Below are positions 1-64,000 of a stretch of DNA of 64,000 nucleotides, in pieces. Position numbers and translations under genes: made by a program. The notes beneath the pieces are model-generated. The model searched no databases. It was not told where the DNA came from and saw only the letters and a program-made list of their open reading frames with translations. Position 1 is the stretch's first letter; each line of letters starts with the position of its first letter. Source of the stretch: Mytilus edulis (lineage: Eukaryota); contig NC_092352.1 of NCBI RefSeq assembly GCF_963676685.1, forward strand, positions 47,926,001 through 47,990,000. Direction: 5' to 3'.

Positions 1-328
1 TCCTTGTGCAAAATATCATACAATCATTCATAACGTAGTTAAATGTAAAACAAATTCTGGCCATTTCTCTTGTATATTTTTCTCTTATAAGAATAGCAAA
101 GTATCGCATTTCGTAGTTTATATTCGATTTTTAGATTGGAAGGTCTTATGATAAGCAACCAACAATCAATCATGTATTTACGAAGATTTCCCTTACTCTT
201 GCAAAATGTTCGCGAAAGCATGAAATACACATATTCAAAGGATGGTCGCATTTCTAACTTCATACATATATAACAGTTACAGCCCTATCAAAGTGAATTA
301 ATAATATTTGTTGTAATTTGTTTTATAG

Positions 329-487
329 GTGAAGGCCGTAAGAGATCACAAATTTCCTTAGGAAATGCTAGTGAATATGCTTTGAATGTGATGGAACCAG
401 ATATAGTCGATCTAGTAGGTTCAATTAAAGGTCCAAAGGGAAATTTCGAACCTTGTATCCTGAAGAAATCTAAAGATGGACATTTAT
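329..487 (+). CDS. FLN: Filamin exon (GEGRKRSQISLG...KDGHL)
   Basis: TAG acceptor, GTGAGT donor, repeat-18-like sequence. Confidence 0.88.
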
Positions 488-3400
488 GTGAGTATAGCCA
501 GCTTTGCAGATTACAATCTTCAGAATTTAATTCTAAATCTTTATACATATATACTCTAGTGGAATTTAAATGATGTGCTCAAAGTAAATTTTATTTTATC
601 ATAAATTTATTAACCTTAACAGAATATTCACATTGTTTACTATACTTGCAAATCATCTGTCTAGTGGAAACGCATTTTATCTTTCTTTGTTTTCCCTCCT
701 TTTTTTAATTCTTCTATTCTGTTATTTTAAGATAGACCCTCACCCTCTTCTACATTCTAAATAATTTACTTAAAGTTTGTCATTGTTGTTTTGTCAGGTA
801 TATCATCGTTTTCTCCAAAAGAAGCTGGTGATTATCGTGTCCAGGTCTATAGAGATGAAAAAAACATCAAAGGAAGTCCATTCCCAGTGGCTGTAAAAGA
901 TAACGAACTCGCTCATGCAAGCAAGGTCAAGATCAGCGGGGCAATAGAAAAGGCGATAGCAAATGAGTCAAATGTTTTAAACATCGATGTGGCAGATGCA
1001 GGCAAGTACACATATGTTGGATCATCTAGTGGGTAAAACTATTCGGTAAAAAAAATCTTATATCATTGGTTTGTTTGTTATATCAAATACTATAACTGAC
1101 TTGAAATATGATCTTATTGTGTGTATTATTAGAATAACTGACCAAACTTTCGGACATTTTTTACAAAAACTTGTAAAAAATATTTGCACTAAACTGTATG
1201 ATATGATTGAATTAATCTGTTTTTATAGGATACGGTGGAATCACAGTGGTGATTGAAGGTCCTCACAGGTCAGAAATGGATTACGAAGAAACCGGAAACC
1301 GCGCATTCAAGTGCACTTACAGTCCACATGAACCAGGAATATACATCCTCAACGTTAGATTTGCTGACGAACACATTAAAGGTAAAGATGGAAGCCAAAG
1401 AAAGTTAAAAAATATGTATTTACCTTGTTTTGATTCTCTCGAAACAAATGTGAGACACAAATACATATGATTTTAGTATTTTGCTGTAACTAATTGTATT
1501 ATCCAACTTAATCTGTAAAAGGAGATGAAGTTTTAGCATGTTTTTTCCTTCTTTTGAAACTTCCACGGCGTTGTCAGTTTATTTTTGACTTATGAGTTTG
1601 ATGGTCCGTTTGGTATCTTTTGACTTTCTTTTCGAAGTAATGAATTTTATTGATGTTTATTTTAATTTAGACTTCAAGTTAACATACATTGTTTACTGTC
1701 GGGGACCAATTGCCGACATCTGTCATTTTATGCAACCGTATCGTAGATATTGTATACTAATGTTAATTTCCGCACTTATGTGTCTTTATTTGTTAGTTTC
1801 AGTACCGTTTGATTCAATTGAGGCTAGAAAATAGCGCGTTTTCATTTTTTTAAACGTTTCATGGAAAGCTACGGTTAATGTAGACTTGCTATGATTCCCT
1901 TTCTTTTATTTCTTTCTTACTAATTTATATGTTTACTGATAAGTGCCAGTCTACTGATTGCCCTTGGAGAAAGGCTTCATCCTGCAGATGTCAGTATAAT
2001 TGTATTCTCCTAGTTATAGCAGTAAAACTGTCAAAGGGGCAAAATTGAAAAAAAACATAATTAGGAAGGGACATGTAGCAAGTTTACGGTTAATGATGCA
2101 CAAGATGTTAGGAAACTTAACGATTTAAGACAAGAAAATATCTAACTGTTCTACAAAGTTCTATTAAGTACGAATTTCTTTGCTTTGCTACATAAATCAT
2201 TATTAGCGAAATATTCAAACTTCAAGTAATCTCATCATGTTTAAAAGTATACCAACTATATACATTTTATAAGGAAGTCCATTCTTGTTGAACGTTGGCG
2301 GTGAACCCTCTGGTCGTCTCAGAGAAAAAATCGAAAAAGAAATGGTCCAAGCAGAGCCGGTAAAGAAAGGAACTAAATGTGAATTCCTATTGAAAATTCC
2401 AGGTAAGAATTTATGAAGTAAAATTCAATAGCTTTAATGATAAAAGTACATAGTATATAGAAATATATTAACAAATATACATAATATTCCACTTAACAAT
2501 TCATGCTTTGTTGACAGTACTTTTATAATGGTTTCGTATATACTGTATTTTGTATATATTAATCACTATTTCTATAATTTTGCTCAGATTTTTGTATAAC
2601 TACCGAAGCTGTCTGTAAAGCATATTTAGTGACCAATGAAAATATTTTACTTGATACTGTGGATTCATTATTTTTTGTTTGATACCAATTATCGTGGATT
2701 TCGTGGGAACAAGGGAACCACGATTTTAAACGAATTAAAAAAAATCCATAGGGTTGTATGAAGACTTAAGCAAAACCACGAAGTTAAAAATCCACGAAAG
2801 TGTAAGTTTTCCTCATTCCACGAAAATTGATATCCACGAATATAAATGAATCCACAAAAAACTATCTCACATGGACCCTTCGAACCACTGTTCTGTAAAA
2901 ATGCCATACAATAATTTAACAAATCTGCTGGTCATAGTTGATAAGGTACTTTTCCAACAGTGTGGAATTTTAACAAATTATTATATGAAAACGGACAAAT
3001 AAAAAGCAACACACCATATTTCAATTATTCTTACCTACAAAAAGTGACCTACAAATTTTTGAATTATTTTAACAACATTTGTGCATCTATATCAACATCA
3101 ACTTATCCACCATATACGGTGGTTTAATTTGATAATATTTCATGTAGACTAACTAATACATTTTAGGAACAAATCCATTCGACATGGAAGCATCAGTAAC
3201 CGATCCATCTGGAACAACTGAATTGTGTGAAATTATGGATGAAGATGACTTCCACTACAGATTGAACTTCACACCACACAAAGAAGGACTGCATACGCTT
3301 AGTATCAAGCACAAAGCTCTTCATATTTCAGGTACTTTTTATTTCAGTCGAGACCATGTTAACTACCACAAATTTGATTTTTGTGTGCAATCTTTTTTAA

Positions 3401-6400
3401 AATGCAATTTTTAGAAAAAAAACAATTTTTGACTTGAAAATTGATTTAATCTAATTTTCCTTCCTTCTTTCATTTGTTTTAATTGAAACTACTTTTCAAT
3501 GTTAAGTTACTGACTTAATTCATCATTCTCAGTAATGATAGAGTTGTCCAAAATGCTCTTTGTTTTTTTCTGGTTATTACCTGACAAAAATGTTCTTGAT
3601 TTGCAGTATGCCAAATAGAATGGAACATCTGAAAACGTGTACAACTTATTCATTATTTTTAAGTTCGGATAAAAATTATAAGATCATTACTTCCGAAAAT
3701 TCTTTTCTTTCTTATTTGATTTGTATAAATATTTTAAATATAACATTATTTTTGTTTGCAGGCTCTCCATTCCAGTATTCTGTTGGGCAGCTTTCCTCTG
3801 GGGGATACCACAAAGTACAAGTAGGCGGACCTGGAGTAGAGAAAGGAGAAGTTAAAAAAGAAAGTAAGTCAAAATTATGGTTTCTTTTGTGTTTTTTTTT
3901 ATTATGCTGTCTCTATAACCTTTACATCAAATCTCCTTTTATTTACGCGTTTTATTTGATTGTGATAAATAACACGAAGCAAGGAATAGTTTTAGCCTTT
4001 ATTAAAAATGTTAGCACTCTATGAGAGAGATTGGGAAAATTTCGTTTGTAGATAACGCAATGCTGTGACGCTTCATGTTTTGATTAATGGTTAAACTATA
4101 AGCCTGCTTTAACGGATTTATGATTGTTATGAATATCAGAGAATTTAGAAAGAGAATAATCATCAGATTAAAAATAAATACTATTTTTGACATTATAGAG
4201 TAAGAATATTACAAACAAATTTGAGCTGAGATGGATTTTGCTTTTATTTTTCGACGCCTCTAAGTCTTATCGCTTTTCACGTGTTTGGTATTTATACATT
4301 CTTCTCTTTCAAATATGTGGCGTACGTTGAACCCCTCTGATGAATGTAAAACCAGAAAAGCGCCTCGGACACATACACATTTTTTGATGTACACAGTAAG
4401 ATGAGAGTGACCACACATAGATAATTTCACAGAATTTGAGATGCAATACTTTGTATCTTTTTAAAGAATTTATAATAGTCATTTAGCATGCAATAAAAAA
4501 AAGTGACTTAGTGCTAAATTATATGTATTACCATTCACAGATCACTTTAACATCTACACAAGAGAAGCAGGTGCAGGTCAATTGGCATGTGCTATTGAAG
4601 GTCCTTCAACTCCAAAAATGTTTTTGGAGCAGAGACCCAATGGATTTTTAGGTTTATCATATAAAGTTGAAAAACCAGGTACGTCATGTTTGATTTATTG
4701 TCTAGTAAATGGTTGAGAGATGTTCAAACATCGGATAAACAAAGATTTTTTTAGAAAAAGAAAAGAAAAGTAACACTTTATCTTTGATTTTTATCACTTT
4801 CTCATTGTAAAGTGTGTTATTTTATTGATATCATCATGTTGAGTATATACTAATATTGGTCAGATTAATATTGTTAGTATTAAAAATCATCAGTATTCCA
4901 GCTATTAGATTCGTTTTCTCGGACTGACAATTTTTTTTTAATTAATATTTTTGTTTTTTTACCCAACAATCTATTATAATGCACCGTAATTAATTCACTA
5001 GTAAACAAACTTTAATCTAATTATCTGAAATAGTCATTTTGGTAAAAAAAAGTTCCCAAAAGAATGAGCAAAAACAATTATTTAGTCATTTTCAATCTTT
5101 CAGTCTTTCATCATCACGCTTATGATATGCTGTTATTTCAAAACTAAACTGACAATTCGCTTGCAGTGAATTAAGATCTGTTCAGTTTATGTTCAGACTG
5201 TTTAGTAGTTTTGTTTTTCTGGAACACATTTAAAACATAACTAATTGTCTGCAAGGTACTCAATAGTACCGAATTGAAAGGAAGCAAATTTTCTGAACTG
5301 TTCTGTTATTAACTGTGTCGATTTGTCTGAAAATTGACTGAAACATTGAACAAGACTCAATAATTCAATGTGCAGTATATTCAGATGTTGATCTAAAATG
5401 ACAGTTAAAGACCAAAATTCATTTACTAGTACACGCAGCTTGTTCAACAAAGAATCATTTTTCATTATATCAGTAATACTTACTTCATTACACAATAAGA
5501 TAACAAAGGTAGATCTTAATATTTTCAATTTAAAAGAAGTACTATTTATGTACAAATATTTACAGGTTTAGTCGCCAATAGTGAAAATATACTTGATAAA
5601 AAAGGAAATTAATATTCAATTTATTCCCTCAACTAAATGCTTTTTTTTAAAGGAATGTATGGTATACACATTAAATTCAATGACGAGCACATACCAAATT
5701 CACCTTACATGGTCAACATAGCTCCAGACAGTGGCTTGGCAAGAACTGTTACCGTCCACGCTTTGAAAGACAGAGGACTCGCGGTATGATGTGAAAAGGT
5801 TTAAAAGGAAGAAACCGTAACCAAAATCCATAGAATGTTGTTCCTTTTTAATATTTGTCTTTTATACTAAGTACAATGTATTGACTTCTTCCGTTAACGC
5901 TTATTTTGGTCGCCATCTTAGTCTTGCAACTAGGTCCTTCTTTCTAGATTTCATTATTGGACGCAACAAACTTGGTATATTTTACTTAATGGGTTACCTT
6001 AAAAAGATAGTTGATAAACATATGATTGAATAAAGAAGCTATATCTTGATCAGTGTTCTTTATTACAGAAAAGTGCAAATTTGAAATTTATTATTAAACT
6101 GTATCCATGGCTATAGCCCGATAGTTACTAGTATCAATTCTCATTTGCCCCATTGCTTTTACATCTTAGAGTGAACATTAAATGCCGAATTTAACACTAC
6201 TGAATCTGCTTTAATTCTAGATCTAGAAATGGACATTTACAATACCTTGTAATAAATGAGCATTTAACTTGTACGTCTGTGTAATTGCATGAACAATGAA
6301 ACCAAAATAATCATTTATATCATAAATTCAGGTCGACAAGGCATCCACATTTACAGTTTCATACAATGGTGCAAAGGGTCGTTTACACGCATACTTACGA

Positions 6401-9400
6401 ACCCCATCTGGCGGTCATGAGGACTGTTTCGTACAAGAAATGGATGACGGAATATACGCAATTAGATATATTCCAAAGGAAAATGGGGTTCACTATATTG
6501 ACATAAAACTAGATGATCACCATATTCCTGACAGTCCTTTTGCCGTCATGGTGGGTTCAGCTGCAGCTGATCCAGCTATGGTCTGTGCCAATGGTGAAGG
6601 TCTTGAACATGGAAAGACTGGTAAGTAAACATATTTCCTTGGAATAAATAAGTATTGTATATCATAGTTTGATCTGATTGTTGAAGTCAAATCACTTTCA
6701 CATGTGGTATGTTTTTGAGTCAGTTAAAGTAAATTCAATGTAAGCACCGATACAAACAATGTTTTAGGATTTTTTCTACGGTCACCGTGTTAAATTTTAA
6801 GAATAAGTTTATCCAAAGAATCAATGAGTTAACATAGGTCTTATCTTAATTGACGGGTTCTATAAAGAACATCCTTGTAAAATTGAAAGATGAAATGTCC
6901 CGATTTTAATAAGCATTCTACACAGGTTTAGCCAAATTTCCCAACCAAATATTTTTATCTATGAAATAATTCAGTAAAATGTTTTGAAACATCTATGGTC
7001 ACGAAATCACTGACTTGGTATTTTACCAGGTATACATATATAAAACGTCACTACAGACACGGGCATGGCGAACACGTTTTAAAAGGAAGGGATCGAAAGA
7101 ACATAACCGTTCAAAAAGATCAGGTTTACATACTCAAAGAGCAAATTCAGCATATATTCAGAAATTTGAGACCAGTTTAAAATCATAAGACTTTAGATAG
7201 ATATAATAATCACAAAATGAAAAATATTCCACGCAAAGATATACTAATAAATTGACAATGTAAGTGAGAAAATTGTCATTTTTAAATAGGTTTAGTATTT
7301 TCAGTGTTAGTAACCGTAGATTTACTTTCAGAAAGATGGTCAAAAATACAGAATTATAATATATGTTAAATATTTTACTTAACTACTGAATATCTCAAAA
7401 GTGGAAAAATATATATATGTGAAAGTGAAATTGGCTTCCATCGGGCAATGGTTATCTCGCGATAATTGCAAATTCAATTTATCGCCAAAATACCATTTCC
7501 TTGCCTCTCAGAAAAAACAGAATTTCTTCAATATATATGCTTAAATTTGTATTTATATCTTAAGATATCGTAAATTTCTACGCTTTTGTATTTTACCAAT
7601 GCGCTAAAGAATTTAAATACTGAAAAAAATGTAAGAGACAACTTCTTATCAGAATAGTTCAATGATACATGTATATCCATACAGCTATTTAAATATAATA
7701 GGTATCATCTCTCTAGAAAAATCATTTGTTTATCTTGACAAGATCATATTTCCTCTATTGCAATGAAAAAACAAAACCATTTGGCCGAATGATAACAATC
7801 TATCATAAAGTAAAAAGACAAATAATAGAAGTAAAAACGAATCTTATTAATTCAGCTATCACGATTGAATACGAGAGACCATTTGCATGCATCAATCGAT
7901 TATGTATCTGTTGTAAACTATAAACTGCAATACTGATTTCAGTGTGCATGAAAAGGTTTTACTGGAATTACCATATTTGGTATGCTGTATAACAAAAGTT
8001 TGAGAGGCCAAAACGTTAGAACGTTCTAGAGCATCTAACAGTACAGAGTACTTGAACCGTCAACACTATATTAGGTCAATTTAGGCTGATCAAATTGTAA
8101 TCAAACTTTAACGTAAAAGTTAGGGCTAGGGGTAGGTTTAGGGACTATTATATTTATATATTTAAATTCAAAATGTAAGCTTTGAGGAGGAGATCACCAA
8201 TGATGAAAACAATAATGCTTTTAAATTATGATTATTGCATGACTATTTTTTGTATAGCAAAACTTAAAAAACTGTTTCAAATATATTTGTGTCAATGATG
8301 ACGTCAATATTTAGACTCTTATTCAAATAATGCATGGTGACATGAAATATAGACAGAAACGGGGAAACCAATATGCAGAAGAAATGTAAGTAACTGTTTT
8401 TTTTACCGGAAAATCAATGTACTCATGTTACGATGTTGAGTAGCAGCTAGTTTGTACTCATATGCAACAGTTCAATGTGAAAAACGTTGTTTTTTAAGGT
8501 TATATTTAAATAACAACAAAATATGTATTTAGTATATGCCTCGTATTAATGAAATGCATAGTTCTTCAAAATATATGTTCAAATAAAAATGTATATAATC
8601 TAAAGGTATGGTGTAGTTAGCACCACAACAGTTCTTCATATTCTATTGTATTTGTTCATTCCCTGAAAAGTGTTTAACTATAATATCTTCATCAATTCAT
8701 AATTACCTTTTGAACCTTGTTTGCAATATAATTTGTCAACATCATTACTGACTTTGTACTGTTCTGTAATATAGGTGCAAAGAACAAATTTACGGTCAGA
8801 ACGGCTGGAGCAGGATCAGGTTACCTGGCTCTCACTATTGACGGTCCATCCAAGGTAGCCCTAAGCTGTAAAGAAGTGGACGATGGTTATGAGTTCAGCT
8901 ACACTCCATTTTCTCCAGGAAAATACCTCATTTCTATTAAATATGGAAATATTAATATAGCCGGAAGTCCATATATTACTGAAATCACAGGTAAACTATT
9001 TTTGTTATTTCTAAGTAGTATTATTGCATTTAATGTAGATTTTAATCAATTCCTTAAAGAAATGACAACCTAGACTTTTTAGGGAGGGATTGTGATGAAT
9101 TTACCTCGAAACAATTGTTTTGATATCTTACATAAGCTGAACTATTTATCTTTTAAGTAAACACCAGTGAGAAATATAAGTAGGTGTTTCTGATTGTTTA
9201 TTTTTTGTCCAGCATGTGACAATTTGTCGAGGGATACAGATATAGCAAACATAAGTTCCATTGTTGTCGGCATTAATGTTTAGTCTGAGCTCAAAGTTAT
9301 TATAGATATCAATTTATTCGAACTTTTTAAAAATACAATGAAACTGAAAGAAGCTTTTATATATGAGCAGAAGACGTACTTGTTTATCCATTTTTCGTAT

Positions 9401-12400
9401 TTTCATGAGAAACGATAGACATTTTTGCGGTTATCATTCAGATAACTTCTAAAGTTAAAGATGTAGACATAAAACAATTTTGTAATAACATTGAATGTTT
9501 TAAAACATAAAAATAAGCTTCTCCACTATTTTAATGATTCTTTGTCAATCACCATCAAAGTTTAAGACTGACATATGTAAAAGGAAGTAGGACACAGGAT
9601 GCGGTTGAACCGTTTACAATTTGTTTCCTAATGTTCATTTATTGTCAATATGAAAAGATATCAATTTTGGTTTTATATATGAATATATTTTTAGTAGTAC
9701 ACATAACTGTAGTACTTTTACCAAAAACCCTTAAATCATAGATTGAAAAAACATTCTTCAACTTTTGCAGAATATTAAATGAAATAAAAATAAAAGAATA
9801 AGCATCGGTCAAGCCAAAGCCCGGAAGACAGTATACCAAAACATAAATGCTCCACGCATGGTCATAATGCAATAGTTGATTGTAATATTAATTAGATTTA
9901 AATCTTTATTTTCTTTTGGTGGATCAATGAAAAATCCTTACGAGGAAGAGGGAAAAGAGGAGGGGCAAGGTACGGTACTAGCAATGCACCGGATTTTGGC
10001 ATACTGTGCAAGTGATGCACTGATATTTTGGAATATTTGATGCAAAAAACACCTTTAACTGATCATAAGCTATTCAGTTTGGCTTTTTTGGTTTGTAAAT
10101 ATGACAGGTTTTTTGCTTAAATCTTCCTCATCAATTATCCATTATTCAATCCTAGTCCGTTGAGGTTTATTTTTAATAGAAAAGGACATTTCGGGCAATT
10201 TGCATATTTTACTTCCTCGTATGAGAACTAAATCTGGTGTAGTGGTTTTATGGTTTACATGCTAGGCGCATTGTAGTCAGATAAAGACGTACATAGTCAT
10301 TCATATATATTCGTCTCCAGACAGATAACTTGATGACTTAAAAACCAAATATCTGTGTACAGACGATTTTGGGGTTGACATTTTTTTGGGGGAAATTTTC
10401 CAATGCAACATCAATTATTTATCAATTAAAGATGTTGCCGGATAATTCACATGTACATAAATGAAATTATGTTGATGGATATGCAGAGATGCAAATATGT
10501 ATTAACATTCTTTGAATAAACCATGTATGTTAAAATCAAGTATATTGAAAAATCATAAGGTCATCGAAAAACAGGTCAGAAAAAAAATTGAGGAAATTGT
10601 TTTCGGTGAAAGAAATGGATTTGTTAAAATGATGATGGTATACACAAGGAAATTTAAGTATTGTGTATTTTCAATATAAAACATATTATTGCCAATTATT
10701 GTATTTTTCCTCAGCTGCTCCTGGTAAGGTACACAAATTTCTATTGCTGTACAAAATAAAACAATAATTTGAAACTCTGGTTTGACAGAACGGATTGTAT
10801 CACAAGTAATTGTTTGGAAATGTTCATGTCTTCTCTGAAAAATACGAATATTGCTTTTAATTATTAAAGTTTGCAGTAAAATATTATAATAATTATTTTA
10901 CCTTGAAATCTCTTCTAAATATGATAAACTGTGTAAAACGTTTTATTTCTTAACAATCAGGAACAAAATTACTTATTAATTGAAATATCGAATTATTTGT
11001 GATATTTGATATGTCAAGCCAGGGAACTATCTTTGTTTACGTTCCTACCATTCTATTTTCGAGGTTGTACTGTTCTGAATCCATCAAATACATTCCATCA
11101 TTCCTCAGAGCTGCACAATCTTTATAATTGACAGGAACCTAAATAAATGGTCATAACTATAACAGCTATAGCTCAATTACAATGGAAACTTTATGAAACA
11201 AACTTAATCATATTACATGCATCATGCGAGATATAATAATTATAATTATTGCGCAATATATATGTGGTCAGCAAAAGTCCTTGTCATAAACATTGTCATG
11301 TATTGTTCGCTATCTGTCAGCATTTAGTAAACATAATTCTTAGGTGCAAGTAGTTTATTCATAACCTAACAAAGAAATGCGATCACCTTTTGATCCGTTT
11401 TAACATTATTCTTTATAACATCTAATAAAGTATGTTACTTGTGTTGCTTATCGCTTCTTTTATACCGCAATTAATGCTTATCTTATTTATTCAAAAAAAT
11501 AATTACGTTCAAATTTCAATGAATATTATATATATAAAACGTTCTCAGACGTTATTTATAGTAATAAAAGACAGTTAATCCTGGTATCTATGATGAGTTT
11601 AATAATAGTATCAGCTTTTCCAATTTCTCTTATGATAAATATCCAATTTGAAAGCTCTTAACAGTCTTGTTTTAGACCAAGCGTTTAATTGCTAGTTTTA
11701 GTCAATTTATCTTCCCTTAACTCTTAAAACTGTTGCTTTGTGTTGCTTTGTGTTGCGTGTTTTATTGTTTACCCACCTCCTCTTGTCTTGTTTTGTTGTT
11801 TTTACATGTACTTCTGTTTAGAATACACTACTGAATGCAAATAAAGAAAACGGTAATTCCTTTTTTTCAAGTTTATTATAATGCTGTGTTGGGTTCATTT
11901 TTTAATTTTTAGACAACCTACCAATTTCACACGAATAAGTCATTAAAAATAGTTTTATTTTCTCTCAAACTTACAGAAGAGTGTATAATGAATAGGGTTT
12001 AATCGTTTATTGATTTTTTTATTTAGATTTCTGTTTAGCAAATATATTTTACTAATTTTGTGTACATTCAACTAACATTTACTATCTATTACAAAATCAT
12101 AACCCTAAACTAGCTTTTAGTTGTATAGTGTATCATTGATTGTTGTTTAGATGATGAAATTTAATAATTATTGACACATTTATAAAAAGTAGGCAAATAT
12201 CTTAAAATTTTAATTGTCTATCACCTTTTTAACATTAGTGTATTTTTAACATAATAGTTGCAACCCCGATTACCCTACTGATATTCTACACTATATCCAA
12301 CCCCATTCGTATTGCATATCATAGATTTAAACAGTTCATCATCAAAGCAATTTTCCTTACAATATGAAAAGGGTACTTTACAATAATATCTAAAGTTACT

Positions 12401-13664
12401 TTAATGCTATTTTTTGGCAAAGACAACTGAAAGCTGCTGAAAATGAAAACACTGTGTATGGGAACACACCGAAACACAGAGATTGGACATTAAAAGTGTT
12501 CGCTTTATCTCTTTACATTATTTGTTATTATTCAAATCATTATTATTTTTGCTATTGATTATTGAGTAAATCATAATATTAAGTTATAATTTTTTATTTG
12601 TTATTGTCTACAGGTTCTGGACGTAAGGCATCTCCAGTGAATGAACAGAGTACCATGGTGGTTGAAACAGTCGAGAAACAACCAGGTCAAAAATCACTAG
12701 CAAGATTCAAAGGTGACGCAGGACGAGTTGTTGTTCGTGGTCCAGGACTCAAAAAGGCAGTTCCTGGCCGTCTACAAAGCTTTACCGTTGATGTAAAGGA
12801 CGCTGGTAAGGATATGTGTTCTTTCAACAGAATTACAAATCGTTTGTTATTCTGTTTACTTTTTAAAAGATGTTTACGCTCATTTCTTGCGTCTTAAAAG
12901 TTCAGTCAACACATAATAATCACACTACAAAGTTTGCACTTACTTTTCTAGAGAAGGTAAATTATACATCTCATCTTGGATTGGGATTTGAAAGACAAAT
13001 TAAAGCTTTTATTGATTTTCTACAGAAAAGCGGTTATTTCTTCATAGCATTTCAACTTAACGCCGATATTTTTTGTGTGGTATCTTTCTACTTGCACAAA
13101 TAACGATTGTTTTCAAATCAAACGACCCGCATTCGGTTATTAATATTCCATTAAACTCTGTTTATCAGTTTTTGAAAGTATATCATTGATATATTGCCAT
13201 CAGCTGGAAATGCATTAATTTTTGAAAGAATAGAGATCATTATTCATTATATGATTGAAAAAAGACCAAACACACACAGCTATACAATAATTTGTAATAT
13301 GAAATACTTCTCAGTTTTCAAACTATTTATGTGGTGTACTTATATATTTACCTTTGTTAATCCACTACAGATTGAATATAAAATAATTAATGATTTTAAG
13401 TGAATTGTACATTATTTTAACAATTAAAAACGGTTTTACATGCCATTTAAAGTTATAAACGTATTTACTTTAGGAGCAGCAATGCTTATGGTTGGAATGA
13501 TTTCACCAAGTGGAATTGCAGAACCCGAGCTGTTGGTCAAGAAAAACACAAAAACTGAATTCACTGTCAGTTTCAAAGTACAGGAGGTCGGAGACCATAC
13601 ATTAGTTGTAAAATATGGAGATGAAGATATTCCAGGCAGTCCTTTCATTCTTCATGCAGGATAA
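329..13664 (+). CDS. FLN: Filamin, C-terminal part (Ig repeats ~18-24); 5' end outside the window; 12 exons
   Basis: Phase-consistent exons: 329-487, 798-1001, 1229-1381, 2274-2402, 3167-3331, 3762-3863, 4541-4678, 5653-5783, 6332-6620, 8775-8990, 12614-12805, 13474-13664. The spliced peptide has filamin hallmarks (DAGYGG, IEGPS, TREAGAG, HIPDSPF, KYGDEDIPGSPF) colinear with vertebrate filamin repeats 18-24 as I recall them. Confidence 0.96.
798..1001 (+). CDS. FLN: Filamin exon (ISSFSPKEAG...DVADAG), GC donor
   Basis: CAG acceptor; G|GCAAGT donor is needed to build DAG-YGG. Confidence 0.88.
1229..1381 (+). CDS. FLN: Filamin exon (YGGITVVIEGP...FADEHIK)
   Basis: AG/GT boundaries, filamin repeat motif. 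Confidence 0.92.
2274..2402 (+). CDS. FLN: Filamin exon (SPFLLNVGG...LLKIP), not in ORF track
   Basis: AAG acceptor, GTAAG donor, phase 1/1. Confidence 0.9.
2655..2856. mobile_element. Short MITE (TGTGGATTCATT...AATGAATCCACA); degenerate relative at ~44361-44534
   Basis: Terminal inverted repeats and internal TCGTGG/CCACGA motifs. Confidence 0.7.
3167..3331 (+). CDS. FLN: Filamin exon (TNPFDMEASV...LHIS)
   Basis: AG/GT, phase 1/1. Confidence 0.92.
3762..3863 (+). CDS. FLN: Filamin exon (SPFQYSVG...EVKKE)
   Basis: CAG/GTAAGT. Confidence 0.92.
4541..4678 (+). CDS. FLN: Filamin exon (HFNIYTREAGAG...VEKP)
   Basis: CAG/GT, repeat-21 motif TREAGAG. Confidence 0.92.
5653..5783 (+). CDS. FLN: Filamin exon (MYGIHIKFNDEHIPNSPY...RGLA)
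   Basis: AAG/GT, phase 1/0. Confidence 0.9.
6332..6620 (+). CDS. FLN: Filamin exon (VDKASTF...EHGKT)
   Basis: CAG/GTAAGT, repeat 22. Confidence 0.93.
8775..8990 (+). CDS. FLN: Filamin exon (AKNKFTV...ITEIT), repeat 23
   Basis: TAG/GT, IDGPSK and GSPY motifs. Confidence 0.93.
12614..12805 (+). CDS. FLN: Filamin exon: hinge 2 and start of repeat 24
   Basis: CAG/GTAAG; GPGLKKA...SFTVDVKDAG. Confidence 0.92.
13474..13664 (+). CDS. FLN: Filamin terminal coding exon (dimerisation repeat 24)
   Basis: TAG acceptor; ends IPGSPFILHAG-TAA. Confidence 0.93.
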
Positions 13665-14121
13665 AACATTTCAAATCTATTTACAAACATTTGTTGCTTT
13701 TTCAAAATTTCAAAAAGTTGTAATTATATAGAAATTTACGATATTTATCTTTTACCAATTGACAAAGACAACCGTAAGAATTCAGTGTACTGAAATTGTT
13801 TTATGAAATTGTACATAGAAAATCTTTTATATTGGTAACAATTAATTTATTGTATGACTATTTATATTCCTCTCCTTCCCTAGAATAGTCCCTGGTTTGT
13901 CATGTTATTAGAAGTTGATAATTTATATATTATATGTAAAATAATAACTAAAGCTAAATTGCATTATATTTTTGTTTATAATGTATCACTTAGTTGATGT
14001 TATTAAAATATGTGATATGAATTTTCCACATTTCAATATAAACTTTCCCTTGTGATAGTATGGAAGATATGTTGGCAACTGACTCAGATTTGAGTACAAG
14101 GATTGTTGTACCATTAACACG

Positions 14122-14127
14122 AATAAA
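14122..14127 (+). terminator. Probable filamin polyadenylation signal AATAAA
   Basis: AATAAA ~460 nt after the stop, followed by a GT-rich tract (gtgtttgttg). Confidence 0.55.
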
Positions 14128-15774
14128 TGTTTACATCACCATATTATAGTGTTTGTTGAATTAAAAGAGGACTATTATTATAATCTCATAGTTTAGAATA
14201 CTTTTGTGGGTAGTTTGAAACAAAAAATCTAAGTTTGTTTAGTTTAACTTCACATACCACATCAATGTATTAGTTGGGAAGCAAGCAATTTTAAGCAAAT
14301 CATTGTTTTTTGATTAGTTAGTAATAGTAGATATTTTCTTACTTCAGACTAACACCAATACGATGGAAGTTAGAGAATTAAGTCATTTGGAAACGTCGCA
14401 GTGACACTTGATCATATTTTGTAAAAAACAGAGTTAAACAAGGGACACCTCCTTTTTTATTTGTTTTACTGAAAGCAATAAACACATGATGATGAAAAAC
14501 CAAAACAATCAACCAGTCTTTAGCATGTTTAGTAAGAGTATTCTTTGTAGCCCTATTGTTTTTAATTTCATATGTTTTGGAGTTTAGTATGACGTCTATT
14601 TTCACTGAACTATAAGAAAGAAGATATAGTATAGATTTTTTGTTAAGGGCCTTCAGCTGATGCCCACCTCTGGGTAGAGTGATTTTACCGCTTTGTTAAA
14701 GCTTCGTCTGTTATCTGCCCTTTGGTCGGGTTTTTGTCTCTTTGACATATACTCCATTTCCATTCTCAATTTTACGTGTATGACACAAAATAAAAATATA
14801 TGAGCTGCTTATACAAACATTTTCACGTTTACTGCACATTCATTTGATATTTGTTTTCCATTTTACTTTTCTATTCCCAAGTATTTTCATCAATGAGTTT
14901 CATTAATGAGGTTCAATCACTATGAATTACTCCACTCAGTAGAGATCTCATTCCGTACCATACCGTATAGTCGGCCTTCAGGTTGCAGTCTTGTAATTGA
15001 CTGCTCCATAGGCTTACATGTTAAACAGCTGATCTTTGAAATAAAATAAAATAAAAATGCTACATAGAAAAAAAAATTCATGTTCATATCATGTATGTAC
15101 TAATGTGAAATTGTGATTTAATCGAAAAAAAAGTGGGTCTTGCCACGAAAAATAAAAAGTTACGTAACCCTAAAGTCAAAACATTATTTTTCTACTTTCT
15201 GTTTGCTGTATTTACTTGGCCGCACCACTTCCAGTAAACATGATATCCTTCCACTTTCCTGGGTTGATATCAAAAGATGCAAGATTTTTTAAAAGTCTAT
15301 ATATATGTTTCAATTCAGCATAAACCTATAATCAAACAGAAAAAATTGAGTTCAGAAAAAAATTCAGAAAAAAGGCACTGTTTTGTTTCCCTCCATGTTT
15401 TGACATGCACCGGAAACTGGAGTTGTAATACAAGACTGGTACCTTCAAATGTCCCGACATGTACAAATTCAAACGAGAAAACAAGTAACGGCCTAATTCA
15501 TAACTATACAACTTACCAAAAATATGACCAACATGAACTAACGACACCCTATAAACTACTGACATCTGATTTGGGATAGGAACATCAACATGCGGCGGGG
15601 TTCAAAATGTTTGTGTTTACTCAACCCTACCCATATATATTATGGTGTTTAACAAGTCATTAACCCAAAGACAAAACCGTGTTATACTAATAATACTGAA
15701 GTAAAAAACTTTAGAAAAAGATGAATGCATGTTGGGTGAATACATTCCAATTTTATATAGTTTGGGTCGCATTA

Positions 15775-16002
15775 AAAAGTAAAATCACAAAAATACTGAA
15801 CTTAGAGGAAAATCAATTTGGAAAGTCCATAATCACATGGAAAAATCAAATAACAAAACGCATCAAAAACGAATGGACAAGAACTGTCATATTCCTGACT
15901 TGGTACAGACATTCTCAAATGTAGAAAAGGGTGGATTAAACCTGGTTTTATAGCGCTAACCCTCTCACTTCGATGACAGTCTCATCAAATTCCGTTATAT
16001 TT
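15775..16002. repeat. Dispersed repeat family; inverted copy at ~59935-60155
   Basis: Shared AAATACTGAACT...ATTCCTGACTTGGTACAG...GGTTTTATAGCGCTAA block in opposite orientations. Confidence 0.75.
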
Positions 16003-16841
16003 GAAATGTTCATAGACATTTTCCAAGTCATTTACACGGACATTCATACCGACAACGATTCCTCCACTCACTATGAACTGGACTCCTGATATTGTTTTGT
16101 TCGTATTGACTCTTGACGATTGGTAAATTTACACTGAAAAAAAATATTAGGGACCGCATAAGAGTGTCTTAATATACCAAATGAATAACCTTGTAAACTC
16201 GGGTTTAATCAGCAGAGGTAAAATACAAACAATTTCATTATACTGTAGTTGGTTTATATAGCTTTTTTTTTTCTTCGGAATCTAAGATTTTTTAAAACTT
16301 TATGAGTGGTCATGGATAAACACTTTTCTACATTTTTTTTAGAGACCCCCCTCCCCTCCAAAAAAACCCCCAAACAAACAAAACTGTACAGAATACACTT
16401 TTGAAACATCTTTGTAGATCAGAGCGTTGCTGCTTATATTAGGAAATGTGGCGAAGTTGAATTCATTCCTTTCGAATATATTTACGCATGCTATTATGAG
16501 TTGGTTGACTGAATTTCAAATACGACAACAGATATGTTCCAATTGTCATAAAAACTATCCTGTCATATTTTCTTCTTAAGTGACGTACCTTTTTTCGAAA
16601 CAATCTGTTTCACGCACGGAGCAGTATCAGTTATTCTTCCGGAGCACCGGAGATCACGCCAGGTTTTAAGTAGGATTCGTATTGTTAGGTCTTCAGTTTT
16701 CTATGATAGGGTTTTGTCCTTTTGTTTGTCTTTTCATCGTATTTGTTTTGCCATGGCAATGTATGTTTGTTTTCTACTAAGAATATTTTTCTGCACTTAT
16801 GAATTATGACACGAAGACAAGATGAAGTCTTAATGAAACTT

Positions 16842-16847
16842 TTTATT
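16842..16847 (-). terminator. Probable polyadenylation signal of the minus-strand gene
   Basis: TTTATT on + equals AATAAA on -, downstream of the stop at 17018. Confidence 0.55.
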
Positions 16848-17017
16848 AACTATTTGAATACAGAAACATTTAAAATATCTATCCATTATAAAGAAAAAGA
16901 CTATTCATGACATTAACACAAACTACAGTACAGATTTGTTACAAACTGATGTGATATATTTTATCATCAACAATCAACTTTAATGCCATTCAAAAATTCA
17001 GGTGTCCAACATTCCCT

Positions 17018-17183
17018 CTACAAGATTGACTGCTCATTGTCATCCTCATCACTACCTTCAAACTTTGAAACAATTTTCGATTCGTCTTGTTCCAGTGTTG
17101 TTGGCGGAGAAGAATCGTTAACTGGACTTGGAGAGTTTACTCCCAATGTGATAGTGTCAAAATCAAACCCTTCAATAGATGCT
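17018..17183 (-). CDS. Terminal exon: acidic, Ser/Pro-rich cytoplasmic tail ending QSIL
   Basis: TTTCAG acceptor in phase 2 matching the TM exon; AATAAA 170 nt after the stop. Confidence 0.7.
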
Positions 17184-20100
17184 CTGAAATAAAAGAATAT
17201 CGTTACAAGTCCTTTTTTTAATTTACAGCTGAAAAGATAATTAAATAGTCTTGAGGCAAACAGATAAAAACATTTGGATGGTTTACGTTGTATATCACTT
17301 AACGACACTAGAAATACTACAATATATTAACATCACAAAATTTATGCAATTCTTTAAAAATAAAATTATTATTTTCTTAACATTTGTGTAGTTGTCAGAT
17401 TTTCTCTATCTATAATGGTTTAAAAAAAAAAAAAAAAATTGGCACTTTCCATACACTCCTTTTTTATTCAAGAACTTCTTTTGATATATTGAGTAACGTT
17501 CATGTATTGGTAATTTAAATATGCTCATCATGTTTCTTATCGTATACTCACATTGCTGTTGGATCTAATACAGGCTTACTAATATTATAACAGCCATCGT
17601 CCATTATACAGCCACTATCAAAAACATTGCTCATTTTATACGAGCTACAAAAAACAAAGTCGTATGTAAATTAATATATAATCGCAGATCTTGAAAATAC
17701 AATAGGCTTGATATCTTGCGCGTTGACCTTATTTCCGCTGTTGTAACTAGTTAAAAAATGAATTCTATAGACTATCCATGATGTCTGTAGTCAATAACGT
17801 AATCCTCCAATTTTTTATCATATCATGCCGATCATTGGTATTTATATAAGTAAATACATCATTTGGCTACCACGTTGTCAATGCACGAAACTACTAACCT
17901 TGTTGTCGGAATGCAACATGTTAACTTCATGCCGTCTATGACGTAAGGAAACTAGAACTAGCAAGGCGACTAACATTTTCTTAACATACTTAAATGAATT
18001 TATTGACTTATAGAACATTGTAAGGTTTGACGTATCTCGATCTCTGAACCTGTCTAGAACTAGCCAACTTAGTTGAAATTGATATTAAGAAATTTTTTTT
18101 TAATGTATAAGTGAGGTGACAAAGCGACACGAATGACCCAGTCTCAAAAAGTTGAAAAATCTGTAATTTCAATAACACATGTGAACACAAACATGATGGT
18201 AGTCTCACATATCAAAAATCAGCTCAAAATGTGAAGACGTTTAGAAAAAAAGTCTGTTTAACTGTGATTTTCAACAATTTTCAAAGTTGTAAATTTTGGC
18301 CAAAATTAACGGAGCGGAACAAAACTTAAACTTGATCTGTAACTCATCTTGGTTAACTCACATGCCAAAATTCATCCCAATATCTGAAAGAGTTTATATA
18401 AAAAAAAGTCCGTATAACTGTGATTTTCAACAATTTATCAAAGTCCAAAGCCCGTCATTTCAACAAAAATTAGCGGAATGACGGAATGACAGAATGACAG
18501 AATTTCGGAATGACGGAATTTCGGAATGATGGAGTTACGGAATTTCGGACTTACGGACAAGGGTAAAAATATATGGCACCGACAACTTCGTTGCGGGGTC
18601 ATACAAATCAATTCCTACATAGATATTAAGTATTGAAAACAAATTGGTGTCAGTGAATTTGTTAGATTTATATCCCATGGTTTTATAATATATTTTATAG
18701 GATATCATGCACTTTTTGAAGGTTTTTGAATTAAGGCCCTGGTTCTGGTTAATCAGGAAAAATGTATATATGAGCAAGTCCAAAAAATTGAATGGCATGG
18801 CACTTTTTACGATTCTAAAATACATGTTGCTTATTCCGGAAAGAAGAATTAGTGTTCTCATGGATTCTTTGACTTATGTAAATCGCATTTTCCGCAGTTT
18901 AAAACATATCGTTTTATTTGCCACAATGCATGTGTAAATAAATACTACATTATTTAACATACCCCTTTTGTCTGCAATACAACACAATAGCACCCACCAA
19001 AATACCAAGTATAGTACAACTTGTACATACTGCTAAGATAATGCTCACTGAAATGAAATTATAAAATAACTTTTATTGTATCATCAGCATCTGTTTTTGT
19101 ACTTTAAAAACATAAATCTTACTTAAAGCTTAAACTAGTTGATATGGATCTTGTCATGTTCAATATACATCTGAAGCTCTAATATAATAGTTAATTGTGA
19201 AAAAATCAACGCGTCAATTGTCACTAAGCTCTAGTACTGGTAAAAATAATTTGCTCAGATTAATCAATTAACTGTTAATAAGATCAACATTTAAAAACTT
19301 GAATTGCTTTAAATGACTGCACCTTCAGCTTGTGTGTATATTTCGGGATTTAATATACTGTTCAACAGTCACGAACTACCTAATAACCAAAAAGCTTTGA
19401 TAGTAATGATTGCTGTTTATTATTTTACGACACGCCATAACGCTCACTAAAATGAAAGCCATTCACTTACACAGTCGGTTCAAAAAACACCTGAAGGTAA
19501 AAAAATGTAAAGACTTCTCTGTGTGTTGTATTAAAAAAGATGTACACGAGTTTATAGATTAAAGACATATTAAAAAAAATACTCACAAGTATTATCTTCA
19601 TCAGATATTGGTAATGGTACTTAAATATAAGAAACAAAGTCATATACAACATACAAAAGAATGAAATTGCTATCACGAAAATAGGAAGAAACCGTTTAAA
19701 GTTTTCATAAGAAATTCCGTATAGAAGTTTTCATGAACTTTGTTCAATATCTAATGTCTCTTTTATTTGATAATATGAAATACCTCACACGCCTCTGATG
19801 TCACAATGTCGGTCCAATGTAATAAAATGTACCTTGGTAACCCCAAATTGTACCCATTGTTAAATTGCTAAATACATTAATGAATGTTAATTTTCTACCT
19901 TTTCTACTTTTTTTGATTTTTGAATCTTTTAAAATGTTATTTTTTTATGTATTTTTTTGTCAATTTATCCATTTGTTATAACCAAATATAAACAACATTT
20001 AAAATGTTGGTCACTGTTAAAGTAACTGCTAGATTAAAACACTCCAATGATTTCCAATTGATGTGTAAGAATTGACTCCCATTCATCGGTATAATACTCT

Positions 20101-23100
20101 CCTCAGCAAAATTCAAATGTTTTAAGAAAAAATCGCCCCGAAAAAACTACTACAGCTCATAAAGGTCTGTCTGCGTTGCCAACACAGGTCTACTTTCATC
20201 TTCAGCAATACACAATACAAACAATGTAGACAGGAATAGACTTATTGCCAAAAATCTTTATTATGTTTAACTTGTTTCACTGAATATATTTTACGGTCGG
20301 CACCTTTTTTTTTTTACACTTTCTATCTTTTTAAACTTTGTCAAAATCACAGAAAAAGTAAGCCATTGGCATTTCAATTCAATCATATATGTTTGAATCA
20401 CATAACCACATTGTACTAGTTGCTGATTTTGGCTTTTTGATTTGTGTATCAGTTTTTTTTTATGGTTCACAAAATAGGCAAACATGCAAATTGTCATATA
20501 AGAAAATGAATCACCTGATGTTAAGGCCTTATTTGAAGATCTTGTTTTGCTGATAATATTTTCTCTTAAACGTGACTACTAGCTATAGTATATTTGTGTT
20601 CCAGTTTTCGAAATTTTTGGCAAAACACTCAAAATGGGTAAAATCATCATTTTAAGAAAAAAAACTCTAATGAGGTGTCGACTGATGAAATTTGCAAAAC
20701 TATTTACTCGTAGTTTTCGTTATTCTGATTTTTATTTGCTATCTATAGTGTTTATTTGTCTATCATGGGTATTCTGATGAAAAACAAAAAATGCAAATAC
20801 AGTAAAGTATCCTTCCTTTGACTGCATACCCCAATGTTCTATGTTTAGTCATGTTAGCCATGTTGGTTGGCAGGTGGGGTCCATGGTACACTTCTTTAGA
20901 CAAAGATACTCAAATGATGAGTATGGATGAGTTTGATTCAAATTGAACAAATGGATTTACAGGAGTTTTTTTTTTAATTGTTTTACGAAGAGCGACGACT
21001 TTCTGTGACACACGACAGACGACTGATGCCAAGTGTTGAAAGAAAATGCAGGCGAAGTGAGCTTATAAGGTCGTTATGTTAAAAGAGCAGAGAAAAACTA
21101 AGCAAAATAATTCATATTTGTTTTATCATACATACCACAACAGTCATCAATAGAAACAGAGTCCGTTCCTTCTGTAGTCATTCCCTTAGGACATGACATA
21201 CAGAACGTTTGGCCATCTTGATCTTGATATGTGCCTTTGTTACATGACAGACATTCATTATTTGAAGCGAAATGGCCAATGCTACAAGGCACTGTAATAA
21301 AGAAGCAAAGAATTGCAAAGTGGAGTTTTACAATTACATATAAATGCGTGGAAGAAAGAGTATTACAGTTTAGTAACAAGAATGTGTCCTCAGTACACGA
21401 ATGCCCCACTCGCACTATCATTTTCTATGTTCAGTGGACCGTGAAATTGGGGTAAAATCTCTAATTTGGCATTAAAATTAGAAAGATCATATCATAGGGA
21501 ACATGTGTACCAAGTTTGAAGTCGATTGGACTTCAACTTCATCAAAAACTACCTTGACCAAAAACTTTAACCTGAAGTGGGACAGACGAACGAACGAACG
21601 AACGAACGGACGGACGAACGGACGCACAGACCAGAAAACATAATGCCCCTCTACTATCGTAGGTGGGGCATAAAAATAAGAAGTTAAGAATACGCTCGTA
21701 TGGTTACATTGTATAATGAAATTTCGAGCCTAGCTGCATTCAGGCATTCTATCCGATATAACAAATAATCAGTACCAATGCAGAACAAACAACAACTATT
21801 TTAACACTTATATTAACAATAAGCTTGATTTAAGGGGGAAATAAATAGTGCTGTTTTTTTTCTACAAAAAAACATCTTTGATCGAACTAGTTGTTTAAAG
21901 ACTGTATAATAAAACTGTTTCTTGTCTGAAAAGAACCATCAACAGATAATGCCTATCGGAATAAATAATTTCGCGATTTTTATCCGTCATAAAATATGGA
22001 AATAATAAATGCACGTAATAATTTCTGAATTTAAGGTCATAAACTCATTAGATATCGGGATTGGAATTTTATATTTTTGCGTCTGACACATTTCGTCAGC
22101 AAAGACCCAACAGTGACGCTCGAATAAATAAAAAGTTAAAAAAGCCAAATAAAGAACGAAATTGAAGGTCATTGAGGACCGAAAACTCCTAAATGTTTTG
22201 ACAAATACAACTAAAGGTAATCTATTCCTCAGGTAGGAAAGCCTTATTATTTCAAAAATTCATTAAAAATTTTGTGAACAGTTAATTTATAATTATGACA
22301 GTTTCCGCTTGCGATTAAAATTCGTCATTGGCGAAAGCAATATATATATAACAATTTATTTTCAATCATCTTGTTTATTTACTTTTTTCGGTTTCTCGGA
22401 GTTAACCTGATCGGACAATACTCGGAATTCACCTTGAACTCGTTAAGATTTTGACAGAAAATCAATAATACGCTGATTACATTTTATAGCTATCTAAAAC
22501 GAAGGACTAATTAGTAAAGGCGTTGATTGTATTGTTTGACAAAATTTTATGGTTAAATGGCATCCGTCACATGTCACATAAGAATTTATAAACTATTTTG
22601 CGACGCACGCGTTTGAAGCAAAATTTTGACGTCTCCTCTCCTTCTTTTAAGGATAGACCAGAAAAGAAAACTATTATTATGACGACAAATTTTCAAAAGC
22701 AAGAAAAATCTCTGATTTAAAACTTTATCCTTTGACTTTGATATAGATAATTGATTTCAGTGGGTACTTTAAAGTCGTTTCAGTGACACACGTGTTTCAA
22801 GCATAGTTTTACTTCTCAACTTTTTCCTTTACAATGGTCTATGAAGAAATCTATTCAAAAGATTTGGAAGATCTAGGAACATCCTCTTGAATGAGAGTAA
22901 ACCTTCAGTGTAATTACTACACCTTAAATGAGGGATCAATTTCTAGTGATAAAAACTTTTGTTTTGTTGTAAAAACCACTTCTAAATACAAAAGGGTACA
23001 TAATGATATTTTGAAGAAACTTTCCGAAAGATCTTTACATCTTTCTGATGTAATATGGTTAAAACATGTCCAAGCATTTTGTTATATTCCGGGAATAATA

Positions 23101-26100
23101 TCTTCTTTACTTTTAAAAGTAAGCGGCCCCCTTCTTTTAAAGTTGTTCAAAATATAATAAATTTTCCCCGTTTTAAGTTAAAAATAAAGTTCTTTTTAAA
23201 AGTAAATGTTAAGTGTTACTCGTTACAATAAAGACCTAAGATAAGTCTGACAGAATAATCATAGACAACAATGGGGCAAGCTCATCTTATTTAGGGGGTG
23301 GGAAAAATATTTAGGGGGTGGGAAAAAAAGGAAAATTGTAAACAAATAAAACAATAAAGTGGCGAAAAAAATATTGTTTTGGCGAAAGAGGTAGCGTAAA
23401 CAACTAGAGGCTCTAAAGAGCCTGTGTCGCTCACCGCGGTCTATATGAATATTAAACAAAGGAAGCAGATGGATTCATGACAAAACTGTGATTTGTGATG
23501 GTAATGTGTTTGTACATCTTACTTTTCTAAACAGTCTTGCTGCTTACAATTATCTCTATCTGTAATGACTTTGGCCCAGTAGTTTCAGTGGAAGATGTTA
23601 ATAAAAATTCACAAATTTTATGAAAATTGTTAAAAATTGACTATAATTCAATTAGGGGGTCAATTGACCATTTCGGTGATGTTGACTTATTTGTAAATCT
23701 TACTTTGCTGAACATTATTGCTGATTACAGTTTATCTCTATCTATAATAATATTCAAGATAATAACCAAAAACAGCAAAATTTCCTTAAAATTACCGATT
23801 CAGGGGCAGCAACCCAACAACGGGTTGTCTGATTCATCTGAAAATTACAGGGCAGACAGATCTTGACCTGATAAACAGTTTTACCCTAGTCAGATTTGCT
23901 CTAAATGCTTTGTTTTTTTTAGTTATAAGCCAAAAACTGCATTTTACCCCTATGTTCTTTTTTTTAGCCATTGCGGCCATCTTGATTTGATGGCCAGGTC
24001 ACCGGACACATTTTTTAAACAAGATACCCCAGAGATGATTGTGGCCAAGTTTGGATTAATTTGGTCCAGTAGTTTCAGAGAAGAAGATTTTTGTAAAAGA
24101 TAACTAAGTTTTACGAAAAATGGTTAAAAATTGACTATAAAGGGCAGTAACTCCTAAAGGAGTCAATTACTATTTTGGTCTGTTGACTTATTTGTGAATC
24201 TTATTTTGCTGAACATTATTGCTGTTTACAGTTTATCTCTATCTATTATAATATTCAAGATAATAACCAAAAACAGCAAAATTTCCTTAAAATTACCGAT
24301 TCAGGGGCAGCAACCCAACAACGGGTTGTCTGATTCATCTGAAAATGTCAGGGCAGACAGATCTTGACCTGATAAACAATTTTACTCCATGTCAGATTTG
24401 CTCTAAATGCTTTAGTTTTTGAGTTATAAGCCAAAAACTGCATTTTACCCCTATGTTCTATTTTTAGCCATGGCGGCCATCTTGGTTTGTTTTTTTAAAC
24501 TAGATACCCCAATGATGATTGTGGCCAAGTTTGGTTTAATTTGTCACAGTAGTTTCAGAGGAGAAGATTTTTGTAAAAGTTAACGACGATGGACGACGGA
24601 CGCAAAGTGATGGGAAAAGCTCACTTGGCCCTTCGGACCAGGTGAGCATATAATTGACTCAGGGGAAACCCTGATTATGACCATGTCAACGATAACAGAA
24701 ATCCTGACTTCTTTGCTGGTGATAATAGACAGAAAATAAAGCGGTATTTCTTTTTGCAAATAGATGTGCTTTATCTGAACAATTTACCAAAACACCTATT
24801 TAAAAATAAATTATGAAATATCTAGGGAAAATATTTACCGCAGTATGCAATAACAGGAACTGTGCCAGATGGACAATTTAAACTGATTGCAGATGTAGAA
24901 CTATTCTCAACAATTTTATATATTATACTATTTTGTTGAAAATCTAACTCAGTTCCGTTTTCCAATGATTTAAGTTCTGTGACGGCGTCTCCAAATCCAT
25001 AAACACAGGTCTCCAGTCCATCTGAAATTTAAATCATACATTAGTTACATCGAATTTGTTTAAGTAAATTCTTCCTGTCTTGACGTTATTCATTTAAAAA
25101 TAAGGAAAGGTTTTATGATTGCAAATGAAAAAAAAATCCACCAAAGTTCAAATACAGTGGAGTCAAGCAAATATAGGCAACCGTACAGTCTTCATTATGT
25201 TCAATAATGAGATAAATCCATACCGTATAGTCGGCTACAAGTTCTGACATAAAGAATATAAAACGACAAACAATGTTGTGATATCCAATTGTTAGCGGTT
25301 AGTATTGATAGTTATAATCTTAACTAAAACAAAAATGTCACCGTTTTTTGAAACTGTTCCAATAATGACATATTATACATTTTGCTATTTACAATACTTA
25401 CGTGTAGTTGTATCACATGTTAATTTTACTGTAAAACCCACAGAAGAGTTAGTGTCTAGATTCTTTATTGGAATATCGCAATTTATAACTTCATTGCTGG
25501 TTATGGTACAGATGTTTGACGTCACACATGTAAGTTGCAGGGCAGCTGACTCAATTATAGCCGTTATGTTGTTTTTGACATCGGCAGTGGATGACGTATC
25601 ACATCCCTCCATGTCGTAATACGCTGTATGATTGACGTGAATTTTTGTTGATGGAACAATCTCTGAAATTATAATCAGACAGTAACACATTTATATATTG
25701 GGAAAATTATGCAAATTTTTTTTTTAGATCGCTGATTATTTAAACATTATACGGAGTCCCCCATTATGTATCATACTTGCATAGATATAACCTTTATCAC
25801 TGTTGTAATTATACATTACAAATCATTTTGTTTTAATGCATTACCTCCCTTTGTATTTGTAGTATATCTAGTATCATGATCGGACATAACTATTAACCTC
25901 ATCTTTGAAATGATTATTTTTTTGTGTATAAATGATTTAAACAGCATTCTGATTTAGTCAGATAAAAGTTTTAACAATAGAACCTTAGATACTGCCAATT
26001 ATAAAATTTTCAAACCATTCGGATATAAGAAATATAGTTCTTCCTTAAACTATCTCTTTGTCAACAAAAGTCTTGATAATACATAAGAAAAATTGCAGGA

Positions 26101-29100
26101 TTTAAAAGAAATGTTCGATATCATAATAGACTTCAATTAAATTTTTAAGATAGGTACCCCGAAACTCCAAAACGTTAGTTTGCTTGACAACCATAGTATT
26201 AATCATGTTAATATATTTCGTTTTTTAAATTCTAAAATCCTATCAAAAAGGTCAAATTGCGCATAAGTTCAAAGAATAAGACAATATATGTACCTGTACA
26301 GTAAGGTAGTCGACCATACGGGTTATCACTTGTCTGAAAATCCCAATAGTAGTACGTTTCATTTCCACACACATATTTTTCTTTAACATCGTGGTCAAAG
26401 TCAAATCCTTCGTCGCAACTAAGTACACAAGTTATTGTGTTGCTGTTATTAACACACGACAAGGATGAGTTACCTGGTTCAACTAACTCTGTACATACTA
26501 AAGAAAAGATAGCGAGCAAATAATTTTATCATATACATGTATAGGTATATTAAGATGTGGTATGAGTGTCAATGAGACAACTCTCCATCATAATAACAAT
26601 ATATGCTAAATTTTATGATATATAGCATATATCAGTTCATGATTTCAAAAAACAAAATCATACAATTAAGAATAATTTTTATTTCTCTACTAATATCTTA
26701 TTTAACTTTTTGTTATTTCTGGTGATTTTATATCCTTAACCCTTCGAATTCTCAACTGGTGCTACATTTTCAGAATATTTTATTTCCTGGATAATGTCTT
26801 CAGATTAAAAAGATATGTGCCAACATGATCTACAATATAAAAATGTACTGACAATTGACGCATTTATTACTATTCATTTTTAGAATTTTAATGTCAAATG
26901 ACCTGGCAGTACCTCGACAAGATTCTAAGCTGCATATTTCAATTTCTGTATCTGATCCTTCACACGGTTTTCCTCCATTATCTGGAAGGGGATCTGCGCA
27001 TGCCCGCCAACGTTGGGTTGTACCATTACCACAGCTAACGGAACATTCTGTCCAGTTATCCCAGTCCGACCAACTGCCGTCAACTTCAACAAGAAATTTA
27101 CCATTACAGACAATTTCTTCAAAATTAAAATATCCCTTGATGAAAGATATGCCTCGGAAACATTCGTTAGTATAAACCTTAATCAGGAATTGTCGAATCC
27201 AAATATGTTAAATCCAACAACAATAACTGAGGTGTATGACCAAAAACCTATGTATATAAAACCATAGACTCGATGAACAAACATGATAGAAATTAAGTAT
27301 ACACATAATGAAGAAATATATTTAGTGAATATAAAAACCCAGTTTTGTTTGAATTACTAAAATCATATTATGCATTATGAGTTATCCTCTTTTAATTTTT
27401 TTTTGGAATACAATAGATTGAGCCCTAATCTAGTGATTTAATTGTCATGGTTATGTCTTTGAAAAGAACCCACCCATTGTAATTTCACATAACTCTCCTG
27501 TGTACCCATAATCACATGAACACGCATAACTGTTCACTTCATCTATACAGGTTGCATTATTCTGGCAGACATGTACAGTACAGTCATCAATATTCATATC
27601 ACAGTTACTGCCAGTAAAACCAATATCACATGCGCAAGTGTATCCTCCAAGTTTGTCAGTACAGCTGCCATTCACACAGGGATTCTTTTGGCAGTCATCA
27701 TAATCTGTAAAACAATAACCACAAGTTTCATCGAACTGAGTCCGATCAAAGATATCAAAGTGAAAAAGTAAGCGATTAAACTATTTTACACGTACCAATT
27801 AAAGAATATGAATGCGTCTTTCTGAAAAACATTTAACAATAATGTCCGAAATGTTTAACTGTAAATAACTCTGCAAATACCTAACCAATTTACCAATGTA
27901 TGTTTTAACTAAAAAAAGGTTAAACAAAAAACCCCAAGCATTCCTCTCGTCAACTTTTTTTTAGCTGTTGTAAAATACGTTTTGTATTTTATGTTGTCTC
28001 TTTTTGAAGAGTTTCTTTTTTGTCAGATATGGTGTCCGAATTATAGACAAACTTTCAGTAGGAGCTAAGTTGTATAACCATTACCCATAACAACACTATA
28101 TATAGATATATACTTGCCATCACATTTGGAGGGAATATTTATGTACGCATTCATTAGATTGCTATAAACAAACTCATTCCAGTTGACGAATCCGGAAGAC
28201 ACACCTTCACTTTTACATTTCGAATACCTATGTTCATTATCTATATACTCTTGCTGGGAAACTATGCTAAACTGTGAAATGGCTCCTTTGAAGTCATCTC
28301 CTGCAAAAATAATATAATGAATGTAAATCTCTATAAATATCTATATTTCATATTAAAAGTCTTACCAATGTAAATTGATAACAATATTTAACGATGTAAG
28401 GTCATTAGTTTAGCTAGTATGTAATAATAATGGAGAGACGAAGGATACCAAAGGAATAAAATCGAAAATTAACTTACAACGCAACGGCTAAAAAATAAAA
28501 ATTCCAACAAATGAACAACAGTAAACTGGAATGGACTCAGGTCTCCGAAAGGATTAGTAGATCCTACTCCTCATATGGCACCTGTTGTATTGCTCATTTA
28601 AGCAAACTATTCAACAACGTTAATAAACGCAAATATGATTTCAATAAGACACTGAATGAATGCCATGAGACAACTATCAACCAGTGTCCCATCTGTTTAA
28701 GTGTTGAATCAAAAACAATTTTGCCAAAGTATTTCTTTTAACACTAAGTAAATGCTAAAATGATTATTTGATTATTGAGTTCACTGTAATGATGTTTTAC
28801 AGTCAAAGCCCCGGTCACAACAGATCGTACGATTGTTTGTCGTGGAAGATCTATCAAATAGTTGTCGTGGCACTGCTGTGCAAAATGTGAAAAAAATATT
28901 TCGAGTGGTCACATCAGCTACGACATGTCCACGATAATCCCACGATGGGTACACGACAGAAAAAAAATTGTAATTGTACTGTCGTGGGTTTGTCGGAAGT
29001 CGGTCGTGCGACAGTCGTACGACAATCGTGAGTTGTTTGGCGCTATGTTTTTAGGTTTTCATGGCATGAGATGCGTGTGTAACTGTTGTGTCACTGTCGT

Positions 29101-32100
29101 GCGACTGTCGCACAACTGTCGTACAACAGTCGTGGGTCATTCGCGCGTTTGACTCCGAACTACCAGTTTATAAAGAAGACCCGATTTATTGGGTTAGTGA
29201 TGTGAGGGGAGACTCTCAGCAAAAGTTCTTGAAACATACCAGGCTCCCTCCGGATGAATCCAATAAAATCACCGGTAGATTCCCGCTTCAATTCTTGCAT
29301 CAGTGTACTATACTGCCCAAACATCAGGCGCAGTTCGATCCATGGCCCAACCCACCAGTGTCGGACTTTCGCTGGTTCCTATGCTGTTTACGGGCTCGAA
29401 TCAACGCTAACAGGACCATATTTTGCTCTTGTTGGATTCCGTCAAGGCCATTATTTAATAGGACCAAGCGTAATCGTTCTGGTGAAATAACCATCCTCTT
29501 TAGTTTAATTTAAACATATTTATTTATAGTGGATTGAGAAACCAGTTTTGCAACTTATATTAATCCCTTTCCACTTTCCTCTTTAAATGGCAGACTTATT
29601 GATCCCAAACATTCATTCCTACCGAATTGTATTCTTCTAAATAAAAAGAAAATATGTTGCACGACAACCGTACCACTATCGTACGATAGACAATCAATGT
29701 TGAGCGAGGATCGTACGAAATAAGGTACTCGTGAGACAATCGTGCGACTGTATCACGAGTGTCTTGCGACAGTCGTGAGATTGTCTTAAAACCGTAGTGC
29801 AAAAGTCATACGATTTTTTTTTATTACACTGGCTTGTGTTGGGACGCACTACAATGTGTTTATCGCCAGACAGTCCCACGACTGTGGTAAGCAATCTCAC
29901 GACAGCCACAAGACAGTGACACAACAATCGTAGAGCAAAAAAGGTGCATGTCCAATTTTCGTCCCACGACACACGACAGCGGCACAATGCTCAAAATATT
30001 GTGCGTCTGTCGTACGACGATTACATATTACCCGCGATTTGACAAAAAATCATGTCGTGGGTTCAATGTGACCAGGGATTTACGTGCATGAAGTTCCTTT
30101 GTCGATCATGTTTGATACATAATTTTATTAATACCAAATTTTGATACCAAATAAATAAACTGAATTCAGAATGATAAAAAAAACTTAAATTACTTTAAGG
30201 TGGTATGGGATTCTAAATAAAAAATGGTAGAATTTGTTCATACTTTGCCAAAATGTAGTATATAGTGATATGAACAAAAAATATAATAAAAATGATAGGT
30301 CACAGGGCATTTTCTCACGCTATAGGTTGTGACAAAACGACAGTTTTTTGTAAAGATTATATAATAAACATCTTTATGTGATTAGATGCTGAACTAAATG
30401 ATAGCATTGTAAAAGAGTATACGGGAAGATAGCTTTTAATAAATGCTTTGAGAATATCAAAAGAAAAGATAGAATCACCGTGCTTTTTTTCGGCTAGCAT
30501 ATAAAATAGCACAAATTCATGTAGATTCCTTAAAAAAATGCACCATTTCGGAGTTATCTCCTTTTTAGAATGCTAATTTCAAAAACATTAAAAACGAAGC
30601 GAAAATAATCTTTGCTTGTAAATATTAATATTATAAGTTAAATCTAATAAATTTATTCATTAGAAGAAAATTCAGATAAGTTATCTACCTAGCCCATCTA
30701 ATTTTGCTAATTTGAATGAAAAATCATGACCTGACGTTCTCTGTTATTTGCAATCAAAGATGGCGAAAGACACCCATACCACCCTTAAGTAATATATTTA
30801 GTAAAAGTCAACTTACGATCTTGATCTTCAGTTTTTACAGGGCAACTAAAGGCTTTTTAAACATATTTTTATTTAAATCTGCTCATTATATCTGACCTAC
30901 CTCCTAAAGTTATATTCAAGTCCGAATCTTGTGAAAAATTAACGTTGCTTTCATATATTTCATGTAGATCTCCATCAACAAATAATGAACTACAATTGGT
31001 GCTTATATGTAATGCAATGTGAAACCACTTTTTTGCCAAATCAAGACCATCAAAAGCATCAGATGAATTTCTGTCAAATAAAAGATTATACACTTATAAT
31101 ACAATGTTAATCAATGTATCAAATAAAAACATGTATTTTCTTTCAAGTTATGTTGTTACTGTTCACCCTAACCGAAAAGGAATAGAATTCACGACGTGAA
31201 GATGCGATAAAAAATATGATTCCCTTTATTGTAACATCATATCATTTCCGGTTTTTATGCACGTGTGCATAGCCCAACAATTTAGGTTGTTTGATCAATT
31301 TTCATCAGAGTTTTTTTTACTGATACTTTAAACTGTTTAGCTGCATTTAACAAATTCTCGACTACAAAATATTAGATTAACATATATTTTCTTGTAAAAA
31401 CCAGAAGTGCTGGAATTATACATACGTGTTAATAGTTAAAAATTCAGACGTCAATTCAATGTGGTCAGATGCAGAAGAATCTACAGCAAAGTATGTTCCT
31501 TTGCATGAGGTTTGACAATGTATATGAAAAGTCACCACAAATGGTGTTTGAAGTGGAATATCAGTTATTAGCAACTCAGTGTAAGCAGGTTCTGTGCTGT
31601 TTGGGAAAACAACATCGTAATCTGAAAAAGTAATTTAACAGGATCGATAAAAAATCAATTGATACGATAAAAAAATTCTTTAACATCTTAACAAAATGTA
31701 TGCCCCCATAATCGAGCAACTCTTGTTCTATGACTAGTTTTTACTGCACGCTTTGAATCAAATGTGTATACTGGAACATAAACTTATAGCACCAACTTCA
31801 ATATGTTGGTTGAATAAGTAAATCTGAAACTATTGATTTAAGTTAAGATAAATACATCTCATGATATTAAAACACCTTAAATTCGTATTCAGTTTAATTT
31901 GATGTACTAGTATCAAAATGTATTTTGAATTTGTACTGTAACCACTACTATTGTAGAGTTTTGAAATCGGCTTTTGGAAAGTTTCAACAATACATTTAAG
32001 CAAGTAAATCCGATATCTTACCAACACAGTTCGACACATTGTAACTTTTCTCCATCAATGTGATGCGATTTCCTGGACATTGTTTACAAACAGTAGAACC

Positions 32101-35100
32101 ATAGTCGCTCTCGTAATAACCAACATCACATTCTACACATGGTGGGATACCAGTCAGAGACCAGGTACCAGGTTCACAGGCATCTGCAATACAACAAATG
32201 CTGTAAATTCGTGTTGAAACAAACCTATTTATCTTGTAAGTCTTTTAACGATGCAAACGAAGAAAGTGAATTAGTGTCTGATTATCTAATTTGATTACTT
32301 TGATTAAAATTACAAAACGTAAACCAAAAAAAAAAAAAATAATCCAACCTATGCATATAGTGTTTTAATGCATTGGCTAATATTGTTCTCCTTCATTACT
32401 AATTTAGTATCATCGCATATTGTATTAGGCGTTCAAACAAATTTAATGTACGTTGGTAAACTTAATTCGTTTTTTTTTAATTGAGCGTTTATGATAATAA
32501 TCGGCACCATATGAGAAAAGAAACAATTCGGCCAATGAGATGTATCCTTATTAACCTTATGACTACATGCTGTCTCATCTCAACAAAATCAGTTAATAAG
32601 ACAGACGTTCAATCGATTCAATTTTTGTGATTGCATCTATATATCTTAAAATAAAATATACCTAAAACGTAACCTCACAAATAAAAAAAACTAATATACA
32701 AATTAATTTAGAATGTCATTAACGCCTAACCTAACTTCAAAGATTTATTCAGTTAAATCTTACATCAAGACCATGTGCTAAGTTTGTTAAAAGAAATATG
32801 ACTAAAAGAGAGATGTAAATTGTTCTAACATGTCGTTTCCTTACATATTAAATTATAATATATATTTGGTAATAAAATATTGAAAAAATATGTTTGAAAC
32901 ATGAAAACCAAACTTATGACAAGTGTCTGTTAAAAGTATACAAATTTGCTATGGCATTCATAATTATTCTTCTGTCATTACATATAACAGTACCTTCGCA
33001 TTCGAATACATCTTTAGCACCAATTCTGGCTGTTGTCTGAGTATATGGACAAGGGATACAGTCATCCTGAGCAGAATGTGGTTGGTATGATCCTCTGGAA
33101 CATGTACTACAGGTATTTGTACTGCCATCATAAAACGTGCCTTCTGGACATGGTACTTATTAAATATAAAAGGATCATGCTTAAAAGGAAAAAAAAAAGG
33201 GAAACACCTGCATGTCTTAAAATACTTCATAATTATATATTATCTCTTTCAAATCAGCTTGAACGGAGTAATTTCTCAATTAGTTCATCTCAAGTCCCTA
33301 AGTTGTTTACGGTCAGTGATTAGTTTAATTTATTAAAATATTTAAATTTTAAAACAATAGGATTAATTGCATGATAAAATCGCTGCGATTTGTTTACCGA
33401 TGTAAACCTTGCACGTATAAAGCATACATGATATTTTTGCGCTATATTGTATTGACCATGAATCTAGCATATTCAGGGAAATCTCAATATTTCAAATTTC
33501 AAAGTTCCATAATGAAAAGAATCCATTGATAAGAACTGAAATGAAATCACCGGTATTTGCTCGCCATTTTTTTTATCAATGTGGAAAAAATCTAGATGTG
33601 TGTAAAGAAAAGAAATCATGAAGTTGAAATGATTTTTTTCTGTTAATAGAATGATAATGATCATTAAATTTCAAGCAAATTCCGTTAATCCAAAACTGAC
33701 CTTTTTACAAAATATCTTTTTATTTTATAAATGGAAATGTGCAGATAGTGGTAACATAATCTCCTTGCTGTTTTTCTTAAACAGAATGTAGTTTATTTGA
33801 TGTTTTGTATTTATATAAAAAAAAAAACGATTACCAAATTTGGAAATTTAATGTGAAATTATAGACATTGAAAAATGAATACCGCATTTGATAATTCACT
33901 TACCACAAGCAATGATATTATTGAATACAGGAACAGAATTTGCAGGGCAATCTAGAAGTAATTGATTTGACGTCATTTCAAGAAGATTAGCGTACTGGTC
34001 ATCGCTGGTGAGAGTAAGGTTGTCCGATTTAAGATCTGCATTGAGGGAGGTAATAAACTCTGTAAAAATCTTCACTTCAGCTTCATATTGCTGTGATGTA
34101 AGTGTATCATTTCCAGACTCAAAATAAATTTCTGTGTTGATGATCATGGTATCTGTCGACCTTTTCTTCTGTTTTTGTGGACAAATTACCTGTATTCAGA
34201 ATGATAAAACATTGTGTATAAACCATAGTTATCTCGGGCATGCACAATAAAAAAAAATATGTGTGGATGTAAACATTAACTTGTTTAGTTCTTAAGTGAT
34301 ACTACGTAATCAATACAACGATATTGCTAACGTTGTAATTTGAATAAAGATACTCACAGGTGTCACATGACGAATATGGTTTGCTTACCGTGCGGAGCAC
34401 CTGATGATATCCCGCGTTTTGTTTGATAGGAGTTCGTATTTTTTGGTGCTTTGGTTTTCAGAGTTGTACTTCGTGCTTTTTGGTTTCTTAATTTATGTAT
34501 TCTATCGATAATAGTTTCGTCTAGTCATTATCGTGATATCCGTTTTTGAATTCCAAAATTATAAATTCGGTCATTTTCTGAAATAATTTTAAAGACAAAT
34601 GATTAACAAATTGTTGATACTAGTAGTCTAAGGTTTAAATCAGAGTTAATTTCACATCACCTATTGCATGATCTCTGATTATCTAATATATATTATCACC
34701 GAGTAGGGTATACTCTGAAATCAACCCAATGTTTTTTGCTTCGTGTTGCTCAGTCTTAGATGTTGTTGAGTTTTGTTTGCAATCTTTTGTGAATGCCATG
34801 GTGTGGTTATTTTTTCTTCGACTTAGAGTTTGAATGTCTCTTTGGTATCTTTTGCCTCTCTCTCTTCTGCTTTTTGAAAAACTACTCTAACAGAAGAATG
34901 AGGGAAAAGAACTGAAGTTGACACTAAATAAGAAATTATGGGGACAATCACGAATTCCTACACGATACGATGTGTTTTAACAACTCACTAGCAACATATT
35001 TTCACGGTCTTAGATCCTCAGACACGAAATAATCAATTTGTAAGAATATTTTATCGATTGTTTCCCCCTTCCAATTGTGACATTTTGTGACGTATTTATA

Positions 35101-38100
35101 AAAAGATACGTTTCCTGTGCCGATGCATGCAATTTTAATTTGCGCCTTTTGGAGTTCACACAAATTTTTTTAATTTATAAATTGATTTGTTTTCTAAATT
35201 GATTTATACGATTTTAACATCAATAGATTACAATACTGTAGCAATGATTTGAAAGATCAGTTGGCAAAAGGTAAAATCACAAAAAAAAAAGAACTCCGAG
35301 CACAAGCGGAGTTCGAACTCACGACCTCAGTGTTGACTGGCTAGTGATTCCAGTAGGTATGAAAAAGAAGATGTGGATGATTGCCAATGAGACAACTGTC
35401 CACAGGAGACCACTATAACACAGACATTAACAACTATAGGTCACCGTACGGCCTTCAACAATAAGCAAAACGGGACTACTCAGACAACTCGGTCACCAAG
35501 GCCCCTTTTGTCTTAATCATAAACACTACATAAACAAAGAAATTAATTGATAAAGAAAAAAACAAAAGGGTATAAACACATAGATCACCAGCAAAGACAA
35601 GAATGTCTTTTTTACCGTAGCAAAATATCTCAATGACGGGATGTATAAGTACCGAGCCACGTCAAAGAGTTATCACCAAACATTAACTAAACAGTTAAAT
35701 TAATAATTTACACAGACAAATAAAAGAACACTATTACAGTAATTAAGATGACAAACAACGTCAGTACCTATAATCTATATATATTGTATTATTTGTGAAA
35801 TTGGTAGGGAATATTCATAAACAATGTTCTGGTATCTTCTGATGAACTTGTTAAAACAGGTTATCTTAGGATTCCGAAAAAGATATTGCAAGGGTTTCAT
35901 TATGGTTAGAGAGAGAGAGAAAGAGGCATTCACTTTCAACAAAGGCATTGCATTTAACGTTTATACATAAATCTTTTAGAAATATTCAAATCATATTTCC
36001 CAAGAATACATTTAGCATAGTTTGTATTTAAAAAAATTGTAAAAATCTGAAGTTTGAAATACAGAAGAATATACGATTTGATCCAATTGATTACAATGAA
36101 TCGCGATTAGTCATTATTGAAAAGTATTAACACAAATACTATGAAGGAAAAAAATAATACCTTTATGTTTCCAATATTGCATTCAGGACTTCTGCACATT
36201 TTCTTTACCATATACGATTTGGAATTTTGAACTGCAGCCATAAAGTTTTCCTTTATCTCTGCCTGAGTTTCGGGATCGTTGCAGTTTCCAGTGAAATAAC
36301 ACTCAGCCGACATTGTAACATATCTACGCGTTGAATTTGCTGTTTCTAGAAAAAATAACAAAACATTGTACATTTTTTAGTTGGTATGTTGTAAGAAAAG
36401 AGAGACGAAAGATATCAAAAGGAAATTCAATCTCAAGTAGAAATTTACTGTCAACGCCATTGCTAAAAAAGAATAAAAAAGACGTACATCCAAACAAATG
36501 TACACAAACGCCAATAAAGAAAACCAAAGACTGAGCAACACGAACAAAACAAAAAAGAAGGGTGATCTCAGGTGCTCCTTCAAGGTAAGTCAATCCAGCT
36601 CTGTCGTATTGTTCATGTAAGCTAAAATCTGATAATGAGTCTTAATCGGTAGGTCACATTCGGGATAAGGGGATGGGATTGTTAATATTACGATGTTAGG
36701 AAAATATCCGCTATTATAAGTGAAACAGATATTTACAACGGTCAACCAACTCATGATACTATCCGTATAAAGGGATGATTTCAACTTCAACACTTGAAAC
36801 TCTTGGTTTGATTGCGTCCTTGTTAGCAGCAAACTTCATTCAAAGCAATCATTCAAGGAAAAACAAGCCCTTGCATATCGTACCAGCTGAATTAATCTCC
36901 GTATGAAAGCACTGAATATTGCTACAAAGAAATAGTAAGTACACAGTAATGAAACTAACACTATCACGTTTGGCGTAAGATTTTGTTTTCCATAGACCAT
37001 TTCATTCTGTTTTTCGCTACATTCGTTCTTCATTATTGTATTCTTATTCTAACAAATCATCCTTCATTTACTTTATCCTTTATTAAATTATATATACGTT
37101 AATTGCTTCCCTCGGTTTTCGTTTATAAACTGGATTTGTTTTCTCTCGAATGATTTATGACTTTTGAACACCGGTATAACACTTTTGCCTTCATAAATAT
37201 ACATTTTGTAAACTCATACTTACGATGACAATCAGACAAATTGTTGTGATTCGTCCAAGTTCCATCTTCTATGCAAACCATGAAATTTGGTAACGACTTA
37301 AGTACGGAATATCCCTGAGAACACAAGGGGTGACAGAACCGTCCACCAACCCACACGTCACATGCCATGGCTCCATTGTCTGGTGGTACTAGAGCTGGAC
37401 AACCATTGGATGCTGAAAATTTAAATTTGTTGACAATCTCGTTTTCAGAAACATTAACATTAGTAGATGGATCAACACAAGTTTTCAAGATTATTCTTTT
37501 TATTCGGTTCTTACTTTTCCGAATCCACTTCTTCTTATAAATTATCTTACATTCATGTTAAGCATGTATAGTTTTGAACATAAATCAAGGAAAATCAATT
37601 TAACATTTGAAAACGATAGACGATATATATAAAAGAGGGACAATCAAAATAATAGAATAAACATAAACTGACTACACAATGGCTTAAAGAGAAATTGACT
37701 AACAGACAAACAATAGAACACTCGGCCTTTTAAACTTATTTTTTATCGAGCGTATCTAAAATTTCAATCTGATGATTTATTCCTGCTTGGTACAGGCATT
37801 TTTTTTTAATGTAAACAAAAATAGCCTCTATCGAAAAAAGCTGTAATTGCATATTGTGTATCAGTGGTACCAAAAACAGATAGGACACAAGTTTGAGCTT
37901 TCTAATAAGCTATGGATTGCTTCGCTCTGTTCTTTTTTAAGGCAATAATTGGGCATGTGGTTGTTGATTTAGTATTGGGAATGTAGTATTTTTTAGATAT
38001 TGATTGATATAAAATGAATGAACTTTAAGAGTGTGTGTTATACACCATTCTTTTTTAAAATTACTTGTTGAAAATTAAAACAATTATAAATAGACACCAC

Positions 38101-41100
38101 TATTGAGGTTTACCTAGATTGTCAAAAGTTATAAAATACAGATAACGCATTTTTGTAAACATTGTTAAGCAAAACAAATCGTGCATATTGTAGAGTAACA
38201 AAGCAAACAAACACGTATTAATAATTGATATTTCAATAATGAACTTATCTGTGAAACATATGCATAATAAAACGAGCATGAGTTTAATAATGACAGTTGA
38301 TCGGAACTGAAATACACATGGTTAATTTTTCGGCATTTGATGTCTTATCCAGGACGAGAAAAATCTGTGATTCATTATCTCATTTAAGCCAATAGCAGTT
38401 GTTGTATCTCAGTCACATTACAATGCAACAAATCAGAATATATACGTGATAAGTAATTAAATCAAGATGACGTGTATATCGACTGAAACTAATAGCTCCG
38501 CACCCTGATGCGAAGCAATTATGATTAATTTTAAAGTGAAATCGCACAATTTTGAACTTTAAATGTGATAGACTATTCAAAGGTCCATAGCTAAAAAGAT
38601 CGTCAAATAACTTGAAAAAAAATAGATTAAAATGGATCTTAATATGTTCAGTTGATTCTTGAAATTAATTGACGCTATAAAGTTTGAAGAACGTGATAGA
38701 AATTGGTTACATTACCTTTAATTACCAAAATGTGTCATATACATCATTTACTATATGTGTATTTGTTTAATTGTTTCGATTGCTACATAGTTTGTAATCA
38801 AAATTATTAAAACAATAGTCCGGCGACTACAAGCATATTTCAGACGAATTGTGCACATCCTGCTACAATAGATGAATCTTACGTTTACAGAACGGATGGA
38901 AATCCATAACCCAATTTGCATAAGGATCACTTCCATTTCTATAGCAGTGAGCGTTATTTGTTCCAACTAATGCCGAGTTATCTTGACACGAAAAAGCACA
39001 TTCGGATCCTCGCCTAGTTCCTGTACAGTTTAACTTCATATAAGGCAGTGGGTATAACTTAGGACATCTCAGTTCTGTAAAGAACAATATGGAATAAATG
39101 TCTCTTGTGTTAATATACAGCATGAAATAATATAGTTAAATATATATGAAAATTACTAAGAAAATATAATTGAATAATATATACAAGTGGTCGGAACTAA
39201 CAGAGTACCGAAACCATGTTTGTATTATACAAATAAGGTTACGTTTTTTAAGTTCTAGCGCTGAAGAAGTATAATTCAGCGCAGAAAAATTAACAATCCT
39301 GCAGAGAAGAAATGAAATCAAGCGTCTGATTGCACAATGAGTGCTGAATATGTAAAATCTTCAGCGCTAATTATGTAAAGTCTATCGATGTAGATGTGTT
39401 TTAGTCGTGGGCTGTAAAAATGAACTACATCAGTGAAGATGTAAATTCAAGCGCTAAATTGACAAACGGTTGTTCTAGAAGTAAGTTCCCTATTTATCTG
39501 TCACCGCTGAATTTAGAATTTATTTGCAGCGCTAGATTTTACACCTTCAGTTCTTGAATTTTAAAGTGAGCGCTAGAATTTAAATCTTCAGCTGTGGATA
39601 TTTCATATAAATGACAAAACTTTATATTTTCTTTATCTGCATTGATGATACATTTATGGAGTTATATTCATACTTTTGTAAATTGCTGATATATTCTTGG
39701 CCATTCTTTGGATTAGATTTGAAAGAACGTTACTAAACTCCGATAAGATGATTTTCAATATGCAATTATTTTGAGAAATAATAAATTATTATCTTACGTT
39801 TTACCACAATGTCAAATAAACACTCCCTTCCTTCATTGCCTGCTAAATCTGATACTGTATACTTGACATTATACGTGTTTACTCCTTGTTCGGAGGTTGG
39901 TGGTGGACCTATCACTTGTGTAGGTTCCAATCCCTTGTCCTTGTTGTCTATTACTACTGGTATATCCCAGGAAATATAGGCAGTGTCTTTGTTATCCCCA
40001 GGATAAAACATTAAAGTATTAGGGCATTGTTCAAAAGAAGGTGGTTCAACGTCTACAACATGAGAAATAAATAACATATATATAAATTAATGTGTACGAG
40101 AGTCTGAAATGGAAAGATAAAAGGCACGATTTGGAAGCTGTGGTTGTTGTGTGTAGTTTTATTTTTAATAAAAGCAGATGTTTTTTTATGCATACATCGG
40201 AGGGTACATCTTGCTGAATATTTGATAGATTTAGAACAAAAAGTAAGTTGTTAATATTGATGCATAGTATTAAAAATGTCTGTCTATAAGGAAAACAACA
40301 ACAATCTTCATTTTCTCTTAACAGTTTCGGTAAACGGACAGAAAGTCACAGGACAAAAAGTCACAAATAATATAATGATAATTGTTAGAATATATAAGAG
40401 AAATATCTTGAAATATTTACTTTTTAATACATATATTCATATTAAAGTTTAGGAAATGTGTCATTATACTTGATAAATGAAGATTTATTTAATTTTAATC
40501 ATGCAAAAGAAAGATTTATTGGCACAATGAAGCCATTAAAGTGCCAAGCCACTTTGACATTATGTTTGTTTTAACAATTATTTGATTTACTAAACATATT
40601 TTTTGATAAATTTTCTTTACAAAGTTAGATATTATACAATAGTTCAAGAGAAATACAAAACTATGTTTGTAGAAATAAGCGTTTTTTATTCAATGAAAAT
40701 AGTCAGAAAAAATGAATTGTGACTTTTTGTCCTGTGACTTTTTGTCCGTGACTTTTTTCTGTGACTTTCTGTCCTACATTCACATTTTCATGGTCTGTTT
40801 ACGTATTAAGGAATAACGTGTCATTGTTATAGTTGTCAAAAATATATGTTTGCTTTTTAATGACATGAGTCTCTAAAAATTCAAATAAAATTTGTCTTAA
40901 TTTTTATAAAACAGTTTTAAAAGAATGAATATTGACGTGCAAATATGAAATCAAGCGTTAGAGATGTAAAATGAGTGCTAAATGTGTAAAATCAACAGCG
41001 CTAAATCTATTCCCCTTTTTTTATCAATCATATACTTGTTAAATGTCAAGGTTATTTACCAACACAATCAGGATCGTATGCATTCCAAAATCCTGATGCC

Positions 41101-44100
41101 AGACAAACTTTAGTTCTCCTCTGGTTTGTAGGAATATCGAATCCTGCGTCACACCCAAATGTACATATAGATCTGAAGTAAAAATCTTCTGTGCACGAAA
41201 AGCTAAGCTTGCCACGTGGTACAATTTGTAAACACTTCTTTTCTGTAAACATGGAATATTATATATTGATGCAAATTAAAGTTGGTGAAGAATTACATTT
41301 ATCAAATACTTCTACTAAATAACTTTTGATTTTTATGATAATAGCATTAAATTAACGTAAATTCGTTATTTTTCGAGTTGGTGCTTAGCGGGCTGATATG
41401 AAAAGTTTATCACATGCTTCGATTGTTATCACATGCCTATCCGTAACGTTATTGCATGACATTCCGGTGATACTCGGAAAATAGCCATCAAAACTACGTT
41501 TTCAGTGAAAAACATTACAAAGTAGTGTGCACAACAATGATTTGGATACTGGAAAGTAAATTGTGTAAAATAATTTAAAAAAAATAGCAAATTAAAAATT
41601 AATCGATTTTTTTAAAGTTAAAACATAATTTAGAAAGTTACTTTTAAAAAAAGATGACTTTTTCAAATAGTGTTCATCATGTATATTTAGACAATCTTTT
41701 TTTGTCGCATATGATAGAAAGATTTCATATCGAATGTACTTAATTTGGGGTCTAAAAAGATCATAACATGTCATTTTTCCTATCGCATGTATTATCAGCC
41801 CTCGGTCAATATCAGCCCTCGAGCCATGCGGCTGATTTTGAACCTAGGGCTGACAATACATGCGATATGAAAAATGCCGTGTTATGATCTAATATTATCA
41901 TATGCAGTAAATGAGATATTGACTATGGTTTAAAAATCCTTGGACTATTATTCGTTAAATAAAAATGTTGAGCTCGAAAAATGCGTAAATGTTAGATATT
42001 AATTTTCAAAATATTCCCAGTATAGAGTGATATCATCTAATCAGGAATTAAATTGAACATCTATTTAAAAAAAACATTGATAGAACGTCAAACCATATCA
42101 AACAACAGTGTTTGTTAATCGTACAGAAACACATTGAAAGATTAACAAAAAGGGTGATGAGGAGATTAACCATTTCCTGAGGGTCCTCACAGGGTTCAAC
42201 GATTTTATTATTTTTTCACTTATTATTTTTATTTCCAGGTTTCTCAATTTTGTTACGTAAAAGAAAATCTAAGTATTGACAGTGAAGGTCGGCTAAAAAA
42301 ACCTTCCCTAGTTAAACAAAAAAGGGATGATTTCAGCTTCTTGTTGTGAATAAAACGTTTCTATGTAAAAACTCCAAGCAGCGCCTGCATTCAGAGTTTA
42401 CATAACCCTTTTAATACGATATTTTAGGGTTTGTAGTTCCTATCATGACTTTCCTGATAGAGGATTGCTGCTAATAAGGAAGCTGTTAAACAAAGAGTTC
42501 TTAGAGTTGAAGTCGCAGACATTCCTTTTATATTTTACGAACGTTAGTTGGTTGACTGGTATTGAATTTTTTACAGATGATATCGAATTTGTTCCTATTG
42601 TCGTGTATACAATAAAGTCACCTTTTCTCCATAAATGTGACCTGCCAATGAGGAACACCACGGGTGACACATGCAGAACAAGATTCTTTAACCCTCCAAA
42701 AGCAGCTAGGGGTTCGTGTTGCTCTTAAGTTTTATGTGCTGTGTTTTGTGTACTGTGTTTTGTATATATATATTTTTTTATATCCATGGTGTAGCCGGTT
42801 TTATTTGTTTTAGTTATGACTTTGGATGTCTCTTTTGTGTGTTTCGTATTGCAACTCTTTAACAGTCTTGCAAACATAATTAATAGATCATGAAGACTGT
42901 AGATCCGTTTATCCTAACTTGAAAATCCAAACAAATCTGCTCTCGTGCAAAGGTCAGCACTTTTTGAAGGAATTTAAAAATACAATTAAGCGCAAGCATC
43001 ATACACGTAATAACTGTATTGATTTTGATTCATAAAGGATTACTGTTTTATATCTCGAGAGACGATCTCAATTGAAAACAGTTATATTTGTAGTAGGCAA
43101 CATAATTCTAAACACAAATGATAAGTCCAGTATCATTTAGGTATTTTAGGATTTTCTTATCCCAGGCATAGATTACCTTAGCCGTATTTGGCACAACTTT
43201 TTGGAATTTTGGATCCTCAATGCTCTTCAACTTTGTACTTGTTTGGCTTTATAAATATTTTGATATGAGCGTCACTGATGAGTCTTATGTAGACGAAACG
43301 CGCGTCTGGCGTACTAAATTATAATCCTGGTACCTTTGATAACTAATTATACTTAAAACAACCGACAAATACTCTGGAAAAATTGCCATCCTTAATACAA
43401 ATGCAGAAATTTATGATAGGTTTTCAATAAAAACAACTGCTATATTTTTTACGGACTATCTTCTTAAAAATAGACATGTCCGCTATCATATGCTTATTTA
43501 AACTATATTATCTATCAAAATTAATGTCAAGTGGAAAGCTGATAACTAAATTATAATCTATTAAATGTTTATTTTTGTTCCAAAATATTATACGAGCTAG
43601 ATATAGGATTTAATTACATTTATACATGACATATGAATTGAGAACCAGGAAGAACTGCACCTAACGTTTTCCTGTCGATAACTTCCTTATTGAGACTTAC
43701 TTTCACAATATGGCTGATTTGGGCTTGACCATTCACCTGTTTCTAAACATTCTATTCTTGATGGCGCTCCCTTAAGCGTATGTCCCTGGTAACAGCCATA
43801 CCAACAGACTGCCCCATAAACCATATCACTGCTCGGATGACAGGTTCTATATCCATCTGGTATGCTGTTCGAACGCACCGGACAACGTATGACTGGACGT
43901 TCATATGAAAATTCAGAAAATTTGAATTTTAAAACTTTTTTTAATTTTTAAGTTATCAACAAAGTGTTCATATTTAAAAATAATATCTCTAATTAATAAC
44001 TTTATTTGTCATGCTTTGCTAATGATTGAAATAATTCTAATTCCCTTGAAAAATTACATTAAGGCATGTCTGATAAATTTTAACTGTAAAATGCCGATGT

Positions 44101-47100
44101 AATTATAAGTGTTTGGATACATTTCTTTCGTTGCTTTAGGATTTTCCTCTGACAAAATTGAAGACACCATTTGATTTTGCAGCGTATATATCATTAAATA
44201 TACTCATATTATCATGTTACAGTTAGCGTAGTTATGTAATGCACACATCACAATAACTTGTAAGCAACCATAAGTGTTCTTTGTGTTATTTGATTTTTGT
44301 ATATATATATGTTTCGATTAAAATAAACGCAAAGCTTTTCTATATACATTTTTCTATGAATACTCTGGATTCATTGATTTTCGTGAATAAAAATTAGATT
44401 GATAAAAAAGTGTATATTCGTGAATATTTGATTTCGATGTCTAGTCAAGATTATATTAGAACATTTGAATTCGTGGTCCAACGAAGCAAGCGAAAACTGC
44501 TATGCAACGAAAAATAATAAAACCATAGAAGTATACTCTTTGTTTTTTTTTTATTTTTCATTACTGTATAAACTGTTCATAGAGGAGGGGTATGACGACT
44601 GCACAATGCTATGCGGCGTTGTCATAAAAATGATAGTATAAAGGGTAGGTTCCAGCCCCAGTTTTGGAGGAAGTAAAGAATCAGATTTACTCTTACATTG
44701 TTAGTTTGATTTTTTCTAGGCACTTTATATGATATTTTTTACCTTTTACTTTAATTTTGAAGTTGCAAGTAGCCATATTTCCTGCTCGATCTCGGGCATA
44801 ATAACCAACTTCAGTGGGTTTACCATCTTGTTCAAAAAATGGACCTCCCGATCTATAAGGGCCATTAATATTGACGCTTTAAAATAAAATAAAAATGATT
44901 GTTTGTATTCTATTTTTAACTGTTCACTTAATAATGACGTGAGTATGGATGCAAAAATACGAGAAAGACTGATGCTCGTGAAAATTATAATCATTCGTGT
45001 ATATTATTTAAGTAACATGTATCGTTTTGAATCGTTTAAATAATGGAGCAGACTTTCTTAATTTAAAGATTTTTGTTATAATCTATAAAAACTGACAACG
45101 GACGTTAAGATTATCAAAGCACTGTAGTATAACATGCAGCAAAGTACGGTAATATTTTTTATCTATTAAATCTCATGCATGTTGTTGTCTTGTACTTGGG
45201 ACACTATCAAAATGTACGCATAAAACAAAAAAATAATTACATTTAATCATGTTAATTGTCAGAACAAATTATGACGACGAGGAGAACTTTTATGCTTTCA
45301 TTTGAAAATAATTGGAATGAATCAAGTGTGTACAGACTCTTACAGAAAAATAGAAATAATAACTAGATGGCATTTCAGAGGTCTTTAAATTGATGAAACC
45401 TGAGTGATTTTCATTGCAAACTTAAACGAACATTTTATATGAAAAAAACGTATATTTTGATTATCCAGCAAATTTGATAAAACCTAATCGGTCCATCTTT
45501 GTCATCCATGGCTGTTGGAGACGTCCAATCAACAAAGGTATGGTGCTTAAATGGAAGAGCTGCAACTGTTCTGTCATGTGGACAGTTGTTGATCTGTGGC
45601 TTAGTTTTATCCCCTGAAAAGTAATAGAAACATAATTTTACAAAACATCATTGGCTTAACATAAGAGATTTCAATCTTGCTTAATCAGCATCTTTTTTAA
45701 TTATAACTTCTGTCTCTCTACTATTTGAAAAGCTACATTCTTATAATGCATTTATATATTATCTATAAACATTATTCGTATAAGGATCAGCCCAATAATG
45801 TTAGATCTGTTGTTCTTCCGGTATCCGAACGCATGCTACTGAGATATCATGGCACCAAATCGTCTTGCGCTGTGCCTGACGTGATAGACTACTCGACCAC
45901 TACTAGTCTTTACAAATAATAAAGCTTTTGGAGGGTGTTACCTTTCCTTTCCGTTTTTTTATCTAGCGTCGCAACACAGTACATGATAAATAAGGCATGA
46001 TGATAAAACTCTTACAGATCAGCTAAATTATCTTTCGCACAGGATCTTCCAAGTTAATGCAGGATGCAATCACATAAATAATTATATTTTAAGTACTTCT
46101 GAACCAGTGACAACTTTACATCAGATGTCATCCATCGGATCAGCAGTGATGGTGATTCAAGGCTGAAAACACATTCTGTATACAATTCGTCTAATCATCT
46201 GCCCGACAATGTCTTCATGTCATATATACCATGTACTGTATTATATATACACAAGACAGTTAATTGGTGCACGCCCCAGTTTTTTGTTGTTGAGAAATAT
46301 GGATTTGGGTTTTGGTGTAAAAAAGGTGCGAAATATTATATTAGCGATCTGTGTATTGAATTGACTTTAATCCTCAATTACCAGAACTGTTCCAATTCCA
46401 TTAGTTAGAATACTAATATAAAATATAACTTAGTTGTGCAGTTGATGAAATCGAGTTTCTTTTAGTCCCCGAGGTTATCTCTAGCTCAGTAGTCAGTACA
46501 TCGGTACTGACATGATTGAACAAACTTTCCTAAAATTATCCGTTTATAAATTTTGAAATTATCAAGAAACTAAGGTTTCAACTCCCTCAGGCAAAGTTGA
46601 AATTAAATTAATTTGGCTATTTATTTTAGGTATTTTTTGTCTCTTCAACGGTTTCGGTACTTATACATCCTCGGATTTCAAATGTTTGGCTTTGAGCGTT
46701 CCTGATGAAAGTATATCCAGTAGAGCGCTTCGGAAGCATTAAATTTCTAAACGCGTTGTTTTCCATTATGATGAAATGGGATATCTTTTATCTCATTTTC
46801 AAGACTTGATTTTTAAACTTGTGATTATCAAAGTTGCATCTATTGCCAATTATTTGTATTCCTCATCTCAGATATGGCCTTAAACGCAGTCTCTCATCTC
46901 ATTAACGCATCCATGAATTTTAGGTCACGATGACATATTTTTAGGACCCTCCTGACTTTTAAATACGCATCTTACTGACAACATATTATTTCTCCATGAG
47001 TTGTATCTCAGATATTAACTGAACACAAACTTTAATTGGTCACTGATATATGAAATGTAGGCCACGATTACCTTATTTTTATCAGCACCCCTTGGTTATT

Positions 47101-50100
47101 CAATACTCATCTATTAACAAAATGCCATGAATTATGGATTTTATCTTTGTGACCGACAGATAAAACACTATATCCCTTCATATGATTTTATATGCGCATG
47201 TGCAGAAAGTGAAAAGTTGAGGTTTTTTATCTCGGATATATTTTTGCTAAAAGTATAGAATTATAGACATTCAAAAGCAGAATTTTTGCAAACGGATTAC
47301 TGAAACAGTTTTATTTGGTGTCTTGGTGCTTAATTCGATTGATTTTGAGAGATTTTTGAGTTAGACCAGTAAAATCAACGATACCTCAAATATGAGTAAT
47401 TCTCAGGAGTTAGGAGAAAGTACTCGGTGTCCAAATGAAACAGTGGTAACAGCGGAAATTCACAATGAGGAGATAGAATCGAGCAATGTGAGTACCAGTA
47501 TAAATAACTCTTGTAATAACAGTAACATAAGAAAACGCCCAGCTTCTGGAAACTCTGATATATCCGATAATAAACGTTCTAGAAATCAAACACCTGTGAG
47601 TAAAGATGAGAAAAGCAAACCAAAACCTAAACCGAAAGCTAAAAGTGAAATGAAAGAGCTAAAAGATATGATGCTAGGACTAACAGATAGTATGAACAAT
47701 ATGTGTATTTCGTTAACTCAACGCATAGACTCATTAGAGAAAAATATGTCAATAGAAATAACACAACTCATTGAAGAAAAGGTAAAAGTAGAAATCGACC
47801 AGGTGAGACAAGATTTTAATGATCAATTTAACAACTTTAAAGATCAGATAAAAGGGCTGGAGGCAAAAGTTAGTACTCAAGTCAAATCGTATTCAGATGT
47901 GGTAAAACAAAATAACTGTAATGTGATAATCCGTAATCTACAAGAGGACCCTAGAGAGGAGTCGAATACAAGTATTTTGAAAAAAACTGTTATTTCGTTA
48001 GTGCGGGATGGTTTAAATCTTAAGGATGTTTTTATTGAAAGTGTTTCTAGAAAGAAAAGTCACAATAGTAAGCCGGGTGTAATTGTTGCAGCTGTAAGCA
48101 ACAGTGACCAAAAAAGGGAGCTTATGAAAGCAAAGCGTAATTTGAAGAACGTACATAAATTCAAGGATGTGTACATCGAGAATGATATGTCATACTCTGA
48201 GAGGAGAAATGAAGCAAACTTCCGCACTCTGATAAGAGCGTTTCAACACGAAAATCAGGCCTTTACTATGAACGGTGGCCGAATTGTGAAGGTACATCAT
48301 AACAACCAATCGTCAGTGGCAAGTGGTAAGGGCGGAGAAGGCAAACAGAACGAATCCGTCAATGGACGAAATGTACATCAAAATGAAGGAAACAACGGCC
48401 AACGACAAGGATACAGCAATCGTGGAAATATTAGAGGAGGTGGACGCGGAAGAGGGCGTGGTAAAAAATTCCAATAGGTTACATGCGGATTTTGGAATGT
48501 GAACGGATGGAATTGTGACAGGAACAGTGATAAATTTAAACTTGTGTGTGCATGTTTAAATAATAAAGAGCTGCATATTCTGGGTATCGCAGAAACACAT
48601 CTGGTTAAGAACAATACAATTAGTGTTGATGGATATACGTGGTTTGGTCATAACCGAATAGGCATTCATATACGCGCAAAGGCCGGCTCTGGCGGAGTAG
48701 GATTTTTGGTTCGAAATGATCTGATGGAGCTTTTTAACGTTATAGTTGTGGAAGACTCAATAGACGGTATATGTTGGCTTAAGTTCGAGGATAAGTTAAA
48801 TTTGGACAATATTTTCTATACCTGTGTAGTTTATTTGCCACCAGAAAATTCAACGCGCGCCGTGAATGTACATGAATTTTTAGAATCGCTAATGTCACAA
48901 ATGTATACGATTCCAAAGGGTAATCAGTTTTATTTATGTGGAGATTTTAATTCAAGATGTGGTGATTTAAATGACTTTGTTGAAGGTATAGATACCTTGC
49001 CAGAGAGACAAGTAGTTGATTATAAAACTAATAAATACGGCAGCATTTTCTGTGAATTTTTAGCGGACATTAACTGTTGTATGTTGAACGGTAGGAATAA
49101 TAGTCACAATGACTATACCTATGTATCGACAAGAGGATTAAGTGTTGTTGACTATTGTATAGTGCCATACGAAATGTTAAAATCCTTTGATAGGTTTGAA
49201 GTCAGGCGCGTTTCTGCGCTTATTGAAGATGTGGACATTATCGGTATTGTAGACCCGACACGGTGTATGCCAGACCATTCTTTACTCAGTTGGTCAATGC
49301 ACTTGAACATTCATGTTGATGAAAACACCGAGCCAAAAGACAATGCGGCTAGCTTTAAAACCAAATATGACCTTGGGAAAATACCCGACGACTGGTTAAA
49401 TAGTGAATCATTTATATTGGATATAGATCGTATACTATGTACACTAGAAGAGTCTGAAGCTAATCAGTGTGATATTGACAAAACATATGAAAGCTTTATT
49501 AATAGTATCAAGTCGGAAATGTCGGAAAAAATCCCTAATAAGATCATTCAAATTAGCAACGGTTCCAGTAATAAGCATCGGAGAATCAAGAAACCTTGGT
49601 GGAGTACAGAATTAACAGACCTTTGGAACGAGGTGTGCAAATCGGAAACTATGTATCTTAAAACCAAAAGTTGTCATTCTAAAAAACAGTTCCGCCATTT
49701 ATTTTGTCAAAACAGGAAATTATTTGACAAAAATGTACAACAGGCAAAGCGTCGTTATTGGTATAAAATGCAGGATGATTTGACCAGTTCATGTGATAAT
49801 CCGAAAGAATTTTGGCGTAAAATTGGAAAGATAGGCATTGGTGCAGAAAGGCAACGTAACATACCGATGGAAATAAATTTAGAAGATGGTTCGGTATCAA
49901 CAGATCCAATTTCAGTTTTGAATAAATGGAAAAATGATTTTTCTTCAATGTTAAATGTAGAAAATTGTATACAGCCTTCTGAAAATGTCGGCTCTAAAGA
50001 TCAAGATAAATGTGATTATTTATTGGATTGCGAAATTACAAGTGAGGAAATATTTAATGTAATAAAAAAGGCTAAAAATGGGAAGGCGCCCGGTCTTGAT

Positions 50101-53100
50101 GAGCTACCAGTAGAAGTGTTGAAAAACCAAACTGCTTTATCATTTTTAGTTCGTTTGTTTAATGTGTGTTACAATACGGGAAAGGTCCCTGTTCTATGGG
50201 CCAAAGGTGTAATTGTACCAGTACCGAAATGTTCGTCGTCTGACCCCAGAGATCCTCTTTCATATCGTGGAATAACTTTAGCTCCAGCTACTTACAAGTT
50301 GTACTGTGGTGTTCTTGACTGTCGTTTGCGGGAAAAGTTTGATGCATCGGATATTATCCACGATGAGCAGAATGGTTTCCGAAAAGATCGTAACACCATT
50401 GATCACCTTTTGTCTATAACTAGTATAATAGAGTCTAGAAAACTACGTAAACAGTCTACATATGCTGCTTTTATTGACTTTAAAAAGGCATACGATACTA
50501 TAAATAGAGCATTGTTATTTAGCAAATTAGAGTTACTTGGTGTTAGTTCTAAAATGATAAAGGCATTAAGATCTTTGTATAATAATGTTCAGTCTTGTAT
50601 TAAGTTGAATGGTATTTTATCTGACTGGTTCCCTGTTAATACTGGTTTGAAACAAGGGTGTATAATTTCACCATTATTGTTTAATTTTTTCATTAATGAT
50701 TTAATTGATGAAGTCAAAAAGTTAAATGTTGGTATTAGCATAGGTGAAGAAAAAGTGTGTATAATGTTATATGCAGACGATGTAGTTTTCTTAACAGATA
50801 GTGAAAGTGAATTACAAATCATTTTGAATACTTTAGAATGTTGGTGTGATAAAAACATGATAAAGGTTAATTTAGAAAAATCAAAAGTTATGCATTTTAG
50901 AACACCTTCTGTGCCATGTACTAATTTTCCTTTTGTTTTTAATGGAAAATGTGTTGATAAAGTATCAAATTATACATATTTAGGTTTATTATTAACCGAA
51001 CATTTGAGTTATGAGGATATGGCAAAAACAGTTGCCAAATCTGCCAGTAGGGCATTAGGGTTACTAATAGCAAAATGTAAAGCTCATGGTGGTTTTCAAT
51101 ATGATGTATTTACAAAATTGTTCAATTCAATTGTATGGTCAGTGATTGACTATGGTGCCTCTATTTGGGGTTCTAAAGAATTTTCATGTATAAACGCTGT
51201 TAAACATAAGGCTATGAGATTTTTTATGGGAGTGGGTAGATATACCCCTAACTTAGCACTTTATGGAGATATGGGATGGAAACCATGTATTGTTAAACAA
51301 TGGTCTTCCATATTTAGGACATGGTCACGATTTAATAAGATGTCTAATTGTAGACTTAATAAGAAAATTTTTCTTTGGAGTAATAATATCAGTTATAATA
51401 AAGTAAAAAATTGGAACTGTAGAGTGAATACAAAGTTTAAAGAACTTGATCTTAATCAGTATTGTAATATTGAATGTATTTTGAGCAAGTCTGTTATTAA
51501 AGATATTGAAAACAAACTATTTATTATGTACCAAAATAATTGGCATTTAAATTTACTAGCTAATGAAAGCAGTAAATTGCGTACTTACAGGCTATTTAAA
51601 TCAAAATATTGTACAGAAAAATATTTAAGTATTACTATGCCCGGTAAATATAGAAGTGCATATGCTAAATTTAGAGCAGGTGTTGCTCCGATTAAAATTG
51701 AAACTGGCAGATATGAAGGTATAGATGTAAATGAAAGGTTCTGTTTTAATTGTAGAAAGAATGATTTGAATATAATTGAAGATGAAAAACATGTTTTATT
51801 AGAATGCCCAGAATATGCAGATTTGCGAACGATATTTTTTAACAGTGTATGTAATATAGAAAGTAGTTTTAGTAATTTAAGTAATGAAGAAAAGTTTTTA
51901 TTTATGTTTCATGATGATAGAGTTTTACAGCCAAAATCTGCCATGAAGTACTTTTTAAGAGAAAGTGTATTTTATACTCGTAATAAGTGTTTATAATGTT
52001 GTTTGTTTTCTTTTGTATAATTGTTTTTAATAGTATGGTGTTTTATGCTAAGATATATTAATATATGTAATAGATGTAATATCAATGTATTTTAATCTGT
52101 GTTTTTACAGTCTCTCATAACTCTTTTTAGAGTGGCTCTTTTATAAACTGTTAATATTATATTGTGTTGTATATCAAATGTTTTAAAGAGGTGAGACTCT
52201 AATAAATTATTTGTTTGTTTGTTTTTGTTGTTCAAAAACTTCCTTTGACAAAAGATATAAAAATCTTTAAGCAAACAAATGTCAAATTATTCCCCTCAAT
52301 AAAGGTTGAGAAATCATGGACATTATAATATTTTCATTTCTATTCGGTTTTGGTGAAAATTAAAAATATCAACAAACAGTCATAACAGTATGAATGGAGC
52401 TTTGTATGATATTTAACAATGAATTATGCCCAAAACGAGAAGGGTCAACTTGAACTTACTTCCAGTTAAGAGAAATATTGATAATTGTTAAAAGGCTCAT
52501 GGTGACTTCACGATGGAAGACAACAAAACAATACAAACGTTAAATTTTGGGGTTTTACAATGTATATATTGAAATTAATATTGTATCATGTACATTTACT
52601 CCACATCCCTTCATATTTTCATTAGGTAAACGACGAACTTGAATACTTCTTATATACTACAACTAAATATCAGAAAGTTCAGACAGTATAGCAATTCATT
52701 CTCATCGTAACAGCTGAGAAATCTTCGACAAAATGTGTTTATTTGTATTTGTTTGCAGTAAAATTGCAAAGAATTAACAATTTCAGAGGTTTGAAAATCA
52801 CTTTCAGTTACTGAAACATGTTACCTATAAAAACACCTAGAGATCGTTTACGTTGAAAACAAACAAAACAATGGTAAATATATCAAATAGTTATTATAAC
52901 AAAAAGAATGCAAATTATAAATCATATCCTTCGTTCTGACGACGAGTAGTTGTAAGAACATGTTACCATGTTTTACATTTCTAAAAATAACCTGATCTTG
53001 GTATTTCCAAAATATGGGTCATGCATTCTGTGCAAAATAAAACATTGAACATTTATAAATATGTTAAAGTTTATTTTTGACATCTTGAAAAGATAAAAAT

Positions 53101-56100
53101 ATTTTGATACAAAAGTAATATATACTTTTCACGTCTTTGATCTTTGGAAATATCTTTTTTTTATCTGTATTTTGACCTCTCTACCTAAAAATTTCTTTGC
53201 ATGCAGACGTTTAAAAATTGCTGGTTTTATCCAACGCAATAATAGGTTGGAATGTTGTTTTCAATTTAAGGGGGCTCGCGGGTCTAAATCATTTTTTTGG
53301 ATTTAATATAGGATTTTGCAATATTTTTCTATAAATGAACTTTATCTTATACTTAATAGAAAAATGAAATAAAAAAATGGGGTCACCGTTCATTTACGCT
53401 CACAATCTGCCTTCGAAAGAAGCATACATTTTTTTAAATTTCCTTTTTTTCTGTTGAACTAATAAGAGAAATAACGGTAATATCGAAATAAAAAAAGAAC
53501 TAAATAACAGAAATCGCTCAAATTTTACAATTATTTAGTTTATGTACAGCTTATTCGAAAACAACAATAAAAATATAGGTCACCGATGAGTTAAAAAAGA
53601 TATTTCAATTTCAATGCCAAAAAATTGCATTTTTGCACCAAAGGGAGATAATTTGGATCTTTTTCAATGATATCTATATTTTAAAATGTCACCTGCGGCC
53701 AACACGAATTGATTTTTTTGGAATATTTTTTGTACCATATGATAAAGTAACAACTACGAAAGGTAATAAGTAAAATTTGTAATGAAAAATAAATATTTTT
53801 TTTTCTTCTGAAAATCTTATACTCGCGAGCCTCCTTAAACTTGTTTTTATATATATATATATATAACATCGTAAGGTTGATTTTCTAGTCACTTTTTATA
53901 TATATATATATATACATATATATATTGACTCTTTATTGACTCTTTAAATTCAAAAGTTTATCTAAAAATGAGGGTACTTTTTATACGGGCTTCCAAATAC
54001 CGTTTCGATCCCTAACATCACCGAAGAGACATTTATTGTCGAAATTCGGATCTGGTGTACTAAAAAAATATTGACATCGTATGTTTGTGGCATAACATCG
54101 TGGCCACAAGTAAAATTATTTTTCTGTTTAGTATTACATTTATATTAAGATCCATTTTGTTACATCTTGTGATCAATTTTATTTGGCAATCGCCAATGGC
54201 AGTCAGCAGGGTTAAAGAACATCAGTTGTTCGACCTGTTAGTCAAATGCGTTTTGTTTAAATATACTTTTTCACTTTTTTGCTCTTTTGGAAAATGTTGT
54301 GTGTGCTGTTTTTAGATCCTTCTACAACGAAATTTGTTTTACATGCACACGTATAAAAATTGCGGTTTTTATCCAACGCAATCATAGGTTTGAACGTAAG
54401 TTTTCAATTTAGACTCGTTTATATATATACATATATATACAACTCGTTTAAACATCAACCCAACAATGTTAGATCTGTAAATTTGCTTGAAGCCCAGGTG
54501 GTCGTGTGGTCTAGCGGGACGGCTGCCGTGCGGGCAATTTGGTGTCACGATATCTCAGTAGTATGGGTTCGAATCCCGGCGAGGGAAGATCATAAAGTTC
54601 GCGAAAGCAAATTTACAGATCTAACATTGTTGGGTTGATGTTTAGACGAGTTGTATATACATTATGTACACAGCCATATGTATCACCATCATTGCTGGTG
54701 ATCCGATGGATAATTCTGTTGTAGAGTTGTCACTGACTCAGACGTACTTATATATATTCATATATATATATATACAACTCGTCTAAACATCAACCCAACA
54801 ATGTTAGATCTGTTAATTTGCTTTCGCAAATGTTTTGTTCTTCCCTCGCCGGGATTCGAACCCATGCTAATGAGCTATCGTGACACCAAATCGCCTGCAC
54901 TGTAGCCGTCCCGCTAGACCACACGACACCTTGGCTTCATAAAAAACGAAGATTTCGGTGGCCGGGTGTTACCTTTCCAGGTCAGTTTTAATCTAGCGTC
55001 GTACTACAGTACATGATATATAAGGCATGAAGATGTTATTGTTACAGATCAGCTAAATTATCTATAGTAAAGGATCCTACAAATTAATGTAAGTTACAGT
55101 CACAGAAAATAATTATATTTATAAGTACGTCTGAGTCAGTGACATCTCTACAACAGATGTATCCATCGGATCGCCATCAATGATGGTGATACATGGTTGT
55201 GTACATAATGTATATACACTCGTCTTAATATCAACCCAACAATGTTAGATCTGTAAATTTGCTTTCCCAAATTTTTTGGTTCTTCCCTCGCCCGGATTCG
55301 AACCCATGCTACTGTGATATCGTGACACCAAATCGCCTGCACTGCAGCCGTCCCGCTAGATATATATATATATATATATATGTGTTACGATGTTACGATG
55401 TTACGATGTCTACAATATATATATTTTTTTGTAATTATTTTATTTTTGATGATGAAACATGTGAAATTACATAGTACAGTATTCGATACACATTTTAAAA
55501 ATAAAGTAATACTTGATAAATCAATTAAGTCATATGGATATAATAAGATATATAGATATAAATATTACAAAAAGATTTTGTTAATTAATCAAATAAGTTA
55601 AATAAAAGCTGCTTCTAACAAATGCCATTTCTGATCCATTTTTACTTTTTGTACAGGGGTTAAGAAACATACAGAGTATTTTTCTATATTAATCCAATAT
55701 TTTAAATATTCTACCCCACCACATTTTGTGGGGGATATGTTCTTACATCTACATTTGTATATATAATATTTGAAATACAACAAAATATTGTTAACTATTT
55801 TACTGTTGACAAAATCCTCAGACACACCTAAAATGACTTCTTTTGCACTGAAAGGCAGGAGAATGCCATAATTTTTAATCCAATCTATAACGGATAGCCA
55901 GAAGTTTTGTGATACATTACATTCCCAAAAAATGTGAAAAATATTTTCTTTAATTTCTGAACAAAAAGTACAAAGTTCAGTTTCTTTTAATTTACATTTC
56001 AATAAAAATGAATTACATGGTAGAATCCTATGAACAATCTTAAATTGGAAGTTTTGCAAAAAAGAGTTTCTGGTTATGATGAAGGGCATGGAATAAATAG

Positions 56101-59100
56101 CATTCCAATCCTCAATCTGCATATTTAAATCTCTATCCCATTTTTCACGGGAAGATAAAGATAACACTTTATTATCCTCCAAAAATAATGTATAGAAAAA
56201 TTTACAAGATTTTGGTTCCTTTTTAACTTTATCAATAATTTATTTTCAATATTTTCCAGTTTTGAACTACCTTCTAATATACTTTTCCATCTCTTTGGAA
56301 TCGCACTTAAAATACTATAAAATTCTACAAAATTAGTATTGATATCATACTTTTTTTTAAATTCATCATATGAGAATAATGTATTATTATCTGACATAAG
56401 ATCATTAATGAAGAATATACTATTTTCAACATATTTGAACCTCAAAATCATCTTGCCATCTATTTTGATGTTTGGATTCAGCCATATGGACTGGGTCAAA
56501 ATTTCAGTATTGTTTTCAGCTTTAAGCTTATTTTTTAACTTGGAAAAATTTACCAGGATATCATGCCAAAATGGATTAACTTTTTCTGCTAAATAAAGTA
56601 AACCTTCCTGACTTAAGTGTAAAATCTTGTCCCCCCCAAATTTTTGTATATAACTAAGTAGCAAGACTTTCCAAGGAGAGTAGTTTTGGGGATCTAATAA
56701 TTTATACAGCCAAGACATTTTTACACTATAGCAAAAATAATAAATATTGGGCATCTTAAGACCACCATCACAGTGTTCGGACATTATCACTGCCCTTTTC
56801 ACTTTATCAGGTTTTCCTTTCCATAAAAAGTTAAAAAATATATTCTGAATCTCCCTCAAAACCCCTTCTGGGGGGTTAGGAAGGACAGTCAGAACTTGGA
56901 CCAAAATGGGAAGTGCTAAAGTCTTAATAACTACAACCCTCCCAATATATGTCAGTTCTCTATAAGCCCAAGTATTGAGTAATGACTTGATACTGTTTAT
57001 CTTGGCTGTAAAATTACATAGAGTTTTATCCATTTTAGCAAGTTCAAACCATATACCTAGTAGTTTAAACCTCCCAGAATGGTTCCAAACAAGATTTTTT
57101 TCTGGCAAAAGTTTTTCCATACTACCCTTTTTTGACCCAATCCATACGGCTTCGGTTTTGTCAACATTACACCTAAGTCCAGCACATTCTGAAAATTTAT
57201 CAAACAAGTATAAACACTGATTTAGGGATTTTTGGTTACCATCCAGGACTACGGAAGAGTCATCAGCGTATTGACTCAACAGAAATTCAGAGTCATTAAT
57301 TGTTACACCTGCAACCTCAGGGTCATTTTTAATAGCTGCACTTAGTAATTCTAGCACTAAAATAAATAGGTAAGGAGACAGAGGATCCCCTTGACGGACC
57401 CCCCTTTTTAATGAAAAAAATTCTGAAATATAACCATTATTCAACACAGCACTAGAAGCATCACAGTAGCAAGCCTTAATCCAATTTATAAATGTATGGT
57501 CAAATCCATAAAACTGCAAAGCCTCATATATGAAAGACCATTCGACTGTGTCGAAAGCTTTTTCAAAATCGACTAAAAGTAAAAGTCCAGGAATGTCGTC
57601 TTCTTCCATCTTTTCCATTAGATCATAAATAAATCTAGTACATTCGCCAATATACCTACCTTTAAGAAAACCTTTTTGTGTTTGACTAATTATATTTACC
57701 AAGACCTTTTTAAATCTATTTGCTAGACTGGCTGTAGCTATCTTATAGTCTACACACAGCAGTGTGATAGGTCGCCAGTTCTTAAGATAAAACTTTGACT
57801 TACCCTCCTTTGGTATACAGGTAATGAGTCCCTGTCTTTGAGTGATAGAGAACTTTCCATACTCTAAAGCCTCATTTAAACATCTTACTAGTGGAAATTT
57901 AATATCATTCCAGAAAAATTTATAAAACTCAACAGTGAAGCCATCTATACCAGGTGATTTAGAGTTCTTCATATGTTTAAGAGAAGACAGACATTCCTGT
58001 ACTGATAAAGGTCCTTCACATGATTTCACCTCTTCCTCAATAGGTTTTGTAATAAAAGGATTGTCATGCTGAAGAAATGTGCTCCTGTGAGTCTCAAGTA
58101 ACAATGGGTTAGAACTAGTATACAATTTTTTATAAAATTGTTTTTGTTCATTTCTAATAATACATGGATCCGTTATCTCAGATTCGTCCTCCAGAATAAG
58201 TTTGGGAATAATTTTTTCTGTATAATGTTTTTTTTCCAAATTACAAAAATAGTTACTTCCCTTTTCCCCCTCTACTTGCCATCTTGCCTTTACTCTTGTA
58301 ATTATCCCTTTAACATTTTTTTCTCTTATTACTTTTAATTCTAGTTCCAACCCTTCCTTTCTTGTTGTACTGATGGCAAGTTATTCTCTATGAGTTTTTT
58401 TATCTAATAATGATATCTTGTATAATAATTCTTTTTCTTTATTATTTTGTTCCTTCTTCCGGAAAGACGAAAATGAGATTGCAGATCCACGAACTTTCAA
58501 CTTAATCATATCCCACAAAAGCTGATAGCTTATATTAAACTGTTTGTCCTCTGTCTCAATATCAATAGATGGATCAGACTCATATTCTTCAATGACAGTT
58601 TTGATATCCCCTTTAACTTTTTCAATAAACTCAGTTTCCTTCAAAAGACAATATATATATTAACTATCATATTCAACATCTGATACACGACAATTTTTTT
58701 TTCCACACGTATTTTTTAGAACTATTAAATGTGAAAAATACTAACGTAGACTCAGTAGAGGATAGATGAATAAGCTGATTATCATTACAATAACGTCCAC
58801 AATCGTCTGCCGTTTTCTTCTCTTCAAAGGTGTTGCTAGTTCTTTAGTAATTGCTAAAGAACCTAATAATGAGAAAAATGATTGTACGTAAATTGATCAA
58901 AACTGAATTATATTGTCTATTTCAAACTGTCATAGAAGAAAAAATGTATATGTGAATGCGTATGATTTTGATCGAAGTTGAATTATAAAAACATAATAAC
59001 TATTTTCAGATATAACTTTCAAAAAACGAAATGGCAATCTTAAGAATTTTAAAGATTTTGTTGATGCTTATTTTAAGCGATGCTATAACTAACTAATAAT

Positions 59101-62100
59101 ATAAATATTGGAACACATATATTCTCTGATGATCAAGCAGGCTTATTCTTTTTTTGTGTGTGGATACTATCATAGTTTTATCGAAATCTCACAATAAAGA
59201 TACATAACATGAAGTTTAGAACATAGTTTGTTTTCCCGTTCAATTTGACTTTTTATTGATTAATGTACATAAATTTAGACTTACAATCTTTATCTTCAAC
59301 CGTCCATTGTCCTCTTTGACAGAATGCACAGGAAAACTCATTTGTAAATTCGCATTTAACTGTCAATTTTGTACCATGAGGAATATCATCGTTAACGTTT
59401 GAATGAGCTGGTTGAACATGAAAATGTTCAGTCAATGCAGATACTGGACACTATAAACATACACATAAAAAAGATGTAATGTAAAGGCAAATACCGGACA
59501 CAGTTATAAGATATACACATGCAAAATGAACTCCGAAGAAATATACCGGATCCAATATTATAATTGAACACATATGAAAACGTACACTAAAGAAAGATAA
59601 TGGACACTATCAAACATTTGCACGAAAAAGTTCTGTCAAGGCAGATACTGGACATTATAATCAGTAACATTATAACGTCAAACACGCGACTCTCAACTAG
59701 AGTTGATGTGAACCTTGCCATGCAGTCATATGACCTCAAATATGTGGGTTGTTTTTAAATACATATATAAGTAAGCAATGCATGTGGTTGTTAAATTTTA
59801 TATATCCTTTTTTGTGCTTCTTTGTTAAATGTTTGTTTGTTTTTGTTCTGATTGAGATTGTGACATGCAGATGTTTGTTATATCCCTATTTAGACAATTA
59901 CCTATTATGTCTGTTTTATTAACTCATCTATATAAATATAAAGGAATGTGATGCGACTGTCCTACTAATACGAGGTTTAGCGCTATAAAAACCGGTTCAA
60001 TCCACCATTTTCTTCATTTGAAAATGCCTGTACCAAGTCAGGAATATGATAGTTGTTGTCAATTTGTTTGATGTGTTTTATCATTTGATTTTGCCATTTG
60101 ATTAGGGATTTTCCGTTTTAAATTTTCCTCGGAGTTCAGTATTTTTGTGAGTTTATTAGTTACACATACACATATAAATTTTACTATAAAGAAAGATACG
60201 GGACACTCTCCACTGTTAAACATGTATATGAGAATGTTTTGTCAAGGCAGATACCGGATCCTATAACTAAACACGAAAAATGTACTCTTAAAACAGAAAA
60301 GGGATACTATTAATATACGCATGAAAATGTTCTTTCAAGAATGATACTGTATACTATAGACACACACATGAACATGTTCTATGAAGCAAATACATGACCC
60401 TATAAACATTCACTGATGAGTCTTTTGTAGACGAAACCCGCGTCTGACGCAAATACAAAATGTCAATCCTGGTATATAAGATGTATTTATATGTAAATAT
60501 AAAGGCTTTTCACCCTCAGGAATATATTACGTAGATTTAGCGAAACGTTTAGATATATTTGGTCATCAATCCTCGCGTGTCATTGATGAGTCTTTTGTAA
60601 ACGAAAGGAAACGGATTAATATAAGCTAAAAGCTTGTTTCTGGATCCTATTAATTATACACTTGTTTTATTATGTAAAATTTAGCTTGTTTCTCTATTGT
60701 CATAAAAATTCATAATATCTAATAAAATTAATAGATTTAGCTAACAAAGTCCTTATATTTCAATAAGGTAACTTTATTTGTTAGTGGAAAATTGTTTAAT
60801 GTTAATTAGGCTTAAATTAAATATTGTTTGCTTTCCCCTCTCTGTGATTAAAGTAAGATAACTCTGGTCAATTTTCCTAACAGTCAATCATTATGGGAAG
60901 ATGATATAGTTCTGTTTTTCATTTATAGTCTTTTTCAGAAAAGTTCTAATTGTTTTGGGTAGATCCTACTTACAATTTTACACTCTAGCATTCAACATCA
61001 GTTAGAAGCTTCTGGAATAAATTGGTGGCTATGGTGTACTGTTTTGTGTTTGTGCGTATGTGTGTTTGTGTTAGGCGTTATTACACTTCTTTCATGTATT
61101 TGTCTTAAGGGATTGAGTAGAGCAGATAAGTTATATCAGCTTTCTGCTTCATTTGAGTTCTGGCATAATGGTATACACCATATCGATCTTAGAAACAAAT
61201 GACTTTACGAGTAGAAGGACGAATGCTGTTGGACAGTTTGTGATGCATACTATAACTTGAAACATATTTTTGACAGCACAAATAATGTTTTTTCACCGGC
61301 ATATTGTACCTCAAATTAAAAGTAGGAAAACAGTGTTTTTTTTTAATAATTTTCAGGATATTGCTTTAATAGAGAACAATTTTATGAATACTTGGAAGAT
61401 GCCTTTTCTGTGACATAGTCACTTGTTTCAGAATATTCTCCCCTATATACCTTAATGGTATATTAAAGTATAATGAAGGAAATTTTATTCTGTAAGGAAT
61501 GCCTGTGAACTGTGATTTAGAGTAGATTTTCTCATCACTCTAAGAAAGTTAGTGATGATGAAGTCAGATTTGACCTTGCTTATTTTTGACGTATGAACAC
61601 GGTATGAAAAAAAATATTTATAAGATAACAAAATAATTCTTTATATTGGTATATATTAATTTTAAACATTTCAAAACAAATAAAATAGATTATAGATATA
61701 CATAAATGTCTTTGATAAACTAATGAAAAAATACGAGTATCTAGTACATTACAGATTTTGTAACGATTTTAAATTCAAGAAAATAACCCTACATGTATAA
61801 GATGTAATTATAACCCTGTTCAAGGTAGACAATCAACATATTGACTTTCTGAAATTGAACATAGACTCATAGTTCAAAGGAATATAACTCTTGTATACAA
61901 ATGACACATCAATCGAATTATTTAGCTGTGAATGTGTGCGCCATCTTCAAGGAAGATTCTAAATTATCAATATAACCATAAGTTGTTGATCTATAGATAC
62001 TGACGACTAATGAATGCTAACCACAGTAAAGAATATTTGTTTGAAACTTTTTAACACTTACTCCGAAAAATGCTCGACCTACTTGACTTTCAAAGCTCAT

Positions 62101-63159
62101 AATTAACGTGTTTACACACTGATATAATATGGTTGTTAAACATTACAAACCTGTAATCGTAAAAGACACTATACACCTCGTGTGCTTGCATTAACTTATC
62201 CAAAAATATATTTATTTCAAGCCTAAATATTTCGACATGTTGTTTACATTTAATAAATTTTAGAGTTCTAATTGTGTCACAAAATCGGTTAAGATTTGAC
62301 TAAATACCTATTTCCCGATATGGTCAGGTAAATTTGCTATGTAATTGCCTATTTTTATACTTTACTGTACGTGAATTTAATTAATAAAATATGTTTACAC
62401 TAAAAGAAACGCGTGTACGGCGAAAATAAAAAAGTTCACTCGTGGTATTTATTATATTTTTTTCACAACACGAATAAAGCAAGAAAAAACTGACAAAGAA
62501 CTCTTTTTATTTTGTTAATTTAATATTAAACATAGTCGATATTCGAATCAAACATTTTAAATAACATTTTAGTTCTTACATCAACGTTAACCATATCAGC
62601 TCTATTTCACGTATCAAATATAAGCTAAAAGAACCCGGCAAGGAATTGGTTTTCGTCCCGAATGAAGGCTGCTAATAATATCATTATTGTTTGACGTTTA
62701 TTTTACTTTGAGTCACTGCACTAACAAACAAATCTCTAATTCACCGGCATTGTAATAGACTCCTTGTTACTTTAATGCAATTTAATTAAGATGATCGACA
62801 ACGTGCATTATTTGTAAAGTTGATAAGGATTATTTATCCACAAGGCCTTGGTATCTTCAAATGAACTTTTGTTTTAGTCAAACAATACAACAGCTCTATT
62901 TGCAGACTTACTTCAAAGTCTTTGAATTATATATTAATTCGGATATCGGTTATCTAATATAACAAAAATTACGAAATTTTATTTGGTGTCTTCATAGATC
63001 AGTTTGTTATCCAGGTGCCCTTGTCTTAGACTGTATACAAAGAAAAGTTTGGATTTTTGTTAATACATTTATCAAATAACTTACATGTTTCTCGTTTGCT
63101 CCAAACACATTTGTGGAAAACAATGTAACAAGAGCAAACAACAGCTTTACCATCCACAT
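17018..63159 (-). CDS. SVEP1/uninflatable-like multidomain type-I membrane protein (Sushi, HYR, ephrin-receptor-like Cys repeats, LamG/pentraxin, EGF, TSP1, TM), ~1477 aa, 25 coding exons
   Basis: Phase-consistent exons in transcript order: 63159-63085, 59450-59285, 58862-58746, 45613-45484, 44876-44743, 43892-43701, 41242-41060, 40052-39798, 39074-38883, 37412-37224, 36345-36161, 34189-33904, 33155-32994, 32183-32022, 31621-31426, 31070-30901, 28300-28118, 27704-27474, 27083-26913, 26497-26294, 25662-25402, 25021-24839, 21291-21136, 19047-18963, 17183-17018. No internal stops. Small extra exons near the TM cannot be excluded. Confidence 0.88.
17957..18605 (+). mobile_element. HINE-like element with (GGAATGAC)n-type microsatellite
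   Basis: AACTAG start, internal duplicated TAACTGTGATTTTCAACAAT, 8-bp repeats 18475-18557, GC-rich 3' hairpin. Confidence 0.68.
18963..19047 (-). CDS. Transmembrane exon ([29 protein letters not shown])
   Basis: TTTCAG acceptor, GTATGT donor, ~24 hydrophobic residues followed by RQK. Confidence 0.82.
21136..21291 (-). CDS. Ephrin-receptor-like Cys repeat exon
   Basis: VPCSIGHF...[22 protein letters not shown]. Confidence 0.93.
21375..21675 (+). mobile_element. Helentron-associated (HINE/DINE-1/pearl-like) non-autonomous element
   Basis: AACAAG start, subterminal ATGCCCC repeat, (GAAC/GGAC)n microsatellite, 3' palindrome ATGCCCC...GGGGCAT, A-rich flank. Confidence 0.8.
22040..22290 (-). repeat. 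Inverted decayed copy of the 43149-43345 hammerhead repeat
   Basis: Reverse complement GAGCGTCA-CTGTTGG-GTC...GAC-GAAA, plus shared body and tail. Confidence 0.7.
23402..24650 (+). mobile_element. HINE-like element with an internal ~485-bp tandem duplication
   Basis: 5' hairpin GGCTCT-AA-AGAGCC plus GCTCACC; repeat starts at ~23578, ~24068, ~24548; (GAC)n tract; 3' hairpin GCTCAC...GTGAGC. Confidence 0.82.
24839..25021 (-). CDS. Linker exon ending [12 protein letters not shown]
   Basis: Phase 1/1; parallels the end of exon 33904-34189. Confidence 0.85.
25402..25662 (-). CDS. Cys-containing linker (second SEA-like module) exon
   Basis: Open, phase 1/1. Confidence 0.82.
26294..26497 (-). CDS. 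Sushi/CCP-like exon
   Basis: CTEL..P.N...CVLSCDEGF...LPYC. Confidence 0.9.
26913..27083 (-). CDS. Thrombospondin type-1 repeat exon (missed by ORF track frame)
   Basis: [39 protein letters not shown]. Confidence 0.95.
27474..27704 (-). CDS. Two calcium-binding EGF-like repeats
   Basis: [13 protein letters not shown]...GFTGSNC; IDDC...[16 protein letters not shown]...GYTGELC. Confidence 0.95.
28118..28300 (-). CDS. LamG/pentraxin-like exon 3
   Basis: FKGAISQF...W...IPSKCD; donor is either GC (exon end 28118) or GT (exon end 28085). Confidence 0.8.
28807..30079 (-). mobile_element. Non-autonomous PIF/Harbinger DNA transposon (deletion derivative)
   Basis: TIRs AGCCCCGGTCACA / TGTGACCAGGGAT; long arms rich in TCGT/ACGA motifs; internal transposase fragment; flanks CAA and TTA (imperfect TWA TSD). 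Confidence 0.8.
29190..29494 (-). pseudogene. N-terminal fragment of a Harbinger-type transposase
   Basis: Frameshifted [10 protein letters not shown]...[11 protein letters not shown] / [54 protein letters not shown], which fits the WV.PW...GQY.TLM.EL...F..F.RM...F.ELL..V.P N-terminus of HARBI1-like transposases. Confidence 0.75.
30199..30784. mobile_element. MITE with TTAA TSD and GG..CC termini (Kolobok-like)
   Basis: TTAA|GGTGGTATGGG ... CCCATACCACCC|TTAA. Confidence 0.8.
30901..31070 (-). CDS. LamG/pentraxin-like exon 2
   Basis: WFHIAL...LFVDG...ITLG motif. Confidence 0.85.
31426..31621 (-). CDS. LamG/pentraxin-like exon 1
   Basis: Open, phase 1/2; YDVVFP...FVVTFHI. Confidence 0.8.
32022..32183 (-). 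CDS. Ephrin-receptor-like Cys repeat exon
   Basis: CEPGTWS.TG.PPC..C..GYY...G...C..CP. Confidence 0.92.
32994..33155 (-). CDS. Ephrin-receptor-like (GCC2/GCC3) Cys repeat exon
   Basis: VPCPEGTFY...[15 protein letters not shown]. Confidence 0.92.
33904..34189 (-). CDS. Linker exon with KQKKR|S basic site
   Basis: Phase 0/1; [12 protein letters not shown]...DCPANSVP...C. Confidence 0.85.
35300..35506 (-). repeat. tRNA-derived SINE head interrupted by another repeat
   Basis: Reverse-strand A box (TGACCGAGTTG) and B box (GTTCGAACTC) separated by a ~115-bp insert of a family also seen at ~26550 and ~25100. Confidence 0.55.
36161..36345 (-). CDS. Cys-containing linker (SEA-like module) exon
   Basis: Open, phase 1/0; YFTGNCNDP...CNIGNIK. 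Confidence 0.85.
37224..37412 (-). CDS. Sushi/CCP exon
   Basis: [10 protein letters not shown]...C.EDGTW. Confidence 0.9.
38883..39074 (-). CDS. Sushi/CCP exon
   Basis: RCP.L...GSECAFSC...W...PFC. Confidence 0.9.
39798..40052 (-). CDS. HYR domain 2 exon
   Basis: [11 protein letters not shown]...[17 protein letters not shown]. Confidence 0.92.
40328..40781. mobile_element. Non-autonomous element with inverted terminal arrays of a 15-bp unit (GGACAAAAAGTCACA)
   Basis: Two units at the left end, four inverted units at the right end, AT-rich core. Confidence 0.75.
41060..41242 (-). CDS. Sushi/CCP exon
   Basis: CTFGCDAGF...CLASGFW...PDC. Confidence 0.92.
41760..41889. repeat. Long imperfect inverted repeat (~44-bp arms), probably the end of a non-autonomous DNA element
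   Basis: GATCATAACATG...TATCGCATGTATTATCAGCCCT versus AGGGCTGACAATACATGCGATA...GTGTTATGATC. Confidence 0.75.
43269..43312 (+). ncRNA. Minimal type-I hammerhead ribozyme within a repeat unit (~43149-43345)
   Basis: Stem I GCGUCA/UGGCGU, core CUGAUGA, stem II GUCU/AGAC, GAAA, 2-bp stem III with palindromic GCGC loop, GUC cleavage triplet (cut after 43306). Confidence 0.88.
43701..43892 (-). CDS. Sushi/CCP exon
   Basis: CP...[12 protein letters not shown]...IEC...GEW. Confidence 0.92.
44743..44876 (-). CDS. HYR domain 1, second exon (...[20 protein letters not shown])
   Basis: Phase 2/1; Y.A.D.AGN.A.C.F motif. Confidence 0.9.
45484..45613 (-). CDS. HYR domain 1, first exon ([11 protein letters not shown]...[12 protein letters not shown])
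   Basis: HYR consensus D..P.I.CP / V.W..P.A.D. Confidence 0.88.
46455..46770 (+). repeat. Repeat of a third hammerhead-bearing family (decayed ribozyme 46696-46737); another decayed copy at ~4230-4375
   Basis: GCGTTC-CTGATGA...TCCA-GTAG-AGCGCT-TC-GGAAGC versus CTGATGA...CCA-GAAA-AGCGCC-TC-GGAC. Confidence 0.6.
47392..48477 (+). CDS. LINE ORF1 (coiled-coil, RRM-like region, RGG-rich C-terminus)
   Basis: 361-aa open frame; heptad-rich middle; NVIIRNL and VYIENDMS motifs; GRGRGRG tail. Confidence 0.88.
   Translation: MSNSQELGESTRCPNETVVTAEIHNEEIESSNVSTSINNSCNNSNIRKRPASGNSDISDNKRSRNQTPVSKDEKSKPKPKPKAKSEMKELKDMMLGLTDSMNNMCISLTQRIDSLEKNMSIEITQLIEEKVKVEIDQVRQDFNDQFNNFKDQIKGLEAKVSTQVKSYSDVVKQNNCNVIIRNLQEDPREESNTSILKKTVISLVRDGLNLKDVFIESVSRKKSHNSKPGVIVAAVSNSDQKRELMKAKRNLKNVHKFKDVYIENDMSYSERRNEANFRTLIRAFQHENQAFTMNGGRIVKVHHNNQSSVASGKGGEGKQNESVNGRNVHQNEGNNGQRQGYSNRGNIRGGGRGRGRGKKFQ
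48478..51996 (+). CDS. LINE ORF2: AP-endonuclease, reverse transcriptase and CCHC finger
   Basis: WNVNG, IAETH, GDFNSR, DH (APE); [32 protein letters not shown] (RT); C..C...EDEKH...C. The frame is open from the codon after the ORF1 stop. Confidence 0.95.
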   Translation, partial: VTCGFWNVNGWNCDRNSDKFKLVCACLNNKELHILGIAETHLVKNNTISVDGYTWFGHNRIGIHIRAKAGSGGVGFLVRNDLMELFNVIVVEDSIDGICWLKFEDKLNLDNIFYTCVVYLPPENSTRAVNVHEFLESLMSQMYTIPKGNQFYLCGDFNSRCGDLNDFVEGIDTLPERQVVDYKTNKYGSIFCEFLADINCCMLNGRNNSHNDYTYVSTRGLSVVDYCIVPYEMLKSFDRFEVRRVSALIEDVDIIGIVDPTRCMPDHSLLSWSMHLNIHVDENTEPKDNAASFKTKYDLGKIPDDWLNSESFILDIDRILCTLEESEANQCDIDKTYESFINSIKSEMSEKIPNKIIQISNGSSNKHRRIKKPWWSTELTDLWNEVCKSETMYLKTKSCHSKKQFRHLFCQNRKLFDKNVQQAKRRYWYKMQDDLTSSCDNPKEFWRKIGKIGIGAERQRNIPMEINLEDGSVSTDPISVLNKWKNDFSSMLNVENCIQPSENVGSKDQDKCDYLLDCEITSEEIFNVIKKAKNGKAPGLDELPVEVLKNQTALSFLVRLFNVCYNTGKVPVLWAKGVIVPVPKCSSSDPRDPLSYRGITLAPATYKLYCGVLDCRLREKFDASDIIHDEQNGFRKDRNTIDHLLSITSIIESRKLRKQSTYAAFIDFKKAYDTINRALLFSKLELLGVSSKMIKALRSLYNNVQSCIKLNGILSDWFPVNTGLKQGCIISPLLFNFFINDLIDEVKKLNVGISIGEEKVCIMLYADDVVFLTDSESELQIILNTLECWCDKNMIKVNLEKSKVMHFRTPSVPCTNFPFVFNGKCVDKVSNYTYLGLLLTEHLSYEDMAKTVAKSASRALGLLIAKCKAHGGFQYDVFTKLFNSIVWSVIDYGASIWGSKEFSCINAVKHKAMRFFMGVGRYTPNLALYGDMGWKPCIVKQWSSIFRTWSRFNKMSNCRLNKKIFLWSNNISYNKVKNWNCRVNTKFKELDLNQYCNIECILSKSVIKDIENKLFIMYQNNWHLNLLANESSKLRTYRLFKSKYCTEKYLSITMPGKYRSAYAKFRAGVAPIKIETGRYEGIDVNERFCFNCRKNDLNIIEDEKHVLLECPEYADLRTIFFNSVCNIESSFSNLSNEEKFLFMFHDDRVLQPKSAMKYFLRESVFYTRNKCL
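53270..53834. mobile_element. MITE with TTAA TSD and GG..CC termini (Kolobok-like)
   Basis: TTAA|GGGGGCTCGCGGGT ... ACTCGCGAGCCTCC|TTAA. Confidence 0.85.
54015..54058 (+). ncRNA. Hammerhead ribozyme variant of a second family (core CCGAAGA)
   Basis: Stem I ACAUCA/UGGUGU, stem II GACA/UGUC, GAAA, AUC triplet; U4->C in the core. Confidence 0.7.
54440..55359. repeat. Tandem/inverted array of ~443-bp tRNA-derived (Pol III A/B box) units between (TA)n tracts; diverged copy at ~45770-46250
   Basis: A box TGGTCGTGTGG 54499-54509, B box GGTTCGAATCC 54566-54576; reverse-strand copies in 54775-55359; a 49-bp block occurs four times. Confidence 0.85.
55426..58647 (-). mobile_element. 5'-truncated Tx1/L1-clade LINE with 14-bp target-site duplication
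   Basis: TSD ACAATATATATATT at 55412-55425 and 58648-58661; short poly(A); RT and zf-RVT coding sequence. Confidence 0.93.
55598..58644 (-). pseudogene. Tx1/L1 ORF2 remnant (RT and zf-RVT); endonuclease lost; two frameshifts
   Basis: ORF pieces 58644-58381, 58350-56125, 56182-55598; [39 protein letters not shown]...E...H...C. Confidence 0.92.
58746..58862 (-). CDS. Exon with polybasic site and hydrophobic peptide ([39 protein letters not shown])
   Basis: 117 nt, phase 1/1, TAG acceptor, GTTAGT donor. It supplies the closing Cys of the Sushi module (T+GT) and joins to R-DKTKPQ. Confidence 0.8.
59285..59450 (-). CDS. Degenerate Sushi/CCP exon (CPVSALTEH...GQWTVEDKD)
   Basis: TAG/GTAAGT; C...C...C..GQW pattern. 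Confidence 0.82.
59431..60410. repeat. Degenerate ~50-bp minisatellite in two blocks (59431-59665 and 60188-60410)
   Basis: About 10 units of AAGGCAGATACTGGACACTATAAACATACACAT-like sequence. Confidence 0.7.
60410..60450 (+). ncRNA. Hammerhead ribozyme of the same family with 5'-truncated stem I; degenerate tandem copy at 60583-60606
   Basis: CUGAUGA-GUCU-UUUGU-AGAC-GAAAC-CCGC-GUC-UGACGC. Confidence 0.75.
63085..63159 (-). CDS. First coding exon: signal peptide [25 protein letters not shown]
   Basis: TAG acceptor just upstream, ATG, hydrophobic core, CAT|GTAAGT phase-0 donor matching the next exon. Confidence 0.8.
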
Positions 63160-64000
63160 GCTGTATCTAAATGATAGATAATTGTCCTAAAAGTGAATTG
63201 AAAAAAATAAGTTAACAAAAGGTTTAACAATCATCGTTTCGAAGCACAGGTTTTGATGGTGTATATCCCTTTGTTCGGTTATATGAAATTGGCAATTATT
63301 TGACGAAAATGTAAGTATAACCTATGAATATTGAACTGCGTAAAAACTTATAAAAGTGGATGATGCTTTCTTTATAAAGTATTACTTTCCAATTTTAAAA
63401 TACTATATTGATGAAGTGCTAATAAGTTTCAAAAAGTAAATTACATTTTTAAATTTAACTTACCCTTAAACACTATAGTACATATTGATCAATTTCCCAA
63501 ATGAGTACGTCGTCTCGTTAGAGGAAGTCATATGATGCAGGATGCAAATACATAAGTAGATATAATAAGATTTGTATATTTTCCAAATGCACCATTGGTT
63601 TGTGTGTATTCGTCAACGGAAAATGGTAAGTTAACATTTTATAAATTAATACTTAAAAACAAAGCCCAATGTGTATAGGATATATCTTTATATGAAAATT
63701 ATGATTTTTGAAGTAGCATAAAATAAAATTAAAAAAATGAATAAATTGTATGTCTTGTTGAATGTTTTCATAGCGAAAACAAAAACATGCATGTATTTTT
63801 CTATCTTTCTGTGTTTTCTTTTTGTAAGCGTTTTGATATTTTGGAATGAACGAGGGAGGACGAATATCTGTTGTATTAACAGTAAAATTTATCTTCTTTT
63901 ATGTCTTTGACAAGTTATTTTCCTTAACATGTAACAAACTATAAATGCAGACAAAAGCTATAAACGTCTATCGATTTAAAAAAAAAATGAGTATGTATAG

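Follow-up and report, generated by a model that had tools for sequence, protein, structure and literature searches.

A type I hammerhead in a solo, 5′-truncated retrozyme copy from Mytilus edulis

A stretch of 64,000 nucleotides from Mytilus edulis (GCF_963676685.1 NC_092352.1:47926001-47990000; termed here the window) carries the catalytic nucleotides of a hammerhead ribozyme, antisense within an intron. What kind of hammerhead is this, to what repeat does it belong, and how did that repeat reach its present position? An earlier note on the sequence had described an intact minimal hammerhead in a short non-coding repeat of retrozyme or Penelope type, cleaving as a dimer and able to yield small circular RNAs. 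All positions below are those of the window, which is AT-rich eukaryotic DNA.

The hammerhead motif and its host intron

The motif comprises the following elements, all on the plus strand.

43269–43312, plus strand: type I hammerhead ribozyme (RF00163 match, shuffle controls)
43269–43274 with 43307–43312, plus strand: stem I, 6 bp including two G–U pairs (sequence reading)
43275–43281, plus strand: catalytic core C3–A9, CUGAUGA (sequence reading and RF00163 alignment)
43282–43285 with 43291–43294 (span 43282–43294), plus strand: stem II, 4 bp with a 5-nt loop
43295–43298, plus strand: GAAA (sequence reading)
43298–43305, plus strand: palindrome ACGCGCGU, perfect, 8 nt
Within the palindrome, plus strand: stem III, A–U and C–G pairs (2 bp) closing GCGC (sequence reading)
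43304–43306, plus strand: GUC triplet, with the predicted cut between 43306 and 43307 (from the RF00163 alignment)

The Rfam model of the type I hammerhead (RF00163, Hammerhead_1) aligns with 43269–43312 (+) over all 45 model positions, with a score of 33 bits and an E-value of 2.4e-4 (Infernal). This is a full-length match with all core bases and three stems, one bit below the gathering score of 34 bits; the best-scoring relative of the window hammerhead reaches 33.3 bits. The type I core elements CUGANGA, GAAA and NUH are all present, and stems I, II and III can pair with stem I open, all 12 of 12 pairs being formed in the window copy. The exact motif is matched once in the 64-kb window and in none of 100 dinucleotide shuffles, a lenient control in that the search pattern was taken from the tested motif itself. 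A relaxed descriptor checking stems I and II finds only the same site in the window, and none in each of 20 block shuffles. The sequence at 43269–43312 is a genuine type I hammerhead motif. The core, stems I and II, the 2-bp stem III and the GCGC palindrome all lie where the earlier note had placed them, both on direct reading and in the RF00163 alignment; the cut that it predicted after 43306 agrees with that alignment, and the Infernal search bears out its identification of the motif.

Two further Rfam matches in the window, to MIR845_2 and S15, lie far under their cut-offs and are taken as chance. The match to MIR845_2, with 35.5 bits where the cut-off is 80, falls on a long near-perfect hairpin at 41771–41875 (−), possibly a small inverted-repeat element.

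The canonical metazoan hammerhead has a 6-bp helix I, a 4-bp helix II, a helix III of 1–2 bp and a palindromic loop (Cervera and de la Pena 2014, PMC4209133). According to the available portions of the same paper the min-HHR has no helix III or loop 3, a helix II of 7–8 bp and an extra base between positions 9 and 10.1. The window motif is therefore not 'minimal' as had been stated; unlike the min-HHRs of Penelope-like elements it has a 2-bp helix III with a tetraloop, a 4-bp helix II and no extra base after A9, and no reverse transcriptase (RT) frame adjoins it. It is built like the ordinary type I hammerheads of invertebrates, with no predicted extension of stem I past 6 bp. It resembles the min-HHRs, as far as those portions describe them, in the palindromic helix III region, the G10.1–C11.1 pair, the predicted activity as a dimer and the occurrence mostly as lone copies.

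The hammerhead is antisense within an intron of a sushi/HYR gene on the minus strand, two of whose exons are as follows.

43701–43894, minus strand: host exon with a sushi domain, upstream of the element's intron; GT donor at 43700
41052–41242, minus strand: next host exon found, with a sushi domain; AG acceptor ends at 41243; left limit taken from the open frame

A contig of one sequencing run (X9) matches the exon at 43701–43894. Exons coding for HYR, TSP1, EGF and ephrin-receptor-like domains come next on the minus strand; the exons from sushi to ephrin-receptor-like suggest a single gene of SVEP1-like type. The host pre-mRNA carries the reverse complement of the hammerhead, and is therefore not cut by it. 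Elsewhere in the window there are exons of a filamin-like gene at 6326–12897 (+), a LINE-type element at 47365–51996 (+) that looks intact and young, with frames of 370 aa and then 1172 aa (endonuclease and RT), and at 55598–58380 (−) a second LINE-type RT frame (751 aa, RVT_1) followed by one of 213 aa. One filamin exon, of 72 aa, has 96% identity to a protein cluster of Mytilus trossulus, against 82% for the next mollusc with a name and 87–88% for two entries without one (38 hits in all), which places the genome in Mytilus.

The repeat unit and its family

The hammerhead forms part of a longer element, and three further related features are found in the window.

43148–43345, plus strand: solo, 5′-truncated mussel retrozyme repeat copy, unit positions 197–355 plus about 39 nt past the cut
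22035–22299, minus strand: worn relative of a second subfamily in the orientation of the host gene; core and palindrome broken
46440–46790, plus strand: more distant sister of the repeat, aligning colinearly with all of the unit; GC-rich hairpin region kept
60410–60606, plus strand: partial tandem of two worn relatives; the first with intact core and a palindrome mismatch, the second broken

A scan of metagenome contigs with the core pattern found five loci (L006–L010), one of which (L007) contains a tandem array. This is arranged head to tail with a unit of 355 nt from cut to cut (38.6% GC) and runs for about 2.4 units to the end of the contig; G8 is altered in one of the two hammerheads. Stop-free frames of the unit reach at most 50 aa in the sense of the ribozyme and 88 aa on the opposite strand. 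The earlier description as a mussel repeat of the retrozyme/Penelope circle, without coding capacity or autonomy, holds good. The window copy is 93% identical over 205 nt to the L007 unit, and the local alignment to the next unit extends to 43352 with two mismatches, giving 39–46 nt past the cut in all. It contains 198 of the 355 nt, with one hammerhead, and about 150 nt of the unit are missing. The 197 bp previously taken as the repeat unit are thus a fragment of the 355-nt unit seen in L007, although the limits given for them (43149–43345) are close to those of the insertion, contigs of the family covering approximately 43148–43349.

The family is widespread in sequencing data. All 18 sampled words of the element are contained in 20 of 24 listed runs (11 studies, six coded organism labels); none of these is on record as RNA, which says nothing about expression. 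Four of the 20 runs were aligned to 42900–43950, with 2966, 2624, 12153 and 463 contigs. Cover of the element starts near 43148 and stops near 43349, and the flanks within the intron are uncovered in all four runs (this is no evidence of a silent locus, and an empty site is not visible). The loose ends before 43148 agree at 0.67–0.76 (at least 45, 46, 137 and 11 contigs, among the matches listed) and correspond to the last stretch of the absent unit part, showing that the copy is cut short on its 5′ side; the upstream continuation of the family contigs is the 355-nt unit in all four runs. The loose ends behind 43345 agree only at 0.40–0.44 (at least 69, 56, 188 and 18 contigs, among the matches listed), and it follows that many copies leave the family at this point for unrelated sequence, in all four runs. 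A further class lies behind 43349 (at least 24 and 70 contigs), and in one run begins with the letters that follow in the unit. None of these figures is a copy number, since the assembly gives each unique flank its own contig and collapses tandem copies. Loose ends at 43267 and 43313, found in all four runs, mark a second hammerhead subfamily that is also present in L006, L008 and the window. The ten variable positions listed within the element spare the core, the palindrome and the pairs of stem II; one lies in stem I (43271) and another in loop II (43287, A/T).

The window hammerhead has no tandem partner, the nearest relatives on the same strand being worn and 3.4 and 17 kb away. Tandem Repeats Finder reports no array at the locus, a result that is not relied upon because it likewise missed the evident array of L007. 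Release of a circle requires two cuts, and thus the production of circles that had been proposed does not apply to this solo copy with its one hammerhead.

Over 128 nt of the hairpin part, the sister repeat at 46.4 kb is 72% identical to the unit. Its hammerhead-like core, near 46703, is worn and differs from that of the unit, with an AGCGCU palindrome. A similar worn core is located at 4337 (within approximately 4325–4385, +), and neither of the two is now predicted to fold as a hammerhead. A weak 43-nt match to the hairpin part at 24682–24724 (−; 77%, E 0.005) may be a very old relic or chance. In the partial tandems (60410–60606 (+) in the window and 2015–2199 of L006) the tail of the ribozyme is followed by a 5′-clipped piece of the unit with the hairpin part skipped, and go-back joints of this kind also occur in the run contigs. 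The relative at 22 kb, in the sense of the host gene, has a broken core and the antisense copy at 43 kb an intact one; in L006 the intact core is also opposite to a frame, of 426 aa (COR-A). Ribozymes on the sense strand of introns could be selected against, on three cases only.

The locus L009 consists of the repeat (1–222) followed by OmpA and aminotransferase-V frames (338–1122). It is probably a chimeric metagenome contig, and on account of these frames it is discounted as an independent 3′ end. With a mussel-type repeat placed beside bacterial-type genes in a marine metagenome contig, hammerhead matches of this kind can pass for bacterial. Two scans of genome contigs gave no match. Five loci matched in viral contigs (L001–L005) do not belong to this family, their flanks being unrelated. 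They are hammerhead-like motifs between genes, with RF00163 matches of 26.9 and 30.4 bits and, in L001 and L003, a second copy within 1–2 kb.

About 5000 type I hammerheads have been described in M. galloprovincialis; they form two families of similar sequence, are without the archetypal loop–loop contacts and usually lie in repeats of approximately 350–390 bp (Cervera and de la Pena 2020, PMC7229834). In the available portions of that paper circles are abundant, and RtcB closed a monomer derived from the dimeric construct Mg353 into a circle; for this ligation test a 2019 preprint (10.1101/721605) gives a mussel construct of 375 nt. The present family shares with these retrozymes the genus Mytilus, a type I hammerhead with unextended stem I, the lack of coding capacity and the existence of a tandem form. 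Its unit length of 355 nt compares with 350–390 bp and with Mg353, its GC content is low (38.6%, against a criterion of under 45–50%), and there are two similar ribozyme subfamilies, presumably equivalent to the two published families. The likeness to the published retrozymes (GenBank MN642551-MN642576) is one of description. A 15-nt motif had no match in a full-text literature search. The family is almost certainly the mussel retrozyme family already described. The window locus differs from the published form in being a solo fragment of about 200 bp, not in tandem. Its ribozyme is of the working type of the retrozymes and its descent is from this family, but the circle cycle is closed to it.

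Predicted folding and the dimer question

In a monomer the palindrome ACGCGCGU forms the 2-bp stem III with its GCGC loop, while in a dimer it can form an 8-bp intermolecular helix III. The 197-nt element is not predicted to fold as a hammerhead (z +1.2), and in a 59-nt piece the hammerhead fold is outcompeted in the prediction by another hairpin.

43263–43269 with 43284–43290, plus strand: competing hairpin, disrupting stems I and II in the window variant (prediction only)

The hammerhead fold of the monomer (−5.7 kcal/mol) is 3.5 kcal/mol above the minimum (−9.2 kcal/mol), with a probability of approximately zero for stem III. When two 44-nt cores are cofolded the double hammerhead is the minimum-energy structure, at −29.5 kcal/mol, as would be expected if the palindrome permits a dimer in the manner proposed in the earlier note. 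With 10-nt flanks a competing fold (−33.9 kcal/mol) becomes 2.4 kcal/mol better than the double hammerhead (−31.5 kcal/mol), and the gain in energy on dimerising is not above that of shuffles (39 of 150). In a transcript spanning both hammerheads of L007 one full cross-copy junction is predicted, with stem I, stem II and helix III all at P ≥ 0.76; the second junction, where the upstream core has G8 changed, is not formed.

Cleavage only as a dimer, as had been claimed, is not established for mussel. A single cloned mussel repeat underwent self-cleavage at about 0.1 per min (PMC7229834), and most invertebrate type I motifs are said to cleave as monomers in the available portions of one review (PMC7761336); dimer cleavage of the Penelope motifs is summarised in another (PMC6765202). 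The window ribozyme is intact in sequence and would probably cleave in vitro, and better as a dimer.

There is no both-sided covariation at any of the 12 pairs of the hammerhead, and one-sided change at two (seven distinct sequences among nine rows). Five of the loci were selected with the exact core pattern, so invariance is partly built in, and the broken 22-kb copy was left out. The lack of both-sided change, which had been named as a possible refutation, comes from sequences too few and too similar for any refutation. Both-sided changes are seen only in the part of the unit missing from the window copy, at three of 25 predicted pairs in an alignment of three sequences; one of these pairs is in a tetraloop hairpin common to the sister repeat at 46.4 kb.

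This missing part includes unit positions 45–130, the only strongly structured part of the 355-nt unit, with a predicted energy of −40.4 kcal/mol (z −3.9, none of 200 shuffles as low; the region was picked after viewing the fold). The whole circular unit of L007 is no more stable than its shuffles (z −0.68, 23 of 100 as low), although the circles of mussel retrozymes have been described as highly self-paired (PMC7229834). Stems I and II have probabilities of no more than 0.06 at 37°C in the predicted circle. Blocking of the ribozyme by the A-part through a long antisense match was considered and rejected; the predicted circle has the core paired to AT-rich segments close by.

The shared 3′ end and the origin of the copy

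Eleven pieces of the repeat were aligned to the 355-nt unit to map their ends, drawing attention to the sequence that follows the ribozyme.

43313–43345, plus strand: stretch between the ribozyme and the common 3′ end of dispersed copies, a candidate start site for reverse transcription (loose ends behind 43345)

Five of the eleven pieces end 41–51 nt past the cut (the window copy, L010, L008 forward, L006 and the probably chimeric L009). Three others, of the second subfamily, drop out at +18 to +26 where the tail differs, two are too diverged, and one is cut at the site by design. The 5′ ends that lie away from a contig edge are spread over unit positions 76, 145, 158, 193, 197, 316 and 321, of which 316 and 321 may be an effect of subfamily divergence. 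No solo piece runs on into the hairpin. The shared end falls in a predicted single-stranded, AC-rich stretch (unit 35–47, unpaired probabilities 0.66–0.96) before a stable stem that begins at 48. A linear monomer released by cleavage would terminate at the cut, and therefore the template must have spanned the junction, as a circle or an uncut multimer. Both flanks of the window element are AT-rich and there is no target-site duplication, the longest word common to the two being 6 nt and away from the junctions. The pattern of a fixed 3′ end, variable 5′ ends and an AT-rich target is seen, but in few copies, with no empty site visible and with one locus probably chimeric.

The pattern has a counterpart in the RT of Poseidon from Anolis (PAc), which starts internally in AC-rich sequence downstream of a hammerhead (Frangieh et al. 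2024, PMC11167929). In vitro this enzyme needs RNA 3′ of the start that is not itself copied, prefers AT-rich targets and mostly uses uncut RNA, according to the available portions of that study. The mussel insertions are similar in ending at a fixed site past the hammerhead cut, in AC-rich sequence and with AT-rich flanks. They differ in the distance, approximately 40–50 nt past the cut against 85–92 nt for autonomous PAc (subtracted from the published numbers). The internal start was observed in vitro for PAc (PMC11167929), and we infer it for the mussel repeat. Insertions of Penelope-like elements also often carry a tail of 30–40 bp (PMC8557442). It is tentatively suggested, at a little below an even chance, that the dispersed mussel fragments record a fixed internal RT start some 40–50 nt past the cut, immediately 5′ of a conserved, GC-rich hairpin that is absent from the short insertions and would be bound by a Penelope-type RT. 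The available portions of PMC7229834 make no mention of the shared 3′ end, and no statement of a fixed 3′ end in animal retrozymes was found in the open texts and search listings consulted.

The window copy is likely to represent a dead end, a daughter insertion of the Mytilus non-LTR retrozymes made by reverse transcription in trans. The source loci would be tandem arrays of the non-coding unit of about 355 nt, as seen for L007, the multimeric transcripts of which would be cut once per unit by the hammerhead. The monomers would be closed into circles, probably by an RtcB-type ligase as published for mussel, and an RT supplied in trans, most likely Penelope-like, would copy the RNA from approximately 40–50 nt past the cut. 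Copying would run backwards over the cut site, or over the point of ligation, and in many cases stop early; in the window copy a stop after about 200 nt would have left one hammerhead without a partner, antisense in an intron. Penelope-like elements have been proposed, and not demonstrated, as the mobilisers of mussel retrozymes (PMC7229834), and no autonomous partner element was found in the window or in L006–L010. In vertebrates solo monomers are regarded as offspring unable to transpose, and retrozymes are linked to pseudo-LTRs (bioRxiv 10.64898/2026.07.22.740005, available portions).

That relationship is one of the points in favour of a different reading, in which the copy is the 3′ end (pseudo-LTR) of a 5′-truncated autonomous Penelope-like element and the tandem 355-nt arrays are a by-product. 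A fixed 3′ end with variable 5′ ends fits it equally well, and in the available portions of PMC4209133 Penelope-like elements carry type I hammerheads with a palindromic helix III, mostly single in truncated copies. It is nevertheless unlikely, given what adjoins the element. The sequence upstream continues in all four runs as the 355-nt unit and not as a Penelope frame, and no RT or GIY-YIG frame is adjacent. Two of the nine window ORFs that were domain-scanned contain RT, one of them with an APE-type endonuclease, and none contains GIY-YIG; reading of the ORFs of at least 90 aa in L006–L010 gave no RT candidate (three were domain-scanned). The window hammerhead is moreover without the min-HHR traits.

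An origin at the level of DNA, by deletion or recombination of a longer array or by satellite capture in break repair, would involve no RNA step. We judge it very unlikely, because DNA breakage does not predict a fixed end, and the 3′ ends lie at +41 to +51 in five of the eleven pieces, with varied 5′ ends and no solo piece entering the hairpin; in all four runs contigs pass from the family into unrelated sequence at 43345. Such an end could nonetheless be mimicked by a hot spot of AT-rich microhomology, the AT-rich flanks on both sides and the lack of a target-site duplication would suit this origin, and partial-tandem and internally deleted copies do exist (60410–60606, L006 and the joints in the run contigs).

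Co-option of the ribozyme, with an antisense host transcript cut at 43306 in cis or with a retrozyme RNA as dimer partner so as to regulate the host gene, is highly improbable: dimerisation in trans is geometrically possible and runs presumed to be RNA contain the family in abundance, but the competing hairpin is predicted, and the intact core, set against the broken core of the host-sense relative at 22 kb, is a contrast of two copies only and is expected of a young copy that is 93% identical to the tandem unit.

The retrozyme daughter insertion is most likely an ordinary mobile-element leftover and not something new. The locus itself matters little, being a single copy of a highly abundant repeat whose kind has been known from mussel since 2020, and is useful as a record of mechanism. 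If the proposed internal start is correct, it would provide direct genomic evidence of how, and by which class of enzyme, animal retrozyme RNAs retrotranspose, and a hypothesis in the literature would gain a defined RNA and a start site. Should the 3′ end hold genome-wide, the mobilisation of retrozymes would be tied to the internal-initiation chemistry of Penelope-like RTs reported in 2024, with the hairpin as the likely protein-binding signal.

Follow-up and report, generated by a model that had tools for sequence, protein, structure and literature searches.

The window analysed here is a stretch of 64,000 nucleotides from Mytilus edulis (NCBI RefSeq assembly GCF_963676685.1, contig NC_092352.1, positions 47,926,001 to 47,990,000). 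It contains a full-length non-LTR retrotransposon of about 5.05 kb at 47189..52239, on the + strand like all features described below. The ends were placed by alignment with sister copies, one of which (L311) aligns over 47189-52224 at 96.3% and another (L310) reaches 52239 at 97.5%; no target-site duplication of at least 7 nt was detected between 47131-47215 and 52196-52300. The 5' end carries the motif TGCGCATG (47193..47200), which is also found upstream of ORF1 in seven other families (F02, F09, F15, F17, F36, F40 and F47) and with which many bivalve LINE consensuses from several clades begin. ORF1 (47392..48477, 361 aa), with its ATG at 47392 in a reading frame spanning 47365-48477, comprises a predicted coiled-coil region, a conserved central domain and an Arg/Gly-rich tail. 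By blastp it has homologues in the upstream frames of 39 other families, and it had no Pfam match above the cut-off; its Atlas matches all scored below 0.9 and are leads only. ORF2 (48478..51996), 1172 codons from stop to stop without a usable start, encodes an APE endonuclease (aa 6-234; PF03372 from residue 6), a reverse transcriptase (RT, aa 593-837; PF00078) and a C-terminal Cys/His motif. Its best PDB match is L1 ORF2p (E 1e-28), and the A1 profile matches the L1 endonuclease. Part of ORF2 shows 96% identity to a Mytilus edulis protein. The 3' UTR (51997..52239) holds a conserved hairpin-like segment, GTCTCTCATAA, as well as AATAAA (52201-52206) and a (TTTG)n tail. A segment similar to GTCTCTCATAA was found in 12 of 24 families, and AATAAA with a short tandem tail in most.

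The window family has six copies on five contigs. The APE endonuclease followed by RT in ORF2, the AATAAA with a simple-repeat tail and the dispersed copies identify an APE-type LINE. We assign it to the RTE-X (RTEX) clade, a label that is indirect, our RT tree having been built from elements fetched in this analysis, and comes through two related sequences. The 5' end of family F09, of the same clade, equals that of the published consensus M.edulis_122, annotated as RTE-X (PMC10294476), and the RT stretch of A.kagoshimensis_22, also RTE-X, closely resembles that of the window element as judged by eye. The window copy has a private 7-nt deletion at 51920..51924. Three sister copies (L310-L312) keep the 7 nt, which are also present near 51922 in 20 of 25 reads of run X22. 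Because they are missing, the last ~24 ORF2 codons of the window copy are out of the family frame, and this copy may itself be inactive. No relatives of the element were found among viral contigs, and an Rfam search gave 0 matches at E up to 1.

ORF1 and ORF2 share one frame, split by a single UAG-G (48475..48478) that is the predicted readthrough site; the junction reads AAA TTC CAA TAG (48475-48477) GTT ACA TGC GGA TTT TGG AAT GTG AAC GGA. The original prediction, made from this DNA alone, had described a TAG splitting one frame with ORF2 open directly after it, and a first in-frame ATG lying beyond WNVNG and the Glu of the endonuclease; coordinates and letters are borne out on both points. 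The ATG (48724..48726) is codon 83 of ORF2, downstream of N7 and E39, which are invariant in 35/35 aligned families and correspond, in an alignment with the L1 endonuclease, to its first-strand Asn and its QET-motif Glu. The L1 counterparts are residues that we take to be catalytic. A start at 48724 would remove both N7 and E39 and therefore leave a broken endonuclease. The size expected of a fusion, about 1534 aa, also agrees with our count (361+1+1172 = 1534). The 2A/StopGo motif D(V/I)ExNPGP was absent from the window translation and from the other junction translations examined, and a protease to cut an ORF1-ORF2 fusion was not evident.

A DNA search for related junctions returned 22 loci, every one with TAG at the same place. 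Because a DNA query would bias the sample, the endonuclease protein was used as the query for a wider survey, in which 150 of 461 candidates were scored and 125 of those 150 were examined; the 25 left out had no N-terminus, were identical short-contig repeats or had already been found in the DNA search. The 125 loci form 49 families at 85% nucleotide identity, reaching down to 36% protein identity, and the family junction stops in this genome are TAG in 41, TAA in 7 and TGA in 1. The 3' domain of ORF1 lies in the frame of ORF2 in at least one copy of 46 of the 49 families, the remaining three being single decayed copies. The same holds for 68 of 70 ORF1-homologous open frames of at least 200 aa; the two out-of-frame cases are both copies of F20, a family whose other copies are in frame. 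The ORF1 tail varies in length from 4 to 102 codons, yet the frame is kept. Another 12 loci from a second search, held outside the pooled totals, include six with TAG, three with TAA-CAG and three decayed junctions.

The survey was extended to 38 metagenome or MAG loci; 14 of them did not include the start of the endonuclease, and another was unrelated. A junction stop was present in 23/23 of the usable loci (22 TAG, 1 TGA); ORF1 shared the frame in 19 of them, was out of frame in 1 and went undetected in 3. Many animal repeat contigs occur in two MAGs labelled Sedimenticola (G001 and G002). Among the 44 RTE-X-like elements with a visible junction in these two MAGs, 40 have one in-frame TAG; the other four are a stop-free fusion (L221), a broken element, one without a visible ORF1 and one (L291) that is out of frame with a Met. 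The single in-frame TAG holds even in distant MAG lineages at 31-33% identity. We pooled 106 junctions: 49 from the families, 17 from metagenome elements after removal of two near-duplicates, and 40 from MAG elements. Their stops are TAG in 97, TAA in 7 and TGA in 2; the fair figure for the MAGs is 40/44, because the 40 pooled ones were selected as in-frame. An ATG between the stop and the endonuclease was present in 5/106. A fixed in-frame stop without an ATG across copies and families had been named in the original prediction as support for a programmed signal; the in-frame stop is kept in 22/22 DNA matches, and the expectation is borne out on the scale of the clade.

In the sister clades, ORF1 was out of frame in 20 of 21 elements. 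A single in-frame stop occurred in 1/19 Proto2-like elements (a label assigned by motif likeness) and 0/2 CR1-like elements, and in most of them a Met lies closely upstream of the endonuclease. Those relatives that appear to reinitiate have an out-of-frame ORF1 and a Met; in one sister subclade, -1 frameshifting on U UUU UUA appears to yield an equivalent fusion. The in-frame stop is a trait of the RTE-X clade, real and more than chance.

The choice of stop codon is specific to the junction. TAG ends ORF2 itself in 5/41 cases, versus 97/106 at the junction, and it ends ORF1 in 3/22 elements outside the set. Three classes of readthrough context have been published (PMC3159437), and all three occur here: UAG-G (type III) in 79/106, UAG-CAA-UCA (type I) in F23 and UGA-CUA (type II) in F39. 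A pyrimidine at +4 follows 9/9 of the non-TAG stops versus 14/97 of the TAG stops. On a quick tree, the origins of TAA or TGA fall on three or more separate branches. Two elements, both of which may be inactive, have no stop at the junction: L221, a 1487-codon fusion on a single contig with TTC where three sisters (54-72% identity) have TAG, and L124, a copy from the same genome as the window that lost the stop through a 33-nt in-frame deletion. From its codon and context usage, the junction looks tuned for leakiness. The CAA codon before the stop, initially regarded as part of the signal, does not fit that role: it precedes the stop in only 4/49 families, and in type I readthrough the signal is located on the 3' side of the stop (PMC3159437). 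Stop-hopping was considered as well, given a Tyr-stop-Tyr arrangement in F10, F18 and L051, and was rejected as too rare for a general mechanism.

Local RNA structure gave no comparable signal. With pseudoknot-free folding, the mean z after the stop was about 0 in the 49 families and in 40 more elements, post-stop windows of 60 nt and 110 nt were no more stable than shuffles, and there was no local covariation near the stop. The hairpin proposed directly after the stop in the window is weak, at -3.7 kcal/mol alone; it is missing from the 126-nt MFE structure (z -0.75) and lacks covariation support. The suggested likeness to MLV, UAG-G plus a structure, holds for the conserved UAG-G and fails for the local structure. 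A stem of the post-stop motif with nearby Gly-Trp codons showed no covariation and was dropped after a distal partner emerged. The nucleotides after the stop are constrained: at codons 3-4 we found TGC in 19/25 (background 20%) and CGG in 11/13 (background 6%). The first 20 ORF2 codons are the top window of synonymous constraint in two of three groups, and in group A the second most constrained window lies at the end of ORF2; the two stretches are complementary to each other.

The distal partner is predicted at the other end of ORF2. The proximal arm GCGGAUUUUGG (48485..48495), 7 nt after the stop, is the predicted 5' strand of an 11-bp helix whose 3' strand, the distal arm CCAAAAUCUGC (51931..51941), lies 3.44 kb from the proximal arm and encodes A-K-I-C in the family frame. 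At -14.4 kcal/mol it is the best uninterrupted helix within 3.7 kb of downstream RNA, and it persists on co-folding with both flanks. The loop of the originally proposed hairpin coincides with this proximal arm; as speculation, that hairpin could display or conceal the arm in the window family.

We searched intact elements for such a helix between the 24 nt after the stop and a 3'-end target region made up of the last 320 nt of ORF2 and 250 nt of 3' UTR. The best helix fell in this region in 29/44 elements, with 6.7 expected and 6, 5, 6 and 4 of 44 for four control 24-mers; the raw complementarity is inflated in groups A and B, where each of the two arms overlaps conserved codons (GFW; AKxC; GRYxxP). 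The best helix lay elsewhere in 15/44, and F38, F41, L239 and L223 have no convincing partner. Across elements the predicted helices are 8-16 bp long and begin 6-8 nt after the stop, with the distal arm 3.2-3.6 kb away. The partner site is constant within a subgroup and its sequence differs: in group A it precedes the ORF2 stop by 50-63 nt, in group B by 263-273 nt, and long-linker elements mostly have it in the 3' UTR. In 25 of the 29 elements the proximal arm begins at +9 to +12 relative to the stop irrespective of linker length, so its position follows the stop and not the endonuclease.

Pairing is also specific to the element. Each element's own partner outscores those of its group-mates in 3/3 groups (18, 38 and 8 of 20000 permutations), and 165/192 cells pair in group A. 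A compensatory swap at one position in group A has A-U in four families and G-C in eight, probably reflecting one event, and also changes Ile to Thr (49 of 20000); another in group B turns U-A into A-U (31 of 20000). All these p-values are overstated because the elements are related. In a held-out test on 16 new loci, the predicted site ranked as the best helix in 12 loci and as second best in 2, with 2 misses. Counted by new family (n=9), it was top in 6, second in 2 and missed in 1, and the missed family retains 10/11 pairs. The helix was found in 0/5 out-of-frame relatives, the ORF2 end being available in 5 of 22. From complementarity and covariation, the helix is probably a stimulator of readthrough, a claim that we hold a little less firmly than the combined reading given below; it could also serve another role, such as RNA circularisation or template recognition.

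Taken together, these observations suggest that ORF2 of this LINE, and of RTE-X elements in general, has no start codon of its own and is made as an ORF1-ORF2 fusion through readthrough of the junction stop, likely helped by the helix with the 3' end, and we give this reading a probability of about 0.7. Readthrough as such, whatever stimulates it, we regard as highly probable. The programmed readthrough proposed originally is the best reading of the junction, while the signals put forward for it were wrong or incomplete; what is conserved is UAG-G together with a short arm after the stop whose complement lies near the 3' end of the element. A single RNA frame runs from the ATG through ORF1 and the stop into ORF2. 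Most ribosomes would start at the ORF1 ATG, terminate at the UAG and make ORF1p. Occasionally a near-cognate tRNA would decode the UAG, by analogy with MuLV in 5-10% of cases and as Gln, and this minority of ribosomes would read through to give the 1534-aa protein. Complementarity and covariation suggest that the post-stop arm pairs with the distal arm, which would place a structure at the mRNA entry site during decoding of the stop. If tombusviruses are a guide, ORF2p would come only from RNAs whose 3' end is intact, and each ribosome that reads through would melt the helix, thereby limiting ORF2p and favouring its action in cis.

Conservation of the frame alone fits both readthrough and a restart without an AUG at the first codon past the stop. 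In the latter, AUG-independent termination-reinitiation, the ribosome would finish ORF1, remain on the RNA, perhaps held there by the long-range helix, and resume in the same frame at the next codon or shortly beyond it, making a separate ORF2p. There is precedent in LINEs, as stop-start coupling in SART1 needs a downstream structure (PMC5972666) and initiation of L1 ORF2 is AUG-independent (PMC5009743), and an immediate restart would preserve the frame too. The junctions themselves argue against it. An ATG overlaps the stop in only 1/106, so that a stop-start overlap is missing. Directly after the stop, 19 different codons occur among 69 junctions, and an in-frame near-cognate start before the first strand is absent in 31 of these 69, the window copy included. 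The linker from the stop to the endonuclease takes 19 different lengths over the 106 junctions, from 6 to 299 codons, and linkers as long as 75 and 299 codons have no second stop. The strong TAG bias with its readthrough-class contexts and the stop-free fusion L221 also speak against a restart, as do the relatives that apparently reinitiate, which have an out-of-frame ORF1 and a Met. We therefore consider a restart unlikely, if the most serious of the alternatives.

Changes to the RNA before translation were also weighed. A-to-I editing, guided by the helix, could convert the UAG of some transcripts to UIG (Trp). UAG is the favoured ADAR triplet, editing of a UAG is known from the amber/W site of hepatitis delta virus, and a duplex is predicted nearby. 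That duplex leaves out the stop itself, beginning 6-8 nt downstream of it, the region around the stop gave no folding signal, and 7 TAA and 2 TGA junctions do not fit the scheme. The natural fusion L221 has TTC at this position, not TGG. A spliced, RNA-derived contig of run X2 spans the stop with two other letters, neither of them at the stop, although contigs drop rare variants. Editing is accordingly very improbable in our view.

Splicing into ORF2, with the TAG as a 3' splice site (YAG|G) joining an upstream ATG exon to ORF2 in a spliced or subgenomic RNA, is rated lower still. TAG|G matches the acceptor consensus, and a public Mytilus gene model (P0052) joins ORF1 to VSCGF at the junction. 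Two other gene models, P0040 and P0060, skip the stop elsewhere, as annotation artefacts would. A pyrimidine tract is lacking (mean 0.37 over -15..-1; 0/105 reach 0.67), the TAA and TGA junctions have no AG, and a splice site would not explain why ORF1 ends exactly there in frame. The element is spliced elsewhere, from 47487 to 48092, and this single observed splice leads straight into a stop. No joint at 48477 was seen in four contig sets covering the junction; depth at the junction was about 1 or less in four raw RNA runs. That the TAG is a nonsense mutation private to this copy, in a defunct element with a single ORF, would suit the private 7-nt deletion found close to the end of its ORF2. 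The probability of this reading is negligible, as the stop is present in all 6 family copies, in distant families down to 36% identity and in elements of other hosts.

Returning to readthrough, we tentatively propose, at somewhat less than even odds, that the RTE-X clade, which is old and abundant in animals, uses a tombusvirus-style riboswitch, in which readthrough is the sole source of ORF2p and has to be licensed by pairing with the element's own 3' end. If so, RNA integrity would be tested before the reverse transcriptase is made. The new ORF1-ORF2 protein would be delivered beside the 3' end that it has to copy, a physical basis for the cis preference of LINEs, and the switch would shut itself off as the ribosome melts the helix. 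How ORF2 is translated in LINEs and how ORF2p comes to prefer its own RNA are long-standing questions, for which this clade offers an answer open to direct testing: there is a single stop and a single predicted 11-bp helix, compensatory variants of which occur naturally, and >100 natural junctions can guide the design. The reading, if true, would bring a retrovirus-like gag-pol strategy to animal LINEs and a long-range readthrough signal beyond plant viruses. There is a practical side as well, in that gene callers mis-annotate such elements, with invented introns, truncated endonucleases and animal repeats in bacterial MAGs.

RTEX families have been described in Repbase Reports, and an earlier mention of the in-frame stop, for instance there, is quite possible. 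Our search of open-access full text, in which pairing was not a search term, found no paper on RTE-X readthrough or on long-range pairing at a LINE junction. The main text of Martelossi et al. 2023 on bivalve RTE-X neither mentions readthrough nor describes the ORF1-ORF2 junction (PMC10294476). The idea of readthrough itself is older: for Group 3 non-LTR retrotransposons of Paramecium, a ciliate-specific clade, readthrough of the ORF1 stop was suggested by Guerin et al. 2017 (PMC5405496), in a one-sentence passage that comes without signal analysis or mention of long-range pairing. What would be new is the clade-wide in-frame stop together with a predicted long-range element in a known LINE clade. 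Tca2 provides a caution: its gag and pol are likewise separated by an in-frame UGA, yet the sequences on either side failed to direct readthrough in reporters (PMC2194720), so a shared frame is no guarantee of readthrough in a short reporter.

Like SART1 and L1, RTE-X would have a bicistronic LINE RNA with an unusual route into ORF2, and SART1 likewise needs a structure downstream of the stop. It differs from both in having neither the overlapping AUG of the SART1 UAAUG nor a 63-nt spacer, and the window element has no AUG before the endonuclease (PMC5972666, PMC5009743). The arrangement is closer to the gag-UAG-pol of MuLV, where structural and enzyme ORFs also share one frame split by UAG-G and a structure follows after a ~8-nt spacer, similar to the 6-8 nt that separate the predicted helix from the stop here (PMC4178896). 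The MuLV structure is a compact local pseudoknot, whereas none was found in RTE-X with pseudoknot-free folding. The closest parallel is the tombusvirus CIRV, in which readthrough from p36 to p95 needs PRTE-DRTE pairing over about 3.5 kb (Cimino et al. 2011, PMC3234231). The roles proposed for that pairing are culling of truncated RNAs, cis preference, coordination with copying and self-limitation by ribosome passage (PMC3234231), and by analogy they would suit a LINE well. Tombusvirus readthrough failed when placed in a short dual-luciferase setting. CIRV pairs through 6 nt in the bulge of a large stem-loop; the helices predicted for RTE-X, an animal retrotransposon in which no large local stem-loop was found and whose pairing is a computational prediction, have 8-16 bp beginning 6-8 nt after the stop, and in two subgroups the distal arm lies inside the coding sequence. 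In both systems an in-frame stop precedes the polymerase and an element just after the stop pairs, as predicted here for RTE-X, with a site at the 3' end.

A Proto2-like sister subclade, with the RT motif GVRQGG[IVL]LST, likely enters ORF2 by -1 ribosomal frameshifting. All seven elements of this subclade (L282, L285, L286, L290, L306, L307 and L308, from G001 and G002, two MAGs labelled Sedimenticola) carry the heptamer T TTT TTA, spaced as ORF1 is read, just 5' of the endonuclease. In the six elements that were measured, ORF1 (790-1021 codons) and ORF2 overlap in a -1 arrangement, and a Met ahead of the endonuclease is absent in five. A LINE protein had at least 181 matches in G001 and at least 40 in G002, indicating that many contigs of these MAGs are animal host repeats.

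Two RTE-X elements lack the stop between the ORFs and encode stop-free ORF1-ORF2 fusions: L221 (G001:C632) has TTC at the stop position, and in L124, an own-genome copy (G000:C9:56475330-56480930), a 33-nt deletion across the stop removed it. Separately, the RTE-X elements L258 and L305, from G001 and G002, have a long in-frame Cys/His-rich region between the TAG and the endonuclease; these stretches, of about 300 and 550 codons, are partly repetitive and unrelated to ORF1.

A contig assembled from run X2 omits 604 nt of the element (window 47488-48091), an interval bounded by GT..AG, in which the donor reads GTGAGT and the acceptor TTGCAG. This splice is on the sense strand and lies within ORF1, and a TAA is reached one codon after the joint. 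Three public Mytilus gene models (P0040, P0052 and P0060) join ORF1 to ORF2 via small introns, whose positions around the stop differ among the models; these introns are probably annotation artefacts.

The window also holds a second, frameshifted LINE ORF2 remnant on the minus strand (55598-58380), in pieces of 751 and 213 codons, which by eye looks L1/Tx1-like.

At the 3' end of the RTE-X element, many RNA reads match only a hairpin-like 3' UTR segment (window 52103-52140) and then run into other sequence. The segment is common to 12 of the 24 families, and may also be present in SINEs that exploit this LINE. The 5' end carries the motif TGCGCATG (window 47193-47200), which also begins LINE consensuses of RTE-X, Proto2, CR1 and L1-Tx1 from several bivalves, possibly as an internal promoter motif common to these clades; it resembles the NRF1 site.
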